Virus record (IMG/VR): IMGVR_UViG_2565956710_000004
Reading direction: 5' to 3' (one strand)
From: a virus
Lineage: Duplodnaviria > Heunggongvirae > Uroviricota > Caudoviricetes
DNA length: 41,214 bases
Made by a program: the position numbers and the translations under genes. The notes below the pieces were generated by a model. That model made no database searches. It was given only the letters and a program-made list of their open reading frames with translations, and had not been told where the DNA came from. This document shows, in pieces, positions 1 to 41,214 of this stretch (within the stretch, counting starts at the first letter, position 1; each line of letters begins with the position of its first letter).

Positions 1-1143
1 CTATGCTGTTTTCATATCTACGATAACCCAGTCTTTACCACGATCATCATTGTATCGGTCGGTCATTTTTCTGGATTTATGACCTAACAACTTTTGCGTA
101 TCCAGACCCTGTTTCCGATATAACCGTTCTGACAGAGATCGCTGCTCATGAAATGTGGGCGCAGTTCCTTGCTCCCATTTTATGCCACATTTTTCCCTGG
201 CCTTTTTAAAAGCCGTTGTCAGAGTATTTGCAGAAACCTGGTCTCCTCTGTTTGCTTGAGAGGTTGTGTGACGGTAATGGACCAGATATTTACTAACAAC
301 AGCATCCCTGCACTGAGATATAACTTCACGAAGGGTAATATTCAGAGCATCGCATTTCAGGTTAAGCGGAATAGCAAGTTTTGAACCGGTTTTTTCCTGA
401 GTAATGTGCAACATGTCGTCCCAGATATCAGAGAATTTCAAATTGCAGATATCGCCTAAACGTTGTCCAGTGACAAGAGCAAGTAGCATCCCGCATTTTA
501 AATAGGGCTGCCGTCTGCTTACGCTGTCAAATATTGCCTGCCATTCGGGCAGTGATAATCTTTGGCGGTTTACTCGATTTCGCGGTTGTTTTGTTGCCTG
601 CGCTGGGTTAAATCCTGGCGGAACATGTCCTGCGTGTTGTGCTTCTTTGAAGACGTCGATCAACACCATTCTCACGACTTGCGCCATCCTGTTATGACCT
701 TCAGCCTTTACAGCATCAATTATTTCGGCAATATCAAGTGCGGTAATATCCTTGAGGTGTTGCATTCCACAATGCTCACGGAAAAGACGAATGGGTTTGC
801 CTTTTTGCCGATAGGAGTTGGGTCTTAGTTCATTATGTTGCAGCCTGTCCTCCTGGATAGAAATATATTTATCAAGCCATTCTGTCACCGTAATGTCTGA
901 GCGCCTGCCTTTCATTCTTTCTAGACGCTCATTGACGCTTAATATTTGTCGGGTACGTTGTTCAGCAATAATGGTATTTGCTTCAGTAGCAACTTGTTTT
1001 GCTTCATTCTCATCAGTTCCTAAGCTATGAAAACGACCGGATAGTGGATGTTTGTATTGCCAATATACCTTTCCGGTTCGCTTATCTAATTTGCAATATA
1101 AATTGGGTATAGAGATTTTGTGAGATCGGGGTCTAGCAGCCAT
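1..1143 (-). CDS. int: Tyrosine integrase (lambda Int family), complete
   Basis: 380-aa ORF, ATG at 1141-1143, stop TAG at 1-3. C-terminal catalytic region resembles lambda Int (HxxR in ...TFHEQRSLSERLY..., catalytic Tyr in ...MTDRYNDDRG...). N-terminal domain differs from lambda Int, so att specificity is probably different. First gene of prophage left arm. Confidence 0.9.
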   Translation of the reverse strand: MAARPRSHKISIPNLYCKLDKRTGKVYWQYKHPLSGRFHSLGTDENEAKQVATEANTIIAEQRTRQILSVNERLERMKGRRSDITVTEWLDKYISIQEDRLQHNELRPNSYRQKGKPIRLFREHCGMQHLKDITALDIAEIIDAVKAEGHNRMAQVVRMVLIDVFKEAQHAGHVPPGFNPAQATKQPRNRVNRQRLSLPEWQAIFDSVSRRQPYLKCGMLLALVTGQRLGDICNLKFSDIWDDMLHITQEKTGSKLAIPLNLKCDALNITLREVISQCRDAVVSKYLVHYRHTTSQANRGDQVSANTLTTAFKKAREKCGIKWEQGTAPTFHEQRSLSERLYRKQGLDTQKLLGHKSRKMTDRYNDDRGKDWVIVDMKTA

Positions 1144-1369
1144 CAGCGATTATCCGTTGGAGTTTTGGGTTTGCGTTTATTGGGAGTTGCGGTTCTGCAA
1201 GCGTTCCTACAAAACGGGAATTTCGGTCAATCATCCAGTAGCGACCAACTTTTATAGCGGGTGGGGCCATCATTTTCCCTTGCGCGTATTTTTTCAGAAC
1301 TCGCTCACTTGGTGCTAAGTCCCCAAATTCTTCTTTAGCCCAGTCCTGTAAAGTGATTAGTCGAGACAT
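1133..1369 (-). CDS. xis: Excisionase (lambda Xis-like winged helix)
   Basis: 78 aa, ATG at 1367-1369 preceded by GGAGGA; overlaps int start by 11 nt as in lambda. Motifs ITLQDW and MAPPAIKVGRYWMI parallel lambda Xis LTLQEW and IFPPPVKDGREYLF. Confidence 0.7.
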   Translation of the reverse strand: MSRLITLQDWAKEEFGDLAPSERVLKKYAQGKMMAPPAIKVGRYWMIDRNSRFVGTLAEPQLPINANPKLQRIIADGC

Positions 1370-1508
1370 TTGTCCTCCTCTTAGCTGCTGAGGGAGTTTG
1401 TGACCGATATATCTGACATGATATTAAGCTCATGGCAGGTACATCTCTTGACTGGTCATAGAGATAAATTTAATGCTGAGAAATGCAGTATTGAATTTAT
1501 CAATTTTT

Positions 1509-1748
1509 CTATTTCCTGCGTATGGCACGTAACTTCTTAATGTGTTCTGCCGTTTCGATCTCTTCTGCTATCCGATCTGCATCAGCTTTATTCACAGGTT
1601 CAAAGTCATGATTAAAGCGGAACATGCTGGCGATACATGTTCTGCCTTTTCGGATGTAGTGAACTTTGTTGTGGGTAGAACGCAGGATTTTGCAGGGAGT
1701 GCCGTGGTGGTCGACGTACCAGGTGTTAGGAAAAATGATTCTGAACAT
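1509..1748 (-). CDS. Hypothetical small early-left protein
   Basis: 79-aa ORF with ATG start and GAGGTG Shine-Dalgarno; same strand and orientation as the pL operon. No recognisable motif. Confidence 0.4.
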   Translation of the reverse strand: MFRIIFPNTWYVDHHGTPCKILRSTHNKVHYIRKGRTCIASMFRFNHDFEPVNKADADRIAEEIETAEHIKKLRAIRRK

Positions 1749-1794
1749 TTTTACACCTCAGTTGGCGATGTTGAAATTTGCTGCTTTGAGGCCA

Positions 1795-2013
1795 TCACAA
1801 TCCCCATTGTTTGTTCTTAAGTTCGATTTCCTCCTGGCAACTGGCGCAAGTCCGACAACCCTGAACGGCCAGTCGTCTTCGTTCATCTATCGGATCGCCA
1901 CACTCACAACAATGAGTGGCAGATATAGCCTGGTGGTTCAGGCGGCGCATTTTTATTGCTGTATTGCGCTGTAATTCTTCGATTTCTGATGCTGAATCAA
2001 TGATGTCTGCCAT
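1795..2013 (-). CDS. DksA/TraR-type C4 zinc-finger protein
   Basis: 72 aa containing CxxC-(17 aa)-CxxC (CCECGDPIDERRRLAVQGCRTCASCQ), the C4 zinc-finger arrangement of the TraR/DksA family common in prophage early regions. Confidence 0.6.
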   Translation of the reverse strand: MADIIDSASEIEELQRNTAIKMRRLNHQAISATHCCECGDPIDERRRLAVQGCRTCASCQEEIELKNKQWGL

Positions 2014-2111
2014 CTTTCATTAATCCCTGAATTGTTGGTTAATACGCTTGAGGGTGAATGCGAACAATAAAAAAGGAGCCTGTAGCTCCCTGATGATTTT
2101 GCTTTTCATGT

Positions 2112-2327
2112 TCACCGTTCCTTAAAGGCGCCGTTTAACATACCGATTGCCAGACTTAAATGAGTCGGTGTGAATCTCATCAGCGTTACCGTTTCGCGGT
2201 GCTTCTTCAGTACGCTACGGCAAATGTCATCGACGTTTTTATCCGGAAACTGCTGTCTGTTTTTTTTGATTTCAGCATTAGCCTGACGGGCAATGCTGCG
2301 AAGGGCGTTTTCTTGCTGAGGTGTCAT
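2112..2327 (-). CDS. Hypothetical protein (71 aa from internal ATG)
   Basis: ORF in pL orientation; the start MTPQQENAL at ATG 2325-2327 is preferred over the longer 93-aa form in the track. Position corresponds to the small orf cluster between xis and exo in lambda. Confidence 0.35.
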   Translation of the reverse strand: MTPQQENALRSIARQANAEIKKNRQQFPDKNVDDICRSVLKKHRETVTLMRFTPTHLSLAIGMLNGAFKER

Positions 2328-2403
2328 TGAACAAGTCCCATGTCGGCAAGCATAAGCACACAGAATATGAAGCCCGCTGCCAGAAAAATGCATTCCGTGG
2401 TTG

Positions 2404-2595
2404 TCATATCAGCTCTTTCTCGTCTGCTTCTGCTTTCGCCGCCATCATTTCGAGCTTTTGTGAAAGGGATGCGGCTAACGTATGAAATTCTTCGTCTGTT
2501 TCTGCTGGTATTGGCACAAACCTGACTCCAATATGAGCGAGGCTATGTGCCATCTCGATACTCGTTCTTAACTCAACAGGAGATGCTTTGTGCAT
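2404..2595 (-). CDS. Hypothetical small acidic protein (lambda orf63 position)
   Basis: 63-aa ORF, ATG start with G-rich SD; same size and position as lambda orf63 just downstream of orf60a/exo. Confidence 0.4.
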   Translation of the reverse strand: MHKASPVELRTSIEMAHSLAHIGVRFVPIPAETDEEFHTLAASLSQKLEMMAAKAEADEKELI

Positions 2596-2750
2596 ACAGC
2601 CCCCCGTTTATTATTTATATCCTCAGCCAGCCGCTGTGCTTTCAGTGGATTTCTGATAACAGAAAGGCCAGGAAATACCCAGCCTCGCTTTGTAACGGAG
2701 TAGACGAAAGTGATCGCACCTACCCGGATATTATCGTGAGGATGCTTCAT
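2568..2750 (-). CDS. Hypothetical protein translationally coupled to exo (lambda orf60a position)
   Basis: ATG at 2748-2750 overlaps the exo stop (2747-2749) in an ATGA arrangement on the minus strand; 60 aa. Lambda orf60a overlaps exo the same way. Confidence 0.4.
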
Positions 2751-3427
2751 CGCCATTGCTCCCCAAATACAAAACCAATTTCAGCCAGTGCCTCGTCCAT
2801 TTTTTCGATGAACTCCGGCACCATCTCGTCAAAACTCGCCATGTACTTTTCATCCCGCTCAACCACGACATAATGCAGGCCTTCACGCTTCATACGCGGG
2901 TCATAGTTGGCAAAGTACCAGGCATCTTTTCGCGTCACCCACATGCTGTACTGCACCTGGGCCATGTAAGCCGACTTTATGGCCTCGAAACCACCGAGCC
3001 GGAACTTGATGAAATCCCGGGAGGTAAACGGGCATTTCAGCTCAAGGCCGTTGCCGTCACTGCATAAACCATCCGGAGAGCAGGCGGTACGCATACTTTC
3101 GTCGCGATAGATGATCGGGGATTCAGTAACATTCACGCCGGAAGTGAACTCAAACAGGGTTCTGGCGTCGTTCTCGTACTGTTTTCCCCAGTCCAGCGCC
3201 TTAGCATTAACTTCCGGAGCCACACCGGTGCAAACCTCAGCCAGCAGGGTGTGGAAGTAGGACATTTTCATGTCAGGCCACTTCGTTCCTGATCGGGGTT
3301 TTGCTATTACGTTGTGAACTTCTGAAGCTGTGATGACGCCGAGCCGTAATTTGTGCCACGCATCATCTCCCTGCTCGATAGCTCTCACGTCGATCCCGGT
3401 ACGCTGCAGGATAATGTCCGGTGTCAT
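2747..3427 (-). CDS. exo: Lambda exonuclease (Red alpha)
   Basis: 226 aa; sequence [44 protein letters not shown]... is essentially identical to recalled lambda Exo over its full length. Confidence 0.95.
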
Positions 3428-4209
3428 GCTGCCACCTTCTGTTCAGTGGCTTTTTGTTTCAGGAATCCAAGAGCTTTCACTGCTTCGTCCTGTGTCAGTT
3501 CTGACGATGCACGAATGTCGCGGCGAAATATCTGGGAACAGAGCGGCAATAAGTCGTCATCCCATGTTTTATCCAGGGCGATCAGCAGAGTGTTAATCTC
3601 CTGCATGGTTTCATCGTTAACCGGAGTGATGTCGCGTTCCGGCTGACGTTCTGCAGTGTATGCGGTATTTTCGACAATGCGCTCGGCTTCATCCTTGTCA
3701 TAGATACCAGCAAATCCGAAGGCCAGACGGGCACACTGAATCATAGCTTTATGCCGTAACATCCGTTTGGGATGCGACTGCCACGGTCCGGTGATTTCTC
3801 TGCCTTCGCGAGTTTTGAATGGTTCGCGGCGGCATTCATCCATCCATTCGGTAACGCAGATCGGATGATTACGGTCCTTGCGGTAAATCCGGCATGTACA
3901 GGATTCATTGTCCTGCTCAAAGTCCATGCCATCAAACTGCTGGTTTTCATTGATGATGCGGGACCAGCCATCAACGCCCACCACCGGAACGATGCCGTTC
4001 TGCTTATCAGGGAAGGCGTAAATTTCTTTCGTCCACGGATTAAGGCCGTACTGGTTGGCGACGATCAACAATGCGATGAACTGCGCATCGCTGGCATCAC
4101 CTTTAAATGCCGTCTGGCGAAGAGTGGTGATCAGTTCCTGTGGGTCGACAGAATCCATGCCGACACGTTCAGCCAGCTTCCCTGCCAGCGTTGCGAGTGC
4201 TGTACTCAT
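3424..4209 (-). CDS. bet: Red beta single-strand annealing protein
   Basis: 261 aa; [66 protein letters not shown]... matches lambda Bet; 4-nt overlap with exo as in lambda. Confidence 0.95.
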
Positions 4210-4214
4210 CCGTT

Positions 4215-4511
4215 TTATACCTCTGAATCAATATCAACCTGGTGGTGAGCAATGGTTTCAACCATGTACCGGATGTGTTCTGCCATGCGCTCCTGAAACT
4301 CAACATCGTCATCAAACGCACGGGTAATGGCTTTTTTGCTGGCCCCGCAGCGTTGCAAATGATCGATGCAGAGCGATTCAAACAAATGCTGGGGCAGACC
4401 CTTTTCCAGGTCGTCTGCCAGTTCTGCCTCTTTCTCTTCACGGGCGATCTGCTGGTAGTGACGCGCCCAGCTCTGAGCCTCAAGACGATCCTGAATGTAA
4501 TAAGCGTTCAT
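4215..4511 (-). CDS. gam: Gam (RecBCD inhibitor), short GamS-length form
   Basis: 98 aa [21 protein letters not shown]...[10 protein letters not shown] matches the C-terminal 98 aa of lambda Gam. Upstream in-frame sequence still reads ...FRSSAM like lambda but hits an in-frame TAA at 4566-4568, so the 138-aa long form cannot be made. Confidence 0.9.
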
Positions 4512-4586
4512 GGCTGAACTCCTGAAAATGGCTGTGAAACTATTGCCCGGGAAATGCCAGGCTGATTAGGAAAACAGGAAAGGGGG

Positions 4587-4877
4587 TTAGTGATTCAGGC
4601 CGTTGCCGCGTCCGTCGAGAAAAATTTCCACGAGCAAGTCACGGGTATAAGTGCGCTCGATGCCGCGATGCAGATAAAGCCGTCCGCGTAGATTAGCTGA
4701 TGCAGTCCAGGTACCATCTTTGTGTTTGACCAGCATTCCTGGCATGACCGCACCGCGATTAACGGTCTGCGTTCCGTAATGTTGATGAACCATAAAAACT
4801 CCTGCCCGTAAGCTGGGCTGCTGAACATATAGAGACTTCTGCGCGTATTCAGGCGGTGGATGGCCGCCGGTTGTCAT
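4587..4877 (-). CDS. Hypothetical protein, first ORF downstream of putative pL (96 aa from ATG)
   Basis: Frame-0 minus-strand ORF; the track form starts at a TTG (4995-4997) with no SD, so the ATG at 4875-4877 (GAGG about 10 nt upstream) is preferred. No similarity I can recognise to N, Kil or CIII. Confidence 0.3.
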   Translation of the reverse strand: MTTGGHPPPEYAQKSLYVQQPSLRAGVFMVHQHYGTQTVNRGAVMPGMLVKHKDGTWTASANLRGRLYLHRGIERTYTRDLLVEIFLDGRGNGLNH

Positions 4878-5049
4878 AACTAAGCCGCCTCGTTGAAGCG
4901 ACTGAGGTATGAGGTGTTGAGTTGATTTCAGCTGGTCACACCGACGTTCACGCGTCCGCTTCACCCCTCGCACTCCCCGGAGCCTGCTGAAATTCAAGCT
5001 GCGGATCTAAGCGGTCATCGCAACGGTGAATCAGGTGGTTGCCGTATGA

Positions 5050-5150
5050 TTGTGTTGTTGCGATGAACTTATTTAAAACTATAGTTGTTTTATCGTCAAC
5101 AACATAAGTTGTTTTACTGGTTGTTTTAGATATAACTGGTTGTATTTGGG
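5050..5150 (-). promoter_or_regulatory. Putative OL/pL operator-promoter region
   Basis: Cluster of GTTGTT / AACAAC hexamers (GTTGTT at 5054, 5084, 5108, 5120; AACAAC at 5098), including inverted repeats GTTGTT-N8-AACAAC and AACAAC-ATAA-GTTGTT. The same half-site forms the inverted repeat TGGTTGTT-N7-AACAACCA in the cI/cro intergenic region. Lies between the cassette terminator and the leftward early genes, where OL is expected. Confidence 0.35.
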
Positions 5151-5240
5151 ATGGATTTATTTTGTGACTTGAATCGCATAGCGATAACTGAAGCGAGGTT
5201 GTGGTGGTTTTTTGAACGGTGTGTGTGATGAGGGGAGGGG

Positions 5241-5270
5241 CAAAAGAAAACCCGGCACGGTGGCCGGGTT
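5241..5270 (-). terminator. Rho-independent terminator (bidirectional hairpin) ending the cI-linked cassette
   Basis: Perfect 6-bp GC-rich stem CCCGGC(5251-5256)/GCCGGG(5263-5268), extendable by two A-T pairs, 6-nt loop, T-rich tracts on both sides; 5 nt after the stop of the 316-aa gene. Analogous in position to lambda tIMM after rexB. Confidence 0.6.
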
Positions 5271-5274
5271 GTTT

Positions 5275-6225
5275 TTATAGCTCATTGTAAACAGCAATAG
5301 GCTCAATGAAATACTCATCAGAGTCAGGGGCGCAAAATGTTGACTCCAGATCAAAAAGGCTGTCATTCATATTCCAGACTGCACTGCGAATGCCGTTTAG
5401 TTCACGAGCCTCTGATTCCTGATTACCTTCAGACGTTGATGTACGCGTTATCATCCCTACGACTGTGAATGCAGAGGTCGTTCGACGAGAATATAACTTT
5501 ACAAACATTTCTGGACTGATTTTAAGAAAATCTCTGATTAAGAATGAGGTGAATTTAATATCTTGCATTTTTTGTGATATTTCTATTTCGTCACCATATG
5601 CGTAATCTAAAACAGAAGACAGATGCTCAAAGAATTTTTTCTGATTTGGAGATGTTAAATTATCAAGCTCACTTTTAATTTCTGCTTGTCTTGCCTTGAT
5701 AATATTAAATTCATTGGATTTGGGTTTTATCGATTTCAGCATCGATTCTAGACTTTCTAATTCGTCATTTCGATGAACGAAATTAATAGCATAGTTAGTT
5801 TTACAGAAATTCTTAGCGGTATTTTTTAATTTATTATAGTCATTAAATTGAATTGGGCAGGTGATTTTAACAAAGCAATTAGCCTTAATTTTGTTCGAGT
5901 CGATCGGGGAAGTTATGTTAGACAGAATTCCTCTTTTGCTAAGTTCGTTTTCAAATTTCAGATAATGATAATCATGAGGGTTTAACACTGTTGATATTTT
6001 TTTTGTGTCACTCGTTTTACTTGAACTACTTTTTGTCTTTATTTCGACTGCATCTATATTTGAAAGAGTAGACTCTTTATGCTCCATCGCGGATTGAATT
6101 ACGCCCTCAAATAATTGAGAGCTTAAAGAGTAGACCTTCTCATAATCAATATAAATGATATTTTTTAACTGCATACCAATTCCATTAGTGATATTTAAGT
6201 TGTTCTTTCTTTCTTTCAAAGTCAT
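5275..6225 (-). CDS. Hypothetical 316-aa protein, cargo gene in rexAB position
   Basis: Long ORF in very AT-rich DNA with Lys/Asn/Ile-rich codon usage unlike the flanking phage backbone; same strand as cI; followed directly by the terminator. No catalytic motif recognised. Confidence 0.6.
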   Translation of the reverse strand: MTLKERKNNLNITNGIGMQLKNIIYIDYEKVYSLSSQLFEGVIQSAMEHKESTLSNIDAVEIKTKSSSSKTSDTKKISTVLNPHDYHYLKFENELSKRGILSNITSPIDSNKIKANCFVKITCPIQFNDYNKLKNTAKNFCKTNYAINFVHRNDELESLESMLKSIKPKSNEFNIIKARQAEIKSELDNLTSPNQKKFFEHLSSVLDYAYGDEIEISQKMQDIKFTSFLIRDFLKISPEMFVKLYSRRTTSAFTVVGMITRTSTSEGNQESEARELNGIRSAVWNMNDSLFDLESTFCAPDSDEYFIEPIAVYNEL

Positions 6226-6364
6226 CGCTATTTGACTTTCTGACCCTTTCTATGTGCATTAAAGTTTCCTGTGCATTTTTGAGGTTTTTTCTTGAAAACC
6301 ATGCCAATACAGCAGGTATCACAACAGCTATTATGGATAAAATAGTAATTAAGTACTCCATAAT

Positions 6365-6781
6365 TTACTCCTGCGCCACTACTTTGTTATTGATAATAGC
6401 ACACCTGACTGAATTTTGTCCAATGTATAAGGATATACCACAAGTAATAGCGACTAATATGCGAGTCGTATTCATGTTAAGGATGTTATCAGCCAGCATA
6501 ACAATAATGTAAATTATAGAAAAAAGTACAATGAAAACAATCGATATGGTAGTGTTTATAATAATATTGTTTTCAGTTTGCTTGCTGGGTTGGCCCATTC
6601 CGTAATAAATACTGGATATTTGTACGGCAAAGCCAAAACATATCAACTCAGTTATATTGATCAGCTCTATGTTTTTATTAGTGATGAAATAAGCAATAAA
6701 TCTAATAAAGATAGGGATTGCTCCAATGATTACTGTTCCGCACCACCACTTGAAATAATCACTATGAATATTATGTTGCAT
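6365..6781 (-). CDS. Hypothetical 4-TM integral membrane protein, cargo gene immediately downstream of cI
   Basis: 138 aa, ATG at 6779-6781, 48 bp after the cI stop. Four hydrophobic segments (about residues 12-33, 43-62, 74-97, 107-122). Size and topology are reminiscent of RexB (144 aa, 4 TM), but there is no sequence similarity I can assert. Confidence 0.6.
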   Translation of the reverse strand: MQHNIHSDYFKWWCGTVIIGAIPIFIRFIAYFITNKNIELINITELICFGFAVQISSIYYGMGQPSKQTENNIIINTTISIVFIVLFSIIYIIVMLADNILNMNTTRILVAITCGISLYIGQNSVRCAIINNKVVAQE

Positions 6782-6829
6782 TATATAAACTCAATATTTA
6801 ATTAATTTAAAGTTTCATAAGTTCCATTT

Positions 6830-7519
6830 TTACCCATGCTTCCTGTACGTCTGCGGCATGCTCCCGATGACTTTCCCGAAAATGAATACCCGGTTCATCT
6901 CGTCTTTCTCGATCGGGTCCCACGGTGAGTAACTCTTGTTATCAGAGATAACGAGCAGCTTATCCTTCATCATTTGCAGGCGCTTTACATGGGCTGTGTC
7001 GTCGTACAGAAACGCATAGATACCATCACCGTCGAAAGATTTAACCGTGATATCAACGAACAGAAGATCACCTGGTTCGATCGTTCCTGACATGCTGTCA
7101 CCGCGTACGTTAATGATGCGGATATTTTCTGCCTTCCTGCCATCGAACATGTGACGAGCATCGTCAAACGAGTACTCAACCGAGCGTAGAACTTCTACAA
7201 ACTCACGGTTGATGACTCCCGGCCCGGCACTCACTTCTATATCAAGAACGTCAATCTTAAAGTATTTGGAATGGCTGACAGTGGATTGTATTGGTTGCAC
7301 TGTACTGTCTGACATATTTCCAACGCCAGAAGATAACCATTCTGCGCGCACACCCAAAGCGTTCGCGATCTCCACGATTTTAGTTGTTTGGTTAGCTTTC
7401 CCTGTTTCGATTTTCTGAATAGCAGCTTGGCTAACCCCGACCAAATCCCCAAGCGCCTTTTGTGTAAGGCCTCGCGCTAATCTGGCTTCTTTAAGTCTTT
7501 CTGAGAGTGTTGTTTTCAT
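6830..7519 (-). CDS. cI: CI-type prophage repressor (N-terminal HTH, C-terminal S24 LexA-like autopeptidase)
   Basis: Start MKTTLSERLKEARLARGLTQKALGDLVGVSQAAIQKIE (HTH_XRE pattern). C-terminal ...VRGDSMSGTIEPGDLLFVD... and ...HVKRL... give the Ser/Lys dyad of S24 peptidases. ATG at 7517-7519 has no SD, consistent with a leaderless pRM transcript as in lambda. The track extension to 7585 runs through the operators and is rejected. Confidence 0.85.
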   Translation of the reverse strand: MKTTLSERLKEARLARGLTQKALGDLVGVSQAAIQKIETGKANQTTKIVEIANALGVRAEWLSSGVGNMSDSTVQPIQSTVSHSKYFKIDVLDIEVSAGPGVINREFVEVLRSVEYSFDDARHMFDGRKAENIRIINVRGDSMSGTIEPGDLLFVDITVKSFDGDGIYAFLYDDTAHVKRLQMMKDKLLVISDNKSYSPWDPIEKDEMNRVFIFGKVIGSMPQTYRKHG

Positions 7520-7623
7520 AGTCCAAATGTACAACCAAGGTTTTATTTCATCAAACGAAAATGGTTGTTGACTAAAAACAACCATAGTTTTAACCTTGAT
7601 TCAAATTAACCACGGAGGTTGTT
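7520..7623. promoter_or_regulatory. OR operator / divergent pRM-pR promoter region
   Basis: Intergenic region between divergent cI and cro. Inverted repeat TGGTTGTT-GACTAAA-AACAACCA (7562-7584), near-palindromes AACCAAGGTT and AACCTTGATT, TTGACT (7568-7573) as candidate -35, GGAGG SD before cro. Confidence 0.6.
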
Positions 7624-7854
7624 ATGAACCCAGCTATCAAAACAGCGATCAATATCGTTGGTTCACAAAAGAAACTGGGCGCTGCCTGCGAAGTTTCACA
7701 GCAGGCCGTCTATAAGTGGCTTCACAACAAAGCAAAGGTATCCCCTGAACATGTCGGCAGCATTGTTACGGCTACTGGTGGAGTAGTGAAGGCATACCAG
7801 ATTCGCCCGGATCTTCCGAAGTTGTTTCCACACACCGAAAAGAACGCAGCTTAA
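7624..7854 (+). CDS. cro: Cro-like repressor (YdaS/Cro HTH family)
   Basis: 76-aa HTH protein divergent from cI with strong SD; core ...GSQKKLGAACEVSQQAVYKWLHNKAKVS... has the YdaS/Cro helix-turn-helix pattern. Confidence 0.75.
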   Translation: MNPAIKTAINIVGSQKKLGAACEVSQQAVYKWLHNKAKVSPEHVGSIVTATGGVVKAYQIRPDLPKLFPHTEKNAA

Positions 7855-7923
7855 ATTTCCATTTCACGCTCTTTAACAATAAGCAATCAACTTAACAGTC
7901 AATTCAAACTAAAGGAGTCAATT

Positions 7924-8463
7924 ATGCAACCACTTACATACCAACAGACTAGCGGATTTACCCCGACTGCGGTGATAAATCGTTCTCAAACAAAACAGGC
8001 GCTAGGCCACGAAAAAATCCGTGATGCCGTTCGCGCCTGGTCGGCTGCAGATAATCAGGATGTTGTTGCCGCACTCATTGTGAATGAGTATCGGGTGCAG
8101 GGCGGCGGCACCATCGATTTCCCTGATGATGTCAGCCGTGCACGCCAGAAGCTGTTCCGCTTCCTCGATAACAAATTCGATTCTGAAAAATACCGAAATA
8201 ACGTGCGTGAACTGACCCCGGCAATTCTGGCGGTACTACCGCTGGAATATCGCGGCCACCTGGTTGAGCAGGATAGCTTCATGGCTCGGCTGGCTGAAAT
8301 GGAAAAGGAACTCAGTGAGGCAAAACAGGCTGTCATTCTCAACGCACCACGCCACCAGAAACTGAAGGAGATGAGTGAAGGCATTGTGTCGATGTTTCGT
8401 GTGGACCCGGATCTGGCTGGTCCACTGATGGCGATGGTCACCACCATGCTGGGGGCAATATGA
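7924..8463 (+). CDS. YdaT-family protein (CII-position regulator)
   Basis: 179 aa immediately after cro with AGGAG SD. Segments EYRVQGGG and TPAILAVLPLEYRGHL resemble recalled E. coli Rac YdaT (EYLRQGGG, IPAILAILPRELRHRL). Occupies the cII slot. Confidence 0.6.
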   Translation: MQPLTYQQTSGFTPTAVINRSQTKQALGHEKIRDAVRAWSAADNQDVVAALIVNEYRVQGGGTIDFPDDVSRARQKLFRFLDNKFDSEKYRNNVRELTPAILAVLPLEYRGHLVEQDSFMARLAEMEKELSEAKQAVILNAPRHQKLKEMSEGIVSMFRVDPDLAGPLMAMVTTMLGAI

Positions 8464-8549
8464 CAGGTTCAGAAATGGCGAAAGCCGGTCTGCGCGAACA
8501 GAACCGACTTTCAGGTGCAAATCGTAACACACTCATTGCGGGAGGAATT

Positions 8550-9479
8550 ATGGCAAACACTGCTGAGATATTCAATTTTCCAGTGCTGGATGTGGCACAA
8601 AAGGAGCCGCGCGTGGCAGATCTCGATGATGGTTATACGCGCATTGCAAATGAGTTGCTGGAAGCTGTAATGCTGGCCGGATTAACACAGCACCAGCTTC
8701 TGGTCTTCCTGGCTGTCATGCGCAAAACATATGGCTTTAATAAAAAACTGGATTGGGTGAGCAACGAGCAACTTTCCGAGTTGACCGGGATATTGCCGCA
8801 CAAGTGTTCTGCTGCAAAAAGCGTTCTGGTAAAGCGTGGGATTCTTATTCAGAGCGGGCGAAATATCGGCATCAATAATGTGGTCAGTGAATGGTCAACA
8901 TTACCCGAATCAGGTAAGAAAAATAAAGTTTACCTGAAGGAGGTAAATTTACCTGAATCAGGTAAGAAAAGTTTACCTAAATCAGGTAAAGGCGTTTACC
9001 CGAATCAGGTAAACACAAAAGACAAACTAACAAAAGACAATATAAAACCTTTTTCGTCCGAGAATTCTGGCGAATCCTCTGACCAGCCAGAAAACGATCT
9101 TCCTGTGGTGAAACCGGATGCTGCAATTCAGAGCGGCAGCAAGTGGGGGACAGCAGAAGACCTGACCGCCGCAGAGTGGATGTTTGACATGGTGAAGACC
9201 ATCGCGCCATCAGCCAGAAAACCGAATTTTGCAGGGTGGGCTAACGATATCCGCCTGATGCGTGAACGTGACGGACGTAACCACCGCGACATGTGTGTAC
9301 TGTTCCGCTGGGCATGCCAGGACAACTTCTGGTCCGGTAACGTGCTGAGTCCGGCCAAACTCCGCGACAAGTGGACCCAGCTCGAAATCAACCGAAACAA
9401 GCAACAGGCTGGCGTGACAGCCGGCAAACCAAAACTCGACCTGACGAACACTGACTGGATTTACGGGGTGGAGCTATGA
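8550..9479 (+). CDS. O: Replication initiator O (iteron-binding N-domain, lambda-like C-terminal P-interaction domain)
   Basis: Start MANTAEIFNF (lambda O: MTNTAKILNF) at ATG 8550 after GGAGG. C-terminal ~110 aa (...PSARKPNFAGWANDIRLMRERDGRNHRDMCVLFRWACQDNFWSGNV...DWIYGVEL) matches lambda O as recalled; N-terminal domain is diverged. Stop overlaps the P start (ATGA). Confidence 0.85.
   Translation: MANTAEIFNFPVLDVAQKEPRVADLDDGYTRIANELLEAVMLAGLTQHQLLVFLAVMRKTYGFNKKLDWVSNEQLSELTGILPHKCSAAKSVLVKRGILIQSGRNIGINNVVSEWSTLPESGKKNKVYLKEVNLPESGKKSLPKSGKGVYPNQVNTKDKLTKDNIKPFSSENSGESSDQPENDLPVVKPDAAIQSGSKWGTAEDLTAAEWMFDMVKTIAPSARKPNFAGWANDIRLMRERDGRNHRDMCVLFRWACQDNFWSGNVLSPAKLRDKWTQLEINRNKQQAGVTAGKPKLDLTNTDWIYGVEL
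8901..9014. repeat. Origin of replication iterons (4 direct repeats) embedded in O, followed by an A/T-rich tract
   Basis: Four about 18-bp repeats TTACC(C/T)(G/A)AATCAGGTAA(G/A) at 8901, 8949, 8973 and 8996, each internally palindromic (TTACC...GGTAA); AT-rich stretch 9015-9058 follows. Same architecture as lambda ori. Confidence 0.7.
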
Positions 9480-10186
9480 AAAACATCGCCGCACAGATGG
9501 TTAACTTTGACCGTGAGCAGATGCGCCGGATCGCCAATAACATGCCGGAACAGTACGACGAAAAGCCGCAGGTACAGCAGGTAGCGCAGATTATCAATGG
9601 TGTGTTCAGCCAGTTACTGGCAACTTTCCCGGCGAGCCTGGCTAACCGGGACCAGAATGAACTGAACGAAATCCGCCGCCAGTGGGTTCTGGCTTTCCGG
9701 GAAAATGGGATCACCACGATGGAACAGGTTAACGCTGGAATGCGCGTAGCCCGTCGGCAGAATCGACCATTCCTGCCATCACCCGGGCAGTTTGTCGCCT
9801 GGTGCCGGGAAGAAACATCCGTTAACGCCGGGCTGCCAAACGTCAGCGAGCTGGTTGATATGGTTTACGAGTATTGCCGGAAGCGTGGCCTGTATCCGGA
9901 TGCAGAGTCTTATCCATGGAAATCAAACGCGCACTACTGGCTGGTTACCAACCTGTACCAGAACATGCGGGCCAATGCGTTGACTGACGCGGAATTACGG
10001 CGCATGGCTGCCGATGAACTGTCCTGTATGACCGCGCGAATTAACCGTGGTGAAGCGATCCCTGAACCGGTGAAACAACTTCCTGTCATGGGCGGCAGGC
10101 CGCTTAATCGTGTTCAGAGCTTGGAAAAAATTAAACAATTGCGTGCTAAACATGGATTATGTAGAGGGAAAAGGTTTAGTGGATGA
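9476..10186 (+). CDS. P: Replication protein P (DnaB helicase loader)
   Basis: 236 aa; MKNIAAQMVNFDREQMRRIANNMPEQYDEKPQVQQVAQIINGVFSQLLATFPASLANRDQNE... is near-identical to lambda P; only the last about 25 aa diverge. Confidence 0.95.
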   Translation: MKNIAAQMVNFDREQMRRIANNMPEQYDEKPQVQQVAQIINGVFSQLLATFPASLANRDQNELNEIRRQWVLAFRENGITTMEQVNAGMRVARRQNRPFLPSPGQFVAWCREETSVNAGLPNVSELVDMVYEYCRKRGLYPDAESYPWKSNAHYWLVTNLYQNMRANALTDAELRRMAADELSCMTARINRGEAIPEPVKQLPVMGGRPLNRVQSLEKIKQLRAKHGLCRGKRFSG

Positions 10187-10224
10187 AAGTAATGAGGTGA
10201 TTTCCTTCTCTCCCACACTTCAAA

Positions 10225-10262
10225 AGATAGAGTTTATTATTTGAATTTACTATAATTTACTG
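10225..10262 (+). promoter_or_regulatory. Candidate sigma70 promoter for the MPP-HAD cassette
   Basis: Perfect TATAAT at 10251-10256 in an A/T-rich stretch about 50 bp upstream of the cassette start; -35 is poor (TAGAGT at 17-bp spacing, or TTGAAT too close). Confidence 0.3.
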
Positions 10263-10309
10263 ATAAAACAAAAGAATTGTAGAGCAATTTTCATTTGAGG
10301 ATGAAGTAA

Positions 10310-11956
10310 ATGTGTGAAACCTATATTTTTAGGTTCCGTGACCTAGGAAAAAGTGAAGGATTTACCATCGAGCAACACAATAAAATTGCTCGCCAAGAAG
10401 GGAATGTTTGGTGGGGGTGGTGGGCTAAATCTGGTGAGCGTTTCCCATCACTGGAACTAAAAAATGCGGCAGAAAAAAATAAACAAATATATTTTTTTGA
10501 TTCAGGGCGGCTTAAATTTTATACCGCTGTATTAAAGGATACTTGCTCGTCAGCTTTAGGGGATATAAAAAAGCAATCTCCTAAGGATGGTCGCAGAACC
10601 CCAGCATATTATAATGAGAATGAGTTGCTGGGATGGTTAAATGTTTCTGAGATTACAGAAATTGATGCTTGTGATATCCTCAAAAAATTCACATATATTC
10701 CATTGGATGCATTGTTTGCAGGTAATAAAGATTTAGATGAGCAACTTTTCAACAAAATTGTCTTTTCTTCAGCTGAATTAAAAAAACAAGATAGAACTAT
10801 TTGGAAGATTAGACCTGCAAATGATAAAGATTTACAGCATGAGTCATTAGCATCTCATTATGTTCCTTATAATTTCAGTCGGAAGTATAGCCAAAAAAAA
10901 GGGGAGTTTATAATTTGGCTTTCGGATATTCATTTTGATGGCGGAAATGGGAAACATGCATTTCCGACACAAGATAATGATCAGCTAAAATGTTTATCCT
11001 CTCGAGTGGTGGAGTTGGCTGGAAAATATAATAATGGGAGTAAATGTGCTGGGTTGGCTATTTCAGGTGATTTGACGTGGCAGTCACAGAAAGAGGGATT
11101 CGAGCAAGCTTTGAATTTTATCAAAGATGTTAGTTCTTCTCTTAGCCTGACAACGGATGATATAATTATTTGTCCTGGGAATCACGATGTAGGTCTGGTT
11201 TCTAAAGATGAGTACTTTAAAATCGTGGGTAAGCCTGTAACGGATAAACCATGGAAAATTCTGGCGGAAAACTACCATAGAGAAAGTAAACTTAATTATA
11301 TAAAATTTTATCGAGATTTTTTTCAAAGGGAACCTGAAGAAAATTTATCACAAGGAAGGAAATTTTTACTAGGTGGCCATAAAGTTGTTGAAATAGCCGC
11401 ATTGAACTCATGCGTATTACAACAAGTAAAAGATTCATTTTTGGGCATGGGATTTGTCGGTGAGCAACAACTCAGTGATGTTGCAAAATCTATGGGATGG
11501 ATGAATGATAGCGGAGGAGATATACTCAAAAAGAAAGGTGTTATAAGAATTGCTATGCTTCACCATCACCTAACTTCTATTAATGAAGTTGAAGATGCCT
11601 ATCTTGATTCAAGATATAGTGTAACATTAGATGCAGAGCGATTATTACGTTGGGTAGTAAGGCATAAAGTTGATTATATTCTGCATGGTCATATGCACAG
11701 AAGTAGTTCTATTACAATAACAAAAAAACTATCTCCGTTAGAACCAGTGACGGATTCAAATCCTGAACATACATTCCAAATTGTTTCTTTGGGAAGTTCA
11801 GGAGTTGTTAGTTCGGAATTGCCAAGTCAGGATTGTGCTAACTATGCATGCGTACTGGATTTTTCTGGCGAAAAGCTAACTTTTAATTTTTTCAAGCTTG
11901 ATAAACAGAGCGGAGAAAAAGTGGCGGCTACTTATATTGTTGAAGGTTTATTATGA
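10310..11956 (+). CDS. Calcineurin-like metallophosphoesterase with unknown about 190-aa N-terminal domain (cargo gene)
   Basis: 548 aa, ATG preceded by GAGGA. Full set of metallophosphoesterase motifs in order: D-x-H (WLSDIHFDGGNG), GD (ISGDLTW), GNHD (CPGNHDVG), H (MLHHHL), GHxH (LHGHMH). Lacks the GDxHG / GDxVDRG / GNHE signature of PPP-type Ser/Thr phosphatases such as lambda NinI. AT-rich codon usage. Confidence 0.75.
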   Translation: MCETYIFRFRDLGKSEGFTIEQHNKIARQEGNVWWGWWAKSGERFPSLELKNAAEKNKQIYFFDSGRLKFYTAVLKDTCSSALGDIKKQSPKDGRRTPAYYNENELLGWLNVSEITEIDACDILKKFTYIPLDALFAGNKDLDEQLFNKIVFSSAELKKQDRTIWKIRPANDKDLQHESLASHYVPYNFSRKYSQKKGEFIIWLSDIHFDGGNGKHAFPTQDNDQLKCLSSRVVELAGKYNNGSKCAGLAISGDLTWQSQKEGFEQALNFIKDVSSSLSLTTDDIIICPGNHDVGLVSKDEYFKIVGKPVTDKPWKILAENYHRESKLNYIKFYRDFFQREPEENLSQGRKFLLGGHKVVEIAALNSCVLQQVKDSFLGMGFVGEQQLSDVAKSMGWMNDSGGDILKKKGVIRIAMLHHHLTSINEVEDAYLDSRYSVTLDAERLLRWVVRHKVDYILHGHMHRSSSITITKKLSPLEPVTDSNPEHTFQIVSLGSSGVVSSELPSQDCANYACVLDFSGEKLTFNFFKLDKQSGEKVAATYIVEGLL

Positions 11957-12789
11957 AATTACTTATTACTGATTTGGATAATACACTGTACGATTGGGTG
12001 AGTTTTTACTCCCAGTCATTTAGTGCCATGGCAGAGCAATTATCTAAGGATATTGATGTGCCTTTGGATACGCTCCTGTCAGAATATAAAACAATTCATC
12101 AGAAGTTTGGTAACTCAGAAAAACCATTTGCTACTTTAGAGCTACCATCTGTGATATCTTACTTTGGAACTAATGATAAAACGATTTTGCAGGAAAGACT
12201 TACTAATGTTTTTCAGGCGTTTAGCACAAAACGTAACCAGACATTAATGTTGTATCCTACTGTAAAAGAAACGCTGGAATTATTGAAGAAACGGGGGGTA
12301 AAAATCGTAGGGCATACTGAAGCTTTGGAGTTTAATTCTTTATATCGTCTGAATAAGCTTGGTATAATTGATTTTTTTGATCATCTTTATACATTAGAAG
12401 ATATTCATAATATCCACCCGAATCCCAAAAATGCAAAAAAAATACCTGTGAAGGATGACTTTGTAATTAGATTGTCCTGCGCTGAGTCAAAGCCAAACCC
12501 TAAATTGCTTGAGCACATATGTTCTTTTGAAGGAGTTAGTGTTGAAGATGCAGTATACATTGGCGATTCTATAACTAAAGATATGTCCATGGCTAAAGCT
12601 GTGGGGGTTACTGCTGTTTGGGCTAATTATGGGCGACAGTTTTCACCTGAATTGTGGAAAGTTTTAGTGAAAATCACACACTGGAAAGATGCAGATGTGG
12701 AGAGGGAGGAACAACTTAGAAAAGCATTCTCCAATGTTAGACCTGATTATGTTGTTAATAGTTTTTCAGAGCTGCTGAATTTGAAATGA
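11953..12789 (+). CDS. HAD-superfamily hydrolase (phosphatase-type motifs) (cargo gene)
   Basis: 278 aa; start overlaps the upstream stop (ATGA). HAD motif I DLDNTL (residues 7-12, DxDxT), motif III Lys in ESKPNP, motif IV GDSITKD (GDxxxD). Confidence 0.75.
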   Translation: MKLLITDLDNTLYDWVSFYSQSFSAMAEQLSKDIDVPLDTLLSEYKTIHQKFGNSEKPFATLELPSVISYFGTNDKTILQERLTNVFQAFSTKRNQTLMLYPTVKETLELLKKRGVKIVGHTEALEFNSLYRLNKLGIIDFFDHLYTLEDIHNIHPNPKNAKKIPVKDDFVIRLSCAESKPNPKLLEHICSFEGVSVEDAVYIGDSITKDMSMAKAVGVTAVWANYGRQFSPELWKVLVKITHWKDADVEREEQLRKAFSNVRPDYVVNSFSELLNLK

Positions 12790-12799
12790 GCATGTGCAG

Positions 12800-12831
12800 G
12801 CTCCAAATTTTTAATGATTTGGAGCTCTTTA
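12800..12831 (+). terminator. Rho-independent terminator after the MPP-HAD cassette
   Basis: 9-bp perfect stem GCTCCAAAT (12800-12808) / ATTTGGAGC (12817-12825), 8-nt loop, then TCTTTA; begins 10 nt after the HAD stop. Confidence 0.6.
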
Positions 12832-13380
12832 TGGGGTTATTTTTTAATTTGGTGATTTTTCCCAATGTTGAGATGTTGTTGAACTCGTGAGTTATATTTA
12901 ACGTATTTGATGTTAATGAAATAATAATATCACAATGCAAGCTCCCTGCATTTTCTTGTAGGGGGCATGCTATTTAGAATAAGCTTATGGTCAAGATTAA
13001 ATTATGAACTGCTATTTTGATGGGCTGTTTATTATATTGGGGTTGTTTTCTTTTTGAGTTTTTATGGTTGAGATGAACGTTTGTTAAATGTTTTAATACC
13101 CTTTGTTACAACATTCATCATTTTTACTGTTTACTATCATGATGTTAGACTGAAATTATTAATTTGTGAAACTAATCATCTAATTTAACAATACAAAATT
13201 GAGATCCAATAATCAAAATGCCATAATCACGTCATCGGAGCCTGAACAACTCCGGTGACTTCTGCGCTAAACGGGGACGTTTATGCGCACATACAATCTA
13301 AACTCTCTTCTCTCTTCACAGATGCAGAAATGCACCTGCGATTCTTTGCATCCAACGTTTGACCTCTGCGGAGGTGAAGC

Positions 13381-13836
13381 GTGAACCTCCCACAAGACGG
13401 CATCAAATTACATCGCGGCAACTTCACCGCTATCGGCCAGCAGATCCAGCCTTATCTGGAGGACGGAAAATGCTTTCGCATGGTGCTTAAACCGTGGCGT
13501 GAGAAACGCAGTCTTTCCCAGAATGCACTCAGCCACATGTGGTACAGCGAAATCAGTGAATACCTCATCAGCAGGGGGAAATCGTTCGCTACCGCAGCAT
13601 GGGTAAAAGATGCTCTCAAACACACATACCTCGGTTATGAAACCAAGGACCTGGTTGATGTCGTAACCGGCGAAATCACTACTATCCAGTCGTTACGCCA
13701 TACCTCCGATCTTGATACCGGAGAGATGTATGTCTTCCTGTGTAAGGTTGAAGCCTGGGCGATGAATATTGGCTGCCACCTGACTATTCCGCAGAGCTGC
13801 GAGTTCCAGCTGCTGCGCGACAAGCAGGAGGCGTAA
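13381..13836 (+). CDS. ninB: NinB-family recombination protein
   Basis: 151 aa, GTG start after GGAGGTG; motif [17 protein letters not shown] parallels lambda NinB RSLDQNRKLWACLGDVS; first gene of the nin region. Confidence 0.8.
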
Positions 13837-14006
13837 TGGCTACACCGCTTATTCGTGTCATGAACGGACACATCTACAGAGTACCAAATCGTCGTAAGCG
13901 TAAGCCTGAGCTGAAACCATCCGAAATACCAACACTGCTCGGATATACCGCCAGCCTGGTTGATAAAAAATGGTTGCGACTGGCAGCAAGGAGGAATCAT
14001 GGCTGA
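13836..14006 (+). CDS. ninE: NinE-like small protein (not in ORF track, 56 aa)
   Basis: ATG 13836 overlaps the ninB stop (TAATG) after AGGAGG; translation [56 protein letters not shown] resembles lambda NinE (...[37 protein letters not shown]). Confidence 0.5.
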   Translation: MATPLIRVMNGHIYRVPNRRKRKPELKPSEIPTLLGYTASLVDKKWLRLAARRNHG

Positions 14007-14289
14007 TTTGAGAAAAGCAGCGCGTGGTCGGGAATGCCAGGTAAGAATCCCTGGCGTATGTAATGGCAATCCTGAAACGTCTGTACTGGCACATATCCGG
14101 CTGGCTGGATTGTGCGGTACCGGTATCAAACCGCCAGACCTGATTGCCACCATTGCATGTTCTGCCTGTCACGACGAAATCGACCGCCGCACACATTTTG
14201 TCGATGCTGAGTATGCAAAAGAATGCGCGCTGGAAGGTATGGCGAGAACGCAGGTTATCTGGCTGAAAGAGGGGGTAATCAAGGCGTGA
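13999..14289 (+). CDS. ybcO: YbcO-like Cys-rich nin-region protein (DUF1364-type as recalled)
   Basis: 96 aa from ATG 13999 (AAGGAGG SD): [34 protein letters not shown]...[11 protein letters not shown], cysteine/histidine-rich. Resembles recalled DLP12 YbcO and sits between ninE and rusA as in DLP12. Confidence 0.55.
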
Positions 14290-14648
14290 ATACTTACTAC
14301 ATCACACTACCCTGGCCGCCGAGCAATAACCGCTACTACCGCCATAATCGCGGGCGCACGCACATCAGCGCAGAGGGGCAGGCATACCGCGATAACGTCG
14401 CCCGAATCATCAAAGGCTCCATGCTGGATATCGGCCTGGCTATGCCAGTGAAAATCCGCATTGAGTGCCACATGCCGGATCGCCGTCGCCGTGACCTGGA
14501 TAATCTGCAAAAAGCCGTTTTTGATGCACTCACCAAAGCAGGTTTCTGGCTGGATGATGCTCAGGTCGTTGATTACCGCGTTGTGAAGATGCCTGTTACC
14601 AAAGGTGGGAGGCTGGAACTGACCATCACCGAAATGGGGAATGAATGA
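14286..14648 (+). CDS. rusA: Holliday junction resolvase RusA
   Basis: 120 aa from GTG 14286 (overlapping the ybcO-like stop): [42 protein letters not shown]...[22 protein letters not shown], near-identical to E. coli RusA as recalled. Confidence 0.9.
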
Positions 14649-14785
14649 TGTTTGAGTTTTATATGGCAGAATTTCTTCGCTACTGCTGGATATGCCTGCG
14701 CTTATATCGTTTCCTTGGTTCTGTTTTGACCGATTACCGGATACTGAAGAATTACGCCAAAACACTGAAAGGAGCTGCCGCATGA
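14645..14785 (+). CDS. ylcG: YlcG-like small protein (46 aa, not in ORF track)
   Basis: ATG 14645 overlaps the rusA stop; stop TGA 14783-14785 overlaps the Q start (ATGA). Translation [46 protein letters not shown]; rusA-ylcG-Q order as in DLP12. Confidence 0.45.
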
Positions 14786-15471
14786 ATACCCAATATTTAC
14801 AGTATGTCCGCGAGCAACTCATTGTGGCTACCGCTGATTTGAGCGGAGCAACGAAAGGCCAGCTTGAAGCCTGGCTGGAGCATGCACAATTTGATACTGG
14901 TACATACAAACGAAGGAAGCCGCGCATTCTGGATGAGGTAACTGGCAGAATGATTATGCTGGATAATCCGCTGATTTCCGGTAAGCAGTCGTACGCAAAA
15001 GGTTCATCCATTGCACTGGTCAGCCAGGTTGAGTTCTCAACCTCGTCATGGCGCCGCGCGGTTCTGTCTCTCGATGAACATCAGAAAGCGTGGTTGCTGT
15101 GGAGTTACAGCGAAAGTGTTCGCTGGGAGCATCAGGTTGCCATAACGCAGTGGGCATGGAACGAGTTTAAGACTCTGTTAGGTACAAGAAAAATTGCCAG
15201 TAAGACACTGGAACGCTTAAAGAAGTTGATCTGGCTGGCAGCACAGGATGTGAAGAGCGAGCTGGCTGGACGTGAGACTTATGAATACCGGGAACTGGCA
15301 TCACTGGTGGGAGTGACATCAAAAAACTGGTCTGAGACATTCACTGAACGCTGGGTTGCAATGAAGCACATTTTTCTACAGCTTGATAGCGAAGCTTTAT
15401 TGCTTGTAACGAGAACACGTTCAAAGCAAAAGGCGACATTTTCACAGCAAAGTATTGCAAAACTGGATTAA
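14782..15471 (+). CDS. Q: Putative late-gene antiterminator Q (non-lambda type)
   Basis: 229 aa from ATG 14782 (AAAGGAG SD), last gene before the late promoter/terminator region and lysis cassette. No similarity to lambda Q; call is from position and size. Confidence 0.55.
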   Translation: MNTQYLQYVREQLIVATADLSGATKGQLEAWLEHAQFDTGTYKRRKPRILDEVTGRMIMLDNPLISGKQSYAKGSSIALVSQVEFSTSSWRRAVLSLDEHQKAWLLWSYSESVRWEHQVAITQWAWNEFKTLLGTRKIASKTLERLKKLIWLAAQDVKSELAGRETYEYRELASLVGVTSKNWSETFTERWVAMKHIFLQLDSEALLLVTRTRSKQKATFSQQSIAKLD

Positions 15472-15642
15472 AAAGCATATATTTCATGTAAATCTGATAT
15501 TCTGCCAATGTTGTACGCACTGGCAGTAATCCAAATTCAAGCCCGAGGTTTAAAACTTTGGGCTTTTCTGTTTCTGGACGGTGAGTAGCCTTCCAACCTA
15601 CCCCAGCCAGGGTGTCTTCAGCTGTTGAGTTGATATTGCTTA
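15472..15642 (+). promoter_or_regulatory. Putative late promoter (pR'-like) and leader with pause hairpin
   Basis: Non-coding stretch between Q and the holin; hairpin AAGCCC-N15-GGGCTT (15539-15565) followed by TTCTGTTTC. Located where pR'/qut and the short late leader RNA lie in lambdoid phages. Confidence 0.3.
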
Positions 15643-15666
15643 ACCCTCTGTTGCCAGCTACATGCT
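15643..15666 (+). terminator. Rho-independent terminator (tR'-like) upstream of lysis genes
   Basis: Stem GCCAGC (15643-15648) / GCTGGC (15654-15659), 5-nt loop TACAT, then TTTTTTATT; the Q-antiterminated terminator is expected here. Confidence 0.6.
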
Positions 15667-15792
15667 GGCTTTTTTATTCCAGGCTTGCGGGGAGCATCAA
15701 CTCCGTGCTTTGTCGTTAAATTACCCCGTGAGCCTAATTTCTGACATTTAACGTCCCGACCTTTTGTCGGCGGCGAAACATTGGCTATTCAT

Positions 15793-16098
15793 ATGCACGA
15801 AAAAGAGAGCCTTGCCGGAGCGTTCTGGCTCGTTTTGCTGATCATCGCAGGTTGGGGCGGTCTGGTCCGCTACCTGATAGATGTGAAGCAGAGTAAAGCA
15901 ACGTGGAGCTGGATAAATGCTCTGGCTCAGATAGTGGTATCGGGATTCACCGGTGTTATTGGTGGCCTGATCAGTATCGAAAGTGGATTCAGCATTTACA
16001 TGATTCTCGCGACGGCGGGGATTAGTGGTGCGATGGGTTCGGTTGCACTGACGTACTTCTGGGAACGACTGATAGGGGTGAAAAATGCAAAATATTAA
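15793..16098 (+). CDS. Putative holin (3 TM segments), not lambda S
   Basis: About 101 aa directly upstream of and overlapping the endolysin gene; three hydrophobic segments (AFWLVLLIIAGWGGLV, ALAQIVVSGFTGVIGGLISI, IYMILATAGISGAMGSVALTYF). Start uncertain (TTG 15781 or ATG 15793). Confidence 0.55.
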   Translation: MHEKESLAGAFWLVLLIIAGWGGLVRYLIDVKQSKATWSWINALAQIVVSGFTGVIGGLISIESGFSIYMILATAGISGAMGSVALTYFWERLIGVKNAKY

Positions 16099-16561
16099 TC
16101 CTCAGCGTAAAGCTTTCCTCGATATGTTGGCGTGGTCAGAAGGAACGGATAACGGACGGCAACCGACACGTAACCACGGTTATGACGTTATTGTCGGTGG
16201 CGAACTATTCACTGATTACTCCGATCACCCTCGAAAACTTGTCACGCTAAACCCCAAACTCAAATCAACAGCAGCAGGGCGTTACCAGCTTCTTTCCCGT
16301 TGGTGGGATGCTTACCGTAAACAGCTTGGTTTGAAAGACTTCTCCCCCAAAAGCCAGGACGCAGTGGCATTACAGCAGATTAAAGAGCGTGGTGCTTTAC
16401 CGATGATTGATCGCGGTGATATCCGTCAGGCAATCGACCGTTGCAGCAATATCTGGGCTTCACTGCCGGGCGCTGGTTATGGTCAGTTCGAGCATAAGGC
16501 TGACAGCCTGATTGCAAAATTCAAAGAAGCTGGCGGAACGCTCAGAGAGAGTGAGGTATGA
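16085..16561 (+). CDS. R: Endolysin R (lytic transglycosylase)
   Basis: 158 aa; ...[56 protein letters not shown]... is near-identical to lambda R. Confidence 0.95.
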
Positions 16562-17019
16562 GCAGAATAACCGCGATTATCTCCGCTCTGGTTATCTGCG
16601 TCATCGTCTGCCTTTCATGGGCGGTTAATCATTACCGCGATAACGCGATTACCTACAAAGCCCAGCGCGACAAAAATGCCAGAGAACTGACGCTGGCGAA
16701 CGCGGCAATTACTGACATACAGATGCGTCAGCGTGATGTTGCTGCGCTCGATGCAAAATACACGAAGGAGTTAGCTGATGCGAAAGCTGAAAATGATGCT
16801 CTGCGTGATGATGTTGCCGCTGGTCGTCGTCGGTTGCACATCAAAGCAGTCTGTCAGTCAGTGCGTGAAGCCACCACCGCCTCCGGCGTGGATAATGCAG
16901 CCTCCCCCCGACTGGCAGACACCGCTGAACGGGATTATTTCACCCTCAGAGAGAGGCTGATCACTATGCAAAAACAACTGGAAGGAACCCAGAAGTATAT
17001 TAATGAGCAGTGCAGATAG
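16558..17019 (+). CDS. Rz: Inner-membrane spanin Rz
   Basis: 153 aa with N-terminal TM segment, near-identical to lambda Rz; overlaps R by 4 nt. Confidence 0.9.
16778..16960 (+). CDS. Rz1: Outer-membrane lipoprotein spanin Rz1 (embedded in Rz, +1 frame)
   Basis: 60 aa [24 protein letters not shown]...[15 protein letters not shown]..., lipobox LVVVGC and Pro-rich region, matching lambda Rz1. Confidence 0.85.
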
Positions 17020-17024
17020 AGCTG

Positions 17025-17040
17025 CCCATATCGATGGGCA
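17025..17040. terminator. Hairpin between convergent Rz and bor (possible bidirectional terminator)
   Basis: Perfect palindrome GCCCAT-ATCG-ATGGGC between the Rz stop (17019) and bor stop (17051); no strong T-tract, so efficiency is uncertain. Confidence 0.35.
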
Positions 17041-17050
17041 ACTCATGCAA

Positions 17051-17344
17051 TTATTGTGAGCAATACACACGCGCTTCCAGCGGAGTATAAATGCCTAAAG
17101 TAATAAAACCGAGCAATCCATTTACGAATGTTTGCTGGGTTTCTGTTTTAACAACATTTTCTGCACCACCACAAATTTTTGCTGCATCGACAGTTTTCTT
17201 CTGCCCAATTCCCGAAACGAAGAAATGATGGGTGATGGTTTCCTTTGGTGTTACTGCTGTAGGTTTGTTTCCAACAGTAAACGTCTGTTGAGCACATCCT
17301 GTAATAAGCATTGCCAGAGCGGCAGAAAACAACATTTTTTTCAT
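17051..17344 (-). CDS. bor: Bor lipoprotein (serum-resistance, lysogenic conversion)
   Basis: 97 aa from ATG 17342-17344: MKKMLFSAALAMLITGCAQQTFTV...YTPLEARVYCSQ, near-identical to lambda Bor; lipobox LITGC. Confidence 0.9.
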   Translation of the reverse strand: MKKMLFSAALAMLITGCAQQTFTVGNKPTAVTPKETITHHFFVSGIGQKKTVDAAKICGGAENVVKTETQQTFVNGLLGFITLGIYTPLEARVYCSQ

Positions 17345-17824
17345 CTTATTATCCTGCATTGTTAAAAACGGCAGAATCCTATGTGACAACAATTAAACGA
17401 TAGTTAAATGGATTGATGAAAATTAAAACTACACAGGTGGGCTCAGACTATTGGAGGAAGTTGGGGACACTCAGAATCCTGTGGAATGAAATAAACCGGT
17501 CTATCCGTCCATTACCCTTTTAGCTGCGCTGTATCGTCGCCGTATTCCCGCATTAACCATGACCGTAGCCCGACGGGGAATTCCTTCTGCGTGAGTGTGC
17601 GGGAATAATTAAAAACGATGCACACCGGGTTTTTACCGCGTTAATGATTCGCGGGTTTATCCCGGTGCGATGGTGGAAGAAACAGGAAGCTGTATTACAG
17701 AAAGTGCTACTACTGTATCCCGATGCGATGTATGTAATGTGAGTCAGATAATGGCACAGGATGTGGTGATGTGGCAGTCTGGAACACAGGATATATTGTC
17801 AGAATAAGACCCGTAGGAATAAAA

Positions 17825-18151
17825 ATGAAAAGACGCCTTTTACTACTTTTTCTGTTATCTGTCCTGGCAGTGGGATGCTCGCAGCAAAAAGCTGATGAGC
17901 CCCGGCAATTAGTGACGGTGTATCCACGATATCCGGAATATGCTGCAGCAAATTATATCAAGGGGCTGGTTGAGGTTAAGTTCGATATTGGTGCTGATGG
18001 GACTGTGACACGGATCGTTTTTCTCCGCTCAGAGCCTCATAATTTGTTTCGTGATGAAGTGGTGAAGGCCATGGCGAAATGGCGATTTGAAAAGAATCGC
18101 CCCTGTCAGGGAGTGAAGAGACAATTTATCTTTACGCCGTCACGTCCTTGA
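17825..18151 (+). CDS. Putative lipoprotein
   Basis: 108 aa from ATG 17825; signal peptide plus lipobox MKRRLLLLFLLSVLAVGCSQ, then a soluble domain. Between bor and cos, where lambda carries small envelope-protein ORFs. Confidence 0.5.
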   Translation: MKRRLLLLFLLSVLAVGCSQQKADEPRQLVTVYPRYPEYAAANYIKGLVEVKFDIGADGTVTRIVFLRSEPHNLFRDEVVKAMAKWRFEKNRPCQGVKRQFIFTPSRP

Positions 18152-18514
18152 TGCTTCTAGGTAGAGAGGGGCTGGAAGCAGGAGAAAAATGAAAGAGCCA
18201 GCGGTTATATTTTTGTCATGGCTGACGAGGAATGATGGAAGAAGGCGTTGTATGCCACACAACGCCTCACTGTTCATTTCTTCTTTTTCTCTGGTGGAAC
18301 CCGATGAATAAGAGTTGCACTGGTTTCCGATGAGATGGCGATATACTCGGGCAAAGTATGCTGGCAGTTTTCCAACTGGTCAAAAATACCTGCTCTCGTC
18401 TGTTGCAATGCCTGCAGCATGCGGCGGCAATGCGCCTTGCTTTTACTAACCATCTTTCCTTCCTCTATCAGTCGCTGCGTGAACTCATCATGGAATACCA
18501 GGTAAATGCGGATG

Positions 18515-18766
18515 TTATCGGTTTTGGCTACGCAGCATAGTACAAAACGGACAGGTGCATCCCGGGACGGGGGAGGCGTCACATGTCCCTGTGATGGTTG
18601 TTCCGGGTAATGTACTGTGTGGGGCATAAAAATGTCCGATAATTTTACTTTCTACCGCAGTTAGTTGATTCGTTGGTCCTGGTAGCACATTGGGCGAGGA
18701 TTTAAATGCCAGGCAACTGAAGGATGATGTCGCAAGGGAGATAGCGAGAATATTTCTGATTTTCAT
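18515..18766 (-). CDS. Hypothetical small secreted protein
   Basis: 83 aa from ATG 18764-18766 with N-terminal signal-like segment MKIRNILAISLATSSFSCLA; overlaps another minus-strand ORF (18274-18627), so only one of the two is likely real. Confidence 0.3.
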   Translation of the reverse strand: MKIRNILAISLATSSFSCLAFKSSPNVLPGPTNQLTAVESKIIGHFYAPHSTLPGTTITGTCDASPVPGCTCPFCTMLRSQNR

Positions 18767-18914
18767 TTGATGATGCCTCTGTGTGAAATGACGGTAAACG
18801 ACGCACTTGTGCCGGCACATAATAGCAAGCACCATAATAGATCAGATTCGATTCTTGCTGTAAGTGATAATTATTCTCGTTTTCGGGTCCTTTCCGTCGA
18901 TCCAACAGGTTACG

Positions 18915-18926
18915 GGGCGGCGACCT
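18915..18926 (+). other. cosN cohesive-end site (12-nt GGGCGGCGACCT)
   Basis: Exact lambda cohesive-end sequence, preceded by the lambda right-end sequence ...CGATCCAACAGGTTACG and followed by a cosB-like region up to Nu1 (19104), about 189 bp upstream of Nu1 as in lambda. Confidence 0.85.
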
Positions 18927-19103
18927 CGCGGGTTTTCGCTATTTATGAAAATTTTCCGGTTTAAGGCGTTTCCGTTCTTCTTCGCCGTAACTTAATGTTT
19001 TTATTTAAAACACTCCCTGAAAAGAAAGGAAACGACAGGTGCTGAAAACGGGCTTTTTGGCCTCTGTCGTTTCCTTTCTCTGTTTTTGTCCGTGGAATGA
19101 GCA

Positions 19104-19623
19104 ATGGAAGTCAACAAAAAGCAGCTGGCTGACATTTTCGGCGCGAGTATCCGTACTATTCAGAACTGGCAGGAGCAGGGAATGCCCGTTCTGCGAGGCG
19201 GTGGGAAGGGTAATGAGGTGCTTTATGACTCTGCCGACGTCATAAAATGGTATGCCGAAAGGGATGCTGAAATTGAGAACGAAAAGCTGCGCCGGGAGGT
19301 TGAAGAACTGCGACAGGCCAGCGAGACAGATCTCCAGCCAGGGACTATTGAGTACGAACGCCATCGACTTACGCGTGCGCAGGCCGACGCACAGGAGCTG
19401 AAAAATGCCAGAGACTCCGCTGAAGTGGTGGAAACCGCATTCTGTACTTTCGTGCTGTCGCGGATCGCAGGTGAAATTGCCAGTATTCTCGACGGGATCC
19501 CCCTGTCGGTGCAGCGGCGTTTTCCGGAACTGGAAAACCGACATGTTGATTTCCTGAAACGGGATATCATCAAAGCCATGAACAAAGCAGCCGCGCTGGA
19601 TGAACTGATACCGGGGTTGCTGA

Positions 19624-19649
<26 letters not shown>
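19104..19649 (+). CDS. nu1: Terminase small subunit Nu1
   Basis: 181 aa MEVNKKQLADIFGASIRTIQNWQEQGMPVLRGGGKGNEVLYDSA..., near-identical to lambda Nu1. Confidence 0.95.
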
Positions 19650-23330
<3,681 letters not shown>

Positions 23331-23350
<20 letters not shown>

Positions 23351-24662
23351 TCTCCCGCATATTGCCAGCATGGCCTTTAATGAGCCGCTGATGCTTGAAC
23401 CCGCCTATGCGCGGGTTTTCTTTTGTGCGCTTGCAGGCCAGCTTGGGATCAGCCGCCTGACGGATGCGGTGTCCGGCGACAGCCTGACTGCCCAGGAGGC
23501 ACTTGCGACGCTGGCATTATCCGGTGATGATGACGGACCACGACAGGCCCGCAGTTATCAGGTCATGAACGGCATCGCCGTGCTGCCGGTGTCCGGCACG
23601 CTGGTCAGCCGGACGCGGGCGCTGCAGCCGTACTCGGGGATGACCGGTTACAACGGCATTATCGCCCGTCTGCAACAGGCTGCCAGCGACCCGATGGTGG
23701 ACGGCATTCTGCTCGATATGGACACGCCAGGCGGAATGGTGGCGGGAGCATTTGACTGCGCTGACATCATCGCCCGTGTGCGTGACATAAAGCCGGTATG
23801 GGCGCTGGCCAACGACATGAACTGCAGTGCAGGTCAACTGCTTGCCAGCGCCGCCTCCCGACGTCTGGTCACGCAGACCGCCCGGACAGGCTCCATCGGC
23901 GTCATGATGGCTCACAGTAATTACGGCACTGCGCTGGAGAAACAGGGCGTGGAAATCACGCTGATTTACAGCGGCAGCCATAAGGTGGATGGCAACCCCT
24001 ACAGCCATCTACCGGATGATGTCCGGGAAACACTGCAGTCCCGGATGGATGCAACCCGCCGGATGTTTGCGCAGAAGGTGTCGGCATATACCGGCCTGTC
24101 CGTGCAGGCTGTGCTGGATACCGAGGCAGCAGTGTACAGCGGTCAGGAGGCCATTGATGCCGGACTGGCTGATGAACTTGTTAACAGCACCGATGCGATC
24201 ACCGTCATGCGTGAGGCACTGGATGCACGTAAATCCCGTCTCTCAGGAGGGCGAATGACCAAAGAGACTCAATCAACAACTGTTTCAGCCACTGCTTCGC
24301 AGGCTGACGTTACTGACGTGGTGCCAGCGACGGAGGGCGAAAACGCCAGCGCGGCGCAGCCGGACGTGAACGCGCAGATCACCGCAGCGGTTGCGGCAGA
24401 AAACAGCCGCATTATGGGGATCCTCAACTGTGAGGAGGCTCACGGACGCGAAGAACAGGCGCGCGTTCTGGCAGAAACCCCCGGAATGACCGTGGAAACG
24501 GCCCGCCGCATTCTGGCTGCAGCACCACAGAGTGCACAGGCGCGCAGTGACACTGCGCTGGATCGTCTGATGCAGGGTGCACCGGCACCGCTGGCTGCAG
24601 GTAACCTGGCATCTGATACCAATAAAGAATTACTTAATACACCTGAAGCTTTACCGGTATAA
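23331..24662 (+). CDS. C: Head maturation protease / scaffold C
   Basis: GTG 23331 start giving MTAELRNLPHIASMAFNEPLMLEPAYARVFF... (lambda gpC); 20-nt overlap with B as in lambda. The track ORF start at 23217 is an upstream extension. Confidence 0.9.
24045..24662 (+). CDS. nu3: Scaffolding protein Nu3 (in-frame internal start within C)
   Basis: In-frame ATG 24045 (MDATRRMFAQK...) at the same offset (714 nt) from the C start as lambda Nu3. Confidence 0.6.
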   Translation: MDATRRMFAQKVSAYTGLSVQAVLDTEAAVYSGQEAIDAGLADELVNSTDAITVMREALDARKSRLSGGRMTKETQSTTVSATASQADVTDVVPATEGENASAAQPDVNAQITAAVAAENSRIMGILNCEEAHGREEQARVLAETPGMTVETARRILAAAPQSAQARSDTALDRLMQGAPAPLAAGNLASDTNKELLNTPEALPV

Positions 24663-24671
24663 GAGGCAGTT

Positions 24672-25004
24672 ATGGCGACAAAAGAAGAGTTTAACCATTA
24701 CCAGCCGCTGGGTAACAGTGATCCGGCTCATACAGCAATTGCGCCTGGCGGATTGAGTGCGAAAACGCCTGCAATGACCCCGCTGATGCTGGATGGCACT
24801 ACCCGTAAGCTGGTTGTGTGGGATGGCACCACCGACGGTGCAGCCGTTGGCATTCTGGCGGTTGCTGCTGACCAGACCAGCACCACACTGACGTTCTACA
24901 AGTCCGGCTCGTTCCGTTATGAGGATGTGCTCTGGCCGGAGGCTGCCAGCGACGAGACTAAAAAACGGACCGCGTTTGCCGGAACGGCAATCAGCATCGT
25001 TTAA
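24672..25004 (+). CDS. D: Head decoration protein D
   Basis: 110 aa ...[33 protein letters not shown]...[10 protein letters not shown], lambda gpD. Confidence 0.95.
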
Positions 25005-25021
25005 TCTTCCCCTTCATCAAC

Positions 25022-25047
25022 AAAGGCCGCCTGTGCGGCTTTTTTTA
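25022..25047 (+). terminator. Hairpin with T-run between D and E (partial terminator/attenuator)
   Basis: Stem GGCCGC / GCGGC flanked by AAA and TTTTTTT (AAAGGCCGCCTGTGCGGCTTTTTTT). Confidence 0.4.
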
Positions 25048-25059
25048 TGGAAATAATTT

Positions 25060-26085
25060 ATGTCTGTATATACAACCGCAGAATTACTGGCATCGACCCA
25101 GCATCACTTTAAGTTCGATCCGCTGTTTCTGCGCCTGTTTTTCCGTGAAACCTATCCTTTCACCACGGAAAAAGTCTATCTCTCACAAATTCCGGGACTG
25201 GTAAACATGGCGCTGTACGTTTCGCCGATTGTTTCCGGTGAGGTTATCCGATCCCGTGGCGGCTCCACCTCTGAATTTACGCCGGGTTATGTCAAACCCA
25301 AGCATGAGGTGAATCCGCAGATGACCCTGCGTCGCCTGCCGGATGAAGATCCGCAGAACCTGGCTGACCCGGCTTACCGTCGTCGCCGTATTATTCGGCA
25401 GAATATGCTGGATGAAAATCTGGCGATTGCCCAGGTCGAAGAGATGCAGGCAGTTTCTGCCGTGCTTAAGGGCAAATATACCATGACCGGTGAAGCCTTC
25501 GATCCGGTTGAGGTGGATATGGGCCGCAGTGAGGCGAATAACATCACGCAGTCCGGCGGCACGGAGTGGAGCAAGCGTGACAAGTCCACGTATGACCCGA
25601 CCGACGATATCGAAGCCTACGCGCTGAACGCCAGCGGTGTGGTGAATATCATCGTGTTTGATCCGAAAGGCTGGGCGCTGTTCCGTTCCTTCAAAGCCGT
25701 CAAGGAGAAGCTGGATACCCGTCGCGGCTCTCATTCCGAGCTGGAGACAGCGGTAAAAGACTTGGGCAAAGCGGTGTCCTATAAGGGAATGTATGGCGAT
25801 GTGGCCATCGTCGTGTATTCCGGACAGTACGTGGAAAACGGCGTCAAAAAGAACTTCCTGCCGGACAACACGATGGTGCTGGGGAACACTCAGGCTCGCG
25901 GTCTGCGCACCTATGGCTGCATTCAGGATGCGGACGCACAGCGCGAAGGCATTAACGCCTCTGCCCGTTACCCGAAAAACTGGGTGACCACCGGCGATCC
26001 GGCGCGTGAGTTCACCATGATTCAGTCAGCACCGCTGATGCTGCTGGCTGATCCTGATGAGTTCGTGTCCGTACAACTGGCGTAA
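25060..26085 (+). CDS. E: Major capsid protein E
   Basis: 341 aa, lambda gpE. Confidence 0.95.
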   Translation: MSVYTTAELLASTQHHFKFDPLFLRLFFRETYPFTTEKVYLSQIPGLVNMALYVSPIVSGEVIRSRGGSTSEFTPGYVKPKHEVNPQMTLRRLPDEDPQNLADPAYRRRRIIRQNMLDENLAIAQVEEMQAVSAVLKGKYTMTGEAFDPVEVDMGRSEANNITQSGGTEWSKRDKSTYDPTDDIEAYALNASGVVNIIVFDPKGWALFRSFKAVKEKLDTRRGSHSELETAVKDLGKAVSYKGMYGDVAIVVYSGQYVENGVKKNFLPDNTMVLGNTQARGLRTYGCIQDADAQREGINASARYPKNWVTTGDPAREFTMIQSAPLMLLADPDEFVSVQLA

Positions 26086-26125
26086 TCATGGCCCTTCGGG
26101 GCCATTTCTCTCGGTGGAGGAGTCC

Positions 26126-26521
26126 ATGACGAAAGATGAACTGATTGCCCGTCTCCGCTCGCTGGGTGAACAACTGAACCGTGATGTCAGCCTGACGGGG
26201 ACGAAAGAAGAACTGGCGCTCCGTGTGGCAGAGCTGGAAGAGGAGCTTGATGACACGGATGACGCTGCCGGTCAGGACACATCTGTCAGCCCGGAAAATG
26301 CGCTGACCGGACATGAAAATGAGGTGGTATCAGCGCAGCCGGATACCGTGACTGATACGGCTGATCTGGTCACGGTTGTGGCACTGGTGACGCTGCATAC
26401 TGATGCACTTCACGCCACGCGGGATGAACCTGTGGCATTTGTGCTGCCGGGAACGGCGTTCCGTGTCTCTGCCGGTGTGGCAGCTGAAATGACAGAGCGC
26501 GGCCTGGCCAGAATGCAATAA
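26126..26521 (+). CDS. FI: DNA-packaging / head completion protein FI
   Basis: ATG 26126 after GGAGG; MTKDELIARLRSLGEQLNRDVSLTGTKEELALRVAELEEELDD..., lambda gpFI. The track start at 26057 is an upstream extension. Confidence 0.9.
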   Translation: MTKDELIARLRSLGEQLNRDVSLTGTKEELALRVAELEEELDDTDDAAGQDTSVSPENALTGHENEVVSAQPDTVTDTADLVTVVALVTLHTDALHATRDEPVAFVLPGTAFRVSAGVAAEMTERGLARMQ

Positions 26522-26532
26522 CGGGAGGCGCT

Positions 26533-26886
26533 GTGGCTGATTTCGATAACCTGTTCGATGCTGCCATTGCCCGCGCCGATGAAACGATACGCGGGTACAT
26601 GGGAACGTCAGCCACCATGACATCCGGTGAGCAGTCCGGTGCTGTGATACGTGGTGTTTTTGATGACCCTGAAAATATCAGCTATGCCGGACAGGGCGTG
26701 CGCGTTGAAGGCTCCAGCCCGTCCCTGTTTGTCCGGACTGATGATGTGCGGCAGCTGCGGCGCGGCGACACGCTGACCATCGGTGAGGAAAACTTCTGGA
26801 TAGACCGGATTTCGCCGGATGATGGCGGAAGCTGTCATCTCTGGCTTGGGCGGGGCGTACCGCCTGCCGTTAACCGTCGCCGCTGA
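26533..26886 (+). CDS. FII: Head-tail connector FII
   Basis: 117 aa MADFDNLFDAAIARADETIRGYMGTSA..., lambda gpFII. Confidence 0.9.
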   Translation: MADFDNLFDAAIARADETIRGYMGTSATMTSGEQSGAVIRGVFDDPENISYAGQGVRVEGSSPSLFVRTDDVRQLRRGDTLTIGEENFWIDRISPDDGGSCHLWLGRGVPPAVNRRR

Positions 26887-26897
26887 AAGGGGGATGT

Positions 26898-27476
26898 ATG
26901 GCCATAAAAGGTCTTGAGCAGGCCGTTGAAAACCTCAGCCGTATCAGCAGAACGGCGGTGCCCGGTGCCGCCGCAATGGCCATTAACCGCGTTGCTTCAT
27001 CCGCGATATCGCAGTCGGCGTCACAGGTTGCCCGTGAGACAAAGGTACGCCGGAAACTGGTAAAGGAAAGGGCCAGGCTGAAAAGGGCCACGGTCAAAAA
27101 TCCGCAGGCCAGAATCAAGGTTAACCGGGGGGATTTGCCCGTAATCAGGCTGGGTAACGCGCGGGTTGTCCTGTCCCGACGCAGGCGTCGTAAAAAGGGG
27201 CAGCGTTCATCCCTGAAAGGTGGCGACAGCGTGCTTGTGGTGGGAAACCGTCGTATTCCCGGCGCGTTTATTCAGCAACTGAAAAATGGCCGGTGGCATG
27301 TCATGCAGCGCGTGGCCGGGAAAAACCGTTACCCCATTGATGTGGTGAAAATCCCGATGGCAGTGCCGCTGACCACGGCGTTTAAACAGAATATTGAGCG
27401 GATACGGCGTGAACGTCTTCCGAAAGAGCTGGGCTATGCGCTGCAGCATCAACTGAGGATGGTAATAAAGCGATGA
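26898..27476 (+). CDS. Z: Tail completion protein Z
   Basis: 192 aa, lambda gpZ. Confidence 0.9.
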   Translation: MAIKGLEQAVENLSRISRTAVPGAAAMAINRVASSAISQSASQVARETKVRRKLVKERARLKRATVKNPQARIKVNRGDLPVIRLGNARVVLSRRRRRKKGQRSSLKGGDSVLVVGNRRIPGAFIQQLKNGRWHVMQRVAGKNRYPIDVVKIPMAVPLTTAFKQNIERIRRERLPKELGYALQHQLRMVIKR

Positions 27477-27868
27477 AACATACAGAACTCCGTGCAGCCG
27501 TACTGGATGCACTGGAAAAACATGACACCGGGGCGACGCTTTTTGATGGTCGCCCCGCTGTTTTTGATGAGGAGGATTTTCCGGCAGTTGCCGTTTATCT
27601 CACCGGCGCTGAATACACGGGCGAAGAGCTGGACAGCGATACCTGGCAGGCGGAGCTGCATATTGAAGTTTTCCTGCCTGCTCAGGTGCCGGATTCAGAG
27701 CTGGATTCGTGGATGGAGTCCCGGATTTATCCGGTGATGAGCGATGTCCCGGCACTGTCAGATTTGATCACCAGTATGGTGGCCAGTGGCTATGACTACC
27801 GGCGCGACGATGATGCGGGCCTGTGGAGTTCAGCCGATCTGACTTATGTCATTACCTATGAAATGTGA
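27473..27868 (+). CDS. U: Tail terminator protein U
   Basis: 131 aa [54 protein letters not shown]..., lambda gpU. Confidence 0.9.
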
Positions 27869-27875
27869 GGACGAT

Positions 27876-28616
27876 ATGCCTGTACCAAATCCAGTAATGC
27901 CGGTGAAAGGGGCCGGGACCACCCTGTGGGTTTATAAGGGGAACGGTGACCCTTATGCGAACCCGCTTTCAGACGTTGACTGGTCGCGTCTGGCTAAAGT
28001 TAAAGACCTGACGCCCGGCGAACTGAGCGCTGAGTCCTATGACGACAGCTATCTCGATGATGAAGATGCGGACTGGACTGCGACCGGGCAGGGGCAGAAA
28101 TCTGCCGGAGATACCAGCTTCACGCTGGCGTGGATGCCCGGAGAGCAGGGGCAGCAGGCGCTGCTGGCGTGGTTTAATGAAGGGGATACCCGTGCCTATA
28201 AAATCCGCTTCCCGAACGGCACGGTCGATGTGTTCCGCGGCTGGGTCAGCAGTATCGGTAAGGCGGTGACGGCGAAGGAAGTGATCACCCGCACGGTGAA
28301 AGTCACCAACGTGGGACGTCCGTCGATGGCAGAAGATCGCAGCACGGTGACGGCGACAACCGGCATGACGGTGACACCCGCCAGTGCTTCCGTAGTGAAA
28401 GGGCAGAGCACTACGCTGACCGTGGCATTCCAGCCGGAGGGCGCAACCGACAAGAGCTTCCGTGCGGTGTCTGCGGATAAAACAAAAGCCACCGTGTCGG
28501 TCAGCGGTATGACCATCACCGTGAACGGCGTTGCTGCAGGCAAGGTCAACATTCCGGTTGTATCCGGTAATGGTGAGTTTGCTGCGGTTGCAGAAATCAC
28601 CGTCACCGCCAGTTAA
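27876..28616 (+). CDS. V: Major tail tube protein V
   Basis: 246 aa from ATG 27876 ([22 protein letters not shown]...), lambda gpV including the C-terminal Ig-like domain. Confidence 0.9.
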
Positions 28617-28631
28617 TCCGGAGAGTCAGCG

Positions 28632-29054
28632 ATGTTCCTGAAAACCGAATCATTTGAACATAACGGCGTGACCGTCACGCTTTCTGAACTGTCAGCCCTG
28701 CAGCGTATTGAGCATCTCGCCCTGATGAAACGGCAGGCAGAACAGGCGGAGTCAGACAGCAACCGGAAGTTTACTGTGGAAGACGCCATCAGAACCGGTG
28801 CTTTTGTGGTAGCGATGTCCCTGTGGCATAACCATCCGCAGAAGACAAAGCTGCCTTCCATGAATGAAGCCGTTAAACAGATTGAGCAGGAAGTGCTTAC
28901 CACCTGGCCTACAGAGGCAATTTCTCATGCTGAAAACGTGGTGTACCGGCTGTCCGGTATGTATGAGTTTGTGGTGAATGATGCCCCTGAACAGGCAGAG
29001 GACGCCGGGCCTGCAGAGCCTGTTTCTGCGGGAAAGTGTTCGACGGTGAGCTGA
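28632..29054 (+). CDS. G: Tail assembly chaperone G
   Basis: 140 aa, lambda gpG. Confidence 0.9.
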   Translation: MFLKTESFEHNGVTVTLSELSALQRIEHLALMKRQAEQAESDSNRKFTVEDAIRTGAFVVAMSLWHNHPQKTKLPSMNEAVKQIEQEVLTTWPTEAISHAENVVYRLSGMYEFVVNDAPEQAEDAGPAEPVSAGKCSTVS

Positions 29055-29470
29055 GTTTTGCCCTGAAACTGGCGCGTGAGATGGGGCGACCTGACTGGCG
29101 CGCCATGCTTGCCGGGATGTCATCCACAGAGTATGCCGACTGGCACCGCTTTTACAGTACCCATTATTTTCATGATGTTCTGCTGGATATGCACTTTTCC
29201 GGGCTGACGTACACCGTGCTCAGCCTGTTTTTCAGCGATCCGGATATGCATCCGCTGGATTTCAGTCTGCTGAACCGGCGTGAGGCTGACGAAGAGCCTG
29301 AAGATGATGTGCTGATGCAGAAAGCGGCAGGGCTTGCCGGAGGCGTCCGCTTTGCCCCGGACGGAAATGAAGTTATCCCCGCTTCCCCGGATATGGCGGG
29401 CATGACGGAGGATGACGTAATGCTGATGACAGTATCAGAAGGGATCGCAGGAGGAGTCCGGTATGGCTGA
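28632..29470 (+). CDS. T: Tail assembly chaperone G-T fusion made by programmed -1 ribosomal frameshift
   Basis: Slippery heptamer G GGA AAG at 29030-29036 near the 3' end of G; the -1 frame continues as ...KVFDGELSFALKLAREMGRPDW... (lambda T) to the stop at 29468-29470. Confidence 0.8.
29030..29036 (+). other. Programmed -1 frameshift slippery site (GGGAAAG) for G-T
   Basis: Heptamer read in-frame as G GGA AAG in G; identical to the lambda G/T slippery sequence. Confidence 0.8.
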
Positions 29471-32024
29471 ACCGGTAGGCGATCTGGTCGTTGATTTAAG
29501 TCTGGATGCGGCCAGATTTGACGAGCAGATGGCCAGAGTCAGGCGTCATTTTTCCGGTACGGAAAGTGATGCGAAAAAAACAGCGGCAGTCGTTGAACAG
29601 TCGCTGAGCCGACAGGCGCTGGCTGCACAGAAAGCGGGGATTTCCGTCGGGCAGTATAAAGCTGCCATGCGTATGCTGCCTGCGCAGTTCACTGACGTGG
29701 CCACGCAGCTTGCAGGCGGGCAAAGTCCGTGGCTGATCCTGCTGCAACAGGGTGGTCAGGTGAAGGACTCCTTCGGCGGGATGATCCCCATGTTCAGGGG
29801 GCTTGCCGGTGCGATCACCCTGCCGATGGTCGGGGCCACCTCGCTGGCGGTGGCGACCGGTGCGCTGGCGTATGCCTGGTATCAGGGCAACTCAACCCTG
29901 TCCGATTTCAACAAAACGCTGGTCCTTTCCGGCAATCAGTCGGGGCTGACGGCAGATCGCATGCTGGTCCTGTCCAGAGCCGGGCAGGCGGCAGGGCTGA
30001 CGTTTAACCAGACCAGCGAGTCACTCAGCGCACTGGTTAAGGCGGGGGTAAGCGGTGAGGCTCAGATTGCGTCCATCAGCCAGAGTGTGGCGCGTTTCTC
30101 CTCTGCATCCGGCGTGGAGGTGGACAAGGTCGCTGAAGCCTTCGGGAAGCTGACCACAGACCCGACGTCAGGGCTGACAGCGATGGCGCGTCAGTTCCAT
30201 AACGTGACGGCGGAGCAGATTGCGTATGTTGCTCAGTTGCAGCGTTCCGGCGATGAGGCCGGGGCATTGCAGGCGGCGAACGAGGCCGCAACGAAAGGAT
30301 TTGATGACCAGACCCGCCGCCTGAAAGAGAACATGGGCACGCTGGAGACCTGGGCAGACAGGACAGCACGGGCATTCAAATCCATGTGGGATGCGGTGCT
30401 GGATATTGGTCGTCCTGATACCGCGCAGGAGATGCTGATTAAGGCAGAGGCTGCGTTTAAGAAAGCAGACGACATCTGGAATCTGCGCAAGGATGATTAT
30501 TTTGTTAACGATGAAGCGCGGGCGCGTTACTGGGATGATCGTGAAAAGGCCCGTCTTGCGCTTGAAGCCGCCCGAAAGAAGGCTGAGCAGCAGACTCAAC
30601 AGGACAAAAATGCGCAGCAGCAGAGCGATACCGAAGCGTCACGGCTGAAATATACCGAAGAGGCGCAGAAGGCTTACGAACGCCTGCAGACGCCGCTGGA
30701 GAAATATACCGCCCGTCAGGAAGAACTGAATAAGGCACTGAAAGACGGAAAAATCCTGCAGGCAGATTACAACACGCTGATGGCGGCGGCGAAAAAGGAT
30801 TATGAAGCGACGCTGAAAAAGCCGAAACAGTCCGGCGTGAAGGTGTCTGCGGGCGATCGTCAGGAAGACAGTGCTCATGCGGCCCTGCTGACGCTTCAGG
30901 CAGAACTCCGGACGCTGGAGAAGCATGCCGGAGCGAATGAGAAAATCAGCCAGCAGCGCCGGGATTTATGGAAGGCGGAAAATCAGTTCGCGGTACTGGA
31001 GGAGGCGGCACAACGTCGCCAGCTGTCCGCACAGGAGAAATCCCTGCTGGCGCATAAAGATGAGACGCTGGAGTACAAACGCCAGCTGGCTGCACTTGGC
31101 GATAAGGTCACGTATCAGGAGCACCTGAACGCGCTGGCGCAGCAGGCGGATAAATTCGCACAGCAGCAACGGGCAAAACGGGCAGCCATTGATGCGAAAA
31201 GCCGGGGGGTGACTGACCGGCAGGCAGCGTGGGAAGCTACGGAACAGCGTCTGAAGGAACAGTATGGCGATAATCCGCTGGCGCTGAATAACGTCTTGTC
31301 AGAGCAGAAAAAGACCTGGGCGGCTGAAGACCAGCTTCGCGGGAGCTGGATGGCTGGCCTGAAGTCCGGCTGGAGCGAGTGGAAAGAGAGTGCCACGGAC
31401 AGTATGTCGCAGGTTAAAAGTGCTGCCACGCAGACCTTTGATGGTATTGCACAGAATATGGCGGCGATGCTGACCGGCAGTGAGCAGAACTGGCGAAGCT
31501 TCACCCGTTCCGTGCTGTCCATGATGACAGAAATTCTGCTTAAGCAGGCAATGGTGGGGATTGTCGGGAGTATCGGCAGCGCCATTGGCGGGGCTGTTGG
31601 TGGCGGCGCATCCGCGTCAGGCGGTACAGCCATTCAGGCCGCTGCGGCGAAATTCCATTTTGCAACCGGAGGATTTACGGGAACCGGCGGCAAATATGAG
31701 CCAGCGGGGATTGTTCACCGTGGTGAATTTGTCTTCACGAAGGAGGCAACCAGTCGGATTGGCGTGGGGAATCTCTACCGGCTTATGCGCGGCTATGCCA
31801 CCGGTGGTTATGTCGGTACACCGGGCAGCATGGCGGACAGCCGGTCGCAGGCGTCCGGGAAGTTTGAGCAGAATAACCATGTGGTGATTAACAACGACGG
31901 CACGAACGGTCAGATAGGGCCACAGGCGCTGAAGGCTGTTTATGACGTAGCCCGTAAGGCGGCAATGGATGTTGTGACCGGGCAGATGCGCGATGGTGGT
32001 CTGTTCTCCGGAGGTGGACGATGA
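29463..32024 (+). CDS. H: Tail tape measure protein H
   Basis: 853 aa, lambda gpH length and sequence. Confidence 0.95.
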   Translation: MAEPVGDLVVDLSLDAARFDEQMARVRRHFSGTESDAKKTAAVVEQSLSRQALAAQKAGISVGQYKAAMRMLPAQFTDVATQLAGGQSPWLILLQQGGQVKDSFGGMIPMFRGLAGAITLPMVGATSLAVATGALAYAWYQGNSTLSDFNKTLVLSGNQSGLTADRMLVLSRAGQAAGLTFNQTSESLSALVKAGVSGEAQIASISQSVARFSSASGVEVDKVAEAFGKLTTDPTSGLTAMARQFHNVTAEQIAYVAQLQRSGDEAGALQAANEAATKGFDDQTRRLKENMGTLETWADRTARAFKSMWDAVLDIGRPDTAQEMLIKAEAAFKKADDIWNLRKDDYFVNDEARARYWDDREKARLALEAARKKAEQQTQQDKNAQQQSDTEASRLKYTEEAQKAYERLQTPLEKYTARQEELNKALKDGKILQADYNTLMAAAKKDYEATLKKPKQSGVKVSAGDRQEDSAHAALLTLQAELRTLEKHAGANEKISQQRRDLWKAENQFAVLEEAAQRRQLSAQEKSLLAHKDETLEYKRQLAALGDKVTYQEHLNALAQQADKFAQQQRAKRAAIDAKSRGVTDRQAAWEATEQRLKEQYGDNPLALNNVLSEQKKTWAAEDQLRGSWMAGLKSGWSEWKESATDSMSQVKSAATQTFDGIAQNMAAMLTGSEQNWRSFTRSVLSMMTEILLKQAMVGIVGSIGSAIGGAVGGGASASGGTAIQAAAAKFHFATGGFTGTGGKYEPAGIVHRGEFVFTKEATSRIGVGNLYRLMRGYATGGYVGTPGSMADSRSQASGKFEQNNHVVINNDGTNGQIGPQALKAVYDVARKAAMDVVTGQMRDGGLFSGGGR

Positions 32025-32350
32025 AAACCTTCCGCTGGAAAGTGAAACCCGGTATGGATGTGGCTTCGGCCCCTTCCGTAAGAAAGGTGCGCTTTGGTGA
32101 TGGCTATTCCCAGCGAGCGCCTGCCGGGCTGAACACTGACCTGAAAACGTACAGCGTGACGCTTTCTGTTCCCCGTTGGGAGGCCGCGGCGCTGGAGTCG
32201 TTTCTGGCTGAGCACGGGGGCTGGAAGGCCTTTCTGTGGACGCCGCCTTATGGCTACCGGCAGATAAAGGTGACCTGCGCAAAATGGTCGTCGCGGGTCA
32301 GTATGTCGCGTGTTGAGTTCAGCGCAGAGTTTGAACAGGTGGTGAACTGA
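32021..32350 (+). CDS. M: Minor tail protein M
   Basis: 109 aa, lambda gpM. Confidence 0.9.
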   Translation: MKTFRWKVKPGMDVASAPSVRKVRFGDGYSQRAPAGLNTDLKTYSVTLSVPRWEAAALESFLAEHGGWKAFLWTPPYGYRQIKVTCAKWSSRVSMSRVEFSAEFEQVVN

Positions 32351-33048
32351 TGCAGGATATCCGGCAGGAAACACTGAATGAATGCACCCGTGCGGAGCAG
32401 TCGGCCAGCGTGGTGCTCTGGGAAATCGACCTGACAGAGGTCGGTGGAGAACGTTATTTTTTCTGTAATGAGCAGAACGAAAAAGGTGAGCCGGTCACCT
32501 GGCAGGGGCGACAGTATCAGCCGTATCCCATTCAGGGGAGCGGTTTTGAACTGAATGGCAAAGGCACCAGTACGCGCCCCACGCTGACGGTTTCTAACCT
32601 GTACGGTATGGTCACCGGGATGGCGGAAGATCTGCAGAGTCTGGTCGGCGGAACGGTGGTCCGGCGTAAGGTTTACGCCCGTTTTCTGGATGCGGTGAAC
32701 TTCGTCAACGGAAACAGTTATGCCGATCCGGAGCAGGAGGTGATCAGCCGCTGGCGCATTGAGCAGTGCAGCGAACTGAGCGCGGTGAGTGCCTCCTTTG
32801 TACTGTCCACGCCGACGGAAACGGATGGCGCTGTTTTTCCGGGACGTATCATGCTGGCCAACACCTGCACCTGGACCTATCGCGGTGACGAGTGCGGTTA
32901 TAGCGGTCCGGCTGTCGCGGATGAATATGACCAGCCAACGTCCGATATCACGAAGGATAAATGCAGCAAATGCCTGAGCGGTTGTAAGTTCCGCAATAAC
33001 GTCGGCAACTTTGGCGGCTTCCTTTCCATTAACAAACTTTCGCAGTAA
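32350..33048 (+). CDS. L: Minor tail protein L
   Basis: 232 aa, lambda gpL. Confidence 0.9.
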   Translation: MQDIRQETLNECTRAEQSASVVLWEIDLTEVGGERYFFCNEQNEKGEPVTWQGRQYQPYPIQGSGFELNGKGTSTRPTLTVSNLYGMVTGMAEDLQSLVGGTVVRRKVYARFLDAVNFVNGNSYADPEQEVISRWRIEQCSELSAVSASFVLSTPTETDGAVFPGRIMLANTCTWTYRGDECGYSGPAVADEYDQPTSDITKDKCSKCLSGCKFRNNVGNFGGFLSINKLSQ

Positions 33049-33052
33049 TCCC

Positions 33053-33796
33053 ATGACACAGACAGAATCAGCGATTCTGGCGCACGCCCGGCGATGTGCG
33101 CCAGCGGAGTCGTGTGGCTTCGTGGTGAGAACGCCGAAGGGGGAAAGATATTTTCCCTGCGTGAATATCTCCGGTGAGCCGGAGGCGTATTTCCGGATGT
33201 CGCCGGAGGACTGGCTGCGGGCAGAGATGCAGGGTGAGATTGTGGCGCTGGTCCACAGCCACCCCGGTGGTCTGCCCTGGCTGAGTGAGGCTGACAGGCG
33301 GCTGCAGGTGCAGAGCGATTTGCCGTGGTGGCTGGTCTGCCGGGGTGAGATTCATAAATTCCGCTGTGTGCCGCATCTTACCGGGCGGCGCTTTGAGCAC
33401 GGGGTGACGGACTGTTACACGCTGTTCCGGGATGCTTATCATCTGGCGGGGATTGAGATGCCGGATTTTCATCGCGGGGATGACTGGTGGCGTCACGGTC
33501 AGAATCTCTATCTGGATAATCTGGAGGCCACAGGGCTGTATCAGGTGCCGTTGTCATCAGCACAACCGGGCGATGTGCTGCTGTGCTGTTTTGGTTCATC
33601 GGTGCCGAATCATGCCGCCATTTACTGTGGTGATGGCGAGCTGCTGCACCATATTCCTGAACAACTGAGCAAACGAGAGAGGTATACCGACAAATGGCAG
33701 CGACGCACACACTCCCTCTGGCGTCACCGGGCATGGCGCGCATCTGCCTTTACGGGGATTTACAACGATTTGGCCGCCGCATCGACCTTCGTGTGA
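33053..33796 (+). CDS. K: Tail assembly protein K (NlpC/P60-like)
   Basis: ATG 33053 (MTQTESAILAHARRCAPAESCGFVV...), lambda gpK. The classical 199-aa lambda annotation begins at the internal Met (about 33197). Confidence 0.9.
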   Translation: MTQTESAILAHARRCAPAESCGFVVRTPKGERYFPCVNISGEPEAYFRMSPEDWLRAEMQGEIVALVHSHPGGLPWLSEADRRLQVQSDLPWWLVCRGEIHKFRCVPHLTGRRFEHGVTDCYTLFRDAYHLAGIEMPDFHRGDDWWRHGQNLYLDNLEATGLYQVPLSSAQPGDVLLCCFGSSVPNHAAIYCGDGELLHHIPEQLSKRERYTDKWQRRTHSLWRHRAWRASAFTGIYNDLAAASTFV

Positions 33797-34365
33797 AAAC
33801 GGGGGCTGAAGCCATCCGGGCGCTGGCCACACAGCTCCCGGCGTTTCGTCAGAAACTGAGCGACGGCTGGTATCAGGTACGGATTGCCGGGCGGGACGTC
33901 AGCACGTCCGGATTGACGGCGCAGTTACATGAGGTTCTGCCTGACGGCGCTGTGATTCATATTGTTCCCAGAGTCGCCGGGGCCAAGTCAGGGGGCGTAT
34001 TCCAGATTGTTCTGGGGGCTACCGCCATTGCCGGATCATTCTTTACTGCCGGAGCCACCCTTGCAGCATGGGGGGCAGCCATTGGGGCCGGTGGTATGAC
34101 CGGTATCCTGTTTTCTCTCGGTGCCAGTATGGTACTTGGTGGTGTGGCGCAGATGCTGGCACCGAAAGCTAGAACTCCCCGTACACAGACAACGGATAAC
34201 GGTAAGCAGAACACCTATTTCTCCTCACTGGATAACATGGTTGCCCAGGGCAATGTTCTGCCTGTTCTGTACGGTGAAATGCGCGTGGGGTCGCGGGTGG
34301 CTTCTCAGGAGATCAGCACGGCAGACGAGGGGGACGGTGGTCAGGTTGTGGTGATTGGTCGTTGA
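33694..34365 (+). CDS. I: Tail assembly protein I
   Basis: 223 aa MAATHTLPLASPGMARICLYGDLQRFGRRIDLRVK..., lambda gpI; overlaps K as in lambda. Confidence 0.9.
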   Translation: MAATHTLPLASPGMARICLYGDLQRFGRRIDLRVKTGAEAIRALATQLPAFRQKLSDGWYQVRIAGRDVSTSGLTAQLHEVLPDGAVIHIVPRVAGAKSGGVFQIVLGATAIAGSFFTAGATLAAWGAAIGAGGMTGILFSLGASMVLGGVAQMLAPKARTPRTQTTDNGKQNTYFSSLDNMVAQGNVLPVLYGEMRVGSRVASQEISTADEGDGGQVVVIGR

Positions 34366-34425
34366 TGAAAAACGTTTTATGTGAAACCGCCTCAGGGCGG
34401 TTTTGTCGTTTCTGGAGCGTGAGGA

Positions 34426-37400
34426 ATGGGTAAAGGCAGCAGTAAGGGGCATACCCCGCGCGAAGCGAAGGACAACCTGAAATCATCCCAGATGCTGAGC
34501 GTGATAGACGCCATCAGTGAAGGGCCGATTGAAGGTCCGGTGGACGGATTAAAAAGTGTGCTGCTGAACAGTACGCCAGTGCTGGACAGTGAGGGGAATA
34601 CCAATATCTCCGGTGTCACGGTGGTTTTCCGGGCAGGTGAGCAGGAGCAGACACCGCCGGAGGGATTTGAATCCTCCGGCTCCGAGACGGTGCTGGGTAC
34701 GGAAGTGAAGTACGACACGCCGATTACCCGGACCATCACGTCTGCAAACATCGACCGTCTGCGCTTTACCTTCGGTGTGCAGGCACTGGTGGAAACCACC
34801 TCAAAGGGGGACCGGAATCCGTCGGAAGTCCGCCTGCTGGTTCAGATACAGCGTAACGGTGGCTGGGTGACGGAAAAAGACATCACCATTAAAGGCAAAA
34901 CCACCTCACAGTATCTGGCCTCGGTGGTGGTGGGTAACCTGCCGCCGCGCCCGTTCAATATCCGGATGCGCAGGATGACGCCGGACAGCACCACAGACCA
35001 GCTGCAGAACAAAACGCTCTGGTCGTCATACACCGAAATCATCGATGTGAAACAGTGCTACCCGAACACGGCACTGGTCGGCGTACAGGTGGATTCGGAG
35101 CAGTTCGGCAGCCAGCAGGTGAGCCGTAATTATCATCTGCGCGGGCGTATTCTGCAGGTGCCGTCGAACTATAACCCGCAGACGCGGCAATACAGCGGTA
35201 TCTGGGACGGAACGTTTAAGCCAGCATACAGCAATAACATGGCCTGGTGTCTGTGGGATATGCTGACCCATCCACGCTACGGCATGGGGAAACGTCTTGG
35301 TGCGGCGGATGTGGACAAATGGGCGCTGTATGTCATCGGCCAGTACTGCGACCAGTCAGTGCCGGACGGCTTTGGCGGCACGGAGCCGCGCATCACCTGT
35401 AATGCGTACCTGACCACACAGCGCAAGGCGTGGGATGTGCTCAGTGATTTCTGCTCGGCGATGCGCTGTATGCCGGTATGGAACGGGCAGACGCTGACGT
35501 TCGTGCAGGACCGACCGTCGGATAAGGTGTGGACCTATAACCGCAGTAATGTGGTGATGCCGGATGATGGCGCGCCGTTCCGCTACAGTTTCAGCGCCCT
35601 GAAAGACCGCCATAATGCCGTTGAGGTGAACTGGATTGACCCGAACAACGGCTGGGAGACGGCGACAGAGCTTGTGGAGGATACGCAGGCCATTGCCCGT
35701 TACGGTCGTAACGTCACGAAGATGGATGCTTTTGGCTGTACCAGCCGGGGGCAGGCACACCGCGCCGGGCTGTGGCTGATTAAAACAGAACTGCTGGAAA
35801 CGCAGACCGTGGACTTCTGCGTGGGCGCAGAAGGGCTTCGCCATGTGCCGGGCGATGTCATTGAAATCTGTGATGATGACTATGCCGGTATCAGCATCGG
35901 CGGGCGCGTGCTGGCGGTAAACAGCCAGACCCGGACGCTGACGCTCGACCGTGAAATCACGCTGCCATCCTCCGGTACCACGCTGATAAGCCTGGTTGAC
36001 GGAAGTGGCAATCCGATCAGCGTGGAGGTTCAGTCCGTCACCGACGGCGTGAAGGTGAAAGTGAGCCGTGTTCCTGACGGTGTTGCTGAATACAGCGTGT
36101 GGGGGCTGAAGCTGCCGACGCTGCGCCAGCGCCTGTTCCGCTGCGTGAGTATCCGTGAGAACGACGACGGCACGTATGCCATCACCGCCGTGCAGCATGT
36201 ACCGGAAAAAGAGGCCATCGTGGATAACGGGGCGTACTTTGACGGCGACCAGAGCGGCACGGTGAATGGTGTCACGCCGCCAGCGGTGCAGCACCTGACC
36301 GCCGAAGTCACCGCAGACAGCGGGGAATATCAGGTGCTGGCGCGCTGGGACACGCCGAAGGTGGTGAAGGGCGTGAGCTTCCTGCTCCGTCTGACCGTAA
36401 CAGCGGATGACGGCAGTGAGCGGCTGGTCAGCACGGCCCGGACGACGGAAACCACATACCGCTTCAGGCAACTGGCGCTGGGGAACTACAGGCTGACAGT
36501 CCGGGCGGTAAATGCGTGGGGGCAGCAGGGCGATCCGGCGTCGGTATCGTTCCGGATTGCCGCACCGGCAGCACCGTCGAGGATTGAGCTGACGCCGGGC
36601 TATTTTCAGATAACCGCCACGCCGCATCTTGCCGTTTATGACCCGACGGTACAGTTTGAGTTCTGGTTCTCGGAAAAGCGGATTACCGATATCAGGCAGG
36701 TTGAAACCACAGCCCGCTATCTTGGTACGGCGCTGTACTGGATAGCCGCCAGTATCAATATCAAACCGGGCCATGATTATTACTTTTATATCCGCAGTGT
36801 GAACACCGTTGGCAAATCGGCATTCGTGGAGGCCGTCGGTCGGGCGAGCGATGATGCGGAAGGTTACCTGGATTTTTTCAAAGGCAAGATAACCGAATCC
36901 CATCTCGGCAAGGAGCTGCTGGAAAAAGTCGAGCTGACGGAGGATAACGCCAGCAGACTGGAGGAGTTTTCGAAAGAGTGGAAGGACGCCAACGATAAGT
37001 GGAATGCCATGTGGGGCGTCAAAATTGAGCAGACCAAAGACGGCAAACATTATGTCGCGGGTATTGGCCTCAGCATGGAGGACACGGAGGAAGGCAAACT
37101 GAGTCAGTTTCTGGTTGCCGCTAACCGTATCGCATTTATTGACCCGGCAAACGGGAATGAAACGCCGATGTTTGTGGCGCAGGGCAATCAGATATTCATG
37201 AACGACGTGTTCCTGAAGCGCCTGACGGCCCCCACCATTACCAGTGGTGGCAGTCCTCCGGTATTTTCCCTGACATCAGACGGAAAGCTGACCGCTAAAA
37301 ATGCGGATATCAGTGGCAGTGTGAATGCGAACGCCGGGACGCTCAACAATGTCACGGTAAATGAAAACTGTACGATTAAGGGCATGCTGGAGGCGACTCA

Positions 37401-37839
37401 GGTCAGAGGTGACTTCGTTAAAGCTGTATCCAAATCATTTCCGAAACAGGCTGGTACGTGGGGTAACACGGAAACACCAAACGGGACGGTTACAGTCACC
37501 ATCAGCGATGATCATAACTTTGACCGTCAAATCATTATTCCGCCCATTATCTTTAACGGAATAGCGTATAGCGATCCGGGAAGTGGTAATAACCCGGGAG
37601 GTACAAGATACACGGGTTATGGTTTTGAAGTTCGCAAAAACGGTGTATTAATCGCATCCAGAGAAACTAAAGGGGCCATTCCCGGTAGCTACAGTGCGGT
37701 TATTGATATGCCGAGTGGCAGGGGAAGCGTCACTCTGGAGTTTAAGGTTTTCCATAAAGGCAATCAGTGGGCAGGTAATATCACCGACTGTACGGTGATT
37801 GTGACCAAAAAAGCCGCTTCCGGCATCAGTATTCGTTGA
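34426..37839 (+). CDS. J: Tail tip attachment protein J (central tail fibre) with divergent C-terminal receptor-binding domain
   Basis: 1137 aa; residues 1 to about 980 track lambda gpJ closely ([20 protein letters not shown]...), while the last about 150 aa are homologous in outline but substantially substituted. Confidence 0.9.
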
Positions 37840-37860
37840 AATTGTTATAACCCATATAAG

Positions 37861-37884
37861 GGCACCAGAAATGGTGCCTTTTTT
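37861..37884 (+). terminator. Rho-independent terminator after J
   Basis: Stem GGCACC / GGTGCC, loop AGAAAT, then TTTTTTATT. Confidence 0.6.
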
Positions 37885-37908
37885 ATTGCAGAAAAGCGAG
37901 AGGTAATT

Positions 37909-38508
37909 ATGCGTAAACTTTATGCCGCCATTTTGTCCGCAGCCATTTGTCTGGCCGTATCCGGTGCGCCTGCATGGGCATCTGAACATCAGTCCACGCT
38001 GAGCGCGGGGTATCTTCATGCCTCGACGAACGTTCCCGGCAGCGATGATCTTAACGGGATTAACGTGAAATACCGTTATGAGTTTACGGACACACTGGGG
38101 CTGGTGACGTCATTCAGCTATGCAGGAGACAAGAATCGCCAGCTTACCCGTTACAGCGATACCCGCTGGCATGAAGATTCCGTGCGTAACCGCTGGTTCA
38201 GCGTGATGGTGGGGCCGTCTGTGCGCGTGAATGAATGGTTCAGCGCGTATGCGATGGCGGGTATGGCTTACAGCCGTGTGTCGACTTTCTCCGGGGATTA
38301 TCTCCGCGTAACTGACAACAAGGGGAAAACGCACGACGTGCTGACCGGAAGTGATGACGGTCGCCACAGCAACACGTCTCTGGCGTGGGGAGCTGGCGTG
38401 CAGTTTAACCCGACCGAATCCGTGGCCATTGATATTGCTTATGAAGGCTCCGGCAGTGGCGACTGGCGCACTGACGGTTTCATCGTGGGTGTCGGTTATA
38501 AGTTCTGA
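37909..38508 (+). CDS. lom: Lom outer-membrane protein (Ail/Lom family)
   Basis: 199 aa with signal peptide; C-terminal ...[27 protein letters not shown] is identical to the lambda Lom C-terminus; interior diverged. Confidence 0.85.
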
Positions 38509-38532
38509 TTAGCCAGGTAACACAGTGTTATG

Positions 38533-38560
38533 ACAGCCCGCCGGTTCAGGCGGGCTTTTT
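38533..38560 (+). terminator. Rho-independent terminator after lom
   Basis: Stem AGCCCGCC / GGCGGGCT, loop GGTTCA, followed by TTTTTT. Confidence 0.7.
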
Positions 38561-38572
38561 TGTGGGGTGAAT

Positions 38573-40633
38573 ATGGCAGTAAAGATTTCAGGTGTACTGA
38601 AAGACGGCACAGGAAAACCGGTACAGAACTGCACAATCCAGCTGAAAGCAAAACGTAACAGCACCACAGTTGTGGTGAACACGGTGGCCTCAGAAAATCC
38701 GGATGAAGCCGGACGTTACAGCATGGATGTTGAGTATGGCCAGTACAGCGTCGCCCTGCTGGTTGAAGGTTTTCCGCCTTCACATGCCGGGACCATCACC
38801 GTGTATGAGGATTCTAAGCCGGGGACATTGAATGATTTTCTGGGCGCTGCAACAGAAGATGATGTTTGTCCGGAGGCACTGTATCGTTTTGAAAAGATGG
38901 TGGAAGAGGCGGCACGCAACGCTGAAGCCGCCTCTCAGAGCGCAGCGGCAGCAAAGAAATCAGAAACAGCAGCGGCATCGTCCAGGAACGCGGCGAAAAC
39001 ATCAGAGACGAATGCAGGTAACAGCGCGAAAGCGGCAGCTTCTTCAAAAACAGCCGCACAAAACGCAGCAACAGCGGCAGAACGTTCAGAGACAAATGCC
39101 CGTGCGTCAGAAGAAGCCTCCGCAGACAGTGAAGAGGCTTCCCGCCGTAATGCAGAGTCAGCCGCTGAAAATGCCGGAGTCGCCACCACAAAAGCGCGGG
39201 AGGCCGCAGCAGACGCAACAAAGGCCGGGCAGAAAAAGGATGAGGCTCTGTCGGCAGCGACACGAGCTGAAAAGGCGGCAGACCGCGCAGAAGCCGCAGC
39301 GGAAGTGACTGCAGAGCCCTGTGCGAATATAGTGCCGCCGCTGCCTGATGTGTGGATACCGTTTAACGATTCACTGGATATGATTGCGGGTTTTTCTCCG
39401 GGCTATAAAAAAATAGCTATTGGTGACGATGTGGTTCAGGTCGCCAGTGATAAACAGGTTAATTTCAGTCGCGCATCAACGGCAACATATATCAACAAAT
39501 CTGGCGAACTGAAAACGGCGGAAATTAATGAGCCGCGATTTGAGTGTGATGGCCTGCTTATTGAGGGACAAAGAACGAACTACATGCTCAATTCGGAAAG
39601 TCCAGCCAGCTGGGGGAAGTCATCAAACATGGATGTGCCCGAAACCGGGACGGATAGTTTTGGTTTTACTTATGGAAAGTTTGTCTGCAACGATTCTCTG
39701 GTTGGGCAAACTTCGGCTATTAATATGGCATCAATTGCTGCAACAAAGTCAGTTGATGTCTCAGGCGATAACAAGTACGTGACAACCTCATGCCGTTTTA
39801 AAACAGAACGACAGGTAAGGTTACGTATACGGTTTGATAAGTATGATGGTAGTGCAACAACTTTTCTTGGCGATGCGTACATTGATACGCAAACGCTTGA
39901 AATTAGTATGACAGGTGGTGCTGCCGGCAGAATTACGGCACGAGTCAGGAAGGATAAGACCACGGGCTGGATTTTTGCAGAGGCAACGATTCAGGCAATT
40001 GATGGTGAGTTAAAAATAGGCTCTCAGATACAGTATTCTCCTGGGCAGGGTGGGGCAACAGTATCTGGTGACTATATTTATCTTGCCACCCCACAAGTAG
40101 AGAATGGGCCGTGTGTATCATCATTTATTATTTCAGGAGGCAGCGCAACGACAAGAGCCAGTGATTTGGTTAGTATCCCCACCAGAAATAATCTTTATAA
40201 GTTACCATTTACTTTTTTACTTGAGATTCATAAAAACTGGGATATTGCACCAAACGCCGCACCCCGCGTGTGGGATATAGCAGCAGCCAATACCGGGCAA
40301 TCAGCAATTGCAGCAATCAACAGAGGTAGTGGTAAGTTATATATGAGTCTGTCAAACCCTTCAGGCTCGTATGTTAATAGCGCAGCGACAGATGTATTTG
40401 CAGAGAAAACCACATTTGGATGTATTGCAAAAGCTGATGGTCACTTTCATGTGGTGACAAATGGTAAAGCGGTTAATGAAGTTTATTGTGAATATAATGG
40501 CGTGACCGCTGATAAAAATATCCGATTTGGAGGGCAGACGAATACTGGAGAACGACATCTGTTTGGCCATATTCGCAATTTCCGCATATGGCATAAAGAA
40601 TTAAATGACAGGCAATTAAAAGAGGTCGTATGA
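38573..40633 (+). CDS. stf: Side tail fibre protein Stf (lambda-like N-terminus, different distal domain)
   Basis: N-terminal about 100 aa MAVKISGVLKDGTGKPVQNCTIQLKAKRNSTTVVVNTVASENPDEAGRYSMDVEYGQYSV... match lambda Stf; then an Ala/Ser/Glu-rich low-complexity shaft and an unrelated C-terminal about 380 aa. Confidence 0.8.
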   Translation: MAVKISGVLKDGTGKPVQNCTIQLKAKRNSTTVVVNTVASENPDEAGRYSMDVEYGQYSVALLVEGFPPSHAGTITVYEDSKPGTLNDFLGAATEDDVCPEALYRFEKMVEEAARNAEAASQSAAAAKKSETAAASSRNAAKTSETNAGNSAKAAASSKTAAQNAATAAERSETNARASEEASADSEEASRRNAESAAENAGVATTKAREAAADATKAGQKKDEALSAATRAEKAADRAEAAAEVTAEPCANIVPPLPDVWIPFNDSLDMIAGFSPGYKKIAIGDDVVQVASDKQVNFSRASTATYINKSGELKTAEINEPRFECDGLLIEGQRTNYMLNSESPASWGKSSNMDVPETGTDSFGFTYGKFVCNDSLVGQTSAINMASIAATKSVDVSGDNKYVTTSCRFKTERQVRLRIRFDKYDGSATTFLGDAYIDTQTLEISMTGGAAGRITARVRKDKTTGWIFAEATIQAIDGELKIGSQIQYSPGQGGATVSGDYIYLATPQVENGPCVSSFIISGGSATTRASDLVSIPTRNNLYKLPFTFLLEIHKNWDIAPNAAPRVWDIAAANTGQSAIAAINRGSGKLYMSLSNPSGSYVNSAATDVFAEKTTFGCIAKADGHFHVVTNGKAVNEVYCEYNGVTADKNIRFGGQTNTGERHLFGHIRNFRIWHKELNDRQLKEVV

Positions 40634-40908
40634 AAGATTTAACTTTGAAGTTTCATGACAAACTGCAGTTTAAGGCCTTCCTGTCATCTCTTGGCTGGGC
40701 GGAAGATGAAGACCTCCAGAATAAACTGTTAGTTGATGAAATTGGTTTCACCTACACAGAAACAGGGGTAACAGAAGAGGGAGAACCTGTCTGTATCCGG
40801 AATGATGGTTATTTTGTCAACATTCGCATTCTTGATGACTTGTTTGATGTTTCTGTATTCTCTGATTATGTCGTGGAGCTGGAAACACCGCTTCGGGAAT
40901 GGAGCTGA
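40630..40908 (+). CDS. Hypothetical protein translationally coupled to stf (possible tail-fibre accessory/assembly factor)
   Basis: ATG 40630 overlaps the stf stop (ATGA); 92 aa, acidic. Occupies the tfa slot but is shorter than and unlike lambda Tfa. Confidence 0.4.
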   Translation: MKDLTLKFHDKLQFKAFLSSLGWAEDEDLQNKLLVDEIGFTYTETGVTEEGEPVCIRNDGYFVNIRILDDLFDVSVFSDYVVELETPLREWS

Positions 40909-40920
40909 AAGGAGGAAATA

Positions 40921-41214
40921 ATGGATATAAGCCCCTTACTTCATGCACTTTGTGCTGTGGCTGCGCAGATACTGGTTGGTCTTTTTACCGGAAACTGGGC
41001 TTACGGAGCGATAGCCGGTTGTACGTTCTTCATTGCGCGTGAACATACCCAGGCAGAATATCGCTGGATTGAAATGTTCGGGCATGGCAAGCGAATGAAT
41101 ATGCCGTGGTGGGGCGGTTTTGATCCGCGAGCTTGGGATGTGGCAAGCCTGATGGATTTTGCTGTGCCGGTGGTGGCGTGTCTGCTGGTCTGGCTGTTGG
41201 TTAATCGTGGGTGA
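40921..41214 (+). CDS. Hypothetical small membrane protein (2 predicted TM segments)
   Basis: Strong SD AAAGGAGG 5-12 nt upstream of ATG 40921; 97 aa with hydrophobic segments at both ends (LLHALCAVAAQILVGLFTG..., ...FAVPVVACLLVWLLV); in the b-region downstream of tail fibres. Confidence 0.4.
   Translation: MDISPLLHALCAVAAQILVGLFTGNWAYGAIAGCTFFIAREHTQAEYRWIEMFGHGKRMNMPWWGGFDPRAWDVASLMDFAVPVVACLLVWLLVNRG

What the first reader, a model, noticed from the sequence alone, without database searches (positions are those of the whole stretch)
4566..5250. No recognisable N, kil or cIII: lambda identity ends abruptly upstream of gam, and the first pL gene is unknown
exo, bet and the GamS-length gam match lambda closely, and the upstream in-frame sequence still reads ...FRSSAM like lambda Gam. 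But an in-frame TAA at 4566-4568 closes the frame (no 138-aa Gam), and from there to the putative OL cluster (5050-5150) I find no ORF resembling N (arginine-rich MDAQTRRRERRAEKQ...), Kil, CIII, Ral or SieB. The only sizeable ORFs (4587-4877 frame 0; 4595-4828 alternative frame) are unlike anything I recognise. Either antitermination here uses a different N analogue or a cis-acting RNA (HK022 put-like), or this prophage is defective for delayed-early expression. The TTG-initiated 136-aa form has an arginine-rich N-terminus (RLRGVRGVKRTRERR) that could in principle be an RNA-binding motif, but it lacks a Shine-Dalgarno.
Basis: partly seen in the sequence, partly recalled or inferred. Interest (0 to 1): 0.55.

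Follow-up and report, generated by a model that had tools for sequence, protein, structure and literature searches.

The report
N-less pL leader: Kil plus structured RNAs
The "unknown first gene" is an ordinary Rac/phi80-type Kil cell-division inhibitor, but the phage really has no N protein, and where sister phages carry an N site or a put antiterminator RNA its leader carries a conserved, unannotated 96-base folded RNA found in about 40% of complete E. coli genomes.

Summary

**What holds**
- Lambda identity stops at 4593.
- A TAA at 4566-4568 closes the long Gam frame.
- Nothing in the window resembles lambda N, Kil, CIII, Ea10, Ral or SieB.

**What does not hold**
- The ORF is recognisable. 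Its last 68 codons (4793-4587, AGGAG Shine-Dalgarno) are a KilR/phi80-type Kil.
- The arginine-rich "N-like" N-terminus is a translation artefact. It has stops in the sister clade and frameshifts in close variants.

**What lies between pL and kil**

pL starts at about 5064. It is followed by a roughly 270-nt leader with two conserved structured RNAs:
- "X" (5019-4924), with two domains and three compensatory pairs.
- A hairpin/uORF cassette (4913-4794). It is also present in phi80, HK639, HK225 and more than 120 viral contigs, and has seven covarying pairs.

**Why X looks like an antitermination element**
- In related leaders with identical flanks, the X slot holds either putL (HK639) or nutL plus N (phi80).
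- X, put and N never co-occur.
- X phages have strong intrinsic terminators downstream.
- Plaque-forming phages share this layout.

X is therefore most likely a cis-acting early antitermination element that is unrelated in sequence to put. This is inferred, not shown. The prophage is not defective on this count.

The parts
4215..4511 (-). gam, short (98-aa, GamS-length) form
   Evidence: Pfam PF06064 Gam, E = 6e-64. It is 86% identical to lambda Gam residues 19-138.
4566..4568 (-). In-frame stop that closes the long (138-aa) Gam frame
   Evidence: Translation of 4215-4586 on the minus strand.
4587..4793 (-). kil: 68-aa KilR/phi80-type cell-division inhibitor and first gene of the pL operon. 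Lambda homology ends at 4593, at its 3' end.
   Evidence: PHROG 294, E = 6e-38. NCBIfam NF008465, E = 4e-16, covering the whole model. phi80 Kil, E = 7e-12. PGAP calls the 68-aa form in a relative. Homologues from other genera begin at MVHQHYG.
4799..4803 (-). AGGAG Shine-Dalgarno, 5 nt upstream of the kil ATG (4793-4791)
   Evidence: Read directly from the sequence.
4794..4913 (-). Conserved intergenic hairpin/uORF cassette. Components:
- hairpin 1 at 4912-4874, which sequesters the uORF AUG (4877-4875)
- invariant hairpin GGCGG-CCAUCCA-CCGCC at 4868-4852
- conserved block GCGCAGAAGUCU at 4844-4833
- hairpin 3 at 4818-4804, just before the kil Shine-Dalgarno

In this lineage the uORF (MTTGGHPPP...) runs in frame into kil, giving the 96-aa ORF.
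   Evidence: Homologous blocks occur in phi80, HK639 and HK225 and in more than 120 IMG/VR contigs, in front of many different genes. Seven pairs change on both sides; 96% of cells are paired against 28-51% in slid controls. Folding z = -4.4.
4924..5019 (-). X: a 96-nt conserved two-domain leader RNA and candidate cis-acting antitermination element
   Evidence: - A second clade, 82% identical by blastn, sits behind many different operator types.
- RNAalifold predicts 22 pairs. Three are compensatory, four are wobble-preserving and one cell is broken.
- Both clades give the same minimum-energy architecture independently.
- It occupies the slot held by putL or nutL in leaders with shared flanks.
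- It is mutually exclusive with put and N.
- There is one copy in the window.
5017..5064 (-). 5' leader hairpin (AUCGCAAC...GUUGCGAU), starting at the inferred transcript start
   Evidence: Fold of -12.8 kcal/mol, z = -3.2. It is specific to the window-type lineage.
5066..5150 (-). pL/OL. Inferred -35 TTGACG (5099-5094), 17-nt spacer, -10 TTAAAT (5076-5071), start at about 5064. Operator repeats are built on ACAAC/GTTGT.
   Evidence: A 19-nt operator is shared with OR (I1). The geometry matches pL of the sister clade and of HK639/phi80. The promoter is inferred: the consensus scan did not list it, because the -10 matches only 4 of 6.
5151..5248 (-). C-rich, G-poor spacer upstream of OL, conserved across immunity types
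   Evidence: Alignment of 65 distinct relatives. Function unknown; a rut-like insulator is only a guess.
5249..5270 (.). Bidirectional intrinsic terminator ending the cI-cargo operon (lambda tIMM position)
   Evidence: Terminator scan: 8 pairs, 6 of them G-C.
2073..2091 (-). Terminator-like hairpin (8-bp stem plus U6) in the left operon, upstream of traR-like, xis and int
   Evidence: Terminator scan. Conserved in 71 of 80 X-bearing loci, 2.8-3.4 kb downstream of X.

Best explanation
The interval is the early-left control region of a very common lambdoid prophage family that has no N gene. In the best-matching E. coli relative the prophage lies next to icd.

**Shown**
- Reading leftward, pL is followed by a roughly 270-nt untranslated leader and then kil. 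Kil is a 68-aa KilR/phi80-type cell-division inhibitor. It stands where lambda has kil-cIII-ea10-ral-sieB-N, and the junction with lambda sequence lies exactly at its stop codon.
- The leader has three parts: a 5' hairpin, a 96-nt two-domain structured RNA (X, 5019-4924), and a 120-nt hairpin/uORF cassette (4913-4794).
- The same cassette sits after the first leftward terminator in phi80, HK639, HK225 and many other phages.

**Inferred**
- X is made as the first structured part of every pL transcript. It acts in cis on the transcribing RNA polymerase as a processive antitermination element, doing the job that nutL plus N does in phi80 and lambda and that putL does in HK639 and HK022.
- This would let pL transcription read through downstream terminators. 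In the window the candidate is the conserved hairpin at 2091-2073, which lies before xis and int. In the sister clade, strong terminators lie 0.7-1.9 kb downstream of X.
- The cassette hairpin sequesters the uORF start codon. It probably sets or couples translation of the next gene, here kil.

Whether X works alone, as put does, or needs host Nus factors is not known.
For: **Kil identity and start site:**

**No N**
- tblastn with lambda and phi80 N finds nothing meaningful.
- The only antiterminator-family protein found among the ten window ORFs scanned against PHROGs is Q-like, at 14692-15471.
- PGAP annotation of a relative lists only QuuD.

**X is a selected RNA structure on the pL-sense strand**
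- Two clades align without gaps over 96 nt.
- None of the 19 differences breaks a predicted pair, and three pairs are compensatory (20-39, 21-38, 65-76).
- Within-clade changes at paired sites are wobble-preserving in 4 of 5 cases.
- The G-U pairs argue for this strand.
- The leader is conserved while the operators beside it vary in about 40% of relatives.

**Slot equivalence**
- The sister X clade, HK639 and phi80/HK225 share the same first roughly 52 nt of leader. The X clade and HK639 also share the 3' flank.
- Between these flanks lies X, putL, or boxA plus boxB followed by N.
- Among leaders with that shared start there are 43 boxA type, 14 more with a boxA variant by my reading of the printed sequences, 37 put and 13 X.

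**Mutual exclusivity**
- 101 loci have X only, 44 have put only, and none has both.
- No X or put locus has an N homologue.

**Need for antitermination**
- In the sister clade a canonical terminator, for example ACCCGCTCCGGCGGGTTTTTT, lies 0.7-1.9 kb downstream of X, ahead of kil and the genes beyond it.
- The genes between X and that terminator are variable and not N-like: HNH endonuclease, TerB-like, and unknowns.
- In the window lineage a terminator-like hairpin is conserved in 71 of 80 loci.

**Parallel short forms:** both X and put occur fused directly to the cassette, at distances of 100 and 77 nt.

**Viability:** deposited phage genomes, several with a named laboratory host strain, have this layout.
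Against: - There is no experimental evidence of any kind for X.
- The folding energy of X is not better than shuffles (z = -0.05 in the window, -1.6 in the sister clade).
- The covariation rests essentially on one split between two clades, so there are few independent events.
- Helices 1 and 3 never vary, so they are untested.
- Only one copy of X exists per phage, and none lies in the rightward operon. HK022 has both putL and putR.
- In the window itself no canonical terminator lies between X and gam/bet/exo.
- X was found only in E. coli-type phages. Kil-bearing prophages of other genera lack it.
- Sharing a slot does not prove sharing a function.
Confidence: 0.5

Rival explanations
1. There is no processive antitermination. 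This phage family is simply N-independent, like lambda variants that have lost their early terminators. X serves another leader function: mRNA stability or processing, protection from Rho, or control of translation or of pL transcript fate.
For: - No canonical terminator lies between X and gam/bet/exo in the window.
- The folding energy of X is unexceptional.
- X is single-copy and absent from the rightward operon.
- The downstream cassette shows that these leaders do carry translation-control structures.
Against: - Sister-clade phages have strong intrinsic terminators between X and kil and the downstream left-operon genes, and no N.
- X sits exactly where put or nut sits between shared flanks, and never together with them.
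- A terminator-like hairpin ahead of xis and int is conserved in 71 of 80 loci.
Confidence: 0.25
2. X is a nut-type recruitment site. It binds a trans-acting factor: host Nus proteins, or a phage protein encoded elsewhere that has not been recognised. That factor, not the RNA alone, modifies RNA polymerase.
For: - The invariant 5' edge of X (CCGCUUAGA) faintly resembles boxA (CGCUCUUA), matching 5 of 8 positions by my own reading of the sequence.
- A near-consensus boxA (CGCTCTTTAACAA, 7868-7880) with no boxB hairpin lies between cro and the ydaT-like gene.
- Two short blocks are shared between the pL leader and that spacer (I10 and I19).
Against: - No boxA within one mismatch lies on the leftward strand of any X locus.
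- The pR boxA accompanies only this cro type, in 38 of 91 X loci.
- No conserved protein neighbour of X exists, and the immunity regions next to X are highly variable.
- There is no lambda or phi80 N homologue.
Confidence: 0.17
3. One reading: the TTG-initiated 136-aa protein, with its arginine-rich N-terminus, is an RNA-binding antiterminator fused to the downstream ORF.
For: The frame is open in the window, and the motif KRTRERR resembles an arginine-rich motif.
Against: - The same frame has two stops in the sister clade.
- Variants L006 and L008 carry 1-nt indels.
- There is no Shine-Dalgarno.
- Kil homologues of other genera lack the extension.
- Variants L142, L188 and L197 put even the 96-aa uORF out of frame with kil.
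- The sequence is explained by RNA pairing constraints.
Confidence: 0.02
4. The prophage is defective for delayed-early expression because N and its neighbours were deleted.
For: N, cIII, ral, sieB and ea10 are absent.
Against: - The same layout occurs in at least 15 deposited phage genomes, several with a named laboratory E. coli host strain.
- It also occurs in 2,021-2,210 of 5,426 complete E. coli genomes, at 90-99% identity.
- The leader is conserved more tightly than the adjacent operators.
Confidence: 0.04

Closest known systems
KilR of the Rac prophage, and Kil of phi80 (FtsZ / cell-division inhibitors)
   Same: There is sequence homology: PHROG 294, NCBIfam NF008465, and phi80 Kil at 39% identity. 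The size is about 70 aa. The position is in the leftward early operon, just upstream of the gam/recombination genes. KilR is described as a dual inhibitor of cell division and elongation (PMC12482147, title and abstract).
   Different: It is unrelated in sequence to the 47-aa lambda Kil. It scores below the curated NCBIfam cut-off (58.9 against 92 bits), so it is a sister subfamily and not KilR itself. In this lineage an upstream uORF is fused in frame, so a 96-aa isoform is possible.
put antiterminator RNAs of HK022 (putL, putR) and HK639 (putL)
   Same: - The position is the same, a few tens of nucleotides downstream of the pL start. In HK639-type leaders the flanking sequences are literally the same.
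- Both are found in phages with no N gene.
- Both are followed by intrinsic terminators.
- Both occur in a short form fused to the same downstream cassette.
- X has a predicted architecture of two stem-loop domains. put is about 70 nt with two stem-loops, acts alone on RNA polymerase through the beta' zinc-binding domain, and putL lies just downstream of pL (PMC9378689).
   Different: There is no sequence or covariance-model similarity. X is longer, 96 nt against about 70-75. No rightward copy exists. Activity, factor independence and the contact site on RNA polymerase are all untested.
nutL (boxA plus boxB) with N, as in lambda and phi80
   Same: X occupies the same slot in the pL leader. phi80 and HK225 share the first roughly 52 nt of leader with the sister X clade. 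The presumed task is the same: read-through of tL terminators.
   Different: X has no boxA, no boxB-like small hairpin, and no N gene downstream.
phi80 region between tL1A and tL1B, downstream of N
   Same: The window's 4913-4794 cassette is homologous to it. In the phi80 record, an annotated Rho-dependent terminator, tL1B, lies at the 3' end of the cassette's span.
   Different: In phi80, HK639, HK225 and nearly all other carriers, the cassette directly follows an intrinsic terminator. In the window that terminator is absent and the cassette follows X.

Membership tests
KilR/phi80 Kil family (PHROG 294; NCBIfam NF008465; Pfam PF27398 on homologues) | Sequence match to the family profile over its full length | tested here: met
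   PHROG 294, E = 6e-38, profile positions 4-80 of 83. NF008465, E = 4e-16, profile positions 1-70 of 73, but below the curated cut-off. Homologues carry PF27398.
KilR/phi80 Kil family (PHROG 294; NCBIfam NF008465; Pfam PF27398 on homologues) | Small protein (about 70 aa) encoded in the leftward early operon next to the recombination/gam genes | tested here: met
   68 aa at 4793-4587, directly upstream of gam. The same position is seen in phi80, HK639 and HK225.
KilR/phi80 Kil family (PHROG 294; NCBIfam NF008465; Pfam PF27398 on homologues) | Inhibits FtsZ or cell division when expressed | not testable with these tools
   Known for Rac KilR (PMC12482147). Not tested for this protein.
Lambda-type N antiterminator | N-family protein with an N-terminal arginine-rich motif, encoded as the first pL gene | tested here: not met
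   tblastn with lambda N finds nothing at E < 0.1. phi80 N gives only one spurious match, E = 0.004, inside bet. The arginine-rich frame is not conserved.
Lambda-type N antiterminator | nut site (boxA plus boxB hairpin) in the pL leader | tested here: not met
   No boxA within one mismatch on the leftward strand of any X locus. phi80 boxA and boxB are visible in the aligned slot but absent here.
Lambda Kil / CIII / Ral / SieB / Ea10 | Sequence similarity to the lambda proteins | tested here: not met
   No tblastn hit with E < 0.1 anywhere in the window.
put antiterminator RNA (HK022/HK639 class) | Sequence and structure match to put | tested here: not met
   Model R2 was built from 11 put sequences. 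It scores known puts at 50-107 bits. The best score in the window is 15 bits at 13078-13155, and there is no hit in 4566-5250 or near pR.
put antiterminator RNA (HK022/HK639 class) | Located in the early transcript just downstream of pL, in a phage without N | tested here: met
   X spans about +46 to +141 of the inferred pL transcript. It takes the place of putL between shared flanks.
put antiterminator RNA (HK022/HK639 class) | Two stem-loop fold | tested here: inconclusive
   RNAalifold and both single-sequence folds give two domains. Only helices 2 and 4 have covariation, and the folding z-score is not significant.
put antiterminator RNA (HK022/HK639 class) | Acts in cis, without protein factors, through the beta' zinc-binding domain to suppress pausing and termination | not testable with these tools
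   Needs reporter fusions, rpoC zinc-binding-domain mutants and in vitro transcription.
Any Rfam family | Match at the family's gathering score | tested here: not met
   Only sub-threshold matches in 4400-5400. Rfam also fails to detect HK639 putL, so this result says little about whether X is known.

The most novel reading that the evidence does not exclude
X is a third class of early antitermination device in lambdoid phages, unrelated in sequence to the other two. It would be a nascent leader RNA that, like put, makes RNA polymerase terminator-resistant without a phage protein. It is present, unannotated, in prophages of about 40% of complete E. coli genomes. It is exchangeable as a cassette with putL and with nutL plus N at one fixed slot in the pL leader.
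Probability: 0.4. Interest if true: 0.8.

Novelty: new variant of a known kind. Interest (0 to 1): 0.6.

Why it matters
put is, to my knowledge (from memory), the only phage RNA shown to reprogram bacterial RNA polymerase by itself. Its structure on the polymerase was solved only in 2022 (PMC9378689).

A second, unrelated RNA doing the same job would give an independent solution to compare. The questions it would open are:
- Does it use the same beta' zinc-binding-domain contact as put?
- Does it have the same anti-swivelling effect?

It would also explain how a very common group of E. coli prophages expresses recombination, excision and Kil functions without N. That group includes prophages of clinical lineages such as ST131.

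The three-way swap at one leader slot (nut plus N, put, or X) is a ready-made natural experiment and a simple design for reporter tests.

Separately, the hairpin/uORF cassette is a widely conserved, strongly covarying element in front of many early-left genes. I found no annotation of it as an RNA element in the records I examined.

If X turns out to have another role, the finding reduces to routine annotation: Kil was mis-recognised and N is absent.

Tried and rejected
- **Rfam scan of 4400-5400 at E <= 10.** Only sub-threshold noise: ALIL at 20.8 against a gathering score of 50 bits, on the wrong strand for pL.
- **HK022/HK639 put homology.** By eye and by covariance model there is none.
- **A second copy of X in the rightward operon (a putR analogue).** None in the window with filters off, and none in 19 related loci.
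- **X in Kil-bearing prophages of other genera (23 GTDB loci).** None found. Their kil upstream regions are not homologous, apart from fragments of the cassette.
- **Two extra IMG/VR scans for new X clades** (CTTGAATTTCAGCAGGR and GAGTGCGAGGGGTGS). Only random hits.
- **A pseudoknot between the helix-2 loop (UUUCAGC) and the 3' tail (GCUGAAA).** Both variable positions stay wobble-compatible on my reading. The structure string I submitted had the wrong length, so it was never counted. It also competes with helix 3, so I left it out.
- **The 77-aa alternative-frame ORF at 4595-4828.** No family match. It overlaps kil out of frame, so I rejected it.
- **Literature.** King et al. 2011 (HK639 put) and Rotman et al. 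2012 (phi80 genome) are not held. Text searches for put-like elements found nothing describing X.
- **PADLOC on the cargo genes at 5275-6781.** No hits.
Full report
**1. Context.** The window is a lambdoid prophage. On the minus strand it carries int (1-1143), xis, exo (2747-3427), bet (3424-4209) and gam (4215-4511). It then has a cI-type repressor (6830-7585), cro (7624-7854, plus strand), a YdaT-like 'cII' (7924-8463), and O and P. In the best E. coli match the prophage lies next to icd. The only antiterminator-family protein found among the ORFs scanned is a Q-like protein at 14692-15471.

**2. Checking the observation.**
- The frame upstream of the gam ATG reads ...[10 protein letters not shown] and is closed by a stop at 4566-4568.
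- blastn against lambda 32.7-35.7 kb gives one 96% match, covering window 4099-4593, and nothing beyond it.
- tblastn with lambda N, Kil, CIII, Ea10, Ral, orf28 and SieB gives no hit with E < 0.1.
- The 5050-5150 repeats are real operators. A 19-nt sequence at 5073-5091 recurs beside cro at 7575-7593.

**3. The ORF is Kil.**
- The 136-aa reading matches PHROG 294 'Kil protein for bacterial septation inhibition' (E = 6e-38), but only over residues 60-136.
- It matches the whole 73-residue NCBIfam model NF008465 (named 'FtsZ inhibitor protein') over residues 69-136. The E-value is 4e-16, below the curated cut-off.
- phi80 Kil aligns at 39% identity, E = 7e-12.
- PGAP annotates the 68-aa form in a relative.
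- Homologues from Enterobacter, Klebsiella and Salmonella begin at MVHQHYG or carry unrelated extensions.
- The ATG at 4793 has an AGGAG Shine-Dalgarno 5 nt upstream.

Lambda homology ends within a few bases of the kil stop codon. A KilR-type kil therefore sits where lambda has kil, and everything from cIII to N is absent. Rac KilR is described as a dual inhibitor of cell division and elongation (PMC12482147).

**4. The arginine-rich 'N-like' frame is an artefact.**
- The sequence RLRGVRGVKRTRERR is encoded by 4990-4945, inside a conserved RNA element (section 6).
- In the sister clade of that element, the same frame has two stop codons.
- Close variants carry 1-nt indels there (L006 and L008).
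- Even the 96-aa ATG form is not conserved as a fusion. Variants L142, L188 and L197 put the upstream ORF out of frame with kil.

**5. The module is common and belongs to live phages.**
- The 769-bp stretch 4512-5280 is at least 80% covered in 2,021 of 5,426 complete E. coli genomes.
- The 156-nt 5' leader is in 2,210 genomes, with no annotated feature under any of the 12 hits listed.
- Fifteen deposited phage genomes have the same gam-kil-leader-pL arrangement and no annotated N. Several record a laboratory E. coli strain as host. This removes the 'defective prophage' option.
- Among 65 distinct relatives, the operator segment differs in about 40% of sequences. The leader and the 100 nt upstream of OL are nearly constant.

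**6. Element X (5019-4924).**
- A blastn of the 5' leader against all loci held so far found an 82%-identical copy in L178. A pattern scan found 14 more loci of this sister clade. They lie behind at least five different operator/promoter types.
- The two clades align over 96 nt without gaps. None of the 19 differences breaks a predicted pair.
- RNAalifold gives two domains and 22 pairs. Pairs 20-39, 21-38 and 65-76 changed on both sides. Four further pairs show wobble-preserving single changes. One singleton breaks a pair.
- Each clade's own minimum-energy fold gives the same architecture.
- The G-U pairs place the structure on the pL-sense strand.

Weak points:
- The covariation is essentially one split between two clades.
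- Helices 1 and 3 never vary.
- The folding energy is not better than shuffles (z = -0.05 and -1.6).

**7. What X replaces.**
- In the sister clade, X follows a 52-nt leader start (ATCGAAACGAAACATCGACAGCTGAGCGAAGTTAGCCAGCGGCG...). The same start opens the pL transcripts of HK639, phi80 and HK225.
- In HK639 this is followed by the annotated putL-like antiterminator RNA.
- In phi80 it is followed by the annotated nutL boxA and boxB and then by N.
- The X clade and HK639 also share the 3' flank (TTACCAGCAGCTCTTTGCGAGGGGCTGACGG).
- Among leaders with the shared start I count 43 boxA type, 14 more that carry a boxA variant on my reading of the printed sequences, 37 put and 13 X.
- Across all loci, 101 have X only, 44 have put only, and none has both. 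No X or put locus has a lambda or phi80 N homologue.
- In the sister clade a canonical intrinsic terminator lies 0.7-1.9 kb downstream of X on the same strand, ahead of kil and the genes beyond it.
- The genes between X and that terminator differ from phage to phage. They include an HNH endonuclease, a TerB-like protein and unknowns, and none is N-like.
- Both X and put also occur fused directly to the downstream cassette, at 100 and 77 nt. The X version of this short form is the window's arrangement.
- In the window lineage, a terminator-like hairpin (8-bp stem plus U6) at 2091-2073 lies before the traR-like gene, xis and int. It is conserved in 71 of 80 loci.

**8. X is not put.**
- A covariance model built from 11 put sequences scores HK022 putL at 94 bits, HK022 putR at 50 bits, and HK639-type puts at 94-107 bits.
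- With filters off, its best hit in the window is 15 bits, at 13078-13155.
- Rfam finds nothing above threshold. Rfam also misses HK639 putL, so its silence carries no weight.
- X is single-copy in the window and in 19 related loci.

**9. The cassette (4913-4794).**
- A distant blastn of the leader hit phi80 (just after N and tL1A), HK639 and HK225.
- A pattern scan returned more than 120 IMG/VR contigs.
- The anatomy, in order, is:
  - in nearly all carriers, an intrinsic terminator, which is absent in the window
  - UCAUACCU
  - a roughly 9-bp helix with many alternative sequences
  - the invariant UUAUGACAACCGGCGGCCAUCCACCGCC, whose AUG is paired with the UCAUA upstream
  - a variable stretch
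  - GCGCAGAAGUCU..GUUC
  - a second variable hairpin
  - the Shine-Dalgarno and start of whatever gene follows
- On 24 variants, 7 pairs changed on both sides. 96% of cells pair, against 28-51% when the partners are slid. Folding z is -4.4.
- The conserved GAAGUCU block is read in different frames in different phages (my reading). Conservation is therefore at the RNA level, although the short ORF (MTTGGHPP...) may well be translated.
- The function is unknown. The most likely roles are control or coupling of translation of the next gene, or ribosome loading after the terminator.

**10. Mechanism and weighting.**

Shown:
- Kil identity.
- Absence of N.
- Two conserved RNA structures in the leader.
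- The slot equivalence, and the mutual exclusivity with put and N.

Inferred:
- pL position and transcript start.
- X acts in cis on RNA polymerase to suppress termination.

**11. Novelty.**
- Kil is already known and routinely annotated.
- The absence of N in some lambdoid phages is known. A 2025 paper makes the same guess, put-like antitermination, for an N-less phage (PMC12315714).
- X itself is not annotated in any record I saw, is not in Rfam, and did not turn up in my text searches. The key HK639 paper could not be read, so prior description cannot be excluded.
- I rate the finding as a new variant of a known kind.

Noticed in passing
window 4794-4913 (minus strand); also L111 ~2995-3190, L109 ~2715-2835, L110 ~3375-3500, L112-L231: A hairpin/uORF cassette is widely conserved and strongly covaries. 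It has the invariant sequence UUAUGACAACCGGCGGCCAUCCACCGCC and the uORF MTTGGHPPP. It sits directly after the first leftward terminator and in front of many different genes. I saw no annotation of it as an RNA element.
   Followed up: partly
window 7868-7880 (plus strand): A near-consensus boxA (CGCTCTTTAACAA) lies between cro and the ydaT-like gene, with no boxB hairpin after it, in a phage that has no N. It goes with this cro type only: 38 of 91 X-bearing loci.
   Followed up: partly
window 4989-5003 vs 7845-7859, and 4915-4927 vs 7885-7897: Two short colinear blocks are shared between the pL leader and the cro-ydaT spacer: CGCAGCTT(G/A)AATTTC and AATCAACT(C/T)AACA. They could be remnants of paired nutL/nutR flanks, or chance (I10 and I19).
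   Followed up: no
window 5275-6781 (minus strand): The cargo at the lambda rexAB position is a 316-aa DUF6414 protein plus two small hydrophobic ORFs of 58 and 138 aa. None has a PADLOC hit. Relatives carry other cargo in this position, for example GevA/GevT in PhiR47_2. This is a possible uncharacterised exclusion or defence module.
   Followed up: partly
window 10310-12789 (plus strand): A two-gene insert lies between P and the nin region. PGAP names the genes misA (anti-phage phosphoesterase) and misB in a relative. PADLOC hits an endonuclease effector and a hydrolase.
   Followed up: partly
window 5151-5248: A roughly 100-nt spacer between the cI-operon terminator and OL is C-rich and G-poor on the leftward strand. 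It is conserved across phages with different operators. It might be a rut-like insulator or a recombination anchor for cargo exchange.
   Followed up: no
window 2073-2091 (minus strand): A terminator-like hairpin plus U6 lies inside a small annotated 31-aa ORF, upstream of traR-like, xis and int. It is conserved in 71 of 80 X loci.
   Followed up: partly
L234, L237, L238, L240, L244 (between X and the first terminator): Another recurring inter-gene linker precedes several different genes. It translates as ...RVTTEGK(G/A)M just before the start codon.
   Followed up: no
L233, L237, L239, L240, L242 (just after X): A strong Shine-Dalgarno is followed by a three-codon ORF (AUG AAG CAC UAA) and then a structured stretch, directly downstream of X.
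   Followed up: no
L109 1559-1637; Rfam: Rfam release 15 appears to have no family for put antiterminator RNAs. HK639 putL gives no hit even at E <= 1.
   Followed up: yes

Follow-up and report, generated by a model that had tools for sequence, protein, structure and literature searches.

The cassette downstream of cI

The window (the whole 41,214-nt stretch of viral DNA analysed here, from an E. coli prophage) carries three minus-strand genes, termed A, B and C, between the stop codon of a cI-type repressor gene (6830) and a hairpin terminator (5249-5270). The features of this region are as follows.

About 5060..5140, no strand assigned: oL/pL-like region whose operator-like AACAAC..GTTGTT repeats and TTGACG -35 element recur in the oR region
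5249..5270, minus strand: intrinsic terminator with an 8-bp stem (6 G-C pairs) followed by a T-run, ending the cI-A-B-C unit
5272..6829, no strand assigned: exchangeable cassette, 1558 bp, GC 0.326, with homology breaks against the JL05, AR_0369 and 13TMH22 prophages
5275..6174, minus strand: gene C, 299-aa soluble DUF6414 protein; the ORF is open to 6225, with Met18 (6174) as the conserved start
6185..6361, minus strand: gene B, 58-aa bitopic membrane protein, annotated by PGAP (WP_001557807.1) in the near-identical NADC1036 prophage
6365..6781, minus strand: gene A, predicted 138-aa four-TM inner-membrane protein (AF2 model, positive-inside counts and family alignment)
6782..6829, minus strand: 48-nt AT-rich spacer from the cI stop to the A start; right-hand cassette edge, with the homology break at 6830
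6830..7519, minus strand: cI-type repressor with HTH_3 and Peptidase_S24 domains; the ORF is open to 7585 and the likely start is Met23 at 7519 (229 aa)
7520..7623, no strand assigned: oR/pRM/pR region separating cI from cro; in the lysogen the cI-A-B-C operon is presumably driven from pRM

The initial annotation of this locus had described a two-gene cargo, of which the 138-aa ORF (6365-6781) and a 316-aa ORF (5275-6225) were indeed found on the minus strand in the same orientation as the cI-like gene (6830-7585), with the 48-nt gap as described; the cargo is not a pair, as the 58-aa gene B had been overlooked. Taking the probability of a stop at each codon as 0.078, an open frame would arise by chance with P = 1e-5 for 138 codons and P = 3e-11 for 299 codons, so that neither ORF is fortuitous. 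The AT-rich composition and Lys/Asn/Ile-heavy usage noted earlier were borne out: cassette GC was 0.326, while cI has 0.47 and the genes next to it 0.50-0.52, and the K/N/I/F/Y fraction was 0.33-0.45 against 0.25 in cI. An Rfam scan of 4000-8500 gave no match, and a promoter scan returned 6 promoter-like sites, fewer than the 8.8 expected from shuffled sequences, and so lends no support to any promoter assignment.

The repressor matched Pfam HTH_3 (6.5e-13), Peptidase_S24 (1.5e-18) and PHROG 4 (4e-73), and PGAP gives it as 229 aa (WP_000858975.1) in NADC1036. The 48-nt cI-A spacer contained no terminator-like site when scanned, and this absence, together with the gene spacing, suggests that cI, A, B and C are co-transcribed from pRM. 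A 'terminator-like' hairpin at 7561-7585 is instead the operator palindrome ATGGTTGTT...AACAACCAT. At the other end, a hairpin had been placed at 5241-5270; it is present, with its stem at 5249-5270. This terminator is backbone sequence and not cargo, the counterpart of lambda tImm, and positions 5200-5280 show 90-97% conservation across 1095 complete E. coli genomes, where they adjoin different cargoes. Comparison of k-mers from the 5060-5140 region with those of 7500-7640 identified the AACAAC/GTTGTT repeats shared with oR to the left of the terminator, which puts the cassette within the immunity region, with cI on one side and oL/pL on the other, the position of rexAB in lambda.

The sister E. 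coli prophage JL05 encodes an identical cI protein and shows 96-97% homology on both sides of the cassette, but this homology ends exactly at 5271 and 6830 and a DUF3800 gene fills the slot instead. Across the JL05, AR_0369 and 13TMH22 prophages, homology stops at 5271-5280 and resumes at 6826-6830. A further type of cargo, found in 13TMH22, occupies the same E. coli slot with a DUF6414 protein (WP_053265961.1) and a 59-aa upstream ORF. The exact breaks and the DUF3800 replacement support the earlier proposal that the cassette is horizontally acquired cargo in the slot that holds rexAB in lambda. Cargo exchange thus has hotspots in the lambdoid cI-to-terminator slot, which has boundaries defined to the single base, and in the cI-to-int slot of 186-like phages (see below).

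The A, B and C proteins

The AF2 model of A (pLDDT 73) has four helices (residues 2-33, 43-61, 67-96 and 103-137), and the distribution of K+R fits a four-TM topology with both termini inside; the four TM helices proposed at the outset thus agree with both lines of analysis. Strong purifying selection acts on the gene (pN 0.18 vs pS 0.74). In the family alignment Arg27 (TM1) and Ser117 (TM4) are invariant and one or more acidic residues are conserved at the start of TM2 (E45 in this protein); the intramembrane arginine and these acidic residues would fit an ion path or a gating interaction. A had no significant match in Pfam, NCBIfam, PADLOC or PHROGs, a PDB sequence search with its profile returned nothing, and it belongs to no described family; a fold search gave designed or generic helical bundles only, which are uninformative. 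A GtrA-type flippase was considered and rejected, as 20 A-family members gave no GtrA (PF04138) match (E<=0.1); nor did these members carry any other transporter or enzyme signature. GtrA-type lysogenic conversion was set aside on the same grounds, C not being a glycosyltransferase.

B starts 3 nt past the A stop codon and has a perfect AGGAG Shine-Dalgarno sequence 7 nt upstream, within the end of A. It has a single N-terminal TM segment (about residues 4-21) followed by a basic tail (10 K+R of 37 residues) that is predicted to be cytoplasmic. B had no significant match in any of Pfam, NCBIfam, PADLOC or PHROGs, the weak matches to KwaA, holin and LysB being spurious (that to NCBIfam KwaA had an E of 0.06 and 13 bits, for a cut-off of 100), and it gave generic helical-bundle matches only.

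C had been described as a 316-aa soluble protein of unknown family. It is soluble, with no hydrophobic segment (maximum KD 0.63) and a pI of 5.85, and is most likely 299 aa long, starting at Met18: the match to the Pfam profile sets in at residue 20 of the long ORF, the homologues all have their start at this point, and the PGAP annotation is the same. The family can be named, as C matches Pfam DUF6414 (PF19952) with an E of 1.1e-17 and 65 bits (cut-off 25) over profile positions 1-283 of 283. According to a DefensePredictor supplement table and a review, DUF6414 corresponds to DolA of the Dodola system. All 20 members examined are acidic (pI 4.8-5.9), and C has a conserved N-terminal motif, YxDxEK..SLSSQLFEG, with residues Y8, D10, K13, S16, S18 and Q20. 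There is no nuclease or NTPase motif in C; its OB matches are to protein-protein interaction subunits (Ten1, RPA14), and matches to AbiEi were weak (E about 0.01), fell in a low-confidence region and were judged to be noise. A PDB sequence search with the C profile returned nothing, and no C homologue was present in the plasmid collection.

Recurrence and genomic settings

A survey of cI-downstream loci, proposed earlier to determine whether the two genes recur together, showed that a unit does recur, as the A-B-C trio rather than a pair. It was found at about 94 loci (44 non-redundant) in several phyla. Two profile searches listed the best 120-150 matches, all of them strong and full-length to the trio-derived profile (E <= 1e-92 and <= 4e-50), and no canonical DolA/DolB locus was retrieved from the matches listed. 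By HMM, A lies upstream of C in 51/51 viral loci and B was detected in 50 of these, while an ORF scan placed both A and B beside C in 26/26 GTDB loci from several phyla. The same held for all metagenome and Enterobacterales loci checked. Hosts include Bacteroidales, Bdellovibrionota, Thermodesulfobacteriota and other groups, and several distant loci have stop/start overlaps within A-B-C. There is no conserved fourth gene, and no flanking family occurred in more than 8 of the 44 non-redundant loci. Gene calls skip A in NADC1036 (PGAP) and at one further locus (L006), and B at four loci (L041-L044). No mention of the trio was found in the literature; current defence finders and gene callers miss it, as PADLOC gives no match and A or B goes uncalled.

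In lambdoid phages A-B-C directly follows cI. The preceding repressor is of the S24 type in E. coli, Buttiauxella, Pantoea and Klebsiella, a 127-aa HTH-only protein in K. pasteurii, and a 186-type CI in a Vibrio 186-like phage, where the trio is 10 nt from cI on one side and 14 nt from int on the other. Outside lysogeny operons the neighbourhoods contain R-M, PIN, Fic, KAP, toxSAS and Schlafen genes: of ten hand-picked adjacent genes outside prophages, nine carry defence-associated domains (HsdR, N6 methylase, PIN_8, Fic in two cases, KAP NTPase, AAA_21/AAA_15, RelA/SpoT and Schlafen AlbA_2) and one was without a match.

Proposed function and relation to known systems

Most likely, A-B-C is an anti-phage module that is expressed in the lysogen and coupled to the membrane, a new form of DUF6414-based system. 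Its recurrence in many temperate phages and in defence islands points to a probable relative of the Dodola family, membrane-linked and not described before, and a role in phage exclusion is plausible because C belongs to the DolA family and the unit is found in lysogeny operons and among defence genes. In support we count the DUF6414 match, the strict linkage of the trio, its recurrence in lysogeny operons with unrelated repressors, the use of the slot as a cargo hotspot, the defence neighbours (the hand-picked ten), the invariant Arg and acidic TM2 residues of A, and the charge complementarity of an acidic C with basic B tails and K/R-rich cytoplasmic segments of A. Against it we count that no PADLOC model matches A, B or C and that the matches of A and B are generic helical bundles. 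On balance we regard an anti-phage function as probable.

We propose that A and B may form an inner-membrane complex and that C could dock on its cytoplasmic face, where the contacts would be made by the basic tail of B and, in A, by loop 2 and the two positively charged termini. As C is the component common to all DUF6414 systems, we suggest that it acts as an infection sensor or adaptor and that the effector role falls to the variable partners, which would be a ClpB-like ATPase in Dodola and, in this cassette, the membrane proteins A and B. When a phage infects, A/B would permeabilize or depolarize the membrane, a Rex-like logic without Rex homology. The gene content, the membrane topology, the family of C, the strict linkage of the trio, its position in lysogenic operons and the exchange of the cassette are observations; the co-transcription from pRM, the physical complex, the defence function and the direction of signalling are inferred. 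We lean towards the overall proposal, in which a self-contained trio co-transcribed with the repressor protects the lysogen from superinfecting phages by this mechanism, while the particular assignment of C as sensor and A/B as effector is put forward tentatively, at somewhat less than even chances.

Another possibility is that the wiring is the opposite, Kiwa- or Zorya-like, with A/B sensing attachment of the phage, injection of its DNA or a perturbed membrane at the envelope and then releasing or activating C as a cytosolic effector; C might, for example, use its OB-like barrel to bind nucleic acid of the phage or a protein of replication or recombination. We consider this unlikely: C is uniformly acidic and has no nuclease or NTPase motif, its OB matches are those of the protein-binding subunits named above, and neither NCBIfam KwaA against A nor Pfam DUF4868 against C gave any similarity to KwaA or KwaB. 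Less likely again is a function that is not primarily anti-phage, such as an addiction or toxin-antitoxin-like module in which a toxin B is neutralized by A and/or C, or another form of lysogenic conversion such as envelope modification or stress tolerance. B does resemble a small membrane toxin in its N-terminal TM helix and basic tail, the cassette is tightly linked and mobile, and repressor-adjacent slots also hold non-defence morons; however, the family of C has one characterized member system and that is anti-phage, the hand-picked neighbours are overwhelmingly defence genes, and none of the 20 A-family members has a GtrA, other transporter or enzyme signature. Toxin-antitoxin modules and defence are in any case not mutually exclusive.

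Identity with one of the known systems is far less probable than either of these readings. A highly diverged RexAB with inverted gene order, C being RexA (the soluble sensor) and A being RexB (the 4-TM channel), would account for the shared slot, the 4-TM partner in both and the closeness in length (279 aa for RexA and 299 for C; 144 aa for RexB and 138 for A), but the hhalign probabilities were 0.3% for A vs RexB and 0.1% for C vs RexA and there was no Pfam match to RexA or RexB (PF15968). Rex homology is thus refuted as far as sequence methods reach, in line with the absence of visible similarity reported initially, and this reading is very improbable. A canonical Dodola system (DolA + DolB) is the least probable of all, despite the DUF6414 match of C, and is ruled out by gene content: the operon from cI to the terminator contains no ClpB-like or AAA+ gene, and no flanking gene family is conserved among the 44 non-redundant loci. 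PADLOC-DB v2 (E<=1) also gave no Dol match for C, for 5 other subfamily members or for more distant DUF6414 proteins, a result to be read with the breadth and presence of a DolA model in that collection unconfirmed.

The membrane-coupled DUF6414 module that we favour can be set beside three known systems. With Kiwa (KwaA/KwaB) it shares a gene of about four TM segments placed first, a following soluble DUF-family protein of about 300 aa and a small stand-alone operon; A-B-C differs in having the third gene B, and Kiwa identity was rejected as A did not match NCBIfam KwaA (NF041622) and C did not match Pfam DUF4868. With lambda RexAB it shares the slot downstream of cI, on the same strand and before the terminator and oL/pL, a soluble protein of about 280-300 aa with a 4-TM protein of about 140 aa, and presumably expression in the lysogen from pRM; it differs in the inverted gene order, the extra small bitopic protein and the family distribution. 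The suggestion of a RexAB-analogous module therefore stands with respect to position, sizes and soluble-plus-4-TM architecture but not homology.

The closest relationship is to Dodola (DolA/DolB; Millman et al. 2022, as cited in bioRxiv 10.1101/2024.10.26.620412, PMC11514479 and PMC12322248), an experimentally validated, broad-spectrum anti-phage defence of unsolved mechanism; the homology consequently gives a class of phenotype, not a mechanism. C has the DolA-defining DUF6414 domain as a full-length match, and both systems are compact, mobile and found in defence contexts. Dodola has a ClpB-like DolB where A-B-C has two obligatory membrane proteins (A with 4 TM, B with 1 TM), and A-B-C, unlike Dodola, sits in prophage lysogeny operons. 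The 13TMH22 DUF6414 form resembles C in its Pfam match (2e-10), its place between a prophage repressor, which it directly follows, and the same conserved terminator, and an N-terminal YIDxxxVxSLxxQL motif in common. Its similarity to C is very remote (profile E 6e-9) and confined to the N-terminal half, the small protein encoded with it is soluble and charged rather than membrane-bound, and it has no 4-TM gene. Perhaps DUF6414 serves as a general sensor of infection, or as an adaptor, to which different output modules can be coupled, a speculation that we rate as less likely than not; these modules would then be an unfoldase of the ClpB type in Dodola, the small soluble partner in the 13TMH22 type and a previously undescribed 4-TM plus 1-TM membrane effector in A/B. 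On that reading A/B would represent a new family of phage-triggered membrane-disrupting effectors, filling the Rex niche in many temperate phages across phyla. A DolA-type protein with simple membrane partners in an E. coli lambdoid prophage, at the position in which Rex was originally studied, makes the DUF6414 family testable by standard coliphage genetics and, if that reading holds, this system would provide a genetically tractable way into the mechanism of Dodola.

A three-gene cargo in the Rex slot

The window carries a lambdoid prophage that is close to complete, with int, exo/bet/gam, kil, cI, cro, O/P and ren as well as genes for lysis and morphogenesis. In it three minus-strand genes, A, B and C, form a cassette (5272-6829) between the repressor gene and a terminator.

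Features of the cassette and its borders
End at 6830, minus: cI-type repressor gene (HTH_3 and Peptidase_S24)
48 nt between cI and A, minus: AT-rich spacer, without a terminator-like site in a terminator scan
6781-6365, minus: ORF A, 138 aa
6361-6185, minus: ORF B, 58 aa, starting 3 nt past the A stop
6174-5275, minus: ORF C, 299 aa, most likely starting at Met18 of a 316-aa open frame (from 6225)
5249-5270, minus: hairpin terminator (8-bp stem with 6 G-C pairs, then a T-run) closing the cassette unit

The initial annotation had described two ORFs here, of 138 and 316 aa; both are real and their coordinates were essentially right, but the unit has three genes and B had not been listed. The start of C was set at Met18 (6174) because the Pfam profile begins at residue 20, all homologues begin at the counterpart of Met18 and PGAP agrees, its call in the almost identical E. 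coli NADC1036 prophage being 299 aa long. At cassette composition the chance probability of an open frame is 1e-5 for 138 codons and 3e-11 for 299; for the 58 codons of B it is 0.009, and the reality of B needs comparative evidence. A perfect AGGAG Shine-Dalgarno sequence for B lies inside the final codons of A. With a GC content of 0.326 the cassette lies below both cI (0.47) and the flanks (0.50-0.52). The long cI ORF opens with a 'terminator-like' hairpin (7561-7585) that is the oR operator palindrome ATGGTTGTT...AACAACCAT, and cI more likely starts at Met23 (7519; 229 aa), as in the PGAP annotation. A promoter-like site within the 3' end of A, upstream of B and C (6393-6422, minus; TGGACA, 18 nt, TG-TATTAT; 10/12 matches), is reminiscent of lambda pLit, the promoter of rexB alone, and may be due to chance since the region has fewer such sites than expected from shuffling.

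An E. coli JL05 prophage has an identical cI protein and, on both sides of the cassette, shares 96-97% DNA identity with the window; homology ends at 5271 and resumes at 6830, with a DUF3800 gene between. Other relatives carry either ImmA/IrrE plus DUF4411 or a different DUF6414 protein within the same boundaries, and of 5426 complete E. coli genomes 1095 have a conserved terminator stretch but only one has the cassette. Left of the terminator, at ~5060-5140, are operator-like repeats (AACAAC/GTTGTT) and a TTGACG -35 element that also occur in oR, which gives the order oR/pRM, cI, cassette, terminator, oL/pL, exactly the cI-rexA-rexB-oL arrangement of lambda. The proposal that the genes are cargo in the Rex slot is borne out by the exact homology breaks, the alternative cargoes and this order.

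Two further regions of the prophage were noted. Between the pL-like region and kil (4793-5060) the annotation shows no gene for an N-type antiterminator, and Rfam returned no put-like or other RNA family at 4000-8500; the long kil-containing ORF (4587-4997, minus) starts with an arginine-rich stretch, MNFSRLRGVRGVKRTRERR, like the ARM of N proteins. After the replication genes lies a second AT-rich cargo (10310-12789, plus; GC ~0.35), encoding a 548-aa PUA-like and calcineurin-like metallophosphoesterase protein and an overlapping 278-aa HAD-family hydrolase (PADLOC 'Hydrolase' PDLC03008, 4.5e-57), possibly another defence pair. This is the slot after ren in NADC1036 and is another swap hotspot, as NADC1036 carries an AAA ATPase and RloB there.

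Recurrence and genomic placement of the trio

Homologues of C (26-66% identity) were followed back to the contigs that encode them, and every locus had a ~135-aa 4-TM ORF followed by a 42-64-aa 1-TM ORF upstream of C, with stop/start overlaps between the genes in several distant loci. The trio occurs in Enterobacterales prophages and distant metagenome contigs, and in 26/26 GTDB genomes (Psychrobacter, Halomonas/Vreelandella, Methylobacter, Oceanospirillum, Photobacterium, Nitrosomonas, Bacteriovorax, Thermodesulfobacteriota, Bacteroidales/Prevotella and a Lachnospiraceae MAG); among IMG/VR contigs, HMMs found A in 51/51 and B in 50/51. These collection scans used peptide patterns of C's own subfamily, the organisation of other DUF6414 branches being outside their reach. 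The wider family is real but uncommon (929 representative clusters among 1.84 billion at E <=1e-3, 229 at <=1e-30). The sequence of B drifts (pN 0.36-0.51), its presence, position and architecture are constant across related loci, and B is an integral third gene between the two ORFs of the initial annotation; recurrence downstream of repressors was found, as a trio and not as a pair. Small membrane genes are often missed by gene callers (A by PGAP in NADC1036, A in Buttiauxella, B in the Klebsiella/Raoultella loci L041-L044), which makes the three-gene architecture invisible in standard annotations. After dereplication to 44 loci (C <=85% identical), no flanking family was present in more than 8, the commonest being phage backbone genes, and no fourth partner or ClpB-like gene was conserved beside the trio.

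The repressors that precede the trio are unrelated, including S24-type cI of several immunity types and a 127-aa HTH-only repressor in Klebsiella pasteurii. In Vibrio phage 10N.286.54.E4_PE001 the trio follows a 186-type CI with gaps of 10 nt (cI-A) and 14 nt (C-int), and thus sits inside the cI-int lysogenic operon. The CI-integrase interval of 186/P2-like Vibrio-type phages (loci L046, L086-L097) is a cargo hotspot, where in different phages the trio is accompanied by genes for a KAP NTPase, an AAA_21/AAA_15 ATPase or Schlafen AlbA_2. Outside prophages the trio lies near HsdR, an N6 methylase, PIN_8, Fic (two) and a RelA/SpoT-domain protein, among others. The association is indicative and not statistical because the neighbours in both settings, ten in all, were chosen by hand. 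The GC content of the trio was below that of its surroundings in every locus examined (0.29-0.39 versus 0.35-0.48). Read from sequence, this context says that the trio would be lysogen-expressed and defence-associated.

Protein properties and possible wiring

The prediction of four TM helices in A agrees with both the AlphaFold2 model (four long helices, pLDDT 73) and the charge distribution. Across 20 diverse homologues, K+R averaged 2.1-2.6 per segment in the N-terminus, loop 2 and C-terminus and 0.65-1.0 in loops 1 and 3, which fits a putative N-in/C-in topology. Arg27 (TM1) and Ser117 (TM4) are invariant, W12, T16, G20, P23, G50 and S80 are nearly so, and a conserved acidic residue opens TM2. 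A is under strong purifying selection (pN 0.18, pS 0.74) and had no relatives in Pfam, NCBIfam, PADLOC or PDB. The TM helix of B (~18 residues) begins within the first ten or so residues, with almost no charge ahead of it and a K/R-rich tail behind, a pattern predicting N-out/C-in.

C is soluble (maximum hydropathy 0.63) and acidic in 20/20 members (pI 4.8-5.9). The initial annotation had assigned it to no known family; it matches DUF6414 in Pfam over its entire length, a family that has a name and is tied to a validated defence system. Its model (pLDDT 77.9, pTM 0.67) combines long helical hairpins and a disordered loop rich in Ser, Lys and Glu (24-63) with a beta-barrel to which the N-terminal, central and C-terminal parts all contribute strands. 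Foldseek found no fold match in PDB (best E 0.18), nor did a sequence-profile search of PDB return anything. The invariant residues form an N-terminal motif, IYxDxEKxYSLSSQLFEG, and YSR and ESTF motifs near the C-terminus, among which there is no recognised catalytic signature.

DUF6414 is the DolA component of Dodola, a system experimentally active against SPP1 and broad-spectrum in S. thermophilus; published listings give its mechanism, and whether it acts by abortive infection, as unknown. A third DUF6414 arrangement occupies the same slot in E. coli 13TMH22 (NZ_CP019256; locus L049, 4099-5098): a very distant 285-aa DUF6414 protein (Pfam 2e-10) follows an overlapping 59-aa ORF that is soluble and highly charged, with no membrane proteins between repressor and terminator. 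Equivalent matches to this form were present in at least five complete E. coli genomes (H26-H30). As three different partner sets surround one core, this suggests that DUF6414 may be the constant module and its partners interchangeable outputs or inputs.

The family of C, the position in lysogenic operons, the exchange of cargo at the hotspot and the neighbouring genes argue that A-B-C is probably anti-phage, acting in superinfection exclusion or abortive infection; a non-defence role, as an addiction module or other conversion function, seems improbable to us. We tentatively propose that C is a cytosolic sensor or adaptor which would dock on the basic cytoplasmic surfaces of A and B and, once docked, gate a membrane-permeabilising A/B effector. 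This proposal draws on the constant-core/variable-partner pattern, charge complementarity, the conservation of intramembrane charges in A and the fact that TM effectors have precedents. Another possibility, which we consider rather unlikely, is the reverse, with an envelope sensor activating C. The trio makes an unsolved defence family tractable in E. coli, and A and B are a newly defined pair of membrane proteins.

Relation to known systems

A literature search found no paper describing A-B-C. Canonical Dodola was not assigned because the cassette lacks the ClpB-like dolB, the second gene that defines the system. PADLOC gave no Dol match for any family member tested. The cassette is instead, as judged from its genes, a distinct DUF6414/DolA-based architecture with predicted membrane partners, on Dodola's core protein. 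Rex homology was excluded at the sequence and profile level; what stands of the proposed RexAB-analogous module is the slot, the component sizes and the soluble-plus-4-TM logic. With Kiwa the cassette has in common, without homology, its gene order and general architecture.

What the first reader, a model, noticed from the sequence alone, without database searches (positions are those of the whole stretch)
10187..12831. Self-contained metallophosphoesterase + HAD hydrolase cassette replacing ren between P and ninB
Where lambda has ren (itself an anti-exclusion accessory gene), this prophage carries about 2.6 kb of visibly AT-rich DNA. It holds a candidate promoter (TATAAT at 10251), two translationally coupled genes (ATGA overlap at 11953) and a strong terminator (12800-12831), which is the architecture of an independently expressed moron. 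Gene 1 (548 aa) has an unrecognised about 190-aa N-terminal domain fused to a complete calcineurin-like metallophosphoesterase motif set (DxH, GD, GNHD, H, GHxH); it is not the PPP-type signature of lambda NinI. Gene 2 (278 aa) has HAD phosphatase motifs (DxDxT, K, GDxxxD). I do not know a described phage defence or anti-defence system with this two-enzyme composition. Plausible roles: (a) nucleotide or second-messenger depleting defence expressed from the prophage; (b) counter-defence that hydrolyses cyclic-nucleotide immune signals, with the HAD enzyme dephosphorylating the products; (c) RNA/DNA end-healing phosphoesterases countering host anticodon nucleases.
Basis: partly seen in the sequence, partly recalled or inferred. 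Interest (0 to 1): 0.85.

Follow-up and report, generated by a model that had tools for sequence, protein, structure and literature searches.

The report
Prophage-borne type I Metis defence operon
The two-enzyme cassette is real, but it is the already described Metis (DS-9) anti-phage system: one enzyme destroys the cell's NAD+ when a methylated nucleotide shows that a lytic phage is shredding the host chromosome, and the other mops up that nucleotide in healthy cells.

Summary
Two overlapping intact genes (10310-11956 and 11953-12789) lie in AT-rich DNA between replication gene P and ylcH/ybcN (ninB-like), where related prophages carry ren.

It is not an undescribed system. Gene 1 passes the NCBIfam equivalog 'DS9_1_antiphage' (532 bits, cutoff 420). 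Its N-terminal domain is Pfam 'Pua-like'. A 99.6%-identical RefSeq locus is annotated misA/misB.

The first 399 nt of gene 1 match, at 396 positions, the E. coli 402837 MisA. Osterman et al. (bioRxiv 2025.11.05.686725) purified that protein and showed it to be an NAD+ diphosphatase activated by m6dAMP. All ten residues mutated in that work and in DefensePredictor (DS-9, Science 2026) are conserved here.

The published mechanism is as follows:
- A lytic phage degrades Dam-methylated host DNA, releasing m6dAMP.
- m6dAMP binds the PUA-like domain of MisA.
- MisA cleaves NAD+ to NMN and AMP, aborting the infection.
- The HAD enzyme MisB dephosphorylates basal m6dAMP and so prevents self-toxicity.

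The pair recurs in a Hachiman-containing defence island, a P4 satellite hotspot, Klebsiella plasmids and distant phyla.

Only the lambdoid-prophage placement and the junction details may be undescribed. Verdict: already known, low interest.

The parts
9476..10186 (+). Replication protein P (context). Its last ~23 codons differ from the common allele, and its stop codon lies in cassette-derived DNA.
   Evidence: 93-94% aa identity to P of other prophages, except the C-terminal tail: QSLEKIKQLRAKHGLCRGKRFSG against QALAKIAEIKAKFGLKGASV. DNA homology to about 3180 other E. coli P genes stops at about 10112-10124.
10180..10309 (+). 5' leader that travels with the cassette. It holds the candidate -10 (TATAAT, 10251-10256) and a GAGGA ribosome-binding site before the ATG.
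   Evidence: 81% identical over 130 nt to the leader of the DS-9 locus of strain H15, where the hexamer reads TATGAT. The promoter scan does not list it. DS-9 was active from a clone with its native upstream region.
10310..11956 (+). misA: the sensor-effector of type I Metis, an m6dAMP-activated NAD+ diphosphatase.
   Evidence: NCBIfam NF053862.1 DS9_1_antiphage equivalog, E 1.6e-159, 531.9 bits against a cutoff of 420. 396/399 nt and 131/133 aa identical to the purified 402837 MisA. 99.1% aa identity to the RefSeq misA product.
10322..10843 (+). PUA-like domain of MisA (aa 5-178), the predicted m6dAMP-binding sensor.
   Evidence: Pfam PF24405, E 2e-43, full-length profile match. Pocket residues R8 and W38 correspond to R9 and W39 of 401675 MisA, whose mutation abolished defence.
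10910..11701 (+). Calcineurin-like metallophosphatase domain of MisA (aa 201-464), the NAD+ cleaving effector.
   Evidence: Pfam PF00149, E 2.4e-12. D206, D254, N291, H292 and H463 align with the residues whose mutation abolished defence in DS-9A and in 401675 MisA.
11953..12789 (+). misB: a HAD phosphatase that dephosphorylates basal m6dAMP to m6dA and so prevents MisA autotoxicity. Its start overlaps the misA stop (ATGA).
   Evidence: Pfam HAD_2/Hydrolase. PADLOC PDLC03008 'Hydrolase', E 4.5e-57, full length. 99.6% aa identity to the RefSeq misB product. D7 and D9 correspond to D8 and D10 of the tested MisB.
12799..12826 (+). Hairpin 10 nt after the misB stop; a possible weak intrinsic terminator.
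   Evidence: 11-bp stem, dG -17.2 kcal/mol, z -3.1. The U-tract is short and interrupted, and the terminator scan does not list it.
12937..12970 (+). Second, stronger hairpin; terminator-like.
   Evidence: dG -22.6 kcal/mol, z -3.9, with 0 of 200 shuffles folding as well. The terminator scan lists its core, 12941-12966.
12790..13200 (.). AT-rich non-coding tail private to this prophage lineage; function unknown.
   Evidence: Present only in the 12 E. coli genomes that carry this cassette allele. Widely shared DLP12-type sequence resumes at about 13200-13210. Stops occur in all six frames and there is no match to other Metis loci. No Rfam family matches.
13283..13836 (+). ylcH-like small ORF (13283..13384) and ybcN/NinB-like gene (13381..13836): the downstream boundary (context).
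   Evidence: RefSeq annotation of the 99.2%-identical locus. Pfam NinB, E 6.5e-5.

Best explanation
The cassette is a type I Metis anti-phage defence operon (misA-misB, also called DS-9), carried as cargo by a lambdoid prophage at the position of ren.

Steps shown experimentally by others on near-identical or homologous systems:
1. Lytic phages such as T2, T4, T5, T6 and T7 degrade the host chromosome to mononucleotides.
2. Host DNA is Dam-methylated, so this releases N6-methyl-dAMP (m6dAMP). That nucleotide can only arise from degraded DNA.
3. m6dAMP activates MisA, and it is modelled in the N-terminal PUA-like domain.
4. The C-terminal metallophosphatase domain of MisA cleaves NAD+ into NMN and AMP. 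NAD+ is exhausted and the infection aborts.
5. MisB, the HAD phosphatase, converts the low basal m6dAMP from DNA repair into inactive m6dA, keeping MisA silent in healthy cells. MisA alone defends, but it slows growth.

Steps inferred for this locus:
- The operon is expressed in the lysogen from a promoter in its own 130-nt leader. The ATGA overlap couples MisB synthesis to MisA.
- Lambdoid phages do not degrade host DNA. The prophage can therefore carry the system without harming its own lytic growth, while it excludes lytic competitors.
For: Family assignment:
- MisA scores above the curated cutoff of the NCBIfam equivalog 'DS9_1_antiphage / anti-phage phosphoesterase'.
- Its architecture is Pua-like plus Metallophos.
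- MisB matches the PADLOC 'Hydrolase' model over its full length. DefensePredictor's own table assigns the homologous DS-9B to the Rst_Hydrolase-Tm hydrolase HMM.

Identity to tested and annotated systems:
- RefSeq annotates a locus 99.6% identical in its coding DNA as misA/misB. It lies in the same P-to-ybcN position of a prophage integrated at icd.
- The first 399 nt of the gene differ at 3 positions (2 aa) from the synthesized E. coli 402837 MisA. That system defended against T2, T4, T5, T6 and T7, and its MisA was the protein purified for the in-vitro NAD+ cleavage assays.
- The proteins are 80% and 78% identical to DS-9A and DS-9B (WP_000665639.1, WP_000770925.1).
- All mutated residues are conserved: MisA R8, W38, D206, D254, N291, H292 and H463; MisB D7 and D9.

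Independent co-occurrence test:
- In 13 loci from other species, all 7 assessable MisA relatives with 29% identity or more have a MisB homologue immediately downstream on the same strand. They span Enterobacterales, Gemmatimonadota, Actinomycetota, Bacillota and Gastranaerophilales.

The pair sits in typical defence contexts:
- next to Hachiman and a restriction enzyme;
- in the psu-int hotspot of a P4-like satellite;
- on conjugative Klebsiella plasmids.
Against: - No experiment was done on this exact allele.
- Identity to the tested 402837 system could be checked only over the 399 nt that the supplementary table prints.
- The mechanism rests on one preprint plus the DS-9 validation. No solved structure exists.
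- Expression in the lysogen is not shown. The -10 hexamer has no good -35, and the scan gives no excess over shuffles.
- Dependence on host Dam is assumed for the unknown host strain.
Confidence: 0.93

Rival explanations
1. The genes are type I Metis, but in this prophage they are transcribed mainly as part of the pR early-right operon during lytic growth. They are not expressed constitutively in the lysogen. They would then act only during induction or infection, for example to exclude co-infecting lytic phages.
For: The cassette lies inside the early-right operon on the same strand, directly after P. The candidate promoter is weak by consensus and was not picked up by the scan.
Against: The 130-nt leader with the -10 hexamer travels with the cassette into a non-phage defence island. 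The DS-9 homologue defended from its native upstream region on a low-copy plasmid. Defence cargo in prophages is normally lysogen-expressed (established knowledge).
Confidence: 0.08
2. A counter-defence pair. The metallophosphoesterase hydrolyses cyclic-nucleotide immune signals (CBASS, Pycsar or Thoeris type), and the HAD enzyme dephosphorylates the products.
For: The related DS-8 metallophosphatase domain resembles human SMPDL3A, a cGAMP phosphodiesterase. The cassette sits in a phage genome.
Against: Homologous operons reduce plating of phages when expressed alone in MG1655, so they defend rather than counter defence. Purified, near-identical MisA cleaves NAD+ on m6dAMP activation. MisB dephosphorylates m6dAMP. 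The pair also occurs in chromosomal defence islands and on plasmids.
Confidence: 0.02
3. RNA/DNA end-healing phosphoesterases that repair anticodon-nuclease damage (the reader's option (c)), or a housekeeping NinI- or Mre11/SbcD-type phosphatase or nuclease.
For: Both enzyme superfamilies include end-processing enzymes. Lambda carries a phosphatase (NinI) in the nin region (established knowledge).
Against: There is no kinase or ligase partner. The PPP signatures GDxHG, GDxVDRG and GNHE are absent: the sequence reads SDIHFDG, SGDLTWQ and GNHD. The SbcD-related model scores 13 bits against a cutoff of 115. The equivalog hit is to the anti-phage family.
Confidence: 0.01

Closest known systems
Type I Metis (MisA-MisB) of E. 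coli 402837, 401675 and E308 (Osterman et al., bioRxiv 10.1101/2025.11.05.686725)
   Same: It has the same two-gene operon and order, and the same PUA-like plus metallophosphatase architecture for MisA with a HAD MisB. The printed 399 nt of the 402837 allele are 99.2% identical. The DNA is about 79% identical to the E308 allele (H125), and the proteins are 36% and 51% identical to the 401675 allele. All functionally tested residues are conserved.
   Different: Only the genomic setting may differ. Here the operon is cargo of a lambdoid prophage between P and ylcH/ybcN. The genomic setting of the 402837 source strain is not given in the text I read. This exact allele has not been assayed.
DS-9 (DefensePredictor, PMC13092281; WP_000665639.1 and WP_000770925.1)
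   Same: It belongs to the same family (NCBIfam DS9_1_antiphage equivalog). The proteins are 80% and 78% identical. The 130-nt 5' leader is shared at 81%. The catalytic residues D207 and N292, whose mutation abolished defence, correspond to D206 and N291 here.
   Different: In strain H15 the DS-9 allele lies in a chromosomal island beside Hachiman and a restriction endonuclease, not in a prophage. The downstream tail is unrelated.
Type II Metis / Rst_Hydrolase-Tm (HAD hydrolase plus a 3-TM protein; Rousset et al. 2022, PMC9122126)
   Same: It has a homologous MisB-type HAD phosphatase (PADLOC 'Hydrolase', 4.5e-57; DefenseFinder HMM assignment of DS-9B). The same m6dAMP and Dam logic is reported.
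   Different: The effector there is the membrane protein MisC. No such gene is present here, and the DNA after misB is non-coding.
DS-8 (a NACHT-metallophosphatase single-protein defence)
   Same: It has a homologous calcineurin-like domain (NCBIfam DS8_antiphage, E 9e-15 over residues 204-472).
   Different: The score of 53 bits is far below the 790-bit cutoff. DS-8 has a NACHT sensor instead of a PUA-like domain and no HAD partner.
NAD+-depleting abortive-infection effectors (SIR2, TIR and SEFIR domains of Thoeris, CBASS, Pycsar, pAgo)
   Same: The outcome is the same: NAD+ exhaustion stops phage replication.
   Different: Those enzymes cleave the nicotinamide-ribose bond to give nicotinamide and ADPR. 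MisA is a diphosphatase that gives NMN and AMP, and it is triggered by a DNA-breakdown product rather than by a phage protein or a synthesised second messenger.

Membership tests
Type I Metis / DS-9 (MisA-MisB) | MisA has an N-terminal PUA-like domain fused to a C-terminal calcineurin-like metallophosphatase. | tested here: met
   Pfam PF24405 Pua-like, aa 5-178, E 2e-43; PF00149 Metallophos, aa 201-464, E 2.4e-12.
Type I Metis / DS-9 (MisA-MisB) | MisA scores above the curated cutoff of the family's equivalog model. | tested here: met
   NF053862.1 DS9_1_antiphage: 531.9 bits against a cutoff of 420, covering profile positions 1-484 of 486.
Type I Metis / DS-9 (MisA-MisB) | A MisB-type HAD phosphatase is encoded immediately downstream in the same operon. 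| tested here: met
   ATGA overlap at 11953. HAD_2/Hydrolase. 78% and 51% identical to the MisB of the DS-9 allele and of the allele identical to 401675 over its printed 399 nt. The same arrangement occurs in 7 of 7 assessable relatives from other phyla.
Type I Metis / DS-9 (MisA-MisB) | The residues shown by mutagenesis to be required are conserved: the m6dAMP pocket, the metal/catalytic site and the MisB aspartates. | tested here: met
   MisA R8, W38, D206, D254, N291, H292 and H463, and MisB D7 and D9, all align with the mutated positions.
Type I Metis / DS-9 (MisA-MisB) | Near-identity to an experimentally validated system. | tested here: met
   396/399 nt identical to the synthesized 402837 misA. 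The remainder of that sequence is not printed in the held supplement, so full-length identity is untested.
Type I Metis / DS-9 (MisA-MisB) | Function: Dam-dependent, m6dAMP-triggered NAD+ cleavage to NMN and AMP, and protection against phages that degrade host DNA. | not testable with these tools
   This needs plaque assays, metabolite measurements and enzyme assays. It is shown for homologues only.
Type II Metis / Hydrolase-TM | A three-helix membrane effector, MisC, is encoded next to MisB. | tested here: not met
   The partner is MisA. The 500 nt after misB has stops in all frames, and the longest open stretch is 61 codons on the minus strand.
Lambda NinI / PPP-family Ser/Thr phosphatase | The PPP signatures GDxHG, GDxVDRG and GNHE. 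| tested here: not met
   The sequence reads SDIHFDG, SGDLTWQ and GNHD. The signature definition is from established knowledge of the PPP family.
Mre11/SbcD nucleases | A score above the family cutoffs. | tested here: not met
   The only related hit, TIGR00024 SbcD_rel_arch, scores 13.4 bits against a cutoff of 115.
DS-8 (NACHT-metallophosphatase) | A full-length match including the NACHT domain. | tested here: not met
   53.5 bits against a cutoff of 790. Only the phosphatase domain aligns, at profile positions 2-237 of 994.

The most novel reading that the evidence does not exclude
The evidence does not exclude that this prophage lineage carries a distinct, undescribed mobile form of Metis. 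Such a unit would bring its own 130-nt promoter leader, which also rewrites the C-terminus and stop codon of replication protein P. It would also bring a private 410-nt AT-rich non-coding tail with two hairpins. That tail could be a functional part of the unit, for example a terminator pair that insulates the nin genes and substitutes for lambda tR2, or a small regulatory RNA. The alternative is that the tail is inert donor DNA.
Probability: 0.15. Interest if true: 0.25.

Novelty: already known. Interest (0 to 1): 0.15.

Why it matters
As a discovery it does not matter: the system, its mechanism and its family model are already in the literature and in RefSeq annotation.

It has two modest uses.
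- It shows that a reader working from raw sequence can pick out a real defence system and come close to its logic.
- It documents that Metis also travels as cargo of lambdoid prophages at the variable ren site. This fits the published idea that Metis spares temperate phages, which do not degrade host DNA, and kills lytic ones.

The prophage setting gives a natural system for asking how a lysogen expresses a potentially self-toxic NAD+ destroyer.

Tried and rejected
- Phage collection: no DNA match and only one 30%-identical tblastn hit in an unannotated faecal phage contig. Isolated sequenced phages therefore gave no further context.
- Solved structures: only a marginal metallophosphatase hit for MisA (2xmo, E 2.5e-4) and generic HAD folds for MisB.
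- Rfam on 10100-13450: nothing credible. The one hit was a miRNA model at 20 bits against a cutoff of 80.
- The tail 12790-13210 against all fetched Metis loci and the rest of the window: no match beyond the identical prophage.
- I looked for the reference list of the Metis preprint to name its reference 28, but it is not held. The link to Rousset's HAD+TM system was made instead through.
- A literature search for a described defence hotspot in the lambdoid nin region returned no paper containing the phrase 'nin region'.
- I did not run the large protein-database searches or structure prediction. The family assignment was already decisive, and they would have cost much shared computing for no change in the verdict.
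- The counter-defence, end-healing, NinI and Mre11 readings were considered and rejected on the evidence listed under the rival explanations and the membership tests.
Full report
**What is in the sequence**

- Two ORFs on the + strand, 10310..11956 (548 aa) and 11953..12789 (278 aa), overlap by ATGA.
- They lie in DNA of 31-40% G+C, flanked by 50-57% G+C. The AT-rich block runs to about 13300, so it is about 3.1 kb rather than 2.6 kb.
- Upstream are an O-like replication gene (8460..9479) and replication protein P (9476..10186).
- Downstream are a 33-codon ylcH-like ORF (13283..13384), ybcN/NinB-like (13381..13836), ninE, ybcO, rusA and a Q antiterminator.
- The window starts with a lambda-type integrase and carries an S24 repressor, YdaT, Bor and the late genes, so it is a lambdoid prophage.

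Four related prophages with the same P gene all have ren directly after P. After ren comes either ninB (UTI89) or a variable stretch (emrE-ylcJ-ybcK, then ybcL-ybcM or other genes) before ylcH/ybcN. This prophage has no ren. 'Replacing ren at a variable cargo site' is therefore correct.

TATAAT is at 10251-10256. There is no acceptable -35 at 16-18 nt. The scan did not list the site and found no excess of promoter-like sites over shuffles.

The hairpin after misB (12799-12826) has dG -17.2 and z -3.1, with a short interrupted U-run. The terminator scan did not list it. A stronger hairpin lies at 12937-12970 (dG -22.6, z -3.9), and the scan does list that one.

**Identification**

Gene 1:
- It carries Pfam 'Pua-like' (PF24405, residues 5-178, E 2e-43) and Metallophos (201-464).
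- It passes the curated cutoff of the NCBIfam equivalog NF053862.1, 'DS9_1_antiphage, anti-phage phosphoesterase' (531.9 bits against 420).

Gene 2:
- It is a HAD-IA type hydrolase.
- It matches the PADLOC defence model PDLC03008 'Hydrolase' over its full length (E 4.5e-57).

Twelve of 5,426 complete E. coli genomes carry the same 3.2-kb segment at 99.2% identity, or 99.6% over the coding part. One of them (NZ_OZ547246.1) is annotated 'misA: anti-phage phosphoesterase / misB: HAD family hydrolase'. The genes sit in the same P-to-ybcN position of a prophage integrated next to icd.

**What the literature says**

DefensePredictor (PMC13092281, Science 2026) validated DS-9, a metallophosphatase plus HAD operon (WP_000665639.1 and WP_000770925.1). 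It was cloned with its native promoter region. The mutations D207A and N292A in DS-9A abolished defence.

Osterman et al. (bioRxiv 10.1101/2025.11.05.686725) named the system Metis and worked out its mechanism:
- Systems from E. coli 401675, 402837 and E308 protect against T2, T4, T5, T6 and T7 by abortive infection.
- Escape mutants of T4 and T6 have lost denA, the nuclease that begins host DNA degradation.
- Defence requires host Dam.
- Purified MisA (the 402837 allele) cleaves NAD+ to NMN and AMP only when given m6dAMP. It does not respond to dAMP, m6AMP, m6dA or m6-adenine, and it does not cleave ATP.
- Added m6dAMP is toxic to cells that carry Metis.
- MisA alone defends but slows growth and lowers NAD+.
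- MisB dephosphorylates m6dAMP to m6dA and removes the basal pool.

**Does this locus belong to that family?**

The supplementary table prints the first 399 nt of each synthesized system.
- The window's misA matches the 402837 allele at 396 of 399 nt, or 131 of 133 aa. That is the allele used for the enzyme assays.
- Over the same stretch it is 75% identical in protein to E308 and 42% to 401675.

I recovered the full-length DS-9 allele (strain H15, L002) and an allele identical to 401675 over its printed 399 nt (strain PK6, L003) from complete genomes.
- MisA is 80% and 36% identical to these; MisB is 78% and 51% identical.
- Every residue mutated in either study is conserved. These are the pocket residues R8 and W38; the catalytic residues D206, D254, N291, H292 and H463; and MisB D7 and D9.
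- Both ORFs are intact.

Function itself cannot be tested with these tools.

**Independent check of pairing and context**

A scan of one genome per species found 13 loci with MisA relatives.
- All seven assessable ones with 29% identity or more have a MisB homologue directly downstream on the same strand. They come from Buttiauxella, an enterobacterial-like contig binned as Collinsella, Longimicrobium, Rubrobacteraceae, Lachnospiraceae, Ruminococcaceae and Gastranaerophilales.
- Five more distant ones (22-26% in four; two partial segments of 31-37% in the fifth) lack a MisB homologue.

Within E. coli the pair sits in three unrelated mobile or defence settings:
- this lambdoid prophage;
- a chromosomal island beside Hachiman and a restriction enzyme;
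- the psu-int hotspot of a P4-like satellite at ssrA.

Further observations:
- About 80%-identical copies are on conjugative Klebsiella, Enterobacter and E. coli plasmids.
- About 36 of 5,426 E. coli genomes have the 402837- or DS-9/E308-type alleles. Six more match the 401675-type probe, three of them over its full 399 nt.
- Sequenced isolated phages do not carry it.

**Details of the insertion**

DNA homology between this P gene and about 3,180 other E. coli P genes stops at about 10112-10124. The last ~23 residues of P differ from the common allele.

From 10180 to the misA start, the DNA is 81% identical over 130 nt to the leader of the DS-9 locus in its non-phage setting. This stretch includes the -10 hexamer, which reads TATGAT there. 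The leader therefore travels with the operon and supplies P's stop codon. DS-9 was active from its native upstream region. The promoter therefore plausibly lies in this leader, but that is an inference.

Homology to DS-9 ends at about 12770. The 410 nt from 12790 to about 13200 occur only in the 12 genomes with this allele. They are closed in all frames, match nothing else I fetched and hit no Rfam family. Their role, if any, is unknown.

**Mechanism for this locus**

Shown for near-identical or homologous proteins:
- m6dAMP triggers NAD+ diphosphatase activity in MisA.
- MisB clears m6dAMP.
- Defence depends on Dam and on phage nucleases.

Inferred here:
- The operon is expressed in the lysogen from its own leader.
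- The ATGA overlap couples synthesis of the 'safety' enzyme MisB to that of the effector.
- The host phage is compatible with its cargo, because lambdoid phages do not degrade the chromosome. The preprint states that Metis does not act on temperate phages.

**Rivals**

- Counter-defence against cyclic-nucleotide signalling and end-healing are contradicted by the published assays and by the defence-island contexts.
- PPP/NinI membership fails on the signature motifs.
- Mre11/SbcD membership fails on score.
- The only live alternative concerns timing of expression: lysogen-constitutive, or pR-driven.

**Verdict**

The system is already known and already annotated in RefSeq, so interest is low. 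Only the prophage placement and the junction details may be undescribed.

Noticed in passing
window 10112-10186: The 3' end of replication gene P is mosaic. The last ~23 residues differ from the allele found in thousands of E. coli prophages (3 residues longer, ending CRGKRFSG). The stop codon lies in DNA homologous to the Metis/DS-9 leader. Whether P function is affected is unknown.
   Followed up: partly
window 12790-13200: A 410-nt AT-rich non-coding tail with two hairpins (12799-12826, 12937-12970) and promoter-like sites at 13185-13227. It is found only in the 12 genomes with this cassette allele. It is unrelated to the DNA downstream of other Metis loci and matches no Rfam family.
   Followed up: partly
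window 5275-6781 (- strand): A second variable cargo site lies between the S24 repressor (6830..7585) and the kil/gam side. Here it holds a DUF6414 protein (316 aa) plus a 138-aa ORF with no family hit. Related prophages carry DUF1828+hypothetical, ASCH+hypothetical or Ser/Thr kinase+RuvC-like genes at this position (the rexAB-equivalent spot). There is no significant PADLOC or NCBIfam hit, so this is a candidate uncharacterised exclusion module.
   Followed up: partly
L014 2804-5431 (Geodermatophilus amargosae): A distant MisA homologue (26% identity) is directly preceded by an abutting ORF with an N6-adenine methyltransferase-like domain and has no MisB homologue. This matches the 'type III Metis' proposed in the preprint's discussion.
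   Followed up: partly
L012 5540-6346; L015 5196-5759: Other distant MisA homologues have different neighbours. One in an Acidimicrobiales MAG has a CAP12/Pycsar-type TIR protein downstream. One in a Bathyarchaeota MAG has a HAD of another subfamily downstream.
   Followed up: no
L003 8161-12677 (E. coli PK6): An allele identical to 401675 over its printed 399 nt occupies the psu-int hotspot of a P4-like satellite integrated at ssrA. Rousset et al. found the HAD+TM (type II) system in the same hotspot.
   Followed up: partly
L018 5776-6303 (UTI89 prophage): A related prophage without Metis encodes its own N6-adenine methyltransferase in the nin region. No such gene was seen between ninB and Q in the window, so this Metis copy would rely on host Dam.
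   Followed up: no
L004 (contig labelled uncultured Collinsella MAG): A 6.4-kb contig binned as Collinsella carries the enterobacterial DS-9-type allele, with the same identity to the window proteins (79.9% MisA, 78.0% MisB) as the DS-9 allele of strain H15. This is probably a mis-binned Enterobacteriaceae contig.
   Followed up: no

Follow-up and report, generated by a model that had tools for sequence, protein, structure and literature searches.

The window, meaning the whole 41,214-nt stretch of IMG/VR record IMGVR_UViG_2565956710_000004 to which coordinates refer unless another sequence is named, carries gene J on its + strand at 34426–37839, as an intact open reading frame of 1137 aa. J follows genes H, M, L, K and I and precedes lom and stf, an order collinear with the annotations of lambda, 434 and Perceval, and its product contains the Pfam domains FNIII-A_GpJ, Phage-tail_3, Ig_J, Ig_J_second, Phage_Tail_Tip and Ig_GpJ_C, all six of which score over their curated cutoffs. 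Architecture and operon position both fit, and the product is a lambda-family tip attachment (central tail fibre) protein J. The gene divides into two parts of different composition and affinity. Codons 1–969 (34426–37332, + strand; GC 0.578) encode the hub domains, FNIII/Ig domains, helical shaft and beta-prism fibre, and are shared with lambda and 434 alike (97.7% and 99.1% identity, respectively, over aa 1–960). Codons 970–1137 (37333–37839, + strand) drop to a GC content of 0.475 and encode a receptor-binding module that we assign to the 434 type (h434), within which the Ig-like C-terminal receptor-binding domain proper occupies 37426–37833 (+ strand; aa 1001–1136), as delimited by Pfam and supported by AlphaFold2 and Foldseek.

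Downstream of J, also on the + strand, a terminator-like hairpin with a T run (37858–37881) fills part of the J–lom gap, at a place equivalent to that of an annotated terminator in phage 434. It is followed by a 199-aa gene of the lom family of outer-membrane proteins (37909–38508; PF06316 Ail_Lom, E = 1e-119) and then by the side tail fibre gene stf (38573–40633), which encodes 686 aa from an ATG at 38573, matches the side tail fibre of phage 21 at 98% identity, and combines a PF08400 N-terminal domain with a Laminin_G_3/ConA-like C-terminus. In the remainder of the 38573–41214 region, two + strand ORFs of 92 and 97 aa without a Pfam match come after stf; in phage 21 and Perceval, the same stf arrangement leads into the sitDCBA iron/manganese transporter genes, and the window ends just short of that point.

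The original prediction held that J stays close to lambda gpJ until about nt 37330 and that its last ~150 aa keep only scattered anchors, and comparison with the lambda reference (NC_001416, 15505–18903) bears out both statements. Overall identity is 89% by BLASTP, but the distribution is uneven: 50-aa blocks are 92–100% identical across aa 1–950, fall to 74% at aa 951–1000, and then to 42%, 30% and 30%. In a five-way alignment, the 97.7% identity of aa 1–960 gives way to 45.8% from aa 961 to the end and 38.1% from aa 1001 to the end, with 22 mismatches in 960 positions before the break against 90 in 166 after it (Fisher p = 9e-65). The last shared 13-letter motif ends at aa 969, corresponding to nt 37332, and dense DNA divergence begins at J nt ~2908–2921, or ~37333–37346 in the window. 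Beyond this junction the two predicted anchors are both present, the first as a 16-letter version of lambda's TRTVTVTDDHPFDRQI and the second as DMPSGRG in place of DMPAGRG. About three indels also separate the tips: a 2-aa insertion just ahead of lambda S1012, a 6-aa insertion near lambda 1049 together with a further insertion of 1–2 aa, and a 6-aa deletion at lambda ~1108–1113. With these indels, and with 45.8% and 38.1% identity over the two C-terminal intervals, the J tip does not fit the lambda-type LamB-binding domain class.

That the divergent segment is the one governing host range, as had been proposed, was supported by both its domain family and its predicted fold. Residues 1001–1136 match PF12421 (Ig_GpJ_C), described in Pfam as [quoted passage not shown], with E = 9.4e-26 and a score of 90.9 bits (cutoff 26.2). 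Given 27 homologues as input, AlphaFold2 returned a model of aa 960–1137 that contained a beta-sandwich at aa 998–1128 (mean pLDDT 81, pTM 0.73). When this model was compared with the PDB by Foldseek, the top four matches were 8xcj, 8xck, 9wcb and 9wca (E = 3e-16 to 4e-15; query-normalised TM-scores 0.69–0.70). Of these, 8xcj and 8xck show the lambda gpJ tip with and without LamB, and 9wcb and 9wca show the A8 gpJ tip with and without OmpC. An HMM match above the gathering score and a modelled fold shared with solved domains thus identify aa 1001–1136 as the gpJ C-terminal Ig-like receptor-binding domain.

Compared with other lambdoid J proteins, the tip lies far from lambda (45.8% over aa 961–end) and near phage 434 (94.4% over aa 961–1137, 167 of 177 residues). 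The 434 J protein (OL657226, UMO75286) has the same length, 1137 aa, and aligns without gaps, differing at 19 residues overall; aa 1–960 are 99.1% identical, 130 of 137 residues agree over aa 1001–1137, and indels number zero. At the DNA level, the late half of the window gives a single megablast match to phage 434 that runs unbroken through J. Every mismatch to lambda at J nt 2679–2853 is common to the window and 434, and both then diverge densely from lambda at ~nt 2908–2921; these shared mismatches and the common switch point argue that the C-terminus is the classical 434 host-range allele. Identity, collinearity, junction and the linked lom all fit membership of the 434 class, and on this sequence evidence the last ~168 codons of J are the h434 receptor-binding-domain allele, a long-known and common natural allele.

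The affinity to 434 extends past the end of J. In 100-nt sliding identities with both edges fine-mapped, the whole block from 37333 to 38430 (+ strand) is unlike lambda (36–67% nt identity) and 434-like, comprising J codons 970–1137, the intergenic hairpin, and lom except for its last ~25 codons. Because the block reaches 38430, it replaces most of lom as well. The encoded Lom protein differs by 1 aa from the 434 version, is identical to that of Perceval, and is 46.5% identical to lambda Lom, consistent with a 434 allele co-inherited with the receptor-binding domain. The tip had been described as remodelled; it is better described as a swapped mosaic module, reaching ~600 nt past J, than as altered lambda sequence. 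Lambda-like similarity resumes from ~38430 to ~38800 and is then lost again, in the region of stf, where the window carries the phage 21-type gene of 686 aa and phage 434 a gene of 437 aa. By its composition, the tail-tip region is a typical lambdoid mosaic of a lambda/434 J body, a 434 tip with 434 lom, and a phage 21 stf with two small ORFs, in which stf is a second, independent host-range determinant besides J.

Within the block, the match to 434 is not uniform. Nucleotide identity to 434 dips to 87–96% over 37296–37780, the receptor-binding-domain part, and stands at 98–100% over the ~700 nt before it and the ~800 nt after it (from 37778 to ~38600), so that divergence across the J C-terminal 177 aa is 8–9% against 0–1% in the flanks. 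Such a local dip points either to a small mosaic patch inside the module or to divergence that ran faster in the tip alone. Strong positive selection was considered as its cause and set aside, since 25 tip codons differ from 434 only synonymously against 10 that differ non-synonymously; a mosaic patch of this kind, or an older split between alleles, is the simpler reading, and the mostly synonymous differences look like ordinary allelic divergence.

The ten substitutions, which in the window J give A970, V978, E980, S1004, Q1008, A1009, N1019, S1049, R1099 and W1115, all occupy recurrently polymorphic positions, as judged from 20 members of the class, with W, R or G at position 1115. Seven lie in the Ig-like domain, and six of these seven (1004, 1008, 1009, 1019, 1099 and 1115) are in or beside predicted loops, some of which align next to lambda residues 1012 and 1107. 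In a study of natural J variation, these two lambda positions were diversifying host-range sites and also sites of lineage-defining indels (PMC6646904).

The identity of the allele bears directly on the receptor. Use of OmpC by phage 434 reportedly goes back to primary work by Hantke (1978) and by Fuerst and Bingham (1978). Phage 434 infects through OmpC, and the 434 J allele confers OmpC use when placed in lambda (PMC3509688, PMC11101478, PMC12502783). In a sequenced lambda h434 imm21 hybrid (OM418627), the switch from lambda to 434 lies inside J at the equivalent of window position ~36500–36600, and from this crossover to codon ~970 lambda and 434 are 93–100% identical, which leaves the tip module with nearly all of the difference inside J. 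Since this hybrid carries 434 stf too, taken by itself it does not separate out the contribution of the J tip. Given that the literature assigns the 434 class to OmpC, and that the window tip is 94–95% identical to 434 without indels, the receptor of this phage is most probably OmpC and not LamB. The expectation of a receptor different from LamB thus gained support from the class assignment, whereas the alternative offered with it, a variant LamB, became the less likely option, as the nearest characterised relative is reported to use OmpC. A literature search covering carriers of the identical tip (Perceval, Ayreon, PhiR49_1 and the Stx1a/Stx2c phages) as well as mEp460 and cdtI turned up no measured receptor.

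That a tip so divergent should still bind LamB, or some variant of it, has a precedent in phage 21, which uses LamB with a tip just 48% identical to that of lambda (PMC11336670), so LamB use is not limited to the lambda allele. Yet the window tip is only 38% and 44% identical to the two LamB-using tips, those of lambda and phage 21, respectively (aa 1001–end), and 94–95% identical to that of 434, which is reported on OmpC; we regard persistent LamB use as very improbable.

A different departure from 434 would leave the class assignment intact and change the specificity of the sub-allele, perhaps restricting the phage to a subset of OmpC variants or directing it to a different general porin, for example OmpF. 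The ten differences at recurrently polymorphic sites, the three states of residue 1115 and the placement of several sites in loops aligned with the lambda 1012 and 1107 hot spots (PMC6646904) are all compatible with such a shift, and engineered chimeras provide a parallel, in that gpJ A8 and 1A2 accept different OmpC variants (PMC11338833), 1A2, an Eligo chimera, being specific for OmpC of the EDL933 type; in phage 21, one J mutation adds OmpC use (PMC11336670). Against it, identity to 434 remains at 94–95% with no indels, the 25 synonymous-only and 10 non-synonymous codons correspond to ordinary allele divergence, and K-12 supports the growth of phages carrying exactly this tip, as it does that of 434. 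As an alternative to 434-like OmpC use, a diverging specificity therefore seems unlikely. A narrower version of the idea deserves tentative mention: with ten substitutions at polymorphic sites and six in or at the edges of loops, the range of OmpC variants could differ from that of 434, and the sub-allele found in LF82 Perceval, Ayreon, PhiR49_1 and O157 Stx1a/Stx2c phages might perhaps recognise other natural OmpC variants through sites 1004, 1008, 1009, 1019, 1049, 1099 and 1115. If so, the 434 class would form a series of finely tuned OmpC-variant specificities, steering which E. coli lineages are open to toxin-carrying and gut prophages.

Returning to the 434-class tip with OmpC as its probable receptor, we asked how widely the allele occurs. 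The window tip DNA is 99.7–100% identical in long-tailed O157 Stx1a/Stx2c phages, Perceval and PhiR49_1; phage Ayreon, whose host is K-12, shares the C-terminal 171 aa exactly (100%); and phages cdtI, Evi, 2B8, mEp460, ev243, 2851, WGPS6 and Tritos carry tips that are 93–99% identical. Among 244 phage records with a matching tip, 74 belong to the 434 class at an identity of at least 90%. Across 5426 complete E. coli genomes, 434-type receptor-binding-domain DNA was present in 2114 (~39%), 710 of them at 99% identity or more, whereas lambda-type domain DNA (megablast) was confined to a separate and much smaller set of 98, with the 5 lambda-type records among the matches listed all being laboratory strains. 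The lambda tip is thus the unusual one, and the window tip the common one.

These surveys also bear on whether J might sit in a decaying prophage, with its C-terminus accumulating changes but serving no function. Defective prophages are common in E. coli, and nothing more specific speaks for this reading here; the ORF is intact within an intact H-M-L-K-I-J-lom-stf context, plaque-forming Perceval has exactly this J protein, and the segment is 99–100% conserved in hundreds of genomes, leaving functionless drift barely credible. Perceval, a prophage of the adherent-invasive E. coli strain LF82 that forms siphovirus particles and plaques on K-12 DH10B, shares its late region with the window (OV696612, CAH1234814), with 1137 of 1137 J residues identical (100%) and 98.7% DNA identity over window positions 25001–41214. 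The early halves differ in their mosaic make-up, that of the window being closest to PhiR47_2. In Perceval, the interval from Q to the lysis genes also holds an nmpC-like porin gene, which the window lacks: no nmpC/lc-like porin ORF was found in the Q–lysis interval (14692–16085). The idea that a prophage porin gene hints at OmpC replacement in lysogens was accordingly dropped for this phage.

Two further features of the early half are recorded here as observations in their own right. Between replication gene P and the nin/Q region, a two-gene cassette on the + strand (10310–12789) consists of a gene whose 548-aa product joins a PUA-like domain (PF24405, 2e-43) to a calcineurin-like metallophosphoesterase domain, and a second gene for a 278-aa HAD-family hydrolase matching PADLOC model PDLC03008 "Hydrolase" (4.5e-57); this cassette is a possible anti-phage defence moron. 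On the − strand at 5275–6781, directly downstream of a cI-like repressor (6830–7585), a 315-aa DUF6414 protein (PF19952, 1e-17) is paired with a 137-aa ORF without a Pfam match, in the position that rexAB occupies in lambda.

How the tip would act can be proposed by analogy with the solved lambda gpJ–LamB and A8 gpJ–OmpC structures. In the lambda complex, four distal loops of each Ig-like domain sit in the porin mouth, the domains spread, the fibre twists and the tail tip opens (PMC11101478). For the present phage, the J tip was acquired by mosaic exchange as the h434 allele together with the 434-type lom. The central tail fibre would end in three Ig-like C-terminal domains whose distal loops enter the extracellular mouth of a trimeric porin, which for this allele is most probably OmpC rather than LamB. 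Binding would splay the three domains, and the resulting rearrangement of the fibre would open the tail tip for DNA ejection. We consider this combination of a 434-class tip, OmpC and a porin-triggered opening to be a likely account and the best explanation as a whole; allele identity, boundaries, domain family, fold and prevalence are its observed elements, to which OmpC use and the trigger are added as what 434 and the solved complexes lead one to expect.

Since the J tip sets which outer-membrane protein a lambda-like phage requires, it also sets which strains can be infected or lysogenised. A tip of the 434/OmpC type predicts spread among OmpC-expressing gut E. coli, and predicts that down-regulation of lamB would give the host no protection. 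The assignment is useful for annotation and for the choice of tips in engineered delivery particles. For phage biology it brings nothing new, as the exact J protein was previously deposited (Perceval), and earlier work already covers the allele as well as its exchange as a module and its natural variation; in this respect the finding is an ordinary one.

Comparison with other gpJ tip classes places these results among known systems. The lambda gpJ tip (8xcj, 8xck) belongs to the same PF12421 family, has the same Ig-like fold and occupies the same place at the end of the fibre (Foldseek E = 3e-16, TM-score 0.70), but it is only 38% identical over aa 1001–end, differs by indels at the loops near lambda 1012, 1049 and 1107, and binds LamB, whereas the 434 class is reported on another porin. 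The A8/phi330-type tip (9wcb; PV189401) likewise shares the fold and binds OmpC from a lambda-type fibre (PMC11338833, PMC12502783), yet it is 47–49% identical to the window tip and constitutes a separate allele class. Assignment of the window tip to that OmpC-binding class was rejected on identities of 46.8% to phi330 (aa 1001–end, five-way alignment) and 48–49% to 9wcb/9wca (Foldseek), and at this distance common OmpC contacts between the A8/phi330 and 434 classes are not to be assumed. The receptor-binding domains of phage 21 J (2694–6176 of the phage 21 sequence), reported to use LamB, and of the phi330 tail fibre (17482–20610 of the phi330 sequence), a member of the A8/9wcb class shown to use OmpC, are 79.5% identical, so that a switch of receptor is possible within the gpJ tip family at fairly high identity. 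Likeness of tip sequence does not guarantee the same receptor (PMC11336670, PMC12502783), and it is at 94–95% identity to 434, without indels, that the window tip finds its closest characterised counterpart.
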